From Chrysomallon squamiferum (lineage: Eukaryota; Animalia; Mollusca), in NCBI GenBank assembly GCA_012295275.1, contig CM022669.1:7626001-7690000 (forward strand): a stretch of DNA of 64,000 bases, read 5' to 3'. Positions 1-64,000 of this stretch are shown here, in pieces. The notes beneath the pieces were generated by a model. That model was not told the origin of the DNA and searched no databases. It worked only from the letters and a program-made list of their open reading frames with translations. Numbering within the stretch: position 1 is the first letter of the stretch; every line of letters begins with the position of its first letter. Made by a program: the position numbers and the translations under genes.

Positions 1-230
1 GTGCTTTCTGATTGTCTGCTTTTAATTTCATTAATCATCTCTGTAAATTAAAAAGATAAACTTCCACCATTTCTATAAAATATATGTTAATATTTTAAAA
101 AGTCTAATTCAGATCGAGAATATAAACGTGAAACCTTGCATACATATGCTTGACAACAAACCTGCAAACACATACATACACACACAAATATTTACGTAAT
201 ACATCTTTTTTTTTTTCTTTTTTTTTTTAG

Positions 231-451
231 GACTAGAAGAAAGAAGAAATAAAAGCAGAATAAATGAAGCCAGTGACACAAGTTGTGAACAGAATGGAAG
301 CAGTTTTGTGGATCCGAACTTTTATAATGTTCCTTTCAGGTCTTGCAGAAAGAGTGAACTTCAGCAGAGTAATTCAGCAAATGTGGCTGAATTAAATAAT
401 AATGATAATAATGAAACAGACAAATTGTATAATAACTGTTTTATTATGTGA
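231..451 (+). CDS. Probable terminal coding exon of the upstream TIR-gene paralog (ends ...KLYNNCFIM*)
   Basis: Strong acceptor (T-tract + AG at 229-230); read in phase 1 the frame is open for ~73 codons (GLEERRNKSRINEASDTS...NNCFIM*). The homologous acceptor at 7841-7842 follows the TIR gene. A non-coding 3' UTR exon is not excluded. Confidence 0.4.
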
Positions 452-522
452 AAAACAACAAGTATTTTAGAGTCAGTTCTGGTGTATTTTTTATGTATTA
501 TTATGCTTTCGTTTTTATTTAT

Positions 523-558
<36 letters not shown>

Positions 559-1239
559 AACCCACAAATATCTACTATCTGTGTATACCATAGTTCCCAT
601 TTTAAGGCATTTAGGACAAATATCCCCTAAAGTGCAATTTTTCCAATTAGATTGATGATCATGTGTGATTTTTGTCAGCATTCTAGTACACAAACAGCTT
701 TCCTTTTAATAATTTAAATAATAAGAGGAAAGAATAATTTATAAAGCTGTCTAGATCACAAAACATAAAATGATATTTTTTTTTTTGACTAACACTTCTT
801 TGTCTCCATCACTTACCCATGAAATGCTCTGAACTGCAAATGCTTTTTGTTTTCCAATGTTTTTTTTTCTTGCATCAAACAGTTTCAACTAAATTAAAAA
901 GTGCATCTGTGAATCTTTCAAACAAAGTGTAAAAGACTTGTGTATGCCTGCACATTAACACCTACACCATTTTTCATTGACTAATTTTTAGTGCATAGAC
1001 AACAGAACAGATTTTACAGAAGTTTTAATATTTCCTGGTGCATTTCCAAGCTTGAAATCATGTGATTTCATATATATAATTTTATGTTGCCTTATTAAAG
1101 ATCATATTAAAGCTTTTTTCTGAAGGTGTGATCAGCAAATTAGTAGTAGAAGGAATAGTAATCATCAAAAAATGAAAGTAATAATAATAATAATTCTGCT
1201 TATGTTCATAATAAATACATTTTTACATTGTTGTCATTA

Positions 1240-1252
1240 CTACTACTACTAC

Positions 1253-1315
<63 letters not shown>

Positions 1316-1318
1316 CAT
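1240..1318. repeat. (ACT)n(ATT)n microsatellite
   Basis: Directly visible. Similar tracts: (AAT)n 24321-24400 and 55720-55980; (ATT)n 28606-28730, 36876-36950, 48387-48435; (CT)n 35476-35525, 36432-36489; (CA)n 22617-22742, 42913-42995; (TA)n 46312-46365. Confidence 0.95.
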
Positions 1319-3099
1319 TGATCGTGACTTTAATCATGTTTAAAATGAATTCTGAAGCTAAAATTTGTCAATTAATACTATAACAAAAATTAAAAAGTAA
1401 ATGCTGATTTATACATTTATTTAAAACACATGGGTGTGTATGTCTGTGAATGTGTTGAAAATGTCCAACAAATGAATCAGCAGTATTGATTTAATTATAT
1501 TCTAACAATTACATAAAGCAACATTTTAATTTTTATCGTTTTCATTGTTGGGGGTTTTCTTGTGGGGTTTTTCTTCTCCACCCCCCCCACAATTATTAAA
1601 TATGATAACAGAATTTTGCAACTTTTATATAAATTTACCGTGTGTAATTATACTTAATATATAATGAATGTAAAATACAATTTTTTGCTGTATGTGTGTG
1701 TTGTTTATTAAGGAACAGTTGATGCTTCTTATGAAGAAAAAGAACATTGTATTAATATGTTAAACAAAGTTTTTATTACAGCGTTAACTGTAAAAATTGT
1801 GGAACTAAATTATCAGTAAGTGCTTTTATCAAACTTAATCGCGTACTGGAATACGTGTATTGGTTCAGAACGTTTTTAAAATTCTAAATAAGTTTCTAAA
1901 ATATAAACCATATATATAATTTTTTATAATTGAATTTATTGATTCGTTTTGTACATTTAAGATGTATTTGAGGTAAAACAGAAATAGTGCTTATTGTAAA
2001 TAGCAAACCAAGATCATGTTTAGAGTGTTGCTGGTTCAAAACCTGTTAAATGTTACATTTGTGATGAAAGATATTGAGTAAAAGAAATATATTCAAAACA
2101 TTTTTTCTGCTGCATTTGTTGTTGGTTTTTTTTTGTTATGTGTGTGGGGTTTTTTTTTTTTTTTTTTTTTGCTTACTTATGGGTGGTGCACAGTCAAGCT
2201 AACTTACATTTGCTTTCTCATTCACTTAATCTATCAATGTGTAGACCAGTGAGAAGAAACAGTATCAATATGATCTGCATACTTACAATTTTCTTTATTT
2301 AGTTAAGTTCTAACTCTCACTATATACTCACATTAAATAGGAATTTTGTTATAGAGTAAAATGTTAATGATGTGTAGGTGTGTGGTAAATCTTGATTTAT
2401 GACAGTAGCTTCATAGTTTATTTAATTGAATTTTCAAGTATCTTATAAAGTTACAATGTTGAAAGGAATATTAAAATTGTGATAAAATCAATGCCTTATA
2501 ACTAACGTTTATTTTAGCAGAAAATACAGCAACACTCCTCAGTTTAATGTTGCAAACTGTCAGCTCAAACAGTCATAAAAATCTCTTTATACATTTAACA
2601 CAAAATATACAAGGAACATTTTGTTTTCAAGACTTTGATTACTTTTAACTGCTAAAATTTAATACTGTCAAAAATAGATAAGCGAAATTATGTGATATAT
2701 TCTAGAACTGTGTGATAATCTCTGATAATTGAGCTAGAACACTGAAAGTCAATTCATTTGTATAGAGAAGCTCTAATTTTTCCAAAATTAAATAATAAAT
2801 AAATAATAAAGAAAATGTAATTCTTCATAAACTTTGTATTTATTATTATTATTGTTATTGTTATTGTTGTTGATGATGATGATCACCTAAGCTCATTTTA
2901 AAGACCAAAATGATCATTTGGGTAAGGAATGATTTGCTGTTTTCTTTTTATTCCTTCTACCCAATACCTGTTACATGGTTCACCGGTGACAGCACATCAT
3001 TTTTAAGCAAAATAAAGAGGATAAACATGAATTGACACGCTTTATTAATATTTGTGATATATAAAATTATAAACTTAAATTAGTCTTGATGCTTTCAAA

Positions 3100-3440
3100 A
3101 TCGAGAGCAAAGTGATGTGTGACATCTGTCCCAATGCTTTTCGTTACGTCTAGCCTTACGATGCTCACTGTGCGAGCCAAGTCCGCATCGCAAGAAAGCT
3201 CGAGATCGTAAAAACATGACACAGCCTCGTTTTCAATATAAAGTTCCCGGAAGACATAGTGAATTCCAAATAAAAAGATGTTGTTGTAGTCGTCGCTTTG
3301 TGCGATGATTTTTTTAAATACTAAATACTAAATGTAAATCTGAATTTCGAACCGCAGTAGCTTGTCATAAAAATTTATGACGAGTCATCCGTTCCATGCG
3401 AGATCGGAGATCTTCGACTTTTGTGACGGCCTGCTAGAAC
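3100..3440 (+). promoter_or_regulatory. Putative promoter/first non-coding exon of the TIR gene, with a STAT (GAS) palindrome TTCCCGGAA at 3244-3252
   Basis: Local CpG enrichment in CpG-poor DNA; TATAAAG at 3237-3243 directly followed by TTCCCGGAA; kB-like GTGAATTCC at ~3259; donor-like GTAAG/GTAAT at ~3514-3523. Confidence 0.5.
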
Positions 3441-4343
3441 TAGAAATTGAACTAAAATAAAGTATTTAAGAAAACCTGTGAAAAGTGTCAAAAAAAAAAA
3501 AAAAAAAAAAAATGTAAGGTAATAGCATTGATATATTAATTTTTATTATTATTGTTTTTATTGATGTGTTTAATACACAAGATCTGAACACGTGACATTT
3601 GAAATGGAGTCGTGACATCACTTAAGCAGATTGGTGGTTCATTTGTTCTAATAGTTGTAGTTCGTCTGACAAGACTAGAAGAAACTTCAGAGCAAATTAC
3701 CTGGCTCCTTTACACAGTGATGTCACAACTATAGAAATATGGCACCACTCAGATATTTCTGAAATGTATTCTTTTGTTTCTATATTTTGTTATTAATGAA
3801 AATTTGATGGCAAAATATAAATAAAATATGACTTGGAAAATGCAGAATATTTTTAATTGTTTGTTGTTTTTCTCTCTTTTTCTTTCTTTTTTTTTCCCCT
3901 TTTAAAAAAAAAAAAAAAAAAAAAAATTAGAACAAGTTAGTTGAATTCAGTTACTAATCTTGTATTTTTGTTGTAAAGTGTAAGATGTTACATACCTAAA
4001 TTTACATGAAATTTCCAAATAATGTTATTCAAATGAAATATCCAGTAAAAATGTATTGTTTTCATGCATTCTTGTTTTTCAAAATATGGATTTTCAAAAT
4101 ATGGATAATAGAACTGTGTTTTGATATTTGTAATTTGCTTTGTAATTTCCAACATAACAGAGAACTAAATATGACCTTTATTTCTATTCTCACTAACATA
4201 TATTGTTTTGATGTGATCATATATAAGATTTCTTAATTTTGAAAGCACCCTTTATATTATTTCCCAGAAAGATATTTTTTAATAGATGTTTTTGGGGTTG
4301 TTGTTGTTTTTTTTTTTTTTTTTTTTTTTTTGTGGTTTTTTAG

Positions 4344-7134
4344 ATGGATTATAGTTCAAGTGAGGAAATCGCTGAAGATGCTGTTTTAGATAACAGTAAG
4401 TAAACAGAATTAATGTGGTGGTGTCTATTAAAAAAATATTTTTCCTTATTTTTCTGGCTTTCTTTTGTAATTATTTTTTCTTAGTTGAAACACTGCTAAT
4501 ATTATTTCACAAAATACTGTTGTTCTGATATTTTCTGCTCATTGGTGAATACTTCTTTCACTTTTAAATTTCTTTGATCATTTTCTTTTGTGATTAACAT
4601 GCTTGAATCTAGATAGAACTGTTTAAAATGTACTCTACCTCAACAAGTAGGCTACCTATCTATACACTATGTATTTCCAAGTAACTGCTTAGTCCTCATA
4701 ATCATTATTTACTACTAATAAAGTTTGACAATAATATGATAAGATTTAGTGTATGTTTTTCTTTCATACAACTTCATATATGAAAAGTATTGGTTATGTC
4801 TTTTCTACTTTGCTTATATATATCAAACCTATCAAATCTTATATATATATCAAACCTATCAAATCTTGTATATATATCAAGCCTATCAAATATAGTTATT
4901 ATTTTTAGTTCAGAAATCTAAAACAAATATGGATGCTTCTTATTCCTTATAATTAATTATGTGTAATCTTTGAGGATAATAATAAAAACCAATATTTACT
5001 CTAATCTAACTTGTATTTCTTTATATTTGTGTTTCAATAGGTGATAGTGGATTTGCCAACAACACGTCTAGTTCACACCAACATTCTGCACATCCTCAAC
5101 CAGCTAGTTTAGAAGAAAATGTGTCTAGTTCTAATAATTCTACTGTTTCACCTCCTGACAATGTATCCAGTGCATCCAAATCAAGTTTGGACTTTCTAAA
5201 TGAGTCCTACACTGATGAAGAAGTGCAGGAATACATTTGGATGATGGATTATGATCTTAAGGAAGAATTCCATGATATTCTGGTTTTGTTCTTTGAAGAT
5301 GATGAAAATCTTGTAGAGGAGTTTTGTAAAGGTCTCAATAAGATATTACTCAAGAAACAAGAAGCCCCCTAAAGTTATAAAATTGTCAGATTTTGCCCCT
5401 GAGGTAACTTCAAGAATTAAGAATTTAGAATTTGCTCTGGAACGATGTACTTACATTTTTCTGTTTCTTACAAAACATTTTGTAAATGATACATGGACTG
5501 AGTTTTCTGGTGAAACTTGTCTAATGGAGGCCATAAACAATCCAGAAAAACGATGGTGTGTGGTGCCAGTTTTCACAGAACCAAAGAGAAGCTGCTCATT
5601 TAAAATACCTCCAAGTCTGAATTCTCTGAAAGGAGTCCAGTACTGGAATGGTCCTGATGACAAATTCTACAAAGAATCTGTGAAGAACATTTTAGATAGA
5701 AAGCTGCACATTCGACTGAGAAATGAGGACAATTTAATGAAAAAGAGAAGGAAATGGATTAAAGACTTCAAGACTAAGAAATACTTTAGACAGAAACAAG
5801 AAGAAGAAAAACAAAAGCAGCAACGTCAGATGCTTGAAACTCGGATTAGCTCAACTCTGCATTCTAGGTGTATTAATAAACAACAGTATGAAACTATGTA
5901 CCCATGTGCAGATCCCAACCACATTTATCCAGTTGCTGAGTCAAGGGAGGATGGTGCCAGAACCGAAGTACAGGTGGTCCTGCAAGGGTCTAGCAACTCT
6001 CAAAGTTATTCTGAAACAACACATAACAGCCTTGATCCTAGTATTTCTGAAGATGCTGCTTCACGGAGTATGCTACAACAGATACAGTTAAATCAAGGAG
6101 CAGTTCAACAGAATATGTACTGTAATATACCACAGACACTAATGTCTCATAGTCCTCTACCAAGTTACAAACCTCAGTCATCTGCTTCTCAGTCAGAAAG
6201 TATGATGCCAGACAAAGATATATATAAGGAGGCTAAACAAATACATATCCATAACTATTATTATCCACCAGCTTCAGAACAGAAACCTGTGAACATAATC
6301 CAGCCAAAGTATGTTCAGATTGGAGATCACAATGTTGTGGTAGGTGTTAATGATTGTGAGGAAAGCACAAACAGTCTTATAAGGAGAGTGACCAAAGTAT
6401 ACAATCCATGTCAGTCGGGTGAGTGGTAAATACACCTGCATTTACACCATTATACTTTATCTATAGTTGTTCCACAGTAAATCTGTGGACAGATACTAAA
6501 AGCAAGAGAACAGTGAAAACAAAATTAATTCTGCTTGGATAAAATATTCATTAATACTTAATTAATATTTTGGTGAAATTAATACAACTTTAATTAAATC
6601 TAAAACCTAAATTTAGCAGAGCAAATTAATACAAGGTTTTATGTTCAATTTGTTGCAGGGCAATAGAAAATCTATACATACCAGAACAGCCTCTGGCTGC
6701 CACTGCAGTGTCAGCTGTTTCTCAGGACAACCTGCCCAGTGACAGAAATGTAACCTATTCACCTCAAACCTGTGTTAAGAACACAGGAGAACCTGACTTG
6801 CCTAACATGGCACCTGAAGCACTATAAGACCCTGCTGCTGCACCTTTCAGATCCACAAACAACTCTTCATTACCTGCTATCACAAAACCTGTTTGCATCA
6901 TACAGCCATTTAATGTAGAAGAAATGAATACCAGAATTTGCTTTCCAAATTCTGAAATTCAGTCTACTCCTAATCCACTAGGAGAACCGTCAGAGAAAAA
7001 CTTTGATGATGATGAAGATGATATCAGACTTTACTGACACAACATCATGTACATACGTATAAGTCCTCACTGTGATTCAGCTTGAATCTGCTCTAAGCTT
7101 TCACATACATCTTTTCCATCTGTGACCACAGTAG
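4344..7134 (+). pseudogene. TRIF/TICAM-like TIR-domain adaptor with C-terminal RHIM; frame-disrupted (probable pseudogene copy)
   Basis: Exons 4344-4395 (MDYSSSEEIAEDAVLDN), 5041-6418, 6659-~7134 with GT-AG borders. TIR: EEFHDILVLFFEDD...LSDFAPE...ALERCTYIFLFLTKHF...WCVVPVF...LNSLKGV. RHIM-like VNIIQPKYVQIGDHN (6289-6333). Lesions: +1 shift at ~5355-5372, -1 shift at ~6378, in-frame TAA 6825-6827, TGA 7035-7037 and 7083-7085. Confidence 0.75.
4813..4893. repeat. Short tandem repeat, 3 copies of ~26-29 bp (CTTATATATATCAAACCTATCAAAT)
   Basis: Directly visible in the intron following the first coding exon of the TIR gene. Confidence 0.85.
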
Positions 7135-8402
7135 GTGATGGTCAAATCCTGATACTACATCAGACATTTCTGTAATCTATATTTATATTTTTAATATAGT
7201 ATATTACAGAGTTGTTTCAGTAAAATTTACATCTTTAGTATAAATCACTTTTTGTATTTTATATATATATACTGTGAGATTGGTTAGCTGTAGAAAAATG
7301 GCCTATTTAATAGTAATTGCGGTTAGACACACCAGTGATACTTTTTTTTAATTATAATTCTATAATGTGACACCAGAAGAACAAAAGATAAGATGTGTGT
7401 GTTTGTGGATAAAAACCTTTCTATCAATAACTGGACATTAAACAATAATAACTATAATTGCTCTTTTTTCTTTTGTTTTTTCCTGCTAAAATGTTTAAAC
7501 TGTTTGCACCATCGCCTCTACAGTTTGAAAAAGAAACCAATAGTAAAACAAATGATGCATAAATTTGCTTCTAAGCTTGTTTTAACCATTAACCTAATTA
7601 TAATGTGCTTTCTGATTGTCTGCTTTTAATTTCATTAATCTGCTCTGAACATTAAAAAGATAAACTTCCACCATTTCTATAAAATATCTGTTACTATTTA
7701 AATTAGTCTATTTCAGGTTCAGAGCATAAACATGTAGTCTTGCATAGATATACATGTCTACACACATGCAAACACACACATAATCGCACACAGAGAAACA
7801 TACAACAATACAGTGCTCTAAAGCCTTTTTATTTGTTTCTAGGAATAAAAGAAGAATAAATGAAGCCTGTGACACATGTTGTCAACAGAATGGAAGCAGT
7901 TCTGTGGATCTGAACTTTCATAATGTTCCTTTCAGAGAGAGTGAATTTACGGAGAGTAATTCAGCAAGTGTGTGAACATATTTTTTCAGATTTGATATAA
8001 ATTACCCTTATTTAATTACAACTTAAAAATAATGAATGTAAAGATTATTTGTTGTTGTGTGCGTGTATGTTTTGTTTATTAAGAAATAGTTGATACTTTG
8101 TATGAAGAAGAAAGAACATTATAATAACATGTTAAAAAAAGTTTTTATTATAACGTTAACTGTAAAAAATTGTGTAACTAAATTATCACTAAGCGTTTTT
8201 ATCAAATTTAATCGTGTATTGGCATAAGAATGGTTCAGAACTTTTTAAAAATTTTAATAATTTTCTAAAATATAAACCATATATTCTCTTTTTTATAATT
8301 GAATTTAGTGATTCAGTTTTGTATTTAAGATGTATTTTGAGGTAAAACAGAAATAATGCTTCTTGTAAATAGCAAACCAATATCCTATTTAGAGTGTTGC
8401 TG

Positions 8403-8883
8403 GTTCAAAATCTGTTTGGGGGGGGGTGTTTCTTTTTTAATTCTTTATATTTTCTTTAATTTTATTGGCAATGGTACAGTTTACAAAATATAAATACAAG
8501 GAACAAAAACAGAAAATACTCACAGAATGTATAACAATTATTTACAAAAAACACATGGGATATTTCACAACAGAGCTCCTTTTTTACCTGATTGATATAT
8601 CTGCATGGTTATATTAAATATACATTATTATAGATACATTTAAAAACCAGTTGATTAAAACAACTTTAATTAAAAAACGAAAAAAGAAAACTGAGACAAG
8701 GAATACTTATTCAATGGCTTCTAGAACCGCAACCAAGAGGCACCACTTTTTAATATGATCCTCCCCTTGCAAATTTATTTGTGATATTATTTTTTCTATC
8801 ATATAATAATTTTTTTACCATGGCTATCTATAATGCTTGTGTAGCTAACACTTCACGATCATTTCCTTGTTCAAAATCTGTTT
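8403..8883 (-). mobile_element. Possible retroposed insertion (~450 bp) between 15-bp direct repeats
   Basis: GTTCAAAATCTGTTT at 8403-8417 and 8869-8883; the enclosed DNA is absent from the paralogous position (~2034-2047); T-rich left end with TTTATT (AATAAA on - strand). Confidence 0.4.
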
Positions 8884-8895
8884 CAGAACATGTTT

Positions 8896-9708
8896 TACCA
8901 ATTAAATTACACACACACACGCACACACATGCACGCACACACACAGAGAGAATGTATGTATGAGAATAAAATAATACTTTCATAAAGCCTTTGTTGTTGT
9001 TTTTGTTTTGTGTTGTGCTGTTGTTTGTTTTGTTTTGTTTGGGGGTGGGGCGTGTGGGGGCCATTTTATTTTATATTAATTTTATTTTATTTTGGTGTTT
9101 TATCTTTCGTTGAAATCGTTAACAACAAATGCTTTTTCTTCTTCTTACTTTTTTTTATTCTTTCGTGCTTTCTTTTATTCTTTCTTTCCTTTTTTTTTTT
9201 TTTTTTTTTTTTAAAAATATCCCCTACATAACGATGCTTACTTATTATGAGTGGTGCACAGTTGAGCCAGCTTACGTCTGCTTTCTCGTTCACTTAATCC
9301 GTCAATGCGTACTTTTTTCCCTGAGAAAAAACAGTATCAATATGATCCGCATATTTGCAATTTATGGGGAGGGGAGGCATTACTTGGTTTGTTTTTTCCA
9401 CCTCAGATTTTAATTAATACCTGAAAACCAACGTTTTTCTTTAGTCATGACAACATCACAGGTACAGGGGTGACTGATTTCTTCTCGTTTCTTTCAGACT
9501 TGTCAGAAAGAGAAAAAAAAAATGCTTTCATTCATCTCTACCTTTACAAATGCTTTATGAAAGTATTATTTTATTCTCATACATACTTTGTTGCTAACTA
9601 TGATAAATCACTCAAAATAGACAAAATAATAAACTTAATAACTCTCTCTCTCTTTCTGTGTGTGTGTGTGTGTGTTCGCATGAGGGTGTGTGTGCGTTAA
9701 ATTGGTAA
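8896..9708. repeat. Inverted repeat, arms ~8896-8988 and ~9552-9708
   Basis: GTATGTATGAGAATAAAATAATACTTTCATAAAGC (left) is the reverse complement of GCTTTATGAAAGTATTATTTTATTCTCATACATAC (right); flanking CA/TG tracts and TACCAATT/AATTGGTA also mirror. The ORF track shows FMKVLFYSHTY on both strands. Confidence 0.85.
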
Positions 9709-9831
9709 TTAGTCTTCCCTTACAAAGACAGTACTTAATAAAATGATGTTTTATCATTATTGGCTAGTTTTATACAAATGGTTAGCAGTGCGCTTGAAAC
9801 GTGGAAGAATCACAAACAAGGAAGAACGAGA

Positions 9832-12800
9832 ATGGCAGACTCCGTGGAGAAACTCATGACAAAAGCTATTGACCAATATTTAAAATTATATCAAAATCCT
9901 GAAGATTTTTTCAGGTAATATACGCTTTTTAACACATATATAGAATAATTAACTTCCTATTAAATGCTTTTAATTTTATTAATCTGCTCTGTACATTAAA
10001 AAGATAAACTATGCTTATTTAAAGCTGATATTTATTATATGATAATAATGCAGCATGTTTCATGTTATCTCTGATCTCAAGACAAGAGACTAAGCTAAAG
10101 TGGTAACTAAGTAATAGAACGGGAGAGGTAGACAAGAATGGCACTTGCTGACACGTGTGTGTGTGTGTGTGCACGTGTGTGTGTGTGCGTGCGTGCGTGC
10201 GCGTGTATGTGTATGATTGTCAAGTACTGATTAACTGTTTTACTTTAGTTTAAGATTAGTAAATATATTCTAAATATCTGACACCTTTAAACCTAAACTG
10301 CTAAAGATTATCTATCCTTTTATAATTAATTTCCTAAATTTTTCTTTTCTTAAATTACACAACAGACACTACCGAACACATACCCACTCATATTCATAAA
10401 ACACTGTGGTCATGCTGCAGTCAGAAATGTTAAAAATAAGTACAATATTTATGTTTTTCAATTATAATTAATTTTACTTTGTAGTGTAAACAAGAAGTTG
10501 GCTACTGGTTTAAGAAACACAACCAAGTCAATATATGAAATAAACAAAACCCAGAACTTGGTTCCAAAAGTTGGTTTACCAGAACTCATCATTAAGAATT
10601 TTGATGATGAACAAATCTGGCAGCAGCTTGAACTGAGAAATGATTCATCAGTCCCGAATTTATTAAATGATGTTGCCAGGATTGTTGCCAGTACAGATAC
10701 ACTAACTTTTGAGGCATGCAGATCAAAAGATCATGAAAATAAAATTAAAATTGCCACCAATGGAAACATTTCTGATGGTGATGTTCCTGATTCAAATGTT
10801 GATTCAGAATCGGACACAGACACAGAACTGACACGAATCAGAAATCGCATCTCAGAAATAGAAAATGATGTCACTGAGGGTCAAGGATCAGATAGTGAAT
10901 TAGACTTCGACTTTAATGTGGATGATGATGTTGATATGAATGATGATGATGATGATGATGGTGATAGAGATGAAGAGAGAATGCATGATGATGAGGGGGA
11001 AGAGGAAGAGTTAGAATCGGAGAAGAAGCAGAAGAAGAAAATATCATATAAAAGTGAGGTAGATGACAAGTTCTTCAAGCTGTCAGAACTGGAAAACTTC
11101 CTGGATGCTGAAGATGCAAAAGAAGAACGAAGACAGAGAAGAGAAAGGCAAGGAGGTGATGGTAATGATGAAAATGACGATGTAGAAGATGATGAGGATG
11201 ATATTGATATGTTTCAAAACATGTCATCATCAGATGAAGAGGTAAGTAAACCACATTTATTTCAGTGGAATAAATAACCTAAATGGCAACTTTTCCTTTA
11301 ATTTATTAAATTAAAAAATATATATTATTATTATTATTTATCTTCACCATTATTGCATTTGACTGGGAATAAGTCCAGGGAATAAAAAGCTTTTTGATGA
11401 ACAGTTCAGTATCAAATAAAGGGAACTGACTCAGAAAATAAAACAACAGGAAAAGGTGTTCATATTCTCCTACACTGTGCGTTTTTTACTTAGATCCCTG
11501 GGGCAGTGGTTTTTCTTCTTTTTTTCTCTCCTTTTATTTCCATTATTATAATTTATATATTATGATTTTTTTGGGGTAGCCTGGCATATTCACAGATTTG
11601 ATCATGATTGTTAAAAGTGAAAAATCAAGGTGGACTTATTCACAAACCTATTCCAAATCAGTAAATCAGATACATAGTATCATAACATAGTCTGTCAAGC
11701 TATTATATTTGTCTTCAATATATCATGTTGTTTGCAGGAAGGTACAGCAAGGAATTTGAAATATGAAGATTTTTTTTACCCTCCTGATGAAGATGAGAGT
11801 TCTAAAGACAAAGTAGAAACTTCAGAAAAAACATCAAAGAAAAATGTTTCCTTCAGCAAAGATGTGGAAGAGTAATTTTATTTTTATTTCTAACTCTCGG
11901 TATACCCTCACACTGAATAGAAATTATGTGATATATTGCAGAATTGTGGGATGAGCTCTGAAAATTGTCCGAGAACACTGACATGAAAGTTAACTGTCAT
12001 TTTTATAGAGTAATTTTCTTTTTTCTGAAAAATAAAAAAAATAAAAAATAAAGATCTAACCCTTTATAAACTTTGTATTTATTATGATTATTATTATTAT
12101 TATTATTATTTCATTTTTGTTTTAGAAATAAAGGTGTAAAAGATAAAAAACAAGAAAATCCATTTGATTCTGATAGTGATGGTGAAGATGTTACCAACGT
12201 CATTGGTGGCAAGAAAGAAAACAGTCTGTCTTCTTATGAAAAACGTCAACAAAAGGTTTTTCCTATTTTACTTTCCAGTTCTAGATATAGATCTTTTTTC
12301 ATAAATTAATTGTTGTTTGTTAGACGCACAGGGAGAATAGCAATATGAAATGTGTTTGTACAGAGAGATGCAAGAACTAAGCACTGAATCCTGAAACTGA
12401 AGGAGCTTGCTTCAAGTTGTATTAGTGGAATGAAAAAAACCTGTTACATGTTTCTGTGTAGACACTAGATATAATTTCTTTAAACAGCTAATACAGATTA
12501 TTTTTCTTTCTTCTTATTTGTAATTTGTTTTTCAATTTTTTTTTTCAGTTTTTAAGACTGTGATTGCAGATAAAATGTAATTTATATAAATCTTTTACTT
12601 GGTTTTATATATTTATATTCAAAATTTATTTAAAGTTGAAGGCAAAGATAGCCAAGATGGAAGATGCCAGTCTGTTGGAGAAACCATGGCAACTGTCTGG
12701 AGAGGTGATAGCCAAGGCAAGACCAGAAAACAGCTTGTTGGAGGAGTTCGTTCAGTTCGAACATACAACAAGACCAGGTAGGTCATTCAAAAATAAAATA

Positions 12801-15800
12801 AACAAAGTGAAATAAAATACTGAAAACATTCATATTATTATTTATTTCTTTTTGAGAAAATTGTTTTATTTATTCTGAAAATGTTTATGGTTTTTCAAAC
12901 TAATTACTGACAATAGTTGATTAATATAATTTATATGTTTTGCTTGGAAGTTGGGGGGGAGTCTGATCTGACCAGAACTGGAAAATAGATACGATAGTGT
13001 TTCCACTTTATTTATCAACTGCTTTACTAATGGCAATCATGTAATCTCTTCGCAGATACTGAGTGGTTCATATTTCATTATTTGTCATTTTTATTTTAAT
13101 TTTAATTATAGCTCCAGTAATTACAGAAGAGACCACTAAAAGTTTAGAAGAGATCGTCAAGCAAAGAATTAAAGATCAAGTAAGTTAATATCAGCATCAC
13201 ATTTACTGCCATTGCATGTTAATGTGTACGTGAGTTTGTGTTTGTGTGTCCTGTTTTGATTAGTAATGAAGTGTAATAACAAAATAAGGTGGGTATTTTT
13301 AAAAATATGTTTGCTGCCACTTTTCTGATGTCACCACATAGACAGCAGCTGATTTTTGTCAAGTGTTGTCAGAAAAATATACAACTACGTGAACAGTGAC
13401 ACCACCACAGATTAAAATGACAGCATTTGGGTATTTTGTAATAGTGTTATTTTACTGACATACTTTGATACACGAGTTATGATAAAATAATAATCTATTT
13501 GTGTAGTCCTGGGATGATGTTGAACGTAAAGAGAGGAAAAAAGAGGATCCATTTGAATACAAGAAAAAACTAACACTGGACATGGAGAAAAGTAAGATGT
13601 CTCTGGGCGAGATCTACGAACAGGAATATCTCAAACAACAACAGGTTATTATCATTATTATCACTATTATCACTATCATCATCATCATCATCATTACAGT
13701 TATTGTTACTGTTATATTTTTTACATTGGGAATAATTGTGATACATTTTACCATTATAGAAATATATTGCTTGTTATCTTTATTAGAAATATAAAAATAT
13801 ATAGTATGTTTTACATTAGTATTATTTAATATATTTAGAAGTATTGGATGCATTTTATCATTTTTTTTTTTTTTATTTGAATCTTGTATTAATAATAAAT
13901 AAAATAATATAAACAAAACTATACAGTGATTGATTTAATTTACCATTATTAAAATATATTTGTTATAAATTTAGCACTGAATTATTTTATTTGAAATATA
14001 TTTCAGTCAAAATCGTCAGTTTAAAATTAACCAAATAAATTTTTTTTACGGATTTAGTTGAAAATAAGTTAATATCTGAGTACTAATACTGTACAGTAAT
14101 TTATTAAGATTAAACAATATGTACATATGTTATTAAGAACTTAATGTGAAGACTGGAATGTTTTGGGTTTTTTTTCATTTAAATACATCAATAAATCGTT
14201 AAATCAATAAGTCGTTAAAAAATATTTTTGACAGTAGAAATAAAATAATATTTTAGAACTGTATCTAAACCTGATTTACTGTGAAAACTAAGATCAATTT
14301 ATATAAAAAAAAAAATAGTAATTGTTTTATATTTAAAAAACAAATAGGTATTACAAAATAAATATAAAATATATATAAGATGATTTTAAGTCTTGTTTTA
14401 TGTTATAGAAAGAAGAAGAAGACAAAAAGGATCCACAACATGAAGACATTAAAAAGATGATGACGTCATTGTTTTTAAAACTCGATGCCCTCAGCAACTT
14501 TCACTACACCCCGAAACAGGTTTTCTGTTTACTACTTTGCTTTTGTCTGCAAACAACTTAGAACTAATGTGGTCTAACCCTCAGAACAGTGATATTGAGA
14601 TCATCAATACTGAAATTATTAAATTACCTTTTAAAAAAAAAAAAAAAAAAAAAAATATTAAAAAATAATTAATGCTCACAAGATTGCTCATGAATCCAGT
14701 TAAAGGTGTTGAACAATTCAGGTATTGATGGAGCTTATCAGAATCTATTTCTTATTTCTTTATGGTGTGACTATTCTGTTTTCAGACTGCACATTTACTG
14801 TTTTATTATTTGGTAAATTTTAGTGTCAAAAATATGTGTTAAAATATTATTTTTTGTCAAAATAAAACAATATTAAAAATTTCACTCTTACATTTTTGGT
14901 AATAATATTGGTACATGCAGACAGTCAGAATGTATTATGTAAACTTTAGTCTATTTTAGGAGTGCTATAATCAGCCTATATATACTTTGTTCATTTTAAA
15001 TTAAAATTATACATTCAAATGATAGTTTTATATTGTTTTAAATTTTACCTGTGGTTTTACTAACAAGTCATCTTAATATATTTTGCATATTTGTGATTGT
15101 TACGAGTCTAGATACATTTCTTTATTAAAATATGTCACCACCAGTAAGCATTATGCCTGAAAATCATTTATACTTTTTTTTAATTGACCTTTGTTCAGAA
15201 TTAAAATTTTGTTAATTTTCAGTCTGTTCCTGAAGTGAAGATTGTGTCGAATCTGCCTTCTATAGTGATGGAGGAGGTAGCTCCTGTCAGTGTCAGTGAT
15301 GCTACACTCCTTGCGCCGGAGGAGATTCAAGTAAGCATTTATTAATAAAGCACTTAAATAATCAAACATTTAAAATGTTCAAAAACTTGTAATTTTCTTA
15401 CATTTAATACTTTTCTGGTAAAAACAAACATTTTTAATTAATTTTTTTTTTTTTTAAACTCTGCCACAATTTTAATATCACTGGTAAATTTATTTACAAT
15501 TATATTAAAACTGTATAAGAAGTATATTATTTTAATGGCAGTCAAATTCAGTTATAAAATTTAATTCCAGCAGAAAATAATAAAATAAAATATTGTTTAT
15601 TATGAAAAGGGTAACATTGTAAAGCATTGAGATCCACATTACATAACAAAAAATCTAAAATAATGGGAAAAGAAAATCAGGGAATAACAATACATTTTAT
15701 ATAAATTTGATTTCAGGAAAAGCAGAAGGGAGAAGTAAAAGGCAAACTAGAGAAGTCTGACGTGGATCGCAGGAGAGAAAGAAGAAAGAAGAAGACCATG

Positions 15801-16585
15801 AAAAGGCTGAGAAGGATTGAGAAAGAGAAAAGAGAAAAGCTTGTAGAGAAAATGAAGCCTGGTCTTGGTAACAAATACAGCAAAGAGAAAGCTCTCAAAG
15901 ACTTGGAGAAACAGTCCAAACTGTCCAAGAACGTTACTGTCATTAAAGTATGTTTATTCCTTCTTTTTCTTCTCCTCTAATTCCATCTTTATATTCTTGG
16001 TTTAAAGCACATTTGAGGAATTTATTTGGTTCTTTTATTTTTGAAGGATTGTTGAAGTTGTTCTTTTATATTTTTTAATTAATTTTATTTGGGTGGGAGT
16101 AATTCGAGGGTGGTGATGTGAAACTGAAATTATAATAAAAATAAAGAATTTATAGTCCTGTCTCAGTTTCTTGGTTTATACTCCTCATTAACAACTGCTA
16201 GAAATAATGCACTGAATAATAGCCAGAAGTTCCTCTTTTTGTTAAACAAGATTTTAATTTTCTATTAACAGATTGCTTGTTTTTGTTTCTTAAAAAAGAT
16301 TTTTCAGTTGAGATGAATCTGAATATTGTACGTTCTCACAGTGTTATCAGAAGAAAAATTATTATTTAATAAATAACAGAATTTGGAAACAGAAATTAAA
16401 GTAATTTCTAGTAATATTGCTTATCTTAATTATTTCAGGAAAACGGATTCAAAAAGAATGTTGGCTCATCAACAGCATTTTTCACTCAGCTGCAGGAAGA
16501 AGTAACCTCACATATTAACAAGTCAAAGGAAATTAAAAAAAGTAAAAAGAAGGAGAAACCTTCATCTTCAAAACTCAAGTTGTAA
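9832..16585 (+). CDS. MPHOSPH10: U3 snoRNP protein MPP10
   Basis: Exons ~9832-9914, 10485-11241, 11738-11871, 12126-12255, 12636-12777, 13112-13180, 13507-13644, 14409-14519, 15223-15330, 15717-15947, 16439-16585. Motifs [95 protein letters not shown]-terminal KLKL*. Confidence 0.96.
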
Positions 16586-16908
16586 AGTTTCAGAAAACTT
16601 TGTAATGACTTTTTGATTACAGCAAAAATGTTGAGTCATAATTAAAGTGAGATGAAAATGTTTTGTTTGTTTTTGTCTACAAATAATATTTTAAGTCTTG
16701 TTTGTTATGATACATATAAAACTGAAGAATAAATCTAAAGTTTCATTTATTATAACAATATTAATGATTATAAAGTCTTCACACCAACTCTTACACAGAA
16801 ATGTGAACAAGCTGATAATATTGTTTGTGATTATACACTATTTATTTTTTAAATTTATAGTGTTACAATCACAGTGTCGTGTTTTTTGTATAACTTAAAC
16901 ATCACAAA

Positions 16909-19900
16909 TCAGTCTTCCCATGGATTCATGTCTGTGTCTATAGCAATACAGTTGTAGGCAGCATAGCGAATCTTCTCTTCTGCAATTTTAGCACTGAAAA
17001 AAAAATTAAATTTCTTTTAAATGTAAGCCTTGTAACCATCTACATTTCAATATTAATATTAAACGTTTAAGCTGTACAGAAAAACATGGCTCCACTGTAA
17101 AGAAATAATATGTAATTTTGTCTCAGTTAATTACAATGATACTGCATTTGTATAAAGTCAAAAAACTCCAGTTATCACATTGTAATCAAAAAAAAATTAT
17201 TTAAAAAAAAAAAAGAGAAAAAAAAGCTGTTGTCAAAAAATTTAAAAATATCATTTTATTCAAATAAATATATACATTTTAAATTTTCTGTCTATTAATA
17301 ATTATCCAGATATTTCCATCTATTGATAAACTTTAAATGATTTATGAAAAATTTACACTAAAAAGATTATTAATGTGTTTTCAAGTTACTATTTACCCAC
17401 AAAACAATGAAAAAACTTAGTGAATAGATTTACCTTTTCAAACAAGAAATTTAGAGATTATTCTAAAAGGGTTCACATTCTTGCAAAAAACTGAAAAACA
17501 TTATGTTTGCAGTATCTATCTGTATAAAACTTATGTAACACAAACCTTGAATAATATGGTAAATACAGCATATTCCCACAGGTTGAAGATTCAGGGAGTG
17601 AATCAATTGCATCTCTGAAATGAAATATTAAATACATCATTTTTTTTTTTATATTACATTTGGTGTACATTCTAATGCTGGCATATTTGGAAGAATGATC
17701 ATTGCAATTCTTTTGAAAATTAAAATTTATTACAGTTTCAACATGAAGTACATTATAATTAAAATAAGTGAGGATAAAATGCATTTATAATTTAATTTCG
17801 TTTTTCAAAATATATAATCTGATAAAATAGGTTCACAGATTCAGTTTTTATTACATTCTGCCAAACATTCATTGGCAAAAAATAATAAATTATTTAATTT
17901 TAAATTGAAAGCACAAAGTTTAGTTTATGTTTTATTTCTGAAATTTTACCCTTTTCCAGATGATATGTAAAGTGGTGCAGGTAGGCGTCTTCTTCCAGTT
18001 ACAAATCTCAAAAATCTGCTACGATCTTCATTAGAGAACCTTTTTAGTGCTTCCCAAAGATACTTCACACGAATATCATCCTCTTCCAAGTCATCATAAT
18101 GTGCTGAACAGCAGAGTGTGCCAAAATACAATTAGTTTGAACAACTTCTTATCAGTCACTAGCAATTTCAATCGCTGCTAATTAACAATGGAAAACGTAA
18201 TGGTATGTATCTTTCTCAATTAAAAACCTAGATTTTTTTTAAACATTTTCTCATAGCTTCTCTGAAAACAGTGAAAATAACCAGTTTGGTGATCCTTTCA
18301 TCCAGAATATTTAATTAAATAAAACATTATAACTGATAATTATCACAGAAAAAATAAACAACAGTCTTACTTGTTTTTCTAAGAGCTTCTATTGTAATGA
18401 TGGGCTCCCCACAAACTCTGCTCTCAAGTTCTTGCCAGGGCAGTAAATCAAGAACGGCAACAGGTAAATTTTTCATCAAACCTCGCTTGATAGCTGCTAC
18501 CTGTTGATTATATTATAAATATCTGTACACATAACAAAACAGGCAAATAGGATGTATGTTTACAGTTGTTTTTGGTTTTTTTTCGTTTTTTTTCTTTGTT
18601 TTGTTTGCATTTAGGCATCAAAAGAAGGTGTGGAAATGATTTTTTTCTCTCTATCATCTTCTAAAGTAAAATATTATTGCAAATGTTCAACATTATTCAG
18701 TTACATTTGACTGATAAATACTGATTTTCAAAATATTTAAATATTATAAATTTTTGTGTTTTATTTTTTCTATTTTTTATTTGTCAAAGGTTTAAATATT
18801 AACACAAACACACCCACAAAAAATTATCCCAAATCCTTTTGTTTTGTCATTAATATTGCTCTTTTTTTTAATTTACCTTTGTTCAGAATATTGTATGAGA
18901 TTTGACCAGTAACAAATTAAATAATATTTCTAACTCTATACATGGTTTAAAGAACTTTCTCACCTGTTCATCGAATTCTGACATTCTGACCTCACGTACT
19001 TTGTCACAATATTCTTTGCGATCCTCAAATGAAAGAGGCAGGGGGTTTCCATCTGCATCCATCCGCAACACAACTACACTTCCATCACTAAGCAACAAGC
19101 TCCAATGACTGGCAACATCCGCAAATTCTTTTTTTTCCATCATCTCCATGTTATTGATCAAATTTACCTATAATTAACATCTCGTAACTAATTTAAACAC
19201 AACTTTTATGGATGCCAATATATGCAGTCCAAATATATTTTGTACATCTTCAAAATGATTGCTTTAGGCCTTTATTTATATTATAGACCAAGTCTTTGCA
19301 AATGTAAAAGAAATATATATATATAAATGTAATGATTAGTGGAGGCAACCAACTTTTTGAATTCTGAAATAATCACTTTCCATATACACAGTACAAGTTA
19401 AAATGTAAGAGAAAGAAAATGAAACAATTAAAATATTAGGAAAAATAAATATTTGCAATTAAGTTTTATTTTGTATGTTAAAGAATATAATATATTTTCT
19501 GGATTAAATTTTTACACCTGAAGAAGGTTGATAACATATTTTCCTTGTCCCAGTATTTAAAAAAATGAACTAAAAGAAGTTCTCTGACATATGTTTTTTT
19601 TTTCAGTAGGTGTTTTGGAGATCACAAAAACCAGTACATGCTCACCTCTGCAGCATCAACAGAATTGTAATCATTAGTCCACGTAACTGTTTCCCCAACC
19701 AATTTTTTCCACACAAATCTTGGCAGAGACAAAATCTGAAGAAAAAAATAAAATAAATAACAACATTTTTCTTTAAAAAAGCAAAACGATAATTGGCATA
19801 AAGAAACTTTTATTTTATTTTTATTATTTTCAATTATTATAGGTTAATTTTATTTTTGAACACACACACATACATTTATATATAGATATAGATCAATAAA

Positions 19901-22692
19901 CTCTGATTATATCTTTAACCTTTAAATGTAACTGAAATTAACGTTCTGAAAGTATAGCTTGGTACTTGAATAAAAATTAATACTGAATACAAAAATGATA
20001 CAAAATTATTTGTAAATTTACATACTAAGTTTTCTCGTCCCCGGAAACAAGCCCCCATCAACTGGCCAATCCATTCATACTTTTCAAAGTCAACACACGA
20101 GGGATTAGGAATGTAGACATCACAAACAACAGTTCCATCATCATGTCTCTAAGTAACAAATTGTGATAATAAATACGAAAAGTAACATTATCTGTTTAGA
20201 GTACTTTACTACTCTCTAAGTATGATGTCAAATTACAAATATGAAAGAATTACTTCATGCATGTCCATACACATGCACTCATACTTCCACCTATATACAC
20301 ATTTATAGCTAGACTATATGTTTTTCCTGTCACTTCATGTAATAATTTATTACCATATTTGTAGTGAATAAATCCCTATTCTAATTCATCGAATACTGTT
20401 TCATGTTTGTAAATGTATTTATTTAGGAGTCTGTCTGTAAAGTATCTACGTACTTGGTTTGGTGCTCTGATGAAATATGGCAGTGGCATCGGTCCGTCAG
20501 CGCTGGTGGGACATAACTCTTCTGCCAAGTCGGACAAACTATCCCGAAACCCACCTCCCTGATCAATGATCCCCTCTGACAAAAACTTACATTCCCACCA
20601 CTGTTCATAGTTAGCTGGAAATCTTTAAGTATTAGTAAAAAGAAACAAAATTATTTGAAATAATTAGGCAGAATACTTATAAATATGTTGAATCATTTGT
20701 ATTTCATACAATGAGGATATCAAATGGAAATATACATGAATATGTCAAGTGGTATTTGTAAAATGTATCACAATATAACAACACATTTACTGACTAATTG
20801 CAAATAACTATATATTGGTTGTTATAGAGATAACACAGATAGTGTTTATTAACTGAAAGTTGTCTTAAGAAAACCCCAGTGATCCTAGCCCAAGTACAAC
20901 CTTTCTCCCAACTATTCACACAAAAAGTTTAGAAAATGTAAATCAAAATGTATCTTTGGTGCAGACGTAAATCTACTGGTATCATTAGTTATATATTTTA
21001 ACTATTTGAAACTAATGGCAAAGATTAATTATCTTAGTGAATGCGTTACTTAAAAGAGAAAAAATGGAATCATAAACTGATTTACCTGTAATCTAATGGC
21101 TTGGATGACCGATCTCTAGGCTTCAAGCCTTCATAGAGTTGAATAAACACAGTTTGTTTGTTCTGTGGATCCAGGCTAGGGTTGCATCTGTGTTCCATCG
21201 CTGAACGGCGATTTACATAAACTATAGGTTTGTCTGGTGGTCTGAAAACATATTTAATGTATTTTATTCTGACTTTCGATAACTTTCAAAAGGCATTAGT
21301 TATCTTATGAATAAATATTTTAAAATAACTATATTAATCTTTTTTAATCTTTTTATTTATTTTATTTTTTATTATTATTATTGATGTCTTTGGATTTACA
21401 AGAAGAATAAAAATTCTATCTTTACAAAATTTAATATAAATATGTCATATTATTTATACATTTTATTTTTTGTAGATAAAATTGCCCTAAATTTAATCAA
21501 CAAATTACACAACTCACTCATTAACTGTTGCTTTAAGGAATATATCAATAAGAGATTGTTTCTTCTTTGACATTCGCAGAAACTGTCGAATAACCTGAAA
21601 TTAGAAACTTTTAAACATTACAACATATTTTGGGCGTTTCTTTAAAAATTATCACAAACCATATTTTTATAGAAAACAATATTGCTGATATGCATAAACA
21701 TTTAACCTAAGGTACATTTTGCTCTGCTGACTTTTTAATTTATTATTATTACTATTATTTATATATTTTCTTTTTACTTTTCATTTATTTTTATTTTATT
21801 ATTTTATAAATTTGTTTATGATTTTTTTTAAATATACTTTTTTTTTTCTTTGTTATTTTGTTATTTTTTTATTGTCTTTAAAATAATTCTTATATTATTA
21901 TTATTATCTTAGATCAGCCAGTACCTCCAGACATTTGTATGATCCCACAGAAAATTGCCAGGCTGGAACCATGAGATGTAGGACACTATCCAGTATTGTT
22001 ATAAACCTAAACAAAATTGATATGTCTAATTACAACACACACCATGTCTTTTATCATCAGTAACAATTAAATATAAAATATACATGTATTAAAGCACTAT
22101 ATTTCATTTCATGGTGATACAAGATTCAAGTTAATTTTATGAAAACAAATGATTGAAGCAAAATTCCATTAAAAAACCCATGTTACATCAACTAAAACCA
22201 CTAAAGATCAAATCAAGTTCACTTCAGATCCATCACTTAAGTATCCTGGTGCATGTCAATAAGAGAGTAAAATGCTCAAAATAAAAATATGGCAAATATT
22301 ATCTAATGACATACATTCATCCATGCACACATGTGAATTCACTCACAAACATGTACACATGTACAGAGTTAATATGAAACAGGTAGTTTTTACCTCTGTA
22401 AAACAATGGAGCGTCTGTACAGCTGGTCAGGACTATAGGCTTCAAGTATCGGATATCTAACTAGGTTGTCACTTCTGAAGAAATCTCTGTCGAAACCTAG
22501 AGACCTCTCCTCTGTCGATGTTAACTTGATACCTCGTATCCTTGTGTCTATTCCTCCAGCTGTTCATGAAACAAACAGTTAACAGTTTTTAATGCATGTT
22601 AACCAAAACGTATGTCTCACACACACACACACACAAACATAAACACACTCACACACACACACACAAACACAAACACACACACACACACACAC

Positions 22693-22743
<51 letters not shown>

Positions 22744-24327
22744 CTATATATTTACTATTGTGTCTATTCCTCCAGCTGTTCATGCAACAAAAGATTATGA
22801 GATTTTAATGCATGTTAACCAAATCATATATGACACACACACACACCAATATATTATTTTGTCTATTGATCCAACTGTACATGCAACACAAGATTAATAG
22901 TTTTTAATGCATGTTAATCAATACTAATACTAACACACATAAACACCTATGTATTTAGGCTCCATATTTTTCTGGTGACTTTATTCAATATTTTATTATC
23001 ATATTAATACCAACAGTGATGAGGAATAATACCATTATTGTAATTAATTTATCTACTATTACTTTAATCCAGTTTGCAATTTGTATTTACTGTATGTTGT
23101 TTCCAAGTTAAGATTTTGCTGAAGTAATTTCTTCAGAAAAATATGAGTAGTGGGACATAAAATATTTTCTTTGATATGTTTGCCATGTAGCACAGGCTGA
23201 AATGGAATGTTAGTAATAGGCCTCATTAACAGATTTTAATAGATCACCCTTTAAAGCTACAATGATTTCCATATGTTCACTTTTTTGTTTCATTTTTCTT
23301 TTGTTGTTTTTTTTACTGTTAATCTTTAAGTATCAATATTTATTAATAAACATATGCTGAGAAAAACATAACAAAAAAAAAACACTACTGAAGTAAAATC
23401 ATACTTTTACATTCTTTAATTCGAATCATGATGACAGGATAATGTTCAGTTGCTCCGTCAAGTAACAAAATGTCCTGATGTCCTGTGATAGTCCTGAAAC
23501 AATCATAACATACACCAGTAGAAATACTTGTTTCTGATGGTTAACTTGCATAAATAAACTGAACAGTCTGAACAGTAAAAATCTGGTGTGGAAAAATGTT
23601 AAAGAAGTAAAATAATGGCATTATTTCAAAATTAAACTGTGCCCTTGCTGTTGCCAACAAAATATATGAGCATATTTTTCTGTGACTGTTGGCGATTTAG
23701 ATGGGAGGGTTTGTGTTTTTGTGTTTTGTGGGGGTTTTCCCCTGACACTGGACATTTGCTGAAAATAATGAAAAACAATCATACAATAGAAAGAGACTGC
23801 AAAAAAAGAAATAATTAAATAAATAAATATAATGATGGCAACTTTGCTACTTTTTTTTCACTCATATTGAAGGTAAAGAAATGAGAGTAAGTAAATGACA
23901 GAAAACAAAGAGTGTATTTGTTTACATGTTACCCAAAGTCTAATTAAATGCTGTTTCTTAATTAAATCTCTAAAAGATATTATAACTGAGCTTATGTAAT
24001 TAATAAATTAACTGATTAACTGAGACATGACAGTCAAAATATATTTTACAGATATGATTTGAAGAAATGATTTTTCTTGGTTGTGATTGGTCAAGTATTA
24101 TTTTTCAGGTCACAATTGTTTTTTTTTTTTTTTTGGGGGGGTATGTTTTTTGATGATTTTTTTTTTTTTATTTTTTTTTTTTTAAGTATGGTTTTTAACC
24201 TACCAGTCTATATGTACAGTGCTGATTATTTTCAGATTATCTTGTTCTCCACCCTGGATTACAAACCGTGAAGGTAAGTAATTGTCATCACTGCCATCCA
24301 CAGTACAATATAATTTTCTGTAATAAC

Positions 24328-24380
<53 letters not shown>

Positions 24381-26362
24381 TAATAATAATATTAATAATA
24401 AAACAATAATAACAACAACAACAACAACAACAAAAATATATATATGTTTTGTAATTGCTAGACCAAAAAATAAAAACACCAATTTTCCAAACTGTGAGAC
24501 ACTTACTGATTATGAATTAACAAATATTTAAACACTATTGCTAACTATAGAATTTACTTAATGACTGTTCCTTTCTTCATTCTCAGCTGGATCCAGTGCT
24601 GCCCTTGGTTACCATCACTTTCCCAGAAGGTATCATCATTTCCATCAGTCAAGTTTTCAGGGCCATCGTCCTCCTAAACAAAATAAACATCAGACATTAT
24701 TATTATATGTTCAGTTCATATTTATTATTACTGTCAAATAAAATAATATGTAAACATCAGTCATTATGTGTTTAGTTCATATTTATTATTACAGCCAGAT
24801 TAAATAATACATAAAGATCAGTCATTATATAATATGTGTACAGATTATATTTATTATTACTGCCAGATAAAATGATATGTAAACATCTCAATGTCAACCT
24901 TCCTCTCCTTTGAACTAAAGACAACCATTTATTACTAGAAAATAATGTATTTATTTCAAATGTTTATATTAATTAATTTAGCTTTTAGTTATTGTTGCTG
25001 TTGTTGATTTGTTTGGTTTTTTTTTTTTTTTTTTTTTTTAAATCTTCATGTGCACATTATGTGTAAAACACCACAAGAATTCTCTATTTACACAAAATGA
25101 TGACACATCAATAGATTCAACGTATGTCTTGATGGTGCCAAGTTGTTCATTATCAGGTGGCAGATGCTGTGACATCAGCTTGACCAGAGCAACATCGTGC
25201 TCTAGAGTCCAGCTTGGTGGTATAGCTTGCAGTCGAGCTACAGCATCCTTATCAGGCTCATTGACAGGAGATTTATACTTGGGAATCTTCAGAGCATAAG
25301 TTTCAATAACAACATCTTCCCAACTAAGCAAAAAAAAGAATGACATTGAATTAATACAGATGTTTAAACTATTCTTCTGCCATCTAACCTCCTCATTTCA
25401 CAGTTTGTTAATGATACTGTTATTTGGATCAATACCTTACATAAATTAGATATTTTCTGGCAAGAATTTCCTTGATAGTAAAACAAGTTAATAAATGATT
25501 CATAAAAATTAAAAATTAATAATAGAGATCCAAGCAGGAATCCTATCCAGTACTGTAAAGGAAATATCTGCTTAAGCTTAGTATCTGACATTCCCGTCAC
25601 TGTTTCCAAAAAATGAATAGTTATCACCAACACCAAAATATTTAACTGTGGTAAAGTAAACCATACCCAGATATTATACTGGACTGTTACCACTTCTGCT
25701 GTTATTAAAGTATACAACAGAACTAAGATTAGTTTATGTTCATATAATAATATAGTTAATAAGAACACAAAGAATGAACTTGTGTATTTGTTTAATTTAT
25801 AAAATGATAGTTTTAGTCATACCAGTTATTTTGTAATATTATAAAAACCCAAATCAATATTTATTAACTGCTTCTAACAGACAGCACCAGAATGGTACCC
25901 AAGAAATATAAAATGAAAGGGAGTAGGGGAAACTGTTATTTTAGTTACCAGTTAGCAATACGGGAAAATTAAAAAAATAATTAGAATAAAATATATATTA
26001 ATTTCATAATCACACATACACCAGTTGTAAGCAAATAATACATATACATACTTTTGTTGACATTTATCATCTGTAACAGCAACAACTGCCGGGGCTTCTT
26101 CAGTTGAACTGCGACTACTGTAAAGCAGAAGCCAAGCACTATTTTCATAGACAACAGGCTCTGCATTTGGAGTGGCTAAAAACTGAAATTTGAAAAGAAA
26201 AGAATAAAGTTATTTTAGACTTTCAGTGTTTTAAAAAAGACATAAATACCAGTCCAACATTTAACAGTCATTTAATAACAATTTAATTAATTACTGTTTT
26301 CAAATATCCTTTATAAAATCTTCTCCCATCATATATATGAAATTTTAAAAATTTAAAATATT

Positions 26363-26399
<37 letters not shown>

Positions 26400-26821
26400 T
26401 CAAGATATATTATATATAGGTAATATTTAAGACTGAAGTTACAGTGATGATCCCATCCCCTACGCTTTCGAAATCAGTCTACCGGCTGTACATGAATATT
26501 CCCCATTATATTAAATATCCATTTTATAATGTTCTTCATTACTTTCTTTACTGAAATCCATTTTCCACTGCTATTGCAATGTTCTTCTCCACTAGCATAA
26601 AGCAAACTCTCTGGCGTACAAGCGATGTCACCGAGCTTTTTACTTTTGACGTCTGCTTCATGATAAAATTTCAGTGTCGTCTTTTTAGGAGAATAATAAA
26701 TAATTTGACCTGGTACATAACATAAACTTTCCGGCAAAGGTTTTAATTCATGTATGCATTTAATACAATCTTGTAAACATCGAATTCTTGCAAGTTTGCG
26801 CCTTGCTGACGGAATGTTCAT
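16909..26821 (-). CDS. HECTD3: E3 ubiquitin ligase HECTD3 (DOC/APC10 + HECT domains)
   Basis: About 18 exons. N-terminus [31 protein letters not shown]; DOC domain [54 protein letters not shown]; [45 protein letters not shown], catalytic [14 protein letters not shown]; ends DTDMNPWED* (stop 16909-16911). Confidence 0.96.
22545..22945 (-). repeat. Triplicated exon-start/acceptor segment in a HECTD3 intron, interrupted by (CA)n
   Basis: TGTCTATTCCTCCAGCTGTTCATG...TTTTAATGCATGTTAAC at ~22545 (true acceptor), ~22761 and (diverged) ~22860. Confidence 0.85.
24680..24890. repeat. Tandem repeat, ~3.3 copies of ~62-68 bp next to a HECTD3 acceptor
   Basis: AAACATCAGTCATTAT...CATATTTATTATTACTGCCAGATAAAATAATA units. 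Confidence 0.8.
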
Positions 26822-27251
26822 TTTGTTGACATTACTATCACTATTATGCTAAACATCATATACTGACATGCAGAAATGAAAATTTTATTAACGATTGACT
26901 GATATTTTGTAAATAATTATGAAACGGAAACATTATAAAGTAACAGTGTACATTTTGCTTCATTTAATTTTTTCCCTTTCTCGAGAAACACCAAGGCAAT
27001 TTTTAGATTAAAAAAACAAAACAACTTATGCACAATGAAATCATTTCTGCTGTTTTCAAAATGCACACGCTTCATAGCAATTTTTATCGATAAGCATATT
27101 ACAAATGTTGTAAATTTCATTTACAAGTAGAAATCCCAATGTGAATTTTATCACTTTAGAGTAAACTTGTTCCGCGTTTTGACAAGAGCCCTTTTTATTT
27201 AATGTATTTCTTAATCTCTTTTCCTATTTTTGTTCTCTCTCTCTCTCTCTT

Positions 27252-27341
<90 letters not shown>

Positions 27342-27572
27342 CTTTTATAACGTTAGTGCTAATATTAAACTAAGTCCGCATTTTGAACGATTCCCAATAA
27401 TTGTAAACATAACGCACATGTTCAGTTTAGACATGCGCATGAATTAACTTCCTCTGTTTTCGCAATGTGCCATGAAATGTGTTGATTTGATACCTGGTCT
27501 CGTTAACAATCCTTTATTAACTAATTTGTAATTATAATATATCTATATTTGTCAAAGTCAAATTAAGAAAAT
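26822..27572. promoter_or_regulatory. Bidirectional promoter region HECTD3/NSA2
   Basis: Divergent start codons ~750 bp apart; CATGCGCATG palindrome at 27432-27441 (NRF1-like); pyrimidine-rich CTTCCTCTGTTTT at ~27448 (TCT-initiator-like); (TA)n(GA)n microsatellite at 27253-27337. Confidence 0.65.
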
Positions 27573-28612
27573 ATGGTAGGTATTACTCATATAGATGTTT
27601 TAATTATTGATTTCGGAATTTAATATTTATATTACTAAAACAATAAACATTATAATGATTATAATTTATAGTATAATAATAATGTATATACTTACAGTTA
27701 AACTTACACTCACGATGTAGACTGTTACAATTATTAAGTTAATAAAAATAGGATAATATTAATATTAATAATACTATATTAACAGTTATACAGCTTGTCG
27801 TTATATAAAGGTTATAGTAGGTATGTGACAAAATTTTCTAAAATATTATTTTCCTGAAACATTATGATTATGATTATATACCATTAGTAGAAAGAGCAAA
27901 AAATAAATAAAAATAAAAATAATGCATATTAAAATGACACCAAGATCACTTTGATAGCATTTTAAAATTTTAATGATTTATATGAAAACGTTACGAATTT
28001 TTATCCGAATAAAATTTGAAGGTAATTTTCCTTTATAATCTATGGATAAACTGTGATTCGTTTGTCATTGCACAACATAAACATTGAATTGTGAATATAG
28101 TGAACATTTCATTACCTCATATAGTTTTAATCCAATATACATGTATTATATATCAAAATGAAGGTTTGGGTAGTTCTAAAGCTGTACAGTATTCTTAAGC
28201 ACGTTGCTAATAATAGTAATATTTATAAATTTTAATTTTAATTCATTAATTAATTGCACTAATTAGCTCAAAAATACAACAAACGAATCACTTGAAAATA
28301 TGTGAAAATAATGACAAACTATAAATGTGAATGAGGGTACCCCCTTCAATGAAAGCAAAAATGTGTCACAAAAATGTGGCTAGCTTCCACACATATCTAG
28401 ATAGACAGTGTGGTTTTGGATCATATGTCATATTATACATAATGTGGGATGAGATATTTGTTGAGGCTTCTTTTGCATCACTTCATACCTGTGTAAATTA
28501 TTAAATGATTAATATTCTATATAAAACTTCCTCCTACTCCTCCTCCTTTTCCATTACTCTGTATTTAACCTTTATTTTTAAATATTGCAGAAATAAAATT
28601 CAGATATTATTA

Positions 28613-28682
<70 letters not shown>

Positions 28683-30394
28683 AATTATTATTATTATTAT
28701 TATCATCATCATCATTGTTATTATTATTATAAATTTAATAGTTCTGATATACGTATATTCTGAGTATCATCAGCTTGATCAGGACCTTTGAATTTTAATT
28801 TTTCACAGCCTCAGAATGAACATATTGAGCTTCATAGGAAGCGCCATGGTCGACGCCTTGACTACCATGAAAGAAAGTAAGAACTAATTCACATCACCAT
28901 ATCTCTTTCACTATTATTATAAAAATACAATAAATATAATAATTTATACATATGTTTCCTTGTTTTTGCTTTGTTATCAGGAACAGAAAATTTTACAGTA
29001 TTACAAACTTTTATTTTTCATAGAAACAACTGTTAATTTGTAACAATAAGTACTGTTATCTTTGTTTGGAGTCTCAGTTTAGTAACCCAGTTTATGTATC
29101 TGAAGAATCTTTTGATATTAAGTATAAAATAAAATACTGTTATTAACACAAGTAAATTATGATTGGCTGTTTCAGGAGGAAAAAGGAGGGCCGCAGAGCT
29201 CATGAGATGGCAGAAAAGGCTAAAAAGCTACGAGGAATTAAGTAAGTTTTTATAATTCTTTTGAATGTATCTGGAGAGAAGGATTATTATTTGTTGTCAT
29301 AATGTCATTAGTTTACTGAAATACTGTTTTTATAGACTGAGATAATGTTCTAAACATGTATGTTAAAACCGGGGTGGTTTCACAGGTAATTTGCTGATAA
29401 AATTACTTATCGGATTAAAAGAATATTAATGATTTAATTGATTTTTAAAATCAGATTGACAGAGATGAGAACTCAACAGTTGAAACTATATGTAGCTATC
29501 TATAAATATTTGTATATAAATTGAGTCTTTGGAACATCCAAGCCTTTTTTCATCGTTGATGTCTGTTTTTTTTCCTCCAGAGCAAAACTGTACAACAAGA
29601 AACGGCATTCAGAGAAAATCCAGATGAAGAAAACGTAAGTGTATTTTTGAAATTTGTTTCATTATTTTAATGTTTTCTTTTACTTATAGTTTTAATAATT
29701 ATACATTTGTCTTTTTTTTTACCACAATTTTATGCATAGTTTGAAACTTTTTCTTTTTTTGTAAGTAAATATTTATCAGATTTATCAGACTAACAAATGA
29801 CCAGTGAATAACTATATTTTAACAACATTAACATGTTTGTTGCTGTTGCTGTGGAACTGAGAATATGTGTTGAGACTAATGAAAATATATATTAAAAAAC
29901 AGCCATCTTCTAGAACACTGTTTTATTCCAAGTGCAAGGTTATGGGCTTTATCTTTTATTTACACTAGCAGGTTTGAAAATTGATTTTTGTGATGGAGAA
30001 GTGCAAATTTGGGCTTCTTTCTATAAATTCTAAATTATATTTCTATTAAATTTGTATGATGTGATGATAATTATTTTGCTTTACTTTACACTTTAGAATT
30101 AAGATGCACGAAGAAAGGAAAACACGCCAGAAGACCACAGACAATGTGCCAGAGGGCGCTGTACCAGCATATCTGCTCGACAGAGAGGGTCAAAGTAGAG
30201 CAAAGGTTCTATCCAACATGATAAAACAGAAGAGGAAAGAGAAAGCTGTAAGTGAACATTTGCTTTGAACAAAATTAATTAAACAGTTTTATTCTTTTCA
30301 AAACTACTGGTAGCATTTCAACCAAGTAAAAATAAAAATTTTATTTGCATCATAAAGATTTAGTAACAAGCTAATTCTATTTTAGAATATCATT

Positions 30395-30433
<39 letters not shown>

Positions 30434-32677
30434 TTATGGTTTATGTGTAGATTTAAATAGTTTAATCTCTTTTTCACATACCAGTAAGAAATTAGTATCA
30501 GCAAGTTTTATTTTTATGTTTTTTTAGGGAAAGTGGGACGTTCCTCTCCCCAAAGTACGAGGAATGAGTCAAGCAGAAGTATTTAAAGTTGTAAAAACAG
30601 GAAAATCAAAAAGTAAGTATTTAGTATCCTCCATAAAATTAGATTAGTTGATAATTCAATTTCCATTCAAATAGCATTCAGAAGATTTTAACAACTTTAA
30701 GCTTAGAAATTCTTTATTAACAAATGGTAATTTGATTAAGGACTAAATCAAGTGAACTTGATATATTTTTTTTTATATATATATTACATGCAATATAAAT
30801 AATTTATGTTATGGTACAGTTACAACACATTTATTTTTTTTTTATTTACAGGAAAAGCTTGGAAGAGAATGGTAACAAAAGTGACATATGTTGGAGAAGG
30901 TTTTACAAGGAAACCTCCAAAATTTGAAAGATTTATACGACCTATGGTAAAAAGAAGTTTATAATATACTATCATAACATATCTAGAAATATAATTCAGG
31001 ATTCTTGTTTGTGGAATTAGTAATTTCTAATTAATGTTCTATTCAAAGACCTGGATATTGTTTAAACATTCACTATTCCTTAGAGTATTGCTCATTACTT
31101 CTAGTTGATTATTATAAATGGTTGTTGATTTGCTTTTTCTGTCTGTGGGAAAACATTTATTAAATATTCCTAGCTTTTAACACAATAATTAAACAATTAG
31201 GCCACTGTATTGCACAGATTCAATAACATTTTAAATTTATTTACATGAGTTTGTGAGGAAGTTGTTTGTTTTAATTGCAGCATACTTTAAATATTTCCTG
31301 TAACAGTGATATAAATTAAAATCGAAATAACAGTTTATTAACTAATTAACTGATGTAGTACAACAAGGGACAGGTATGTATAAAATTGAAAACAAAATTC
31401 ATTTTTTTTTTTGTAATTATTTTACCTTCATTTATATTACACACATCACTGCAACTAAGAAAAACAATATAAATTAATACTTATTCATCAATGCTTTTTT
31501 ACTTTTAATAATGTCCACTGGTAAGACTGTAAGATTCATGTGAAATATAAAATTGTATAGGAATGTTTACAATTATTTTCAGGCTCTCCGATTCAAGAAA
31601 GCTCATGTGACTCATCCTGAGCTGAAAGCCACATTTTGCCTTCCAATTATTGGTGTCAAGAAGAATCCCAGCTCACCCATGTACACATCTCTAGGTGTCA
31701 TAACTAAGGGAACAGTCATTGAGGTATCTTCATTCATATATACTTACTGAGATATTTTTATTCACATTCTTATTATCAAATGTATTACAGTCCACCCATT
31801 TATTGAGCTACTCTGTTTCAAACAATTTATTATAGTGTTTTTCAGATGTTTTACATGTATGTATAAATGTTTTTATTTATTACATATATCTTTATGGATA
31901 TTTATACATATATTTTTGAAAGAACAGTTTTCCTAAACATTTATCTGTGGAAGAGGTATGCTTAAAATCACATTATGCATGTGCCTCAGGTTACATAAAT
32001 AATAGTTTTTTTTTTTATTTGTATACGCCAATTATAAAATAAAAAATATTACACAGGAATATTAGTCCATCCACAACCATTACCTTTCAGTAGCTAATGT
32101 AAGGCTTTGGGGAATGGAATGATTGTTCAAGAGGTTTGTTAAAAATTATTTTTAAAAAAACATTCAGAACATTTTTATTTTAATACTACAATTTTCTTAT
32201 TCAGGTGAATATCAGTGAATTAGGTTTAGTTACACAAGGAGGAAAGGTTATATGGGGTAAGTGTCAAGATAATTATAATTAAAAAATATTTAAAAATTAA
32301 TTTGTAAGAAAATTATGTCCCAAATTTGTCCTAAAAAAGCATTCCAATTTATCTTTAAAAAATAACAAACAACTTGATTTTTATTATTATTGGTTAATGT
32401 TCAAGTTCAAATCATTGATAAAAAAAAGAATAAAGAATCTTTCTCCCTGCTCTGTTTTTATTACCATTTTTGGAATACTGTATTCCCGTAAAGCTGAAAT
32501 TAAATCTAATGTAACATATTTTTTTAAACCTTTGAACATCATTTAATCAAGTATCATCTTTCAAATTTTTTAAATTATGTTTCATTTATATTTTTTAATT
32601 TTTCCTCAGGAAAATACGCTCAAGTTACAAACAACCCAGAGAATGACGGATGTATAAATGCTGTTCTGCTGGTTTAG
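27573..32677 (+). CDS. NSA2: Ribosome biogenesis protein NSA2 homolog
   Basis: First coding exon is only ATG (27573-27575, then GTAGG); exons 28809-28876 ([22 protein letters not shown]), 29176-29241, 29581-29634, 30097-30247, 30528-30612, 30852-30946, 31583-31723, 32205-32256, 32610-32677 ([22 protein letters not shown]). Confidence 0.97.
31427..31520 (-). repeat. Copy of the KXD1 last-exon acceptor region inside an NSA2 intron
   Basis: TTATATTACACACATCACTGCAACTAAGAAAAACAATATAAATTAATACTTATTCATCAATGCTTTTTTAC is near-identical to 33538-33627. Confidence 0.85.
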
Positions 32678-33487
32678 AATGCAGTTTAAAACAAAATACA
32701 AGACTACAAATTATGGCTTATAGGGAAACATCAAAGAAACAAAAGCATTTAAAATATTACATACATAAAAATTTATCAAGGTTCAAAATTTGGAAAGCAA
32801 ATAAAAAATATATATATTCTTGTTCATCTTTTTACAAATAAGTGGATCAATTTCAGAAAAGGGGGACACAATTACTTCAGTACTGGTACAACATAACACA
32901 CTTCTGTGGTAAATGTCATTGAAGTATGAACACATTTTTGTTTATCACAGACAGTATTGACATTTCAGGCAGATTTCCTAAAATTTAAATGATAGACGAA
33001 AATAAAGATCAACACATTTGACTCATACTATAAATTTTATTGTCATGTTATTGTTATGAAAGACTGAATAAAGACATTTCATTGGCACTGAGAAAGCGAA
33101 ATTAAAATATTTCATTATCTCCATGATTGTGAAATAAAGACATTTCATTATTTTTCTCTTGTTTTTTTTTTTATGTTTTATGTTGTCAGTCCTTTTGATT
33201 TTAATTCATACTGTCAGTTTTTTGTGTGTGTTTTCTTGTCTGCAATTGCTATTGTAAATTAAAAAAGAACAACAACAACAACAAAAAACATAAAATTTAT
33301 ACTGCTCAACATAACTTTTTTTTTGCCGGTAGTAATTTACTGTAGAATGCTTCTCCTCAGCTCTGTATCACAACAGAAATTAGCAGTTTTATACTGAGTT
33401 ATTCATTCATTAGTTTGTGTTTTTGTAATTTAATAAATTAATATGAAGATATTCCACTCGGTTATTTTACTGAAAGTCATTGGATCA

Positions 33488-34884
33488 TCAGGTTCCACCT
33501 GTCTCATCTTTAGTTGTTTCTTCACTTTCCACTTCTATTATATTACACACATCACTGCAAGCTAAGAAAAAGAATATAAATTAATACTCATTCATTAATG
33601 CTTTTTTACATTTAATACTGCCCACTACTTAATGTCAGACTTTTGATTTTTGTTTGATAATAATATTAGTTAAACAACTTCTGCAGCCATTTCATTGATT
33701 GGTTATTAATAATAATCATTATATATTAAATAGATGATTACAGATGGATAAATATTGTAACTCATATTGTAGCCATGAGTTACAGCTGAAATGTGAAATT
33801 GCTCACTATATTACAGAATGAGTTACCTACTCGTGAGCAAAACAAAATAAACACAAGAAATATTTCTGCTGTATGTTTTCATAACGGTTTCATCAATTAA
33901 TATTTATGAAAAAACCATTTTGTATTATAAATATATATTTGCTAGTGGCAACTTTAAATAAATCAAAGAATTAAACAAACCTGCAAAAGCATCAGGATGC
34001 ATTTTTGTTAATCTTTGTTTCAGGTTCCTAAAAAAAACAAGTAAATGATATATGTTGATATAAATGTATTAAATGTTTAACCGAGTAACTTACACTTAAG
34101 TTTATTATTAACACACATATTTGTATCCATTAATTTTTCTTAAAAAATTACTCAAAATAAGAATTTTTTTTTTCTTTTGTATTTTTTCTATATATAATTT
34201 GTCTTACAATAGGGGCAAAATCAATGAACAATATTTTTCCTAAATAATGGTGATTTTTGGTGGTGATTTTTGGTGGTGTTTTTTTGTTTTGTTTTTTTAA
34301 ATTACATTATGAACAGAATAAAATTATTTAACTAAAAGTTTAAAATTTATATCCTACCTTATTCTTTTAAAAACAACATCGAGATCTTTTTTCATTTCAT
34401 ACAACATCTGTGTGTGTTTTTTGAAATCCTGATTTGTTGTTTCATAACGCTGAGCTGACAACATATTGAAGTTTATTAACATCTCGTTGGTTTTCTCATA
34501 TCGTGTAAGCCTGGAAAAAAATATTTAAAAAAAATTATCAAAAATATAAAGGAAAATGATCTTTTAAATAAATAATAAATATACGTAATATGATAATGAT
34601 AAAAAACAATAATAATAATTATTATTCATTTACTTATTTATTGATTGATTTTAGTGTGATTGGAATATCAGAAATGAAAATTATTCCATTGCTAAAGTTT
34701 ATTTCATTAAAAAAATATATATATATAAAATTATAATTCTTATTATTTGCTTTTTTTACATTTCTCTTTGATGTTGAACCATCAAATCGATGTCCGATTT
34801 CTTCACTTGGTTAACCAATGATTCCGCTATAACAACGGCATTATCTAGCTTATCTACGTCATCTTCTGTTGTCTGAGAGGCCAT
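33488..34884 (-). CDS. KXD1: KxDL motif-containing protein 1 (BORC subunit)
   Basis: Not in the ORF track. Four exons: 34884-34760 (MASQTTEDDVDKLDNAVVIAESLVNQVKKSDIDLMVQHQREM), 34510-34358 (LTRYEKTNEMLINFNMLSAQRY...HTQMLYEMKKDLDVVFKRIR), 34027-33981 (NLKQRLTKMHPDAFA), 33561-33488 (ACSDVCNIIEVESEETTKDETGGT*). Splice phases are consistent. Confidence 0.93.
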
Positions 34885-35474
34885 TTTATTAACCATTCCC
34901 AATTAAAATTAATATCTACAACACATTTTATAATTATATTATTAAAAGTACATTTGTTGTTATTATTAAATTGAGATCCTCTTATTTGTTACGCTTTAGC
35001 AAAAAATTGCGTATTTACAAGAACACCGACGTATTTCAGTTGTTTATTATTCTCACTAGAGTAATCTCTCTTTGGTCGGCAAAAGCCGGGTAAATTCGTA
35101 ATATTTTAACAAGTTCTCAAATATAATATTTCTAAATTTTTTTAAACGAATTATCCAGTTTTAATATTTTTAAATGAATTATTATAACTAAATTATTTAG
35201 GTTTTTAATATACTATTTTTTAAACTGCCAAACCATAATGATATAATCATTATTATTCATTGTTATTATTATTATTTACGCATTTATTTTTAAAGATATC
35301 TTCAATTTTTTTTTTTTTTTTTGTATTTGTGTGTGTGTGTGTGTGTGCCAAGATCGATTAAAAGAAAAAATCCAGTACATACATTCTCTTTCTCACATAC
35401 AGATGTACTCTCTTTAAATGAAAAAACCAACAACAAAAAAAATCACTCTTTCATACACATTATATAAATTCACT

Positions 35475-35529
<55 letters not shown>

Positions 35530-36228
35530 GTTACTTAAATAATAATAAAATATTTATTTATTTATTTTGTTTGTTTGTTGTGTTATTATTATTAATTAAT
35601 TAAGACACACTTAACACCAAACAACCTTTTTACTAAAATGTATTGATGTATCATTAAATAAACAGTCATTCCCTTTTTCTGCCAACAAAAGTATTATACA
35701 GAGAGATATACCAATATTGATGAGTCCACACTTCTCAAGTGGGTTTAGCCTTCCCAGTTAATGCAGTCAAACGATATTGTTAGTGTGTTTGCATGGCGTA
35801 AAGTAACGACAAACTCTTTTTCAGATGTAACTACTGCACGCCCCTAATTTATTACCACTGGAGATGCTGGTACCTTTATGTTGTATACAGATGTCAAATA
35901 CTGTCAACGAATGTACGCCCACAATTCATGACATTATTTTATGTGCGACGGAAATAGAATTAGAAGGCGTATTGATACAATATTCGACGACAGAACACTT
36001 AAAATTTAATTTAAGTCTTCTGCAACCCATTTACCAAATAGCCTTTTTTTTTTTCTTCTTTTCTTAGTAAAAAGTGTTCGTTACTATCTCTGATATAATC
36101 ATCATAAATATGTTCGCTAATATCATTAACTGTTGTTATAACTTTATTATAATTAAATTATTTTTAGTTGATTTTAATGTTATATTCATGTTTAAATATT
36201 TATTCATTCATTTATTTATTATGTTAAC

Positions 36229-36385
36229 ACTTATATAAAAACATATATGTAATATTTTAAATATTTGTACAAAGATAATTCATCGCAGTCTAACTGTAAA
36301 TCTGTTCTTACACACGCACACTTATATAAACACATATATGTAATATTTAAAATATTTGTACAAAGATAATTCATCACAGTCTAAT
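36229..36385. repeat. Two-copy tandem duplication (~65 bp, period ~90 bp)
   Basis: CACTTATATAAA.ACATATATGTAATATTT.AAATATTTGTACAAAGATAATTCATC.CAGTCTAA at ~36229 and ~36320. Confidence 0.85.
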
Positions 36386-36427
36386 TTAAAAAAAATTGTA
36401 AATTTCAATAAAAATTTCTTTCTATTT

Positions 36428-36491
<64 letters not shown>

Positions 36492-36874
36492 GTCGCTCAA
36501 ATAACACAATGGGTAGGTTTAAATAAATATTGCCAAGAATACCTGTATTTAAAAAAATAAAATCATTTGGGCGTCTTGTAATATAAAATATCTCAAGATA
36601 CATTAGGTGTACGTATATAAACAACAGGTGTTTGCTCGTTAAAGTATTTAAACGTTCTTTGATGTATTTAAGCGACAGTTTCTTCACAACTATCGTGAAA
36701 CGTGTTTAAACCACGCAATACTTTTAATTAAAGTCATCAAAAAGAGATAATAATGGAAGGAAGCTATTTTTAACATCATCAAATTATTGCCGTAAGTTCT
36801 GATCCGGCAAGATGTCAATACGTTTGTACCCACTAATTTAAAAATAAGTCTTGGTTAATTTATTTTCATAGTAC

Positions 36875-36949
<75 letters not shown>

Positions 36950-37050
36950 TATATTAATTTAATTTAATTTAATTAATTTTTATTTTTAATTTTTAATTTT
37001 TAAATATTTTGGTTTTGTTTTTGTTTGGTGGGCGAGAATCTTGAAAAAGG

Positions 37051-38647
37051 ATGGAAGATCGTCTGCTCATTAATAAACCTAAGCTGTTCTGTCCCGTTAT
37101 TCTCATACGAGAAGGTGAATGTTGCTACAACAGCTACCAAGATGAGCCTCTAGATTTGACTAAAGAAAAACTGGACTCGAAGGTTTCGCAGAAAAAGAAA
37201 GAATTATTTATAAGTTGTCCTAGTTCAAAAAATGTTTCTAGGAATGTCGAACGTTCTGAACGTTCTTACACAAAAAGAAAATTTAAAAAGGGTTTCCATG
37301 ATCATTCTCAGTGTTATAAAGAGCAGCATATGAATATTAGTTCCAAAAATGTTTCATGGGGACATGATAGAGTACTGAACATGGATCTGAGAAGAATCAG
37401 AATTCGAGAAAGTCAACTGTTCAGTTCAAGACGAACTCTTTACCCTCCTGAAGTAAAAAAGAAAGCTTCTCACAGACATTACAATGATTTGTTTTCAGAA
37501 TTTCATAAATTACGATGACGAATATAGATACACAAATGAATCAGATTTTCAAAATGCAGGAAAAAATCGTCGTAGCCATGTTTTTCAAGACGGTATCCTG
37601 ACATCTGTTTCCGAAACAAAACATGGACCAAAGCGTAATTTAACAAGATCAGAGAAAGTGAAGATTTTTGCATGTCCGTATTGTACAGTGTGTTGCAGTA
37701 ACCGTGGCCAGTTGACGGGACATTTACGAATACACACAGGTAAGAACTGATGATAACCATCTTACAAGTCTGGGTTCGAATAACTTTGTTGGAATTTTAT
37801 AAGTCGTTTTAACTAAAAATACTTTGGAGGTTGACTGGCTTAATATTCATATATAAACGTTATATTAAATATCGAGATATTATTTGAGAGTTTTACGTTT
37901 GACATTAAAGCGTTTGCCTGTATAATTTGCAAGATTAATCTTTCCTCCTCCTCGTGGATTTTAAATTTACATCGCGCGCGCGCCCATGTGTGTGTGTTAT
38001 ATGGTACCTGTGCATGGAATATTTGACTGAGAATAGTTACATTTCCGCTACAGCAATAATTTTGCTTTCCATTATCATTATATAAGTTAAAACATTTATA
38101 TGTTTCATCTAATAGCTATTAATTGTAAAGTATCTGAAGATGTTGTTTATTTCAGCGTCAAAATAATGTCATGCAGTTGAAGTTTCAAAGCAATATAGAA
38201 ATTATGGCTACAGTTTAAGTAATCTAATCTTTTATTCGCTATATTCAGCATAGTCGTATTCATTGGAATTCTATCCAATTTTCTTTTCTGTAACTTTAAT
38301 TATTATTCACTTTTGCCAATTAATATTTTTAATTTATTTTAACATTTTTTATATGCATGTCATCTTATTCGTTTAAAAAGATAACCAACATCTAAGACAG
38401 CATTAAGCTTTCAAGGATACCTTTAATCATAATACATATTTGTGTTTTAGGCGAGCGCCCGTACGCTTGTCCAGAACCCGGATGTAAGAAATGTTTTATT
38501 CGCAATGAGGAGTTAACTCGTCATCACAGAATACACACAGGAGAGCGACCTTACACCTGCAGTGACTGCGGAAAATCTTTCACCAGAAAAGACCACTTAA
38601 ACAAACATATAAAAATACACGTTGAGAACAGTGTGTATTTTCTGTAG
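37051..38647 (+). CDS. hkb: Huckebein-like C2H2 zinc-finger transcription factor (Sp/KLF/EGR-related)
   Basis: Fingers [21 protein letters not shown] (exon to 37739), then [23 protein letters not shown] and [21 protein letters not shown] (38451-38647); SNxGQLxGH with RNEELTRH matches Drosophila Huckebein as I recall it. N-terminal PLDLT CtBP-binding motif. A frame change near 37484-37518 needs an intron or an indel. Confidence 0.8.
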
Positions 38648-39294
38648 TTAAAATGCAACTTAATAAAACGAGTGACGAATGTTTATATTTTCTTATATAT
38701 TTATTTCAACTATACTTCGGATATGTTTAACTGCTGGGTCCGCACAATTATGTCAAAGTTACTCTGAAATAAGTAAAATTTGAAAAATCATAACTGTGGA
38801 TTTTTTTTGATTTTTTTTGTCACATGAGATTTTTACTGATCAGACTATTTCCTATCCATTTTAACATTCTTTAATCAAAAACTCATCTGTAATCTACCGA
38901 AATAGATCAGTTTTAATTATGACTGATTTTACCGATGAAAGACAAATGTAATGAGTTCACATACATTTCTCAATAAATACCACCCCCACACACACTTTCA
39001 TATCAACGGATGTATCTACACCCTTATATAAATACAAATAATTATACATTTGACACTTCAGTGAAGTATATATTTAACACCTTTCTATTTTTCTTTCCAA
39101 AAACCTTGTCAAGTAAATTGATATGAAAGTTGTTACAACAATGTCTTGAAAGATGTTTATATAATATCACATTGACTAAACACCACTGGGTTGAAATAAT
39201 GACATCTGTCATGACATATCTGTAACAAATTGGGTGCGATACCCAGCAGGAGACAGGTTGTTATGGCAACTGTTCAGAAGATTTTCTTTATTTG

Positions 39295-40260
39295 CTATGA
39301 TTCATTAATGATGTCCTGAAGATAGCTGCCAGTTTCTGGTTTGAGCATGTTGGCTATAAAATCATTAAAACCAAGATCTTTAGCAATGGTATACTGAGTT
39401 TTCACATCCTTGCAGAAAGGTAACAGTTTCTTGATGTTGCTTAGACACTGTGGGTTAAATGGTCCTAACTGACGATATCTGAAAAAAAAAATAGAGAAAA
39501 AAAAAAATTATTTAAAGGATTTCACAGTCAAGGGTACAGGTAGGAGTAACCACAGAGTATATGTTAAGATTGTAAATAGGAATAACAACTGGATACTGAC
39601 TGGAACAGCCAATAAATGAAAGCATTCATATTCTTATTAGTACCAATGGAATATAAAAAGGATTGACTATTTTATAAGTGGGAGCAACCATTCAAAATAA
39701 TGTTTTAAAAATAACCCAAGAGGCACAGATTAGTAACCATGCAGTCCATGGAATAAAATGAGGAGAGGATAGTGAAATAAGTTTTTTAAAACAAACCTAT
39801 CCATCTTCAGTAATGCTTGCATTAGATTCCTTCCAGAAAATTATTTAAATTTTTAAAGTAATTGCTCAGAATAAATAAAACCACAGAGTCCAGAGTTTCA
39901 AAAGATCAATTTTAAATGATGTCTAAAAATAAAAATAAAATCCTACAAACCTCTCTACAGCATCAGCAATCATGGATGGTACGAGTCTGATGTGAGATTT
40001 GAGATCCTGAAGAAATCGGAAGTCACCGTTGACTATCACATTGTAGTAAATAGCAATCGCCCAGTCAGCTCTCTTCCCATAGGCCTCGCTTATAATCAAA
40101 CACTGATAAATTTAAAAATACACACAAAATAAACATACTTTGTATAAATACCATAAGAAACACAAGACATAGAACTGTAGGTTGTTAAAACATTTGATTA
40201 AATCAGGATTACTAGTACTATTCTTATTCAACAAAAATGTTTCTTCTTCTTCTTTTATTA

Positions 40261-40297
<37 letters not shown>

Positions 40298-42754
40298 ATT
40301 ATTATTATTATTACAAAATCTATAAGTTCTAAAATAACAAACCTCTGAAAACTTGGGGTGTTGGTTGAGAAGGTTTGTTACATCATCAGCTGATAGGTTG
40401 ATGAGGACAAGTCCTGACGACAGATGTTGTAGTTGCAGTGCAAGCAGTCTTGCCTGTCTGATACACTGCTGAGCATGACGGACGCAGTCCTCCTGAAATT
40501 CACCAAAACAAAAATACCATAAAATGAAGAAGTTCTAAGATCCTGGAAGACATTTATTTCAGATAAAAATACCAATGCTCTTGAATTACTTGGTGGTCTT
40601 GTTTTAGTATCTGGTTTAGAAATGATTGTATGGAGTAAAACTACTTCATGGTCAGCATGTGCACACCTTTAAATAGATTTTTGATTGATTTATTCCACAA
40701 TGAACACACAGCTAAAATTAACGAAATTATATTATAGTTGGATAAATTATCCTCTTTCAGAAAACATTTTAATGAACATGTATATAATTGTCCTATGTTT
40801 TGCACTGTACTATTTAGTCTGCCTTATTTAAGAATTGGTGATGAAATTTCTGTAATGCAATAACCATTTTCACCATTTTCTTAAAACATTATTTTGTAAT
40901 TAGTTTCTTACTTAATCAAATTAATTATAATTAATCTTGACATTCATACCTTGATATAGCTGTCAGCTGCGTCAGAAAAATACACAATACTTTTCTTCAG
41001 AATATCTTGTACTTCCTTTATGTTTTCTTAAAATTGAAACAAAACAAAATAAAATAAATGTTTTTCATTACACAATGATCTGCAAAATAATTTTAAAATA
41101 TTACGATATTAAATTAACTTCAAAAATAAGGTTTCTGTGTTTTTAAAGATTTAGTAGTGTAACATTTTATTATGATTTTTTAATTAATTTTTTTATATCA
41201 TTTCAAACTAAACAATGTGCATTTTCACTAAAATGAAATTATAAAAATATAACCAAAGTTTGATCAAAATTGCAGAAACATATAGATCATTTTAATTATT
41301 TTTTGTAAATAAATTATCTATAACCTTGTTTTTAATTCCGTGATTATTTCTTTCTTTCTTTCTTTCTTTTTTTACATACTTTATTTATTTATTTATTTAT
41401 TTTACACACCAAGTGGTTTATCTTTAAGAATTTCAATATGGCGATGTCCATTCTCTTCCAACATCTGAGCTATTTCTCTGAACATTGTGAAGTTGAGGGC
41501 CACCATTGTGTAGTTTTCATTGTCCTTTGGATGAAATCTTTTCAGATAATCCAGTATTGCAATCTTGAGTTTATCTTCCTGAAAAGAAAATATGATTTTG
41601 TTAACAGTGAAAAAAAATATGGACAGATCCAGAAACACTTACAAGGAAGGATACTGACTATAAGAAATTTAATTAAAATGTTTTTAAAAAATCCATGAGC
41701 CAAACTCTTCAATTTGGTGAACAGATCCAATATATATTTTTAATTAAAATTACATTTGAAGTGTTCTAAATTCATTTAAAAGATGTTACAGATTGATAGA
41801 TTTGCATCCATTTGTCAGCCATCTTTAAAATGAATTATTTAACATTTGTAATGAAAATTTGTTGTTATAAGTATTCATAGCAAAACAAATATTTTTAGTT
41901 CATGAATGAAAACACGCTATCATTTAACTCAATTAAAATAAAAATATAAGAATAAATCAGTTGAATTACCTTCTCCATTCCTTTTCTTAACAATAGTTCA
42001 AACTGTTCATGATGTATGAGAGCATCAAATATGTATGTCATTTCATTAAAACGTCCAATGCCTGTGAGCAGTCGAATCTGAAATATAAATAAATGTTTCA
42101 TAGTTTAATGAAATTAACAGTTACCAAAAATTAAATTTAAATTTCAGAAATAAAAAAAAAAAAAAATTAAAAATAACCCCCCCAACAACAACACTAAAAT
42201 TCAAAAATATTTAAAATTAAACATCAAAAAGTATTCTTAACTGACTGAAATGTACTGAATCCTGTTCAGTGCTTTTCAGTACATTTCAGTCTATGTGACT
42301 ATTCTGTTGGTTATTAGATTTACCATGAGTGAAAACTCCTGGGATACAGCCAGGACCTCAGTGGTGGTCCTAGCAGCTCGAAGGACATTTGATATTCCTT
42401 CCATACTGCAGGCAACAGTAAAACACTCATGAGCCAAGACCAGCAACTCTGTCTGAACTGAGAGATCTGAAATAAAACAAAAATTCTTTTAACAGGACTG
42501 ACCATCAAAATCAAAATCACCTTTAAAAGTTTTTTCTGTTGTTTGTATTTTATTTCAATACTTACTAACAAACTGCTTACCAGTGTATGAACTTTCTGTC
42601 TGGTTGCTAGAAATGGCTGCCACTGCATCAAGCAAATGGTTGCCAAGTTTTGAGGGATCCTGGCAAAGTTTTATAAACTGATCAAATACAGCCATGCCAT
42701 CTTGTGGGTTGAAAATCAGATCAGGGTTACTAGAGCCAAATTTTGGATCTGGAC

Positions 42755-42786
<32 letters not shown>

Positions 42787-42945
42787 CACATTAATAAATA
42801 CAGACAATTCGATAAAAGTTTTCTAATACTCAAAATATTTCTACATTTAATTGTGCTTTAAACACCGAATTTTTTTTCCCCAAAACACCATCACATTAAA
42901 TGTCATCTCTCTCACACACACACCACACCACACCACACCACACCA

Positions 42946-42996
<51 letters not shown>

Positions 42997-45900
42997 TAAA
43001 ATGACATTTAATATGAAGGTCTTTTGGAAATAAATATATAAAACAAATACATTTTTCAAAACAAACATACATAAACATAAACATACATAAAAATACTCAA
43101 ATACAATCACAAACATAAATATATAACTATATAAACAAATAAATATTGCAGATAAGAGGGAGACAAGGAGTGGGAGACATTCACAAATTTGAGAAATAAA
43201 CTAAACAAAACAAATTCAAATTCTTCATCTACTGAAATGTTTAAAAATACATTGTTTACCCTGGCCAGCGTGTCCAGCCAAACCAATTTTCAGAGCAGTA
43301 ATAATTGAATCAGCAAGGAATGAAGATACCTGAAAACAAACAAATGCATTTTCATTTACTAAATTTAATTTTTTTTTCTTCTAAATTAAGATGTGTACTG
43401 TTAAACTATTATTTTATAATTACAGTATTAATTAATTAATTACTCACCTTGTTAGTTATATTTAACAGTGTTATGATTATTCACATGGTTACTGTTGTAT
43501 TTCAGTCTGATTTAATTACTCATCTGGTTATTCTTACATTTCACAAATTTTTAATAACTCACCTGATGCCATTACTCACACAGTTACTTGTATATTAAAA
43601 AAATGACTGCTCACCTGGTTACTGTCAGAGTTTAGTGAGATACAGTTACTCACTTGGTACAGTTAATGTTTAACAGTGAGGTGAGGCTACTCACTTTGTT
43701 AGTTATATATATTACAATGTGTCTACTCACCTGGTTATCTGACAGAGAACTTGTACTAAGGTAATCCCGAGCCAGACTAAACCTGTGCTGGAACGTTGTC
43801 ACTTTGAGCAGATCACCAAGCACTGTGAATTCTTTACTAATAACTATGTCTTCATATGTCCGATTCAACAACTGTGAAAAACACATACATTATATAAAAT
43901 AAATAGTATCTATACATCTCTGGGTCTTTTTTTTTTTTTTTTTTTTGTAATTCAAGCAGTACATATATGTTACGTTCATCCAGTTGTTATGTTGTCTATA
44001 TCTGTATTATTATTTTTCAAATTTGATGGTATAGCTGTTAAACTGTCTGTCTCTGGGTTTTTGGGTGGTTTTTAATACAAGCAGTACATATATGTTATAC
44101 ATTCATCCAGGTTTCATGTTGTCTGTATGCGTATTATTATTTTTCAAATTTAATGGTGTAGTTGTTAAACTGTCAGTCTTCAAAATGGTATGCACTGGGT
44201 TAATGTTCTGTGGCTATAATATATCTACAATTTATTTTAACAAACTATCCAATTCATTAACACTGTTTTAGAGACATAACAACAACTTTTTTAAAGTATG
44301 CAACAAAGATAGGCTTGAAAATTATCTTTCCAATGGTTTATTCATTTATAACAAGCGGATTCTATATAGTTTGGTAAAATGGTTGACCACAAAAGAGAGG
44401 CTATAATGTTCAGTAACTTCAGAACTTTAAGCCTTCAAAGTGATCACTTCACTATCCGGAATTCTAAACCTACAAAGTAATCACTATCACTAAAAGCAAA
44501 AAAATCCAAGCCAACAAAGTAATCACTTACACAAGCCACTTTGTAAGCTGTAACAATTCTTAGACAGCAATGTTGTCCTTGGACACAGTTACTTAGCAAC
44601 ATCTCCATGGTAATGATCACTTCCTCTTTGTCTGCAGGCAAAAAATCCCAGTGGGGAGCAGCACTAGCCAAACTGAGACCTGTAAAAGATGAAGTGTAAG
44701 CTTTCCATACTTTCAGTGTGTCTTGTAATAACTGTCATTTGCCCAACATGACAAAATAGTTGTAAGGTAGGTAACTCTATCACTAAGCTATTCTACATCA
44801 GTAGTTGGCGAGTTTCAATTTTTGTGTCTCACTATTTCACTCTATATATTTCTTCCAAGATAAATAACTGAAGGCAATGTTTTATATATACACTCAGGTT
44901 TAAAACTTACTGCTGGCAGAATGTGGAAATCTGGGGACTGCTCCTGAAAATGAGCCCCTTCCAACTCTACCCTTGTCTCTAGATGTCAAGAGCTGTCTCA
45001 TTTCTTCATCTATGCCATCTACAGTTTGAATGTGTAGACTCAGTCTGATACACGTCTGAAAAGATTTGTATTTTTAAAACTGTAAATATTATATACAAAA
45101 AAAACATATACAAAAATACACACTGAACCTTTATACACATGCATGTCTACATTTTTTGTAAACATCAGTATTTTCAACAACCGTGTTAAGAATCACAGTA
45201 ATATTTTTATGTACGCCAACATTTTCTAACAAACATTACAGGTGTTAAAAATGTGTACCAGAATGATAGCCAAGTCTTGGCTTTTGTGACCAAAAACTGC
45301 CGTCACTTTGCAAGCTTCTCGTATTTGTCCATTGTTCAACAGTTCTCCAACCAGAGAGTCTAAGGCTCCAGATTCCTAAATTTAAAAAAGTAATAAAAAA
45401 AATAAAAAAATTATTTATTGAAAACAAATCTTTTTTGATTAAAAATTATTTTTTCATTACTGAAAATGTGAAAAGACATCAATAAAGATTGGGAAATTTT
45501 TACTCTGAAGGAATGATCAGGAAGATAAGAGTTGATTTTGTTTATTTAAGAGTTCCCTTTAATTTGTGAAAAACAAAGGAAGACTTACTTCTTTAGACAA
45601 CGAGGATGATTTACTGGAAACTGGCATCCTGCCAAAGTAAAGCAGTTCACTTTTGTCTTCTGTTGATCTGGATGTCTCCAGTGTCTCCATTCCTGACATT
45701 ATTTCTTCAACAGCATCTGGTGTTATCAAGACTTCCTGAAATAAAGTATACATTCATATTCAATAAATTTAAAAAAAAAACGAAAAAAAAGTAAGATATG
45801 AAAAAGAAAAAGAATTAAAAAAAAAAAAAAAACACAACTTTTTTTTCATCTATCAGGAATTTCTGAATTTGTTACAGTAAAATGAAATTACCAGTAAAAA

Positions 45901-46309
45901 ATAGCAAAGGCTGGTATCAATATATAAAAGCAATTACTTGCAAGTATATAAAATGAATTTAGTGTCTTTACTATCCACTTTAACATAAAACAAAATAAAA
46001 CAAATTCTCGAGGATCCACAAATTTATAAAACATACTTTAAAAAAATGTATTTTTGCTGTTGACATTACCACAAATAAACCGGAAAGAAAGATCAGATAT
46101 AAATATACAAAATTTCCCTTTAAAAGATTCAGTGTGTTACCTCAGATTCCTGGAGTTTTGCCTGGATTCTGCATTGCCACATTTTTTGATAAATATTGTC
46201 TACATACATGTCTGTGTTTTCACTGTCCACCTCATTCAGCTGTTTCAAACACTCTTCATAGACTGTCGCTTTCTCTGTCATGTTGTCAACACTCTCTGCT
46301 TCACTCTAC

Positions 46310-46374
<65 letters not shown>

Positions 46375-46572
46375 GTATATGTATGTATAAATTTATGTTA
46401 AAATAATGTGTATATATATATATATATATATATTTAATTAAATAATAATAAAAGTTAAAATAATAAACGATATGAAATCTATATATAAAATAAAATAAAA
46501 TAAAATATGAAATGAAATAAAGTTAAAATCAAAAGAAAATGAAAAGAAATCAATAATAATAATAATAATAAA

Positions 46573-46610
<38 letters not shown>

Positions 46611-48385
46611 AAATATATATATTATTAAGGAGATTCTTAAAAAGAAAGTAAAAAAGTAATAATTGAAATGCAAGGCAGCACTTACCAAGAAAAACTTGAC
46701 AACTTCATCTGAAGTTATTTTCTGTTTGGTGAAGCAGTCAACACAATGTTTCCAAAACTTCAAGCGAGAACCCTTTGATCTCCATAGCATGCTGTTCTCA
46801 AGTTCTTGTTTTTCTAGTGCCAGCTACAAATAAAATAATTTCTTTTATTTTTCTAAATGATAGTTTAAACACAAGCATCACTCCTAAATAAAAAAAAAAA
46901 AAAAAAAGAAGAAAACATTATTCATCTAAAATAAATCATTTTATTCTTTTAATTTTTAATTTTAAAAATGAAATTAATTAATAGTAAGTTAATAATTATT
47001 TAGTTGAAAAAGCATGTTTAAACAATTTTAGCTCCAAAACTGTACTACAAAATCATATTATACAAGATGTTTTTTAAATCTGAAATTTTTAATTTAAAAC
47101 TTTTTGTTTTGTTTTATATAATTTGTATAAATCATCCCAACTTTTAACTTTCATACTTGTTTTAGTGTAATGAAATCAGCTTTGACTTCTGTCAGTGCAG
47201 CAAACTTCCGAGCTTCATCAAAACAAGATTTTTCAGTCAGTTTTGTGATTGCTTTCACAGCCTCAGTCTCAAACTGCTGTTCTGATTTCAACAAAAATGG
47301 CTGGAAGTTGACATCTTCAATCTCACAAGAATGTAGAATTTGAGCTAGCTTGTGAAGTCGACTGTAGTCTAGAACTGAAAATTATATTTATTTTCAGTAA
47401 TGTAACAAATGAATGAATACAACTGTAACAGAATCTCAAAATTGTGGGAATTAATGGGAATTAAGTGTTAACATGTTGTTTTGTTTGTGATAATATGACA
47501 GAAAAATAGACAAATGAATAATTGTCATATTGATGATCAGGAAACATGACAACCTTCTGCAGCAAAATATATTATACATCACACCTTCTCATTAAAAAAA
47601 AGTAAATAGCAAAGCTCTTCATTAGTGATTGAGCATAGGTTGGAATGCGAAATAAACCAATAGTTACTCTGATGACAATTAATAAATTTGAGAACTCTGT
47701 TACTTTTCTGTTTTACTTTATTTGGTAGAAGTTTATAAAAAGTCTAATAGCTGGATCATTAAAAACAAATAAAATAAAACAAATTTGACAATTTAGTTTT
47801 ACAGTATTCAATATCAAAGGCATTTCTGGTTATTTACCATCAAAGCTATAAACAAGTGCGATATTTTCTTGATCCAGCAGTCTGAGGAGGTGCACGGTGT
47901 CATAGAGATGACAGGACCGCAGTAATTGATTCTGCAGAATCTGATTGGTTGTTTTCTCCAGCCATTCCTGGTCGCCAATGACAACTGGTTGTACAGCTGC
48001 AGTAGTACCTTCGTGCCTGTTTTGCTGACTGAACTATAAATAAAGGTAAAATAAATATAGAGGCTTGAACTCAGGGTGAATGCAAAGGGTGTATACCACT
48101 AACACAATGACCAATAAAAATAAACATGTGATCATTTTTATTTAGTTGTTGTTTTAATTACCAATGTTCTGTATATTTTAAAATATGAACAATTCATAAA
48201 AAGAATAACAAATCTATTATTTGTACCTTCATTTTTACTATTTAAATATTGTTTTTATTACTGACATTTTGAAAACATTCATCATGTTCATTATTATTAT
48301 TTAGCATTGTATTTGTAACCTATATTTTAAGAATATTTAAATGCTGAACAACTCTTGATTAAAAAAAGATCTATTTCCAAAATTC

Positions 48386-48436
<51 letters not shown>

Positions 48437-51400
48437 TATTACCAATATTTTGAAGAAAAAAAAAAAAAAAAAAGGACAATATATAATCAGAACTGTTCTA
48501 TTTCAGAGTTGTTTTACAAACTTACACTTGACATGGCATCCTTGAATTCTTCCAAATACTTTTTACTTTTTGTGTAATTCCTCTGTTGTGAACATTCAGC
48601 AACAAATCTCAAGAAGGGCAACATTGGAGAGCTCTAGAATTTTACAACAAAGAAAGCTGAATCTTTAATGAAACCACTGATTATTTTTTAGTCATCAGTT
48701 TTAGGACATAAAAGTTTTTTTTAATATCAGACAACTTGAATACACTCATGGACTATTTTGAATATCTCATCTTTATGGGAATCCTTTTTTTATTTTTTTC
48801 AGTCAGCTTTAATGAGCATGAAAAGTGCAGTTTAACTAACTGGACTATACTATCTAAGCTTTAGGTTAAAATTTTTAATACTGGTTATGTTTTCCCCTTT
48901 GGAATAAGGCTTAAAACATTTAAATAATTCTGAGAATTAATGACATTAAAGGTTTTGAGTATATTTCTAATTGAAATCAAAATCTGATGTGTTAAATATA
49001 CAGAGAAATTAAGAATTAATCAGTCTGTGTATAGACTTATAATGAAATATTCATTGTAAAATTTACTATTAGCAAAGGTTTAGTGCATAGAAATAAATAA
49101 AACAATTACTTGGAAGAGTGCAAAATGTAATTAGGTTAAATGTTACAAATCACAAAGGTGCATATTAAGTTAAAAGCAAACAAACCGTTTGGAATATATC
49201 AAATCCAGTAGCCAGGGTGAATTCCCACTTGTGTTTTAAATAGATGTCAATCAGTGACTCCAGATGAGTCATGCCCCACCCACTTGCAATTTTCCCATGA
49301 TCCTCTAGGAACTGCTTATATGTTGGTTTATCCAACATGGCTACCAGCCATCCACACAGACAGACAAGAACTGAGGAATCCTGAATGGATACAAAATAAA
49401 AATACAGTATATATATATATATATATACCTGTTTGTATATGTATACAAGCATGTACCTATAAATGTATGTTGAAAAGTAAAAGAATCCAGAATATCCTAA
49501 CATCAAATTTCCTTAATTTAATCTGAGTGATGGTAACTAATACATTACTGCAGTGGAAATTAATAACAAGTAAATTGTACCGTGTAGCAAGCAGCTAGTT
49601 CAGCAAACAGCATGTTACGTAGAGACACAGCATGAAAGAGCAGAGACTTCCATGGACAACGTGACGCCTGAGATGAAAATATAACTTGGAAAACATCATC
49701 AGGGGCAGCATCCTCTGACACATAGAGATCTGAAACATGGGTATTAAAATGTTAAAACAATAAATTTAAACCTGATTTGCATCTGTATGAGTAGATGTTG
49801 TCGTTTGGAGATCATTCTGTGTCTGTGATATTGTCAGATACAGATTTTAAACCACACAGGTTTTAACCTGTCTGTGACTTTAGGGATAAAGGATCTTTAT
49901 TTACCTGTGTCTGTGATGTTGTCACATACAGATTTAAAATAATATGTGTCTTCACATGTTTGTAATGTTGTAAATGTGAGATATTTATTTACCTGTGTCT
50001 TTGTTTTGTGATTAGTACCTATTTATTTTTCTGTGTCTGTGGTGTTGTGATTAGTAGATATTTATTTACCTGTGTCTGTGGTGTTGTGATTAGTACCTAT
50101 TTATTTACCTGTGTCTGTGGTGTTGTGATTAGTTCCTATTTATTTACCTGTGTCTGTGGTGTTGTGATTAGTTCCTATTTATTTACCTGTGTCTGTGGTG
50201 TCATGATTAGTAGATATTTATTTACCTGTGTCTGTGGTGTTGTGATTAGTAGATATTTATTTACCTGTGTCTATGGTGTCATGATTAGCAGATATTTATT
50301 TACCTGTGTCTGTGGTGTTGTGAATAGTAGATATTTATTTACCTGTGTCTGTGGTGTTGTGATTAGTAGATATTTATTTACCTGTGTCTATGGTGTCATG
50401 ATTAGTAGATATTTATTTACCTGTGTCTGTGGTGTTGTGATTAGTAGATATTTATTTACCTGTGTCTGTGGTGTTGTGATTAGAACCTATTTATTTACCT
50501 GTGTCTATGGTGTCATGATTAGTAGATATTTATTTACCTGTGTCTGTGGTGCTGTGATTAGTAGATATTTATTTACCTGTGTTTATGGTGTTGTGATTAG
50601 TACCTATTTATTTACCTGTGTCTGTGGGGCTGTGATTAGTAGATATTTATTTACCTGTGTCTGTGGGGTTGTGATTAGTAGATATTTATTTACCTGCATC
50701 TGTGGGGCTGTGATTAGTAGATGCAGGTGTTTGTTCTGGTTGTTCACTTGACTCATCTTCACTGCTTTCACCTGTCAGAATGAACAATAAAATACCTGAT
50801 TTAAATACCTGAAATATCTGTGAAATTTAGATATTTTTTATACATCCTTGTTTCTTTGAGGTTATTTAACATAAGAATAAGATAATGTGGGATCAATAAT
50901 ATTGAATATTTAATAATACATCAAGAGAGTTTCATATTAAAGGTTATTAAGTGTCAATTATATGATATTCTAGCAATATCATGATAAAGTAAAAATTCAC
51001 AAAACTTCCACACACTGATAATTCCTGAAACTTTCCATGGAAAGCTGCCCCAACTATCTAAAATGCATAGCAAAAAAATAAATAATAATAATAATAATAA
51101 ATAAAAAAATAAACAATAATAATAATAATAATTAAATAACAAAATAAGTTTTGAAATAAATATGTTGTCTTTAAGAATAAAGTTTAAAAACAAAAAATTA
51201 GTTCATATTTCATCACACTAATTTTAGATTTTAAATCTTTTCTACCAACTGCTCTTTGTATTACAAATAATTATTTTAACGACAAAATTGCACATTACGA
51301 AGAATAGTGCAAAGACACAACAGTTTGCTGGACACAACCCTTCTTTGTTATCCCACACCAGTTATGAGAGAAGAAGCCAGCTTTTCCTAATATATAAACA

Positions 51401-54400
51401 ACAAGACGTCATCCAGCCATAGGCAGATAACAACATTACACAGCTTTCAATGTACCAGTCATCAGGCAATGGTTAGTTTGGGAAAAGGTATACTGAGAGA
51501 GATTACAAAATAACCTCTCTTATTAATTAGAAACACATGCAAGGTAAAACTACATTTAACTATGATAATCAGTAACAAGTGTTTTTAACAAGCAAAATGC
51601 AAATGGTTCCTATGTTAATTTTCTTTCTACGTCTTATTAAAAGTCAGTCAAAGTATTAATTAGAAATACTTCGGACAAGCAAAAGCATAAATTTGCTATT
51701 TAAATAATTCAAATGTTAATTACAAATATTTTAAACCTTTTTCAATCAAGACACTAATGTATGTTATAAGTGAAGCAAGATGCAGATGAATTCTACTGCA
51801 AAAGAAATCAAATTTAATGGCTCCAGAACACTTCCAGAAGCTGACAGAGAATGTGAAAGTTAAAAATAATTTCATAAATTATGCATTTCAAGAAAAGATT
51901 AATATAAGTCAAAATTATACACAAATTATGCACATATTTGTGTATATAAAATACGCACATTTTTTTCTGTTTCTAAAACGAGAACGTTTCCTTCCTGCAG
52001 AAAGTTTAGTCAAATTTAAATTAAATATTATGAATTTTTATATCAATTAGTGATTATTAAAAACTTCCTTACTTTTTTATCTAGTAAGTTTTAAACTTGA
52101 TTACATAATGAAGAAACAAGTAATAAATCTTGCTACTTGAAATAAATTTAGATTATTAATATTATTATTATTGTCATTTTTCTTCTTTTTTTTGGAGCTA
52201 ATTAATGAATGACAACAAAGTCATTAATTAACTATTTATCTTATTAATTAAAGAAAAGAGCTTCTACGGTTTCTGCTGAATAAATGAATTGTTATTTTGA
52301 CTTTACAATAAGTTTAAAATGTGACTGTTTTCTTTTTTGTGAGTAATTTTGTGTAATGTGGTAGAAGCACTGAGTTAGACTGAAACACAGCTTTTGTAAA
52401 AGTTTGGTGTAAGTGAGAAAACCCGTCTGCACTATGCAATAAGTTGCTTTTACTGATTAATATCAACGGTTCTTTTACATAAAATTGCTCTAAAACAGGA
52501 AATTTTTAAGTAACTTTTAATAAATTGATCATGGAGTGTGGATTTAAAAAGTGAAAAGCCCAAAAGAAGACAGCAAGAAAGAATGACCTAGTAGTCAGTC
52601 ATGGCCAGATATTTAACATCTAAATGAATTTAAAAAAAAACAATTCAGTTTAATAACCATATAAAAATATCAAATAATCTGATATGACTGAATACTTTTT
52701 TCAATGATGTTTCAACATATTTTAAGACTATGGAGATGTGATTTTTTAAAGTGTGTTTCAGAACTGATTTTGTACTCATGATTTCACAGAAAAAAATCAG
52801 TGATATTAGTCTACAGCAAGAACTTTTTAAACTAGTAGTAATAATAATAACATAAGCTTTACATTTTAAATTTACCTTCATTTTTCTCTTTGGCAAGCCC
52901 AATTTTTGCATACAGTGACGATCTGGTGTCTCGACTCTGATCTGTCTGCTGAGAAGGGGGCTTCTTTTTAGAAATCATGGATTGTACATCTGCATTTTCA
53001 ATGACGTAGTGAAGATGCTCTCTCAAATTTCGGCTCTTGAAATGATGAAGTAATGACTGTAACTGTACAAACAACAAGCAAATAAAATTAATTCTTAAAG
53101 AATGAATAAATAACTCTGATTCATTTTGGATATTTTCAAATTATTGTTTTATACTTGGTAAAGAGTTTCTGCTGATATTAATATATGAAAAAAAAAAAAA
53201 AATAATAATAATAATAATAATAAATAAAAAAAATTATAAAATAAGGATGATGTTTATCTGTTTTATTATGATTGTTTTTCTAGAAATATTGTAAAAGAAC
53301 TGAAGAAGCCAATTTTGCAAAAACATTATTTACAAATTCTCTACACATTGGCATTTTTAGTACAAAATAGTAATTGAAGAAAGTGAAAAAATATGAATGA
53401 GTTTGAAAAATGTGGAAGGAAATGTTCAATCCAGCATTACCTGGTGTTTTGGATACTGGTGAAGCTGAGAAAACCAAATAAATAGCAGCCACATGTCAGA
53501 CTGTGCACATTCTTCCAAAAACCTAGTTGTCAATGGCAACCCCAGCTGATTACAGAACAGCACAGGAAGAAACCATTTCCTCCCAGCTTCAAAACTTGTG
53601 CTAAAAAAAGATATTCACAGATTTAGTAAATGTGAAATAAAATTAAAATGTTTGGTCAAAATTTCTTGGATTTTTAAAATATTTTATATATATATTCTTT
53701 TATATTAAACTGTAATTTAATTTTAAGAAGACATAAAATATAATCTTATATTTGAATGTTATGTTTCAGAAGTAAAATTTTTGTTTCTTTTATTCATTTT
53801 TAATAATATATGAATCACAATATAAACCATAACAAAACAAAACAAAGTAAGATTTTTTGAAAGAAAATATTTATATTTTGGAAAACCTGTAAATTTTCTT
53901 GTGTGATAGCTCGCTGCTGACAGCTTCTTCCAACAAAACCAGAAGTCTGCTTCCATGACGACGACGGTTTTTGATGCATTTCAGAAGTAAATCAACTAAA
54001 AATATATTTGTTTATAAATTAATTTTAAAAATTAATAATTATACATACATATAATATATACTCACACAGACACACTCATAAAGATACAGAGATATAGAGA
54101 TACAATGTATAGAAATACTATCACTGATATCTATAAAGCATGTTAAGATTATCAAAGAAAAGAGACTGTTATGTTTTATCTACTGTCATCAGAAGCTATA
54201 TAAAATGAGACTGATAACTCCATTAATAAATCTGTTAACACTCACTGATCTCTTGTTCATTTTTCTTCAACTCATCTCTCATTTTCTCAGCTGTTCCTTT
54301 CAGTCCAGTTTTCCTGTGAGCAAGTAACTTGGATCCCACACTGACATATACTCGGATGAGCAGACTGTCCTGGCCCAGCATCTCAACGAAAGCTGAACAG

Positions 54401-55652
54401 GAGCTGGCAATCTCATGATGTGTGAGGTTCTTCACAGCAAGCACCAGAGCAATGCCGCAAGCTGTCTGTATTCTGAAAACCAGCGAGCCAGAGACAAGTT
54501 TATTTGATGTCAACCGGTTGCCAATGAAAATTATTTATTGTAAATAAAATCTTATAAGTTAAAAAAGTACTGAAATGCAAATTTCATTCTAATATATATT
54601 CTAAGTATAAAATTCAGTTGGTCACTCAAATATAATTAATTATTAGAAATTCTGAATAAATAATCTTTACACTCTGTCTGCAATCTGGCTACTTCTTATT
54701 AGATAATTACCTCTCTGTCTGTCTGTCAATTTGAAATCTAGCTGCACTTAAGTGAATGTACTAGCCATCTAATTCTAAATTTTGAATCTTTCAGTGGATA
54801 TACCAACTGTCTGTCTGTCTACCTAACTCTTAAATACATTTATTACTCTTTTTTTTTGCTGAATTATCTAGTCATCTTGCAATCTAACTCTATATCTGCA
54901 CCTATGTATCTATTATCTACTGGTGATTTACTTTGACTGTCACCTACTTACCTCTTAGTGGATATGCTGCCTTCTCCTGATTCAACCTCCATGGCTAAGA
55001 ATGAGAAGAAAGCGTATGATGGACGAGAGTGTTTCAGGTAAAATGGAAAACGAAGTTTCTGGTTGTAAGCAAATTTAGAAACGAGATCTGGCTGTGAAAA
55101 GTAGGGCATCTCTTTACAGCAGTCTGGAAAATAATAAATAATCTTCAGTTATCTTCAAATGTCTCTTGTGTATATGTGAATGTTTTTTGTCTGATACTAA
55201 TTCAAAGTATTTTGGATAATGTGAATGAAAGTATGCTATGTGTGTGCATGTAACTATGAAAGTATGCATGTCTAGATTATTAACAAATATTTAACTTCTA
55301 ATACTGTTACGTATTAATAAAAGTGCACAAAATAATTAAATTGTTTTGTGATAAAAAGAAATTTCTGGAAATGATATTTTAGAATTATGAATTGATGACA
55401 TATATATGTGTTTTGTTGAAATATGTTACCTGCAAAATAAACCAGTAATAGGACAGATGAAATATATTATCAATCTGTAAAGATCAAACTAAAGTAGTAA
55501 AGATAAATTAAAAAAATAATAATACAAAAATAACCAACCTTCTCCTGCAACAGAGTTTGACGTCTGCCAGCCAAACAGTCTCCTAGGATCAAATGGTGCA
55601 TTACCCTGAGTTAAAATAATAACAATAAATACCTTAATTTGAAAATTAGGAA

Positions 55653-55687
<35 letters not shown>

Positions 55688-55829
55688 TGACTACTACAGT
55701 TACTAGTATTACTACTACTAATAATAATAATAAAGAAATAATAATAACATTAACCTTAATAACAACAGTACAAATAAAAGTAATAATAATAATAATAAAT
55801 TAACATTAATAATAATAACAATAAAATTA

Positions 55830-55880
<51 letters not shown>

Positions 55881-55900
55881 TTATAATAATAATCACAATA

Positions 55901-55967
<67 letters not shown>

Positions 55968-58900
55968 TAATAATATAATATTAAATACATTTTCATCATC
56001 CAGAATAAATTTATATCTATCAGAAATGTATTTTATAAATCTCTGTGCTGCATGTTAATGTACACTTACCACAAGCAGCTGGTACACATCAATGTCTTTA
56101 CTGGACTCGGGGTACAAAGCAGCCTGAAGTTTAGGATAAATCTTCAGTTTAGATTCCAGCACAGCAGGATCCATAGCTCCATACAGATCTCCCAGACTGT
56201 TTACTTCTGTACTCTGATCAAAATAAATTAATAGTTAATTATTTCTAATAAGCAATTAAGATTTTATTTTAATTTTATTGTATTTTGTTTTTCTTTCATT
56301 TTTGTTACATATGTTTTAAGAAAGGTCAAAGTTTAATACACAAGGAAAAGTTCTGTTTCTAGTTAAATTTAAAAAATATAATAATAATAATAATAAAGTT
56401 CAGTTTATTTATTTTTACAACTTTCATATCAGTTCTAACTTCTAATACATCCACTACCAAAAGCTTATGAAAACTTGTAAATATTAATAATTTCAAAGTT
56501 ATACACATAAATATTAATAATTTCCTTAAAATTATTTTAAAAACTGAAGATGCCTTTCTTTTAGAAGTCAATTCTATGTTTAAAAAGCAGCATCTAAAAG
56601 AAACCTGTGTTACTGGAGGAGAATAGTAAGGCAGAGTAGCAATGGCTGCAAGGTCATGACCTTCATGAAACAAGTCTGCTAAAGTACATTCATCCATGTG
56701 CCATATCAGTCTTGCATTACTCATACTGGCAGAAAACATGAGCTCTCTGTCTGTAGCAAAAAGAAATGGTCCAAAATTAACTTTATAGTTACATTAATTA
56801 ACAGATTAACATCAACTTGAAAAATGCAATTATCTTTTTTCTGTGGATATTAGTAACAGTGAACAGTTTAATTATAAATCTTAGTTAAGATAATGCATTA
56901 TAAACAATATTTTGTATTAAAAATCAGTTTGAAGAAGTTACACAAATTTTAATACTGGTATCTTAATTTAATTTTAATTTAATTTTAATTAAATTAAACT
57001 TGTTTTTTTATTTATTTATTTATTTATTTAATATATTTTAATTAAGAATCGTCAAAGTGAAATATTTTGAAAATTAATATTATTGTTGTTTCAGGGTATT
57101 TTTTTTTGCTTTAATCAAAATGAAATATATTTCGGAAATTATTACAATTTTCCTTTTATTTATTTATTTTATGAAAAAGAAACATTTTTTGGAATTAGTT
57201 GGTTTTTTAATTACAAAAAAATTATAGAAAACTGCTATTTATTTTCATTATATTAAGACAAAGGTAACACAAATAATTTAATTTTAGTCAAATTCTATTG
57301 GAATATGTATATTATTTAGAAAAAAACAAATTAATCATTTACCTTCTGGATTTTTTGAGATGGAGAAAAAGTTGTTGAAATTTGACAACCATTCTGCATT
57401 TCTTTCATCATCAAGAGAAAACTGGTTTGGATGAATTCTTCAATTACATTGATTAACAAAATAAGTAGATGAGAACAGAGATGAAGAAATAATTTTTATT
57501 ATTACACAATAATATTGTATTTGCTATTTTATTATAATGAATTGCAGTATAAAAAATAAACTCTAGTAAACATAGATTGTATTTATGTTATTAAATATTG
57601 ATTGTCAGATTTAGTTTTTTCAGACATATAGTCTTTATAGAAAAATAGCATTTGTATTTACATATAGCATTGGCATTAAATGCAATAGAAAATAAAAGAT
57701 GTAAAAATTAAAAATTATTATAATAATTTATGCATTTGTGAAAACTTGAAACCGCTGACAAAAAGAAGAGTATCTGATTTATTTCACATATATCTGAACA
57801 TTTACACATCTCTGTACTGGACCTAATATTCAGTAATAAAAATATTACATCAGTTATTTGAATAATGAACATACCTGTGCATTGAACAATATCTCCACAA
57901 AGGCAAAATGAGGCGTGATGCAGCACAGTATGAGATAAACTGTTTGTGAAACACCTGTAGCAGGCTGTCTGTGTGGTGGAGTGGATGTGGAACCTGCAGG
58001 ACACCACCAGTGACACTCAGCTGATGAAGCAGACGTGAAAAATCAGCTAGCAGTTCTACAGGAATATAACCACTTCTACAAGTCAAAACAAAATACATAA
58101 ATTTTGCATTTTAAATTTTTATCTGAATAGTTCCTGTTTAAAACACTCAGCTGAAACAAATTAAAAAAAAAAAAGTTACTAATGTTTTATAAAATTAATT
58201 TTATTCAGAAAGGCATTTAAAGGAGAAAAAAAACGAAAATAAGAAAATTCAGAATTTTGGTAATTATAGTTTAAAAATGATGTTTAGAGAAATCCTTTTT
58301 AAATTAGACGTTTTTTCCAGATCAACAAATAAAACCATTTCCAATTACCTGTAACATTAAATAATCATTAGCAGCGAAAAAATAAATAAAACAAAAACCA
58401 GAAAGAACAAAATTAAACACAAAAAAAAGAACAACAGCAAAAACAAGTAAAGAAAGAACAAAATGAAAAACAAATCAACTTCTATTATACCCACCTTAGC
58501 AGACGGATACATATTTTGTTCCTAAGGTAACTGCCACACAAATTAAGCTGATTGGTCAATGACTGTAATATTTCCACACACTGTTGTCTGCTTCTGTGTT
58601 TTGAAGTAAACTTATCCAAAACCCAGTCTAACAGTCTCAAAGTTTCATCAACCATGTTGTGACTCAACAAATATTTGAAAAGCAGATTTTTGTTGGGGTA
58701 TGACTCCATCTGAAAATCTAGAAGAAAACAAAATTTCTTATGATTGCTATAAAAGTTCATTAAGGTGAATGAATTCTTTAACAAGATACCGCTTTAAATT
58801 ATAATAAACAAATGTTGGTGTGTGTATGTGTGTAAATAAGTAAACAAATGAGAAAACATAATTATAAATAAATAATACTTCAGATTTTTAACAAACAAGA

Positions 58901-61795
58901 AATAAACTCAGATTAGTGAAAAAAATTTAAGTAACATTAATAATAATAAAGGGAATGAAAGAGAAGCAGATAGTTGCAGAAAGGAAGAAAACAAACAAAA
59001 CAGAAACAAAAAAAATCTATGAAAGATGGATAGTAAGAAAGAAAAGATAGTACAGAGAGTCAGAGGAAGGAAAGAGAATTATTAATCAGAACAAGATTTT
59101 ATGATTTATGGCAAGTTATCACACCTGGTTTTGACAGGTAACTGTCAAGAAGAACACTTTCTCTTGTTTCATCATCCCACCATTGCAGCCAGTGAATAAG
59201 TATCTCTGAGTATAAACTGTCACCCTGAGAATGTTGTGTATCACTGTGGCCAATGTCTCCACAGTGTAATGTCAGTGATGACTTCTCAATCATACACTCA
59301 GCAAGAGGGTTACTATCAGACCATTGGGAGCTGTAAAAAATATATATAAAACTCTTACTCTAGTTTCAGTATAGTATATTATATAAATAATGTTGGATGC
59401 AGAACTATTATATATACATAAACCTTCTCCGGAATAAAAATGTAGAATAATATACAAGTTATTAATTTTGTTTATGTTGTGTCTGTGTGTAAGACAGAAA
59501 GTATCTTATATTACATATTTTAATAATGTATATATTTGTCAGTGTGTGTGTGTGTGTGTAAATGTATGGATGCTAAAGATACTAAACATGCACATAAACA
59601 TTATGCATGATACAGAACTGAGCCATAACCAGATTCTTCATTTCAACTGACAAATTAATCAGCAGAGTTTAAAACATACCTCGAAGTTTCCTGTTTTCTC
59701 TTAACTGCGTGAGTGAATGAACTGCAGGGGTATTGGTCATACAGTTTCTGAAAGTATTCCAACAAGGCTGACTGACCGCTGTCCAGTCCTGAAGACTTCT
59801 GAAGTTGTTCTAGGATAAATGTCTGAATGTCACGATCATGAACGAATTGTGCCAGTTCCCAAAGCTTTGGTGTCACTTCAAAACCCTGAGTACAAAACAG
59901 GTATAACAGTACTTTTGAGCAAATAAATAAATAAATAAATAAATAAAAATAAACATAAAAATAAAAATAAACAAATAAATAATGTGCAGAAGTAAATGTG
60001 ACTTTGTCAAACTTTCTTTTATGACAAACATTTTATTTTATTTTACATAACAATTTCATTTTCCTGGGATGTATCTATTCAAAATTAGATTATGACATAA
60101 CCTGAGCTACTCTAGTTTCTGCTGTGATGTTCTATATGTATATAATCATCTTTCCAAGAATATTTAATGAAGGAAGTGATTAATTAAAGTAAAGACTAAT
60201 AGTGTGGCAGATGAATTCAAAGAACAAATTTAGTGTTAGATAAATAAAACTACAAATGAAGACAAACAAAAAAATTGTGTTGTTGGTTTAAAACTGAATC
60301 TTATTAACTAAAACAAGAATTTTATAATTTCAAAATTCAAGGTGAAATACAGCGAGAGGAATCTTTTAAAAATAATAAAAGAGATGGAGGCATACTAAAT
60401 TTAGTAACATCTTCCTGGTTTCTTCCATTTCATGTTTCTTCAAGTGTGACATGATCTGTGTTATTCCATGCTTGACCACCTTTGAGTATGTTGCATCATC
60501 TTCACTGTCTGACATCATCAGGTGAATCTGGAGTTGTGACACCTGATTTTCCAAGATGGCTGACTCGAGTGCTTCCTGATATATATATATATATTTTTTT
60601 TTTTCATTTAGATAAAGGTCAGTTGTTGTTATCAGCAAAATGTTATTAACAACTTGTTATAAGTAAATGAAAACAATTTGTAACAAATCCTTTAATGATT
60701 ATTAGAAAATTTTGAATATATGCAAATTTATCAATTAATTAATCAATTAAATTAAAATAATAAATGAACAAATGAATAGGGAATTGTTCAATATTTTGAA
60801 AAGATTTTTAAATTAATATTAACTATGTATAGTCATGTGGTTTTGTTTAATGGCACAATGAGAGAGGAATCCTATTTCTACCACATCATGAGCTATATTT
60901 ATTGTTAACAAAAAGGGATTTTTGTGTGTGTGTGTCTATGTGTCTGTATACATATATACATACATACATGCATACATGAATGTTTGCCTGCATACATACA
61001 GACAGACAGACGTGCAGGCATACCCACACACATACATATATATATATATGTTAAAAAGGAAAACATGTATCAGTGTCTTAGATAAACAAACAAGACATGG
61101 AGTACTGGTTAGAACAGGAACTAATTAAAATAATTTATCTTGACGCAGGTAAACAATAATTATTTAAAATTAACATATTTATACCTGTGGCTCTACACCT
61201 TTCCACCTGGAGTATTCTGTACTTTCTTGATAACCATCATTCATCTCTGTGACTGGCAAGGTTTCAGTGTTGTGTTTATTGCAGCTCTGTAAACACTGTC
61301 TGATCTTACTTGTGTAACCCATAACAACCTCAATCGCTTTCTCTAAATCCTCTCTTTCTTTACAATCATCTTCTGCATCCCCAAGTCCACTTCTTACAAC
61401 AAGACCATCAAGTAGTAGCCTGTACAAATATTCCAGTGTCAAAGACAAAAGCTGGTTTCCGAATTCCTGAGACTGTCTATAGGAAATATTGGTTCTGATG
61501 GCCTCAATCAATAGAAGGAGAGCTGATTCTAAAGGCTTCAGGTTGTCTTGGTAACAGTTTTGTTGTTGCCACACTGAGGTTTCATCAGTAGGGCTCGTTG
61601 GAGACACTGGTTTCTGTTTAACTTTAGAAAATACTGAAACATGAAAGGGAATTAATTGAAATATAAAATTTGTTTGTATTTTGCCCTGGGTCTTTAAAAA
61701 TACTGATAAATATTTTTAGATAATTATACAGTCACAGAAAAAGCAAAAATGTCAAAAATGTGTAATATATTTTGTATTTAGCATTTCAGTATGTA

Positions 61796-61829
<34 letters not shown>

Positions 61830-64000
61830 AGAGCATGCATGCATATATGAGATTACTCATGCATGCATTTATATGAGTATGAGAGTATCTGAATTTTTCA
61901 TTGTTTATGTAGGATTACAAAATGCATATGCTAGTCAACCTTTCTACTGTTGATTCTTAACTTATTTCACTCCTGGGTGAATAAAAGAAATGATATATCT
62001 GTATCTTCAAACAAATGTAAAACTTTTCTCACATTTCTCTTTACTCTTAAGAAAGAAGGCAACAGTGTCAAGCTGTCTGTGTTTTAGACCAGTCTCCAAG
62101 GCATGAAGGGGTACAGTGCATCTAGACCATTTGTTCAGATCACACAGGGTATCTGCAGAAGTAGCTCCCCCATAAACCATCATCTGTTAAATAAATAAAA
62201 ACTATATTAATTTATATTTAGCTTTAATTTTATTATTTTTACATATTTACCACATTCTATTAAATAATTAAATAATCAATATATTACATTAGTTTTAGTT
62301 GTCTTTACACCAATATATCTAGACCTGTTAAATAATTAAAAACACTTTAATTTTAATTATATAATGTTTATATTAGTGTAACTATGCCATCATCTTTGTC
62401 AAAAATTCAATAATTTAAATATTATTTTAGTTTTATTTATATAATGTTTATATAAATTTATCTACCAATATATCATCATCTATTAAATAATTAAATAATT
62501 AAATAATTAATATATTAAATAATTAAATATTTATAATAATTAATATATTAAATAATTAAATAATTTATATTTTATTTTACTTAAAATATTTACACTAGTC
62601 TATGTATACATAAATCACACACCTATTAAATAATTAAATAACTGAAATATTATTGTATTTTTAATTTTATTCTTATTTATAATATTTGAACCAATCTGTC
62701 TACATATTTTGTGATACTAATTTCTCAAATGTACATCATCATTCAAGCTGACATGAAAGTGTATTTAGGCAAGATTTAATTTTCTGTTAATGGATGGAAA
62801 TAAAAATTATTATCTTGCTTTGGCAACTAAATTTATTATTAAAACAAGTAATAGGTCATGTGGAATCAAAAGCTGTTAAAGTGTTATAATTTAAAAAAAA
62901 ATTCCTGGTTGCTATCAAGCTTATCACACTGAACTGAGTGTAAATAAAACACAGTAGATAAATAAAGACAGTAATTTAAATCATTAATGACCTTGAACTT
63001 GACTGGTATTGAATGTTGTCCTGATTGGTGATTTGCAAAATTCAGGGGGAAAAAATAAAAAAAATAAAAATAAAATACAATTATAGAAGATACACTTTAT
63101 ATATTAAATTATGCAAGAACTGAAAGTATACATATGATTTATGTCTCTTTTATTTTTTTATCCTGAACGTTCTGGTTTAAAAACAGCATAAAAATTATTA
63201 AACCTTGTTTACAAAATCTTCATGTTCCATCCCAGGATGCATCACTATATGATAAAGAAACTGTTCTGAGATAATCATGTGAGGAAAACTATTGCTGTCT
63301 GACAGAATTAGTTGTTCATTGTTTGATAAGCTGTTTTGAAAAAAAATATAATAATAATTATTATTATCTAAACAGGAAGAATATAAAAAAATAATAATTT
63401 CTCAAATAAATGTATAATTAATATAATTTGAAAAATATTTAAGTAATTATTTATAATATTAAAGAAAAGTGAAAGCATCACAAAATGTAAAGAAAAGATT
63501 AACCCTTTAGAATTTAATGAAATAAAATTCTCATGTGGCCTTTTATAAAAAGAATAGCTTATTTGGATGTTTTATTAAAAGAGTATCTTAATTGGACTTT
63601 TATAAAAAAAAAATATTTTATTTTATGTGAACTTTTATAAAAATAATATTTTATGTGAAATTTTCAAGTAAAATATTTATGTGAAAATGAAAACTAAAAT
63701 ACAAACATACACACCTCTGAAAGATACACTTCTGACTTTGAGAATCAAAAAGACACAAACATTTTTCTTTGCCTTCAGATGAATGTAGCTCCATGGCAAT
63801 GGAAAATTCACCAACCACCATATTGACTGCTTTCCAGCCTGACAAACAAGATGGTAGTTCAAATGTATCTATTATTGTATCAAGCTGGACAGCCTTGGTA
63901 ACTGACGAAGTGTTTTTCTTAAAACCAGAAATTCTATCCTTTCCATAACCACTGAAATGTTTTGTTTGTTTATTTTGTTTAGTGTAACTTATCTGTTTTT
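39295..64000 (-). CDS. SPG11: Spatacsin (5' end beyond the window)
   Basis: More than 35 GT-AG exons; C-terminal spatacsin motifs VQTELLVLAHECFTVACSMEGISNVLRA, IRLLTGIGRFNEMTYIFDAL..QFELLLRKG, LKIAILDYLKRFHPKD.ENYTMVALNFTMFREIA, CLIISEAY..ADWA, ETGSYLQDIINES* (stop 39295-39297). Last visible exon starts at ~63951. Confidence 0.93.
43438..43740 (-). repeat. Degenerate repeat carrying ~7 echoes of the GTGAGT donor in an SPG11 intron
   Basis: TACTCACCTGGTTA-like words at ~43441, 43517, 43557, 43573, 43609, 43647, 43688; true donor at 43729-43730. Confidence 0.75.
43950..44178. repeat. Two-copy tandem duplication (~100-bp unit, period ~125 bp)
   Basis: CAAGCAGTACATATATGTTA..TTCATCCAG...TATTATTATTTTTCAAATTT.ATGGT.TAG.TGTTAAACTGTC at ~43953 and ~44078. 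Confidence 0.85.
49980..50722 (-). repeat. 39-bp minisatellite (~19 units) derived from an SPG11 exon end plus its splice donor
   Basis: Unit TTTACCTGTGTCTGTGGTGTTGTGATTAGTAGATATTTA; on the - strand each unit reads ...ACAG|GTAAAT. The terminal unit overlaps exon 50771-50694. Degenerate units extend to ~49770. Confidence 0.95.
62175..62700 (-). repeat. Degenerate repeat carrying ~5 echoes of an SPG11 acceptor
   Basis: CATCT(G/A)TTAAATAATTAAA-like words at 62181 (true acceptor TTTAACAG|ATGATG), ~62255, ~62323, ~62389, ~62477, ~62621. Confidence 0.65.

What the first reader, a model, noticed from the sequence alone, without database searches (positions are those of the whole stretch)
5262..6340. 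Invertebrate TRIF-like architecture: TICAM-type TIR followed by a RHIM
Seen: a TIR domain with TRAM-like first strand and acidic patch (FHDILVLFFEDD versus TRAM FVILHAEDD), BB-loop DFAP, CVVP strand and a long basic helix; then a Q/S/P-rich linker, IHIHNYYY, and VNIIQPKYVQIGDHN (VQIG at 6313-6324). Established: (I/V)Q(I/L/V)G is the amyloid-forming RHIM core of RIPK1, RIPK3, ZBP1 and TRIF, and TIR-then-RHIM is the TRIF layout, usually treated as chordate-typical; TICAM-like TIRs and cryptic RHIMs are separately known in invertebrates. The SARM1-type catalytic Glu position appears to be Ser (WTEFS), suggesting a scaffold rather than an NADase. Inference: a MyD88-independent, amyloid-based TLR or cell-death pathway in this lineage.
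Basis: partly seen in the sequence, partly recalled or inferred. Interest (0 to 1): 0.85.

Follow-up and report, generated by a model that had tools for sequence, protein, structure and literature searches.

The report
Snail TRIF-like adaptor with amyloid motif
This snail gene belongs to a family found in molluscs, a lamp shell, an annelid and a ribbon worm, and it joins a TRAM/TRIF-type Toll signalling domain to a conserved RHIM-type motif, so it likely relays immune signals by amyloid assembly in animals where this pathway was thought to be missing.

Summary
A spliced three-exon gastropod gene (nearest named relative Gigantopelta aegis) encodes a TIR domain, a long linker and a RHIM-type motif (VQIG at 6313-6324). 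Two one-base frameshifts in the window are absent from read contigs and are probably assembly errors. A late stop at 6825 is a real variant.

The gene belongs to a lophotrochozoan family (285 clusters). Profiles built only from molluscs or from named lophotrochozoans match human TRAM (50-60 bits) far above any non-TICAM TIR (14 bits or less); TRIF is the next TIR (17-26 bits). Fold search does not separate TICAM from MyD88. The RHIM core is kept in 8 of 14 genera (0.4 expected); the Lingula copy scores 19.8 of 20 Pfam bits.

Reviews place the origin of TICAM in amphioxus; only weak TRAM hits in bivalves were in print. Orthology is untested, because no chordate sequence could be put in a tree, and so is function. 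This scan had not reported it on other DNA.

The parts
4344..4395 (+). Coding exon 1 (Met start, 17 codons plus one base); an upstream non-coding exon is not excluded
   Evidence: Translation; contigs join 4395 to 5041 with GT..AG in X1, X5, X9
4368..4391 (+). N-terminal phi-x-x-D|A motif (IAED|AVLD): predicted caspase site followed by a degenerate IAP-binding-motif-like end; this copy lacks the family's P3' Pro
   Evidence: function inferred from the Imd analogy
5041..6418 (+). Exon 2: Ser-rich N-terminal part, TIR, helical extension, Q/S/P-rich linker, His strand and RHIM
   Evidence: joints 4395>5041 and 6417>6658, GT..AG read one base further right
5043..5054 (+). DSGF motif (degron-like; label recalled), shared with abalones, Gigantopelta, Lingula, chiton, Elysia
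   Evidence: 6 of 24 named rows against 1.3 expected
5268..5720 (+). TICAM-type TIR domain with acidic patch after strand bA and Ser (5506-5508) at the catalytic-Glu position
   Evidence: model of homolog L001, pLDDT 91.6, TIR fold
5352..5357 (+). One extra base in the window (frameshift between bA and the BB loop); probable assembly error
   Evidence: Absent from bridging contigs in 4 of 4 runs laid
5720..5840 (+). Long charged helix continuing the TIR, as in TRAM/TRIF
   Evidence: Helix 166-189 of the model; TRAM/TRIF alignments run into it
6241..6264 (+). His-rich strand IHIHNYYY upstream of the RHIM, conserved in many members
6289..6339 (+). RHIM-type motif VNIIQPKYVQIGDHNVV (core VQIG 6313-6324)
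6381..6382 (+). One base missing in the window (frameshift after the RHIM); probable assembly error
   Evidence: Insertion listed in X1, X9, X8 and X7, X2, X8; X6 contig is one letter longer than the stretch, place not shown; X5 does not cover it
6659..7037 (+). Exon 3, low-complexity C-terminal tail to the TGA stop; no CaaX in this copy
   Evidence: blocks on both sides of the internal stop match Gigantopelta
6825..6827 (+). In-frame TAA, a real variant (other contigs read GAA); removes the last 69 residues, downstream of the RHIM
   Evidence: X1 record 7 matches the window with no difference; X5 and X9 show only G
7840..8068 (+). Last (3' untranslated) exon
   Evidence: X9 record 30 joins 7131 to 7840
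1..2047 (+). 3' end of a probable tandem paralog lying upstream of the window
   Evidence: 77-84% identical to 7605-8416; RNA contigs of paralogs join through letters found at 231-247

Best explanation
This is an expressed gastropod member of a lophotrochozoan family whose TIR domain is most like TRAM and TRIF and which keeps a RHIM-type motif, and it likely works as a non-enzymatic adaptor that clusters on activated receptor TIR domains and passes the signal by RHIM amyloid assembly to a RHIM partner and NF-kB, without MyD88. Shown: the gene, its splicing, its domain order, the TIR affinity by profile, motif conservation, and the lack of the catalytic Glu and of a transmembrane helix. Inferred steps: (1) the TIR polymerises on a TLR or other receptor TIR, as TRAM and TRIF do (filament structures appear); (2) the clustered RHIMs, perhaps with the His strand as an added beta layer, nucleate an amyloid with a RIPK1-like kinase or another RHIM protein, as reported for amphioxus TICAM; (3) more tentatively (about 0.45), a caspase-8-like protease cuts at phi-x-x-D|A and exposes an AVP-type end that recruits an IAP ubiquitin ligase, as in fly Imd; (4) in bivalves and Lingula a CaaX box would anchor the protein at membranes, the role myristoylation plays in TRAM. 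The simplest history is descent from the same bilaterian ancestor as chordate TICAM.
For: TIR affinity: 22-row profile of named lophotrochozoans plus the window gives TRAM 50-51 bits and TRIF 21-26, with no other TIR at E<=1. 27-row mollusc-clade profile gives TRAM 58-60, TRIF 13-17, a bacterial TIR 16.5, TIRAP 14. 50-row profile gives TRAM 73-76, TRIF 32-37, MyD88 and TIRAP about 20-21, TLRs 15-21. Atlas: first named neighbour TRAM, 0.87, a lead only. TRAM-like acidic patch: E 70%, D 91% of 159 rows; W+4 Ser 43%, Gln 22%, Glu not among the top five of 163. RHIM: pre-specified core in 8 of 14 rows (0.4 expected); published extended pattern in 3 of 14 (about 0 expected). A mollusc-trained profile finds 23 of 84 held-out tails at >=10 bits and 0 of 1,680 shuffles. 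Lingula Pfam RHIM 19.8 bits, E 5.5e-4. The profile also picks up the RIPK3 RHIM chain 7dac weakly (E 0.47). The RHIM block is a conserved island against Gigantopelta, 56% over 48 aa. N-terminal motif in held-out rows: 16 of 62 (1.9 expected); Pro at P3' in 45 of 64 sites not selected on it. Molluscs have FADD and DED caspases (PMC11463336), and RIPK1/3 are said to occur in Mollusca (PMC13506858).
Against: No tree with chordate TICAMs: the attempt to fetch them returned 3 hits of 6 candidates, all close to the nemertean query. Fold search does not discriminate: VIA Z 15.0 TRAM, 14.1 MyD88, 13.9 TRAM, 13.9 TRIF, and Foldseek ranks TLR1 and MyD88 first. TRIF scores only just above TIRAP with the mollusc-only profile. 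The window's RHIM is under Pfam's cut-off, fails the published extended pattern at its last position, and finds no RHIM chain in the PDB alone. Scallops, mussels and caenogastropods have lost the Gln. 57 of 84 held-out tails score under 6 bits, including named full-length proteins. The BB-loop Pro is not conserved; pLxIS (2 of 24, 2.3 expected) and TRAF6 motifs (11 of 24, 13.8 expected) are at chance. This copy's N-terminal motif lacks the Pro, and the copy has a long branch and three lesions as assembled. No partner or function was tested.
Confidence: 0.6

Rival explanations
1. Convergent architecture: the TIR is a relative of TICAM, or only resembles it, and the RHIM was gained separately in lophotrochozoans. 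It works like TRIF but is not its orthologue.
For: RHIMs are short and move between immune proteins (PMC4262963). This TIR also pairs with a CARD in Owenia and a death domain in P0140, so shuffling is common. No deuterostome, arthropod or cnidarian name among the 12 named of 20 clusters looked up. Fold search is a tie.
Against: Three independent profiles single out TRAM by 30 bits or more over non-TICAM TIRs. The order TIR, long helix, linker, RHIM is shared with TRIF and recurs in molluscs, Lingula and annelid-clade rows. 135 of the 285 hits were not shown and may hold deuterostomes.
Confidence: 0.18
2. The family is real but this copy is a decaying paralog or pseudogene in a local expansion.
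For: Two frameshifts and a stop as assembled. The stop is real in at least one contig. End branch 0.49 against 0.15 for Gigantopelta. Tandem duplicate upstream. Degenerate N-terminal motif.
Against: Both frameshifts are absent from the bridging contigs. Spliced contigs nearly identical to the window exist (records 1, 6, 29, 30). The stop lies after the RHIM. A neighbouring zinc-finger gene also changes frame inside an exon, which suggests assembly indels, though no reads were laid there.
Confidence: 0.12
3. A negative regulator or decoy that binds TIR and RHIM partners and dampens signalling, like amphioxus TIRA/TIRC or fly Pirk.
For: Such inhibitors exist (PMC6043800; PMC9496462). No BB-loop Pro and no enriched TRAF6 or pLxIS motif. 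Some paralog contigs skip or replace the RHIM stretch.
Against: The family TIR tree follows mollusc phylogeny like an old core gene, and the conserved cleavage-like motif fits an activating ubiquitin scaffold better.
Confidence: 0.08
4. An NAD-cleaving TIR enzyme switched on by RHIM clustering.
For: An acidic residue is common two places further along the helix (W+6: Glu 48%, Asp 23%).
Against: The canonical W+4 position is Ser or Gln. SARM1 is absent from all profile hit lists and ranks low in Foldseek.
Confidence: 0.02

Closest known systems
Amphioxus bbtTICAM (described in PMC6043800 and PMC11788365; original paper not held)
   Same: TICAM-type TIR plus RHIM in an invertebrate; reported to activate NF-kB without MyD88 through a RIP partner and not to induce interferon.
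   Different: Chordate. No sequence was available here for comparison. The N-terminal D|AVP motif, His strand and CaaX are not mentioned in the passages read.
Human TRAM (TICAM2)
   Same: Best sequence match of the TIR in every search; acidic patch, no catalytic Glu, long C-terminal helix; membrane targeting by a lipid (predicted CaaX in some members).
   Different: TRAM has no RHIM and is N-myristoylated; its BB-loop Pro-Cys is not kept in the family.
Human TRIF (TICAM1)
   Same: TIR, long linker, RHIM order; second-best TIR.
   Different: No TRIF N-terminal domain; pLxIS and TRAF6 motifs at chance; RHIM is followed by a long tail and preceded by a His strand.
Drosophila Imd (PMC9496462)
   Same: RHIM-type amyloid motif plus an N-terminal caspase cut that exposes an IAP-binding motif (predicted here).
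   Different: Imd has a death domain and no TIR, and is nucleated by PGRP receptors. No homology is claimed.
ecTIR-DC invertebrate TIR families (as cited in PMC6321704; source paper not held)
   Same: Invertebrate cytosolic TIR proteins of unknown function.
   Different: Whether this family is one of them could not be checked.

Membership tests
TICAM (TRIF/TRAM/bbtTICAM) | TIR fold | tested here: met
   Pfam TIR_2; model of homolog L001 matches TIRs at Z 13-15, rmsd about 3 A
TICAM (TRIF/TRAM/bbtTICAM) | TIR sequence closer to TICAM1/2 than to MyD88, TIRAP, SARM1, TLRs | tested here: met
   TRAM leads by 30 bits or more; TRIF next TIR, narrowly. One-way search against PDB sequences only.
TICAM (TRIF/TRAM/bbtTICAM) | Fold closer to TICAM than to other TIRs | tested here: inconclusive
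   Z 15.0 TRAM against 14.1 MyD88 is a tie; Foldseek ranks TLR1 and MyD88 first
TICAM (TRIF/TRAM/bbtTICAM) | One clade with chordate TICAMs in a tree | not testable with these tools
   No chordate TICAM sequence could be fetched as a stored protein
TICAM (TRIF/TRAM/bbtTICAM) | Acidic patch after bA (TRAM AEDD; PMC11788365) | tested here: met
   Window FEDD; E 70%, D 91% of 159 rows
TICAM (TRIF/TRAM/bbtTICAM) | BB-loop Pro (TRAM P116-C117; TRIF EDFxxPG, PMC7075850) | tested here: not met
   Loop is variable, no conserved Pro in the 37-row alignment
TRIF proper | pLxIS and TRAF6-binding motifs, N-terminal helical domain | tested here: not met
   pLxIS 2 of 24 (2.3 expected), none in the window; TRAF6 11 of 24 (13.8 expected); no TRIF-NTD Pfam hit
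RHIM | Core tetrad (I/V)Q(I/L/V)G in a disordered region | tested here: met
   VQIG 6313-6324; 8 of 14 genera
RHIM | Extended pattern [IV]Q[ILV]GxxNx[MLI] (PMC9440496) and Pfam cut-off | tested here: inconclusive
   Window has Val at the last place and 13.7 of 20 bits; the X7 contig variant at 6337 gives Leu and would pass; Lottia, Patella and Dreissena pass; Lingula 19.8 bits
RHIM | Forms cross-beta amyloid and binds other RHIMs | not testable with these tools
   Needs bench assay
Imd-type caspase/IBM switch | Conserved Asp followed by A-(V/T/I)-(P/A) near the N-terminus | tested here: inconclusive
   Family: strict form in 9 of 62 held-out rows (0.7 expected) and 5 of 14 genera. The window copy reads D|AVL and fails the strict form. 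The IBM consensus is recalled.
Imd | C-terminal death domain | tested here: not met
   No death domain in the window pieces or in the RHIM-bearing molluscan homologs
SARM1-type NADase TIR | Catalytic Glu four residues after the aC Trp (position recalled) | tested here: not met
   Ser in the window; Ser 43%, Gln 22% of 163 rows

The most novel reading that the evidence does not exclude
The TICAM-RHIM pathway predates the protostome-deuterostome split, and lophotrochozoans keep a form of the adaptor that unites Toll and Imd logic in one chain: a TRAM-like TIR for receptor coupling, a His-extended RHIM for amyloid nucleation, a caspase-released IAP-binding end for ubiquitin signalling and, in bivalves and Lingula, a prenyl anchor. 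It would be the missing Imd-like, MyD88-independent adaptor of molluscs.
Probability: 0.35. Interest if true: 0.88.

Novelty: new variant of a known kind. Interest (0 to 1): 0.72.

Why it matters
Reviews and genome surveys read here state that TRIF/TRAM arose in chordates and are absent from molluscs (PMC6043800, PMC9334734, PMC4346834, PMC3517549), and that the Imd adaptor has not been found in molluscs or brachiopods (PMC9835746). A conserved TICAM-type TIR plus RHIM family across four lophotrochozoan phyla would move the origin of MyD88-independent, amyloid-based Toll signalling to the bilaterian ancestor. It names a concrete gene for the open question of how molluscs couple their many TLRs to RIPK, IAP and NF-kB. 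It is directly testable in scallop, mussel, abalone and Biomphalaria, and it shows why standard annotation missed it: both domains fall under Pfam cut-offs.

Tried and rejected
No genome is held for this window, so paralog number and RHIM partners could not be searched. Single-sequence homolog search gave 1 hit of 109 candidates; the metagenome scan gave only that protein's own contig (1 of 60 stretches), which ends at a likely splice donor before any RHIM, so it says nothing on RHIM loss. The RHIM peptide alone found no RHIM chain in the PDB. The Atlas gave no usable hit for the Gigantopelta RHIM region. Narrow profiles matched only TRAM among animal TIRs, at about 27 bits. Fetching chordate TICAMs through a nemertean query failed. 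A second RHIM in exon 3 (KPVCIIQPF) was considered and rejected: no Pfam match. DFAP as a TRIF-like BB loop was rejected; the BB-loop tally failed through a script slip and was not used. The P values for the D|A and relaxed RHIM patterns are post hoc and ignore shared descent, so only pre-specified patterns and the held-out test are used. The profile contained unnamed rows that I could not place, so it was repeated with mollusc-clade rows and named rows. No complex prediction was run: an amyloid or filament is outside what that tool tests well. Three papers were not held. Earlier-finding look-ups by words, sequence and relatives found no matching report.
Full report
THE GENE. The finding lies in a plus-strand gene with coding exons 4344-4395, 5041-6418 and 6659-7037. 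Contigs from public runs join 4395 to 5041 and 6417 to 6658 with GT..AG ends, and one joins 7131 to 7840 in the 3' untranslated part. Runs X1 and X2 are labelled 'DNA?' but show these joints, so they behave as RNA. Nine of 11 listed runs, from 3 studies, hold the stretch; I laid 7 of them. Read with X at each break the protein is 601 residues, with no transmembrane stretch (highest 19-residue hydropathy 0.81).

THE LESIONS. As assembled the gene has three breaks. The extra base at 5352-5357 is missing from the bridging contigs in 4 of 4 runs laid there. The missing base at 6381 is present in 5 runs (X1, X9, X8, X7, X2); X6 has a one-letter insertion whose place was not shown; X5 does not cover it. 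Both are therefore probably assembly errors, though a private allele is not excluded and some bridging contigs may be paralogs. A neighbouring zinc-finger gene also changes frame within an exon (no reads laid). The TAA at 6825 is real in at least one contig (X1 record 7, no differences), while X5 and X9 read GAA. It lies after the RHIM. Many contigs differ by 5-15%, and window 1-2047 repeats 7605-8416 at 77-84%, so this is a tandem, expanded family. Some paralog contigs skip or replace the RHIM stretch; what lies between is not known.

THE ORGANISM AND FAMILY. A TIR profile found 36 proteins among 6,536 candidates; 19 name a species and all 19 are molluscs. In a 37-row tree the window is grouped with Gigantopelta aegis and one unnamed row (100/99; 63% identity), and the tree separates gastropods from bivalves. 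The species is thus a gastropod, not a chordate. A full HMMER search gave 285 clusters at E<=0.001, of which 150 were shown. I looked up 20; 12 had names: 9 molluscs (including a chiton), Lingula, Owenia and Lineus. No deuterostome was seen, but 135 hits were not shown and most shown rows are unnamed.

THE TIR. The window piece alone matches Pfam TIR_2 below cut-off and TRAM at E 4e-5. With a 50-row profile the PDB ranking is TRAM 73-76 bits, TRIF 32-37, MyD88 and TIRAP about 20-21, TLRs 15-21. Because some of those rows could not be placed (164-row FastTree, 5 short rows dropped), I repeated it. Rows inside mollusc clades give TRAM 58-60, TRIF 13-17, a bacterial TIR 16.5 and TIRAP 14. Named lophotrochozoans plus the window give TRAM 50-51 and TRIF 21-26, with no other TIR at E<=1. 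The acidic patch is kept, and the catalytic-Glu position is Ser or Gln as in TRAM. Against this, the model of homolog L001 (pLDDT 91.6) does not separate families: Z 15.0 TRAM, 14.1 MyD88, 13.9 TRIF, and Foldseek puts TLR1 and MyD88 first. The BB-loop Pro is not kept. A tree with chordate TICAMs was not possible. So 'TICAM-type' is well supported by sequence, and orthology is probable but untested.

THE RHIM. VQIG is at 6313-6324, and core-plus-Asn is unique in the window's six frames. Pfam RHIM is the only family matched by the 24-residue piece, at 13.7 of 20 bits. Taking one row per genus plus the window, the pre-specified core is present in 8 of 14 (0.4 expected) and the published extended pattern (PMC9440496) in 3 of 14; the window misses it by a Val for Leu/Ile/Met. 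Scallops, mussels and caenogastropods have a cryptic form without Gln. A profile trained on 20 mollusc rows scores 23 of 84 held-out tails at 10 bits or more and none of 1,680 shuffles; 57 of 84 score under 6. Many misses look like single-exon gene calls cut before the motif (inference), but some are named full-length proteins; by eye Owenia, chiton, Bulinus and Lineus have RHIM-like strings, while Solemya and one Biomphalaria protein have none. Lingula reaches 19.8 bits. A His-rich strand precedes the motif in many members, and the two form a conserved island against Gigantopelta.

Before the TIR, members carry phi-(S/E)-x-D|A-V-P. The pattern was drawn from the first 14 rows (12 of 14) and then tested on 62 of 132 held-out rows long enough to hold it: 16 against 1.9 expected, strict IBM form 9 against 0.7; post-TIR controls 6 against 3.1 and 0 against 1.3. 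Pro follows at P3' in 45 of 64 sites chosen without regard to it. This resembles fly Imd, where DREDD cleavage exposes an IAP-binding motif and K63 chains follow (PMC9496462); the caspase and IBM consensus are recalled. The window's own copy reads IAED|AVLD and lacks the Pro. Nine of the 36 first homologs, all bivalves, end in CaaX, as does Lingula; scallops and mussels have a weak UBA match. The window has neither. pLxIS and TRAF6 motifs are at chance.

MECHANISM. Most likely a scaffold: TIR polymer on a receptor TIR, RHIM amyloid with a RIPK1-like or other RHIM partner, NF-kB output without MyD88 (0.6). Caspase release of an IAP-binding end is a further, less certain step (about 0.45 for the family). 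Partners were not tested. An unchecked note from this scan reports a RHIM-STAND-ankyrin gene in the same genome, a possible partner.

WHAT IS KNOWN. From passages read: no TRIF homolog in non-chordates, and amphioxus TICAM signals by RHIM to NF-kB (PMC6043800; PMC11788365; PMC9440496; PMC3517549; PMC7075850; PMC6321704); TICAMs absent in Aplysia and oyster (PMC9334734; PMC4346834); Imd not found in molluscs or brachiopods (PMC9835746). Partial precedent: one weak TRAM hit in Mytilus edulis (PMC3308963) and TRAM/TICAM2 named in a figure legend for Chlamys farreri (PMC12521104). For PMC4262963 I read parts 1-3 of 4 and the legends: RHIMs occur in several invertebrates; TIR and mollusc genera are not named in the text, and the figure was not visible. 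PMC11463336 and PMC13506858 were read as passages. Ten full-text searches showed no paper describing a lophotrochozoan TIR-RHIM adaptor. Subscription papers are not searched, the ecTIR-DC paper was not held, and no supplements were read; any of these could list the family.

VERDICT. Real, conserved and more interesting than its single broken copy suggests: a new variant of the TICAM-type adaptor with Imd-like features. Interest 0.72.

Noticed in passing
P0134 (Owenia fusiformis), residues 99-184: Family member with an N-terminal CARD (Pfam CARD_2, 72.9 bits), then the TIR and a RHIM-like string: a CARD-TIR-RHIM protein that could link RIG-I-like sensing to this adaptor.
   Followed up: partly
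P0140 (unnamed), residues 321-384: Same TIR type followed by a death domain, the reverse of the MyD88 order.
   Followed up: partly
Bivalve and Lingula homologs, C-termini: CaaX boxes after basic residues, and a weak UBA match in scallops and mussels; absent from the window gene.
   Followed up: partly
window 6020-6780: Paralog contigs join 6062>6712, 6138>6382, 6186>6382 and 6195>6342, skipping or replacing the RHIM stretch, also in a genomic run; possible RHIM-less paralogs.
   Followed up: no
window 7037-7840: An intron begins about 94 bases after the stop codon in this copy and closer in a paralog; such transcripts may be targets of nonsense-mediated decay (rule recalled).
   Followed up: no
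window 37045-38647 (+): C2H2 zinc-finger gene whose long exon changes frame near 37500; probably another assembly indel.
   Followed up: partly
window 10468-15980 (+), 18883-26848 (-), 40112-61715 (-): Neighbours: MPP10, a HECTD3-like gene (label recalled, no Pfam hit) and spatacsin/SPG11. Synteny with relatives was not tested.
   Followed up: no
P0057: Bivalve-clade member with two RHIM-like copies in tandem.
   Followed up: no
window 49886-50848: 39-base tandem array of about 18-24 copies inside the spatacsin region.
   Followed up: no
L001 669-690 and window 5041: Both genes appear to have a phase-1 intron just before the DSG motif; the L001 acceptor is predicted only.
   Followed up: no
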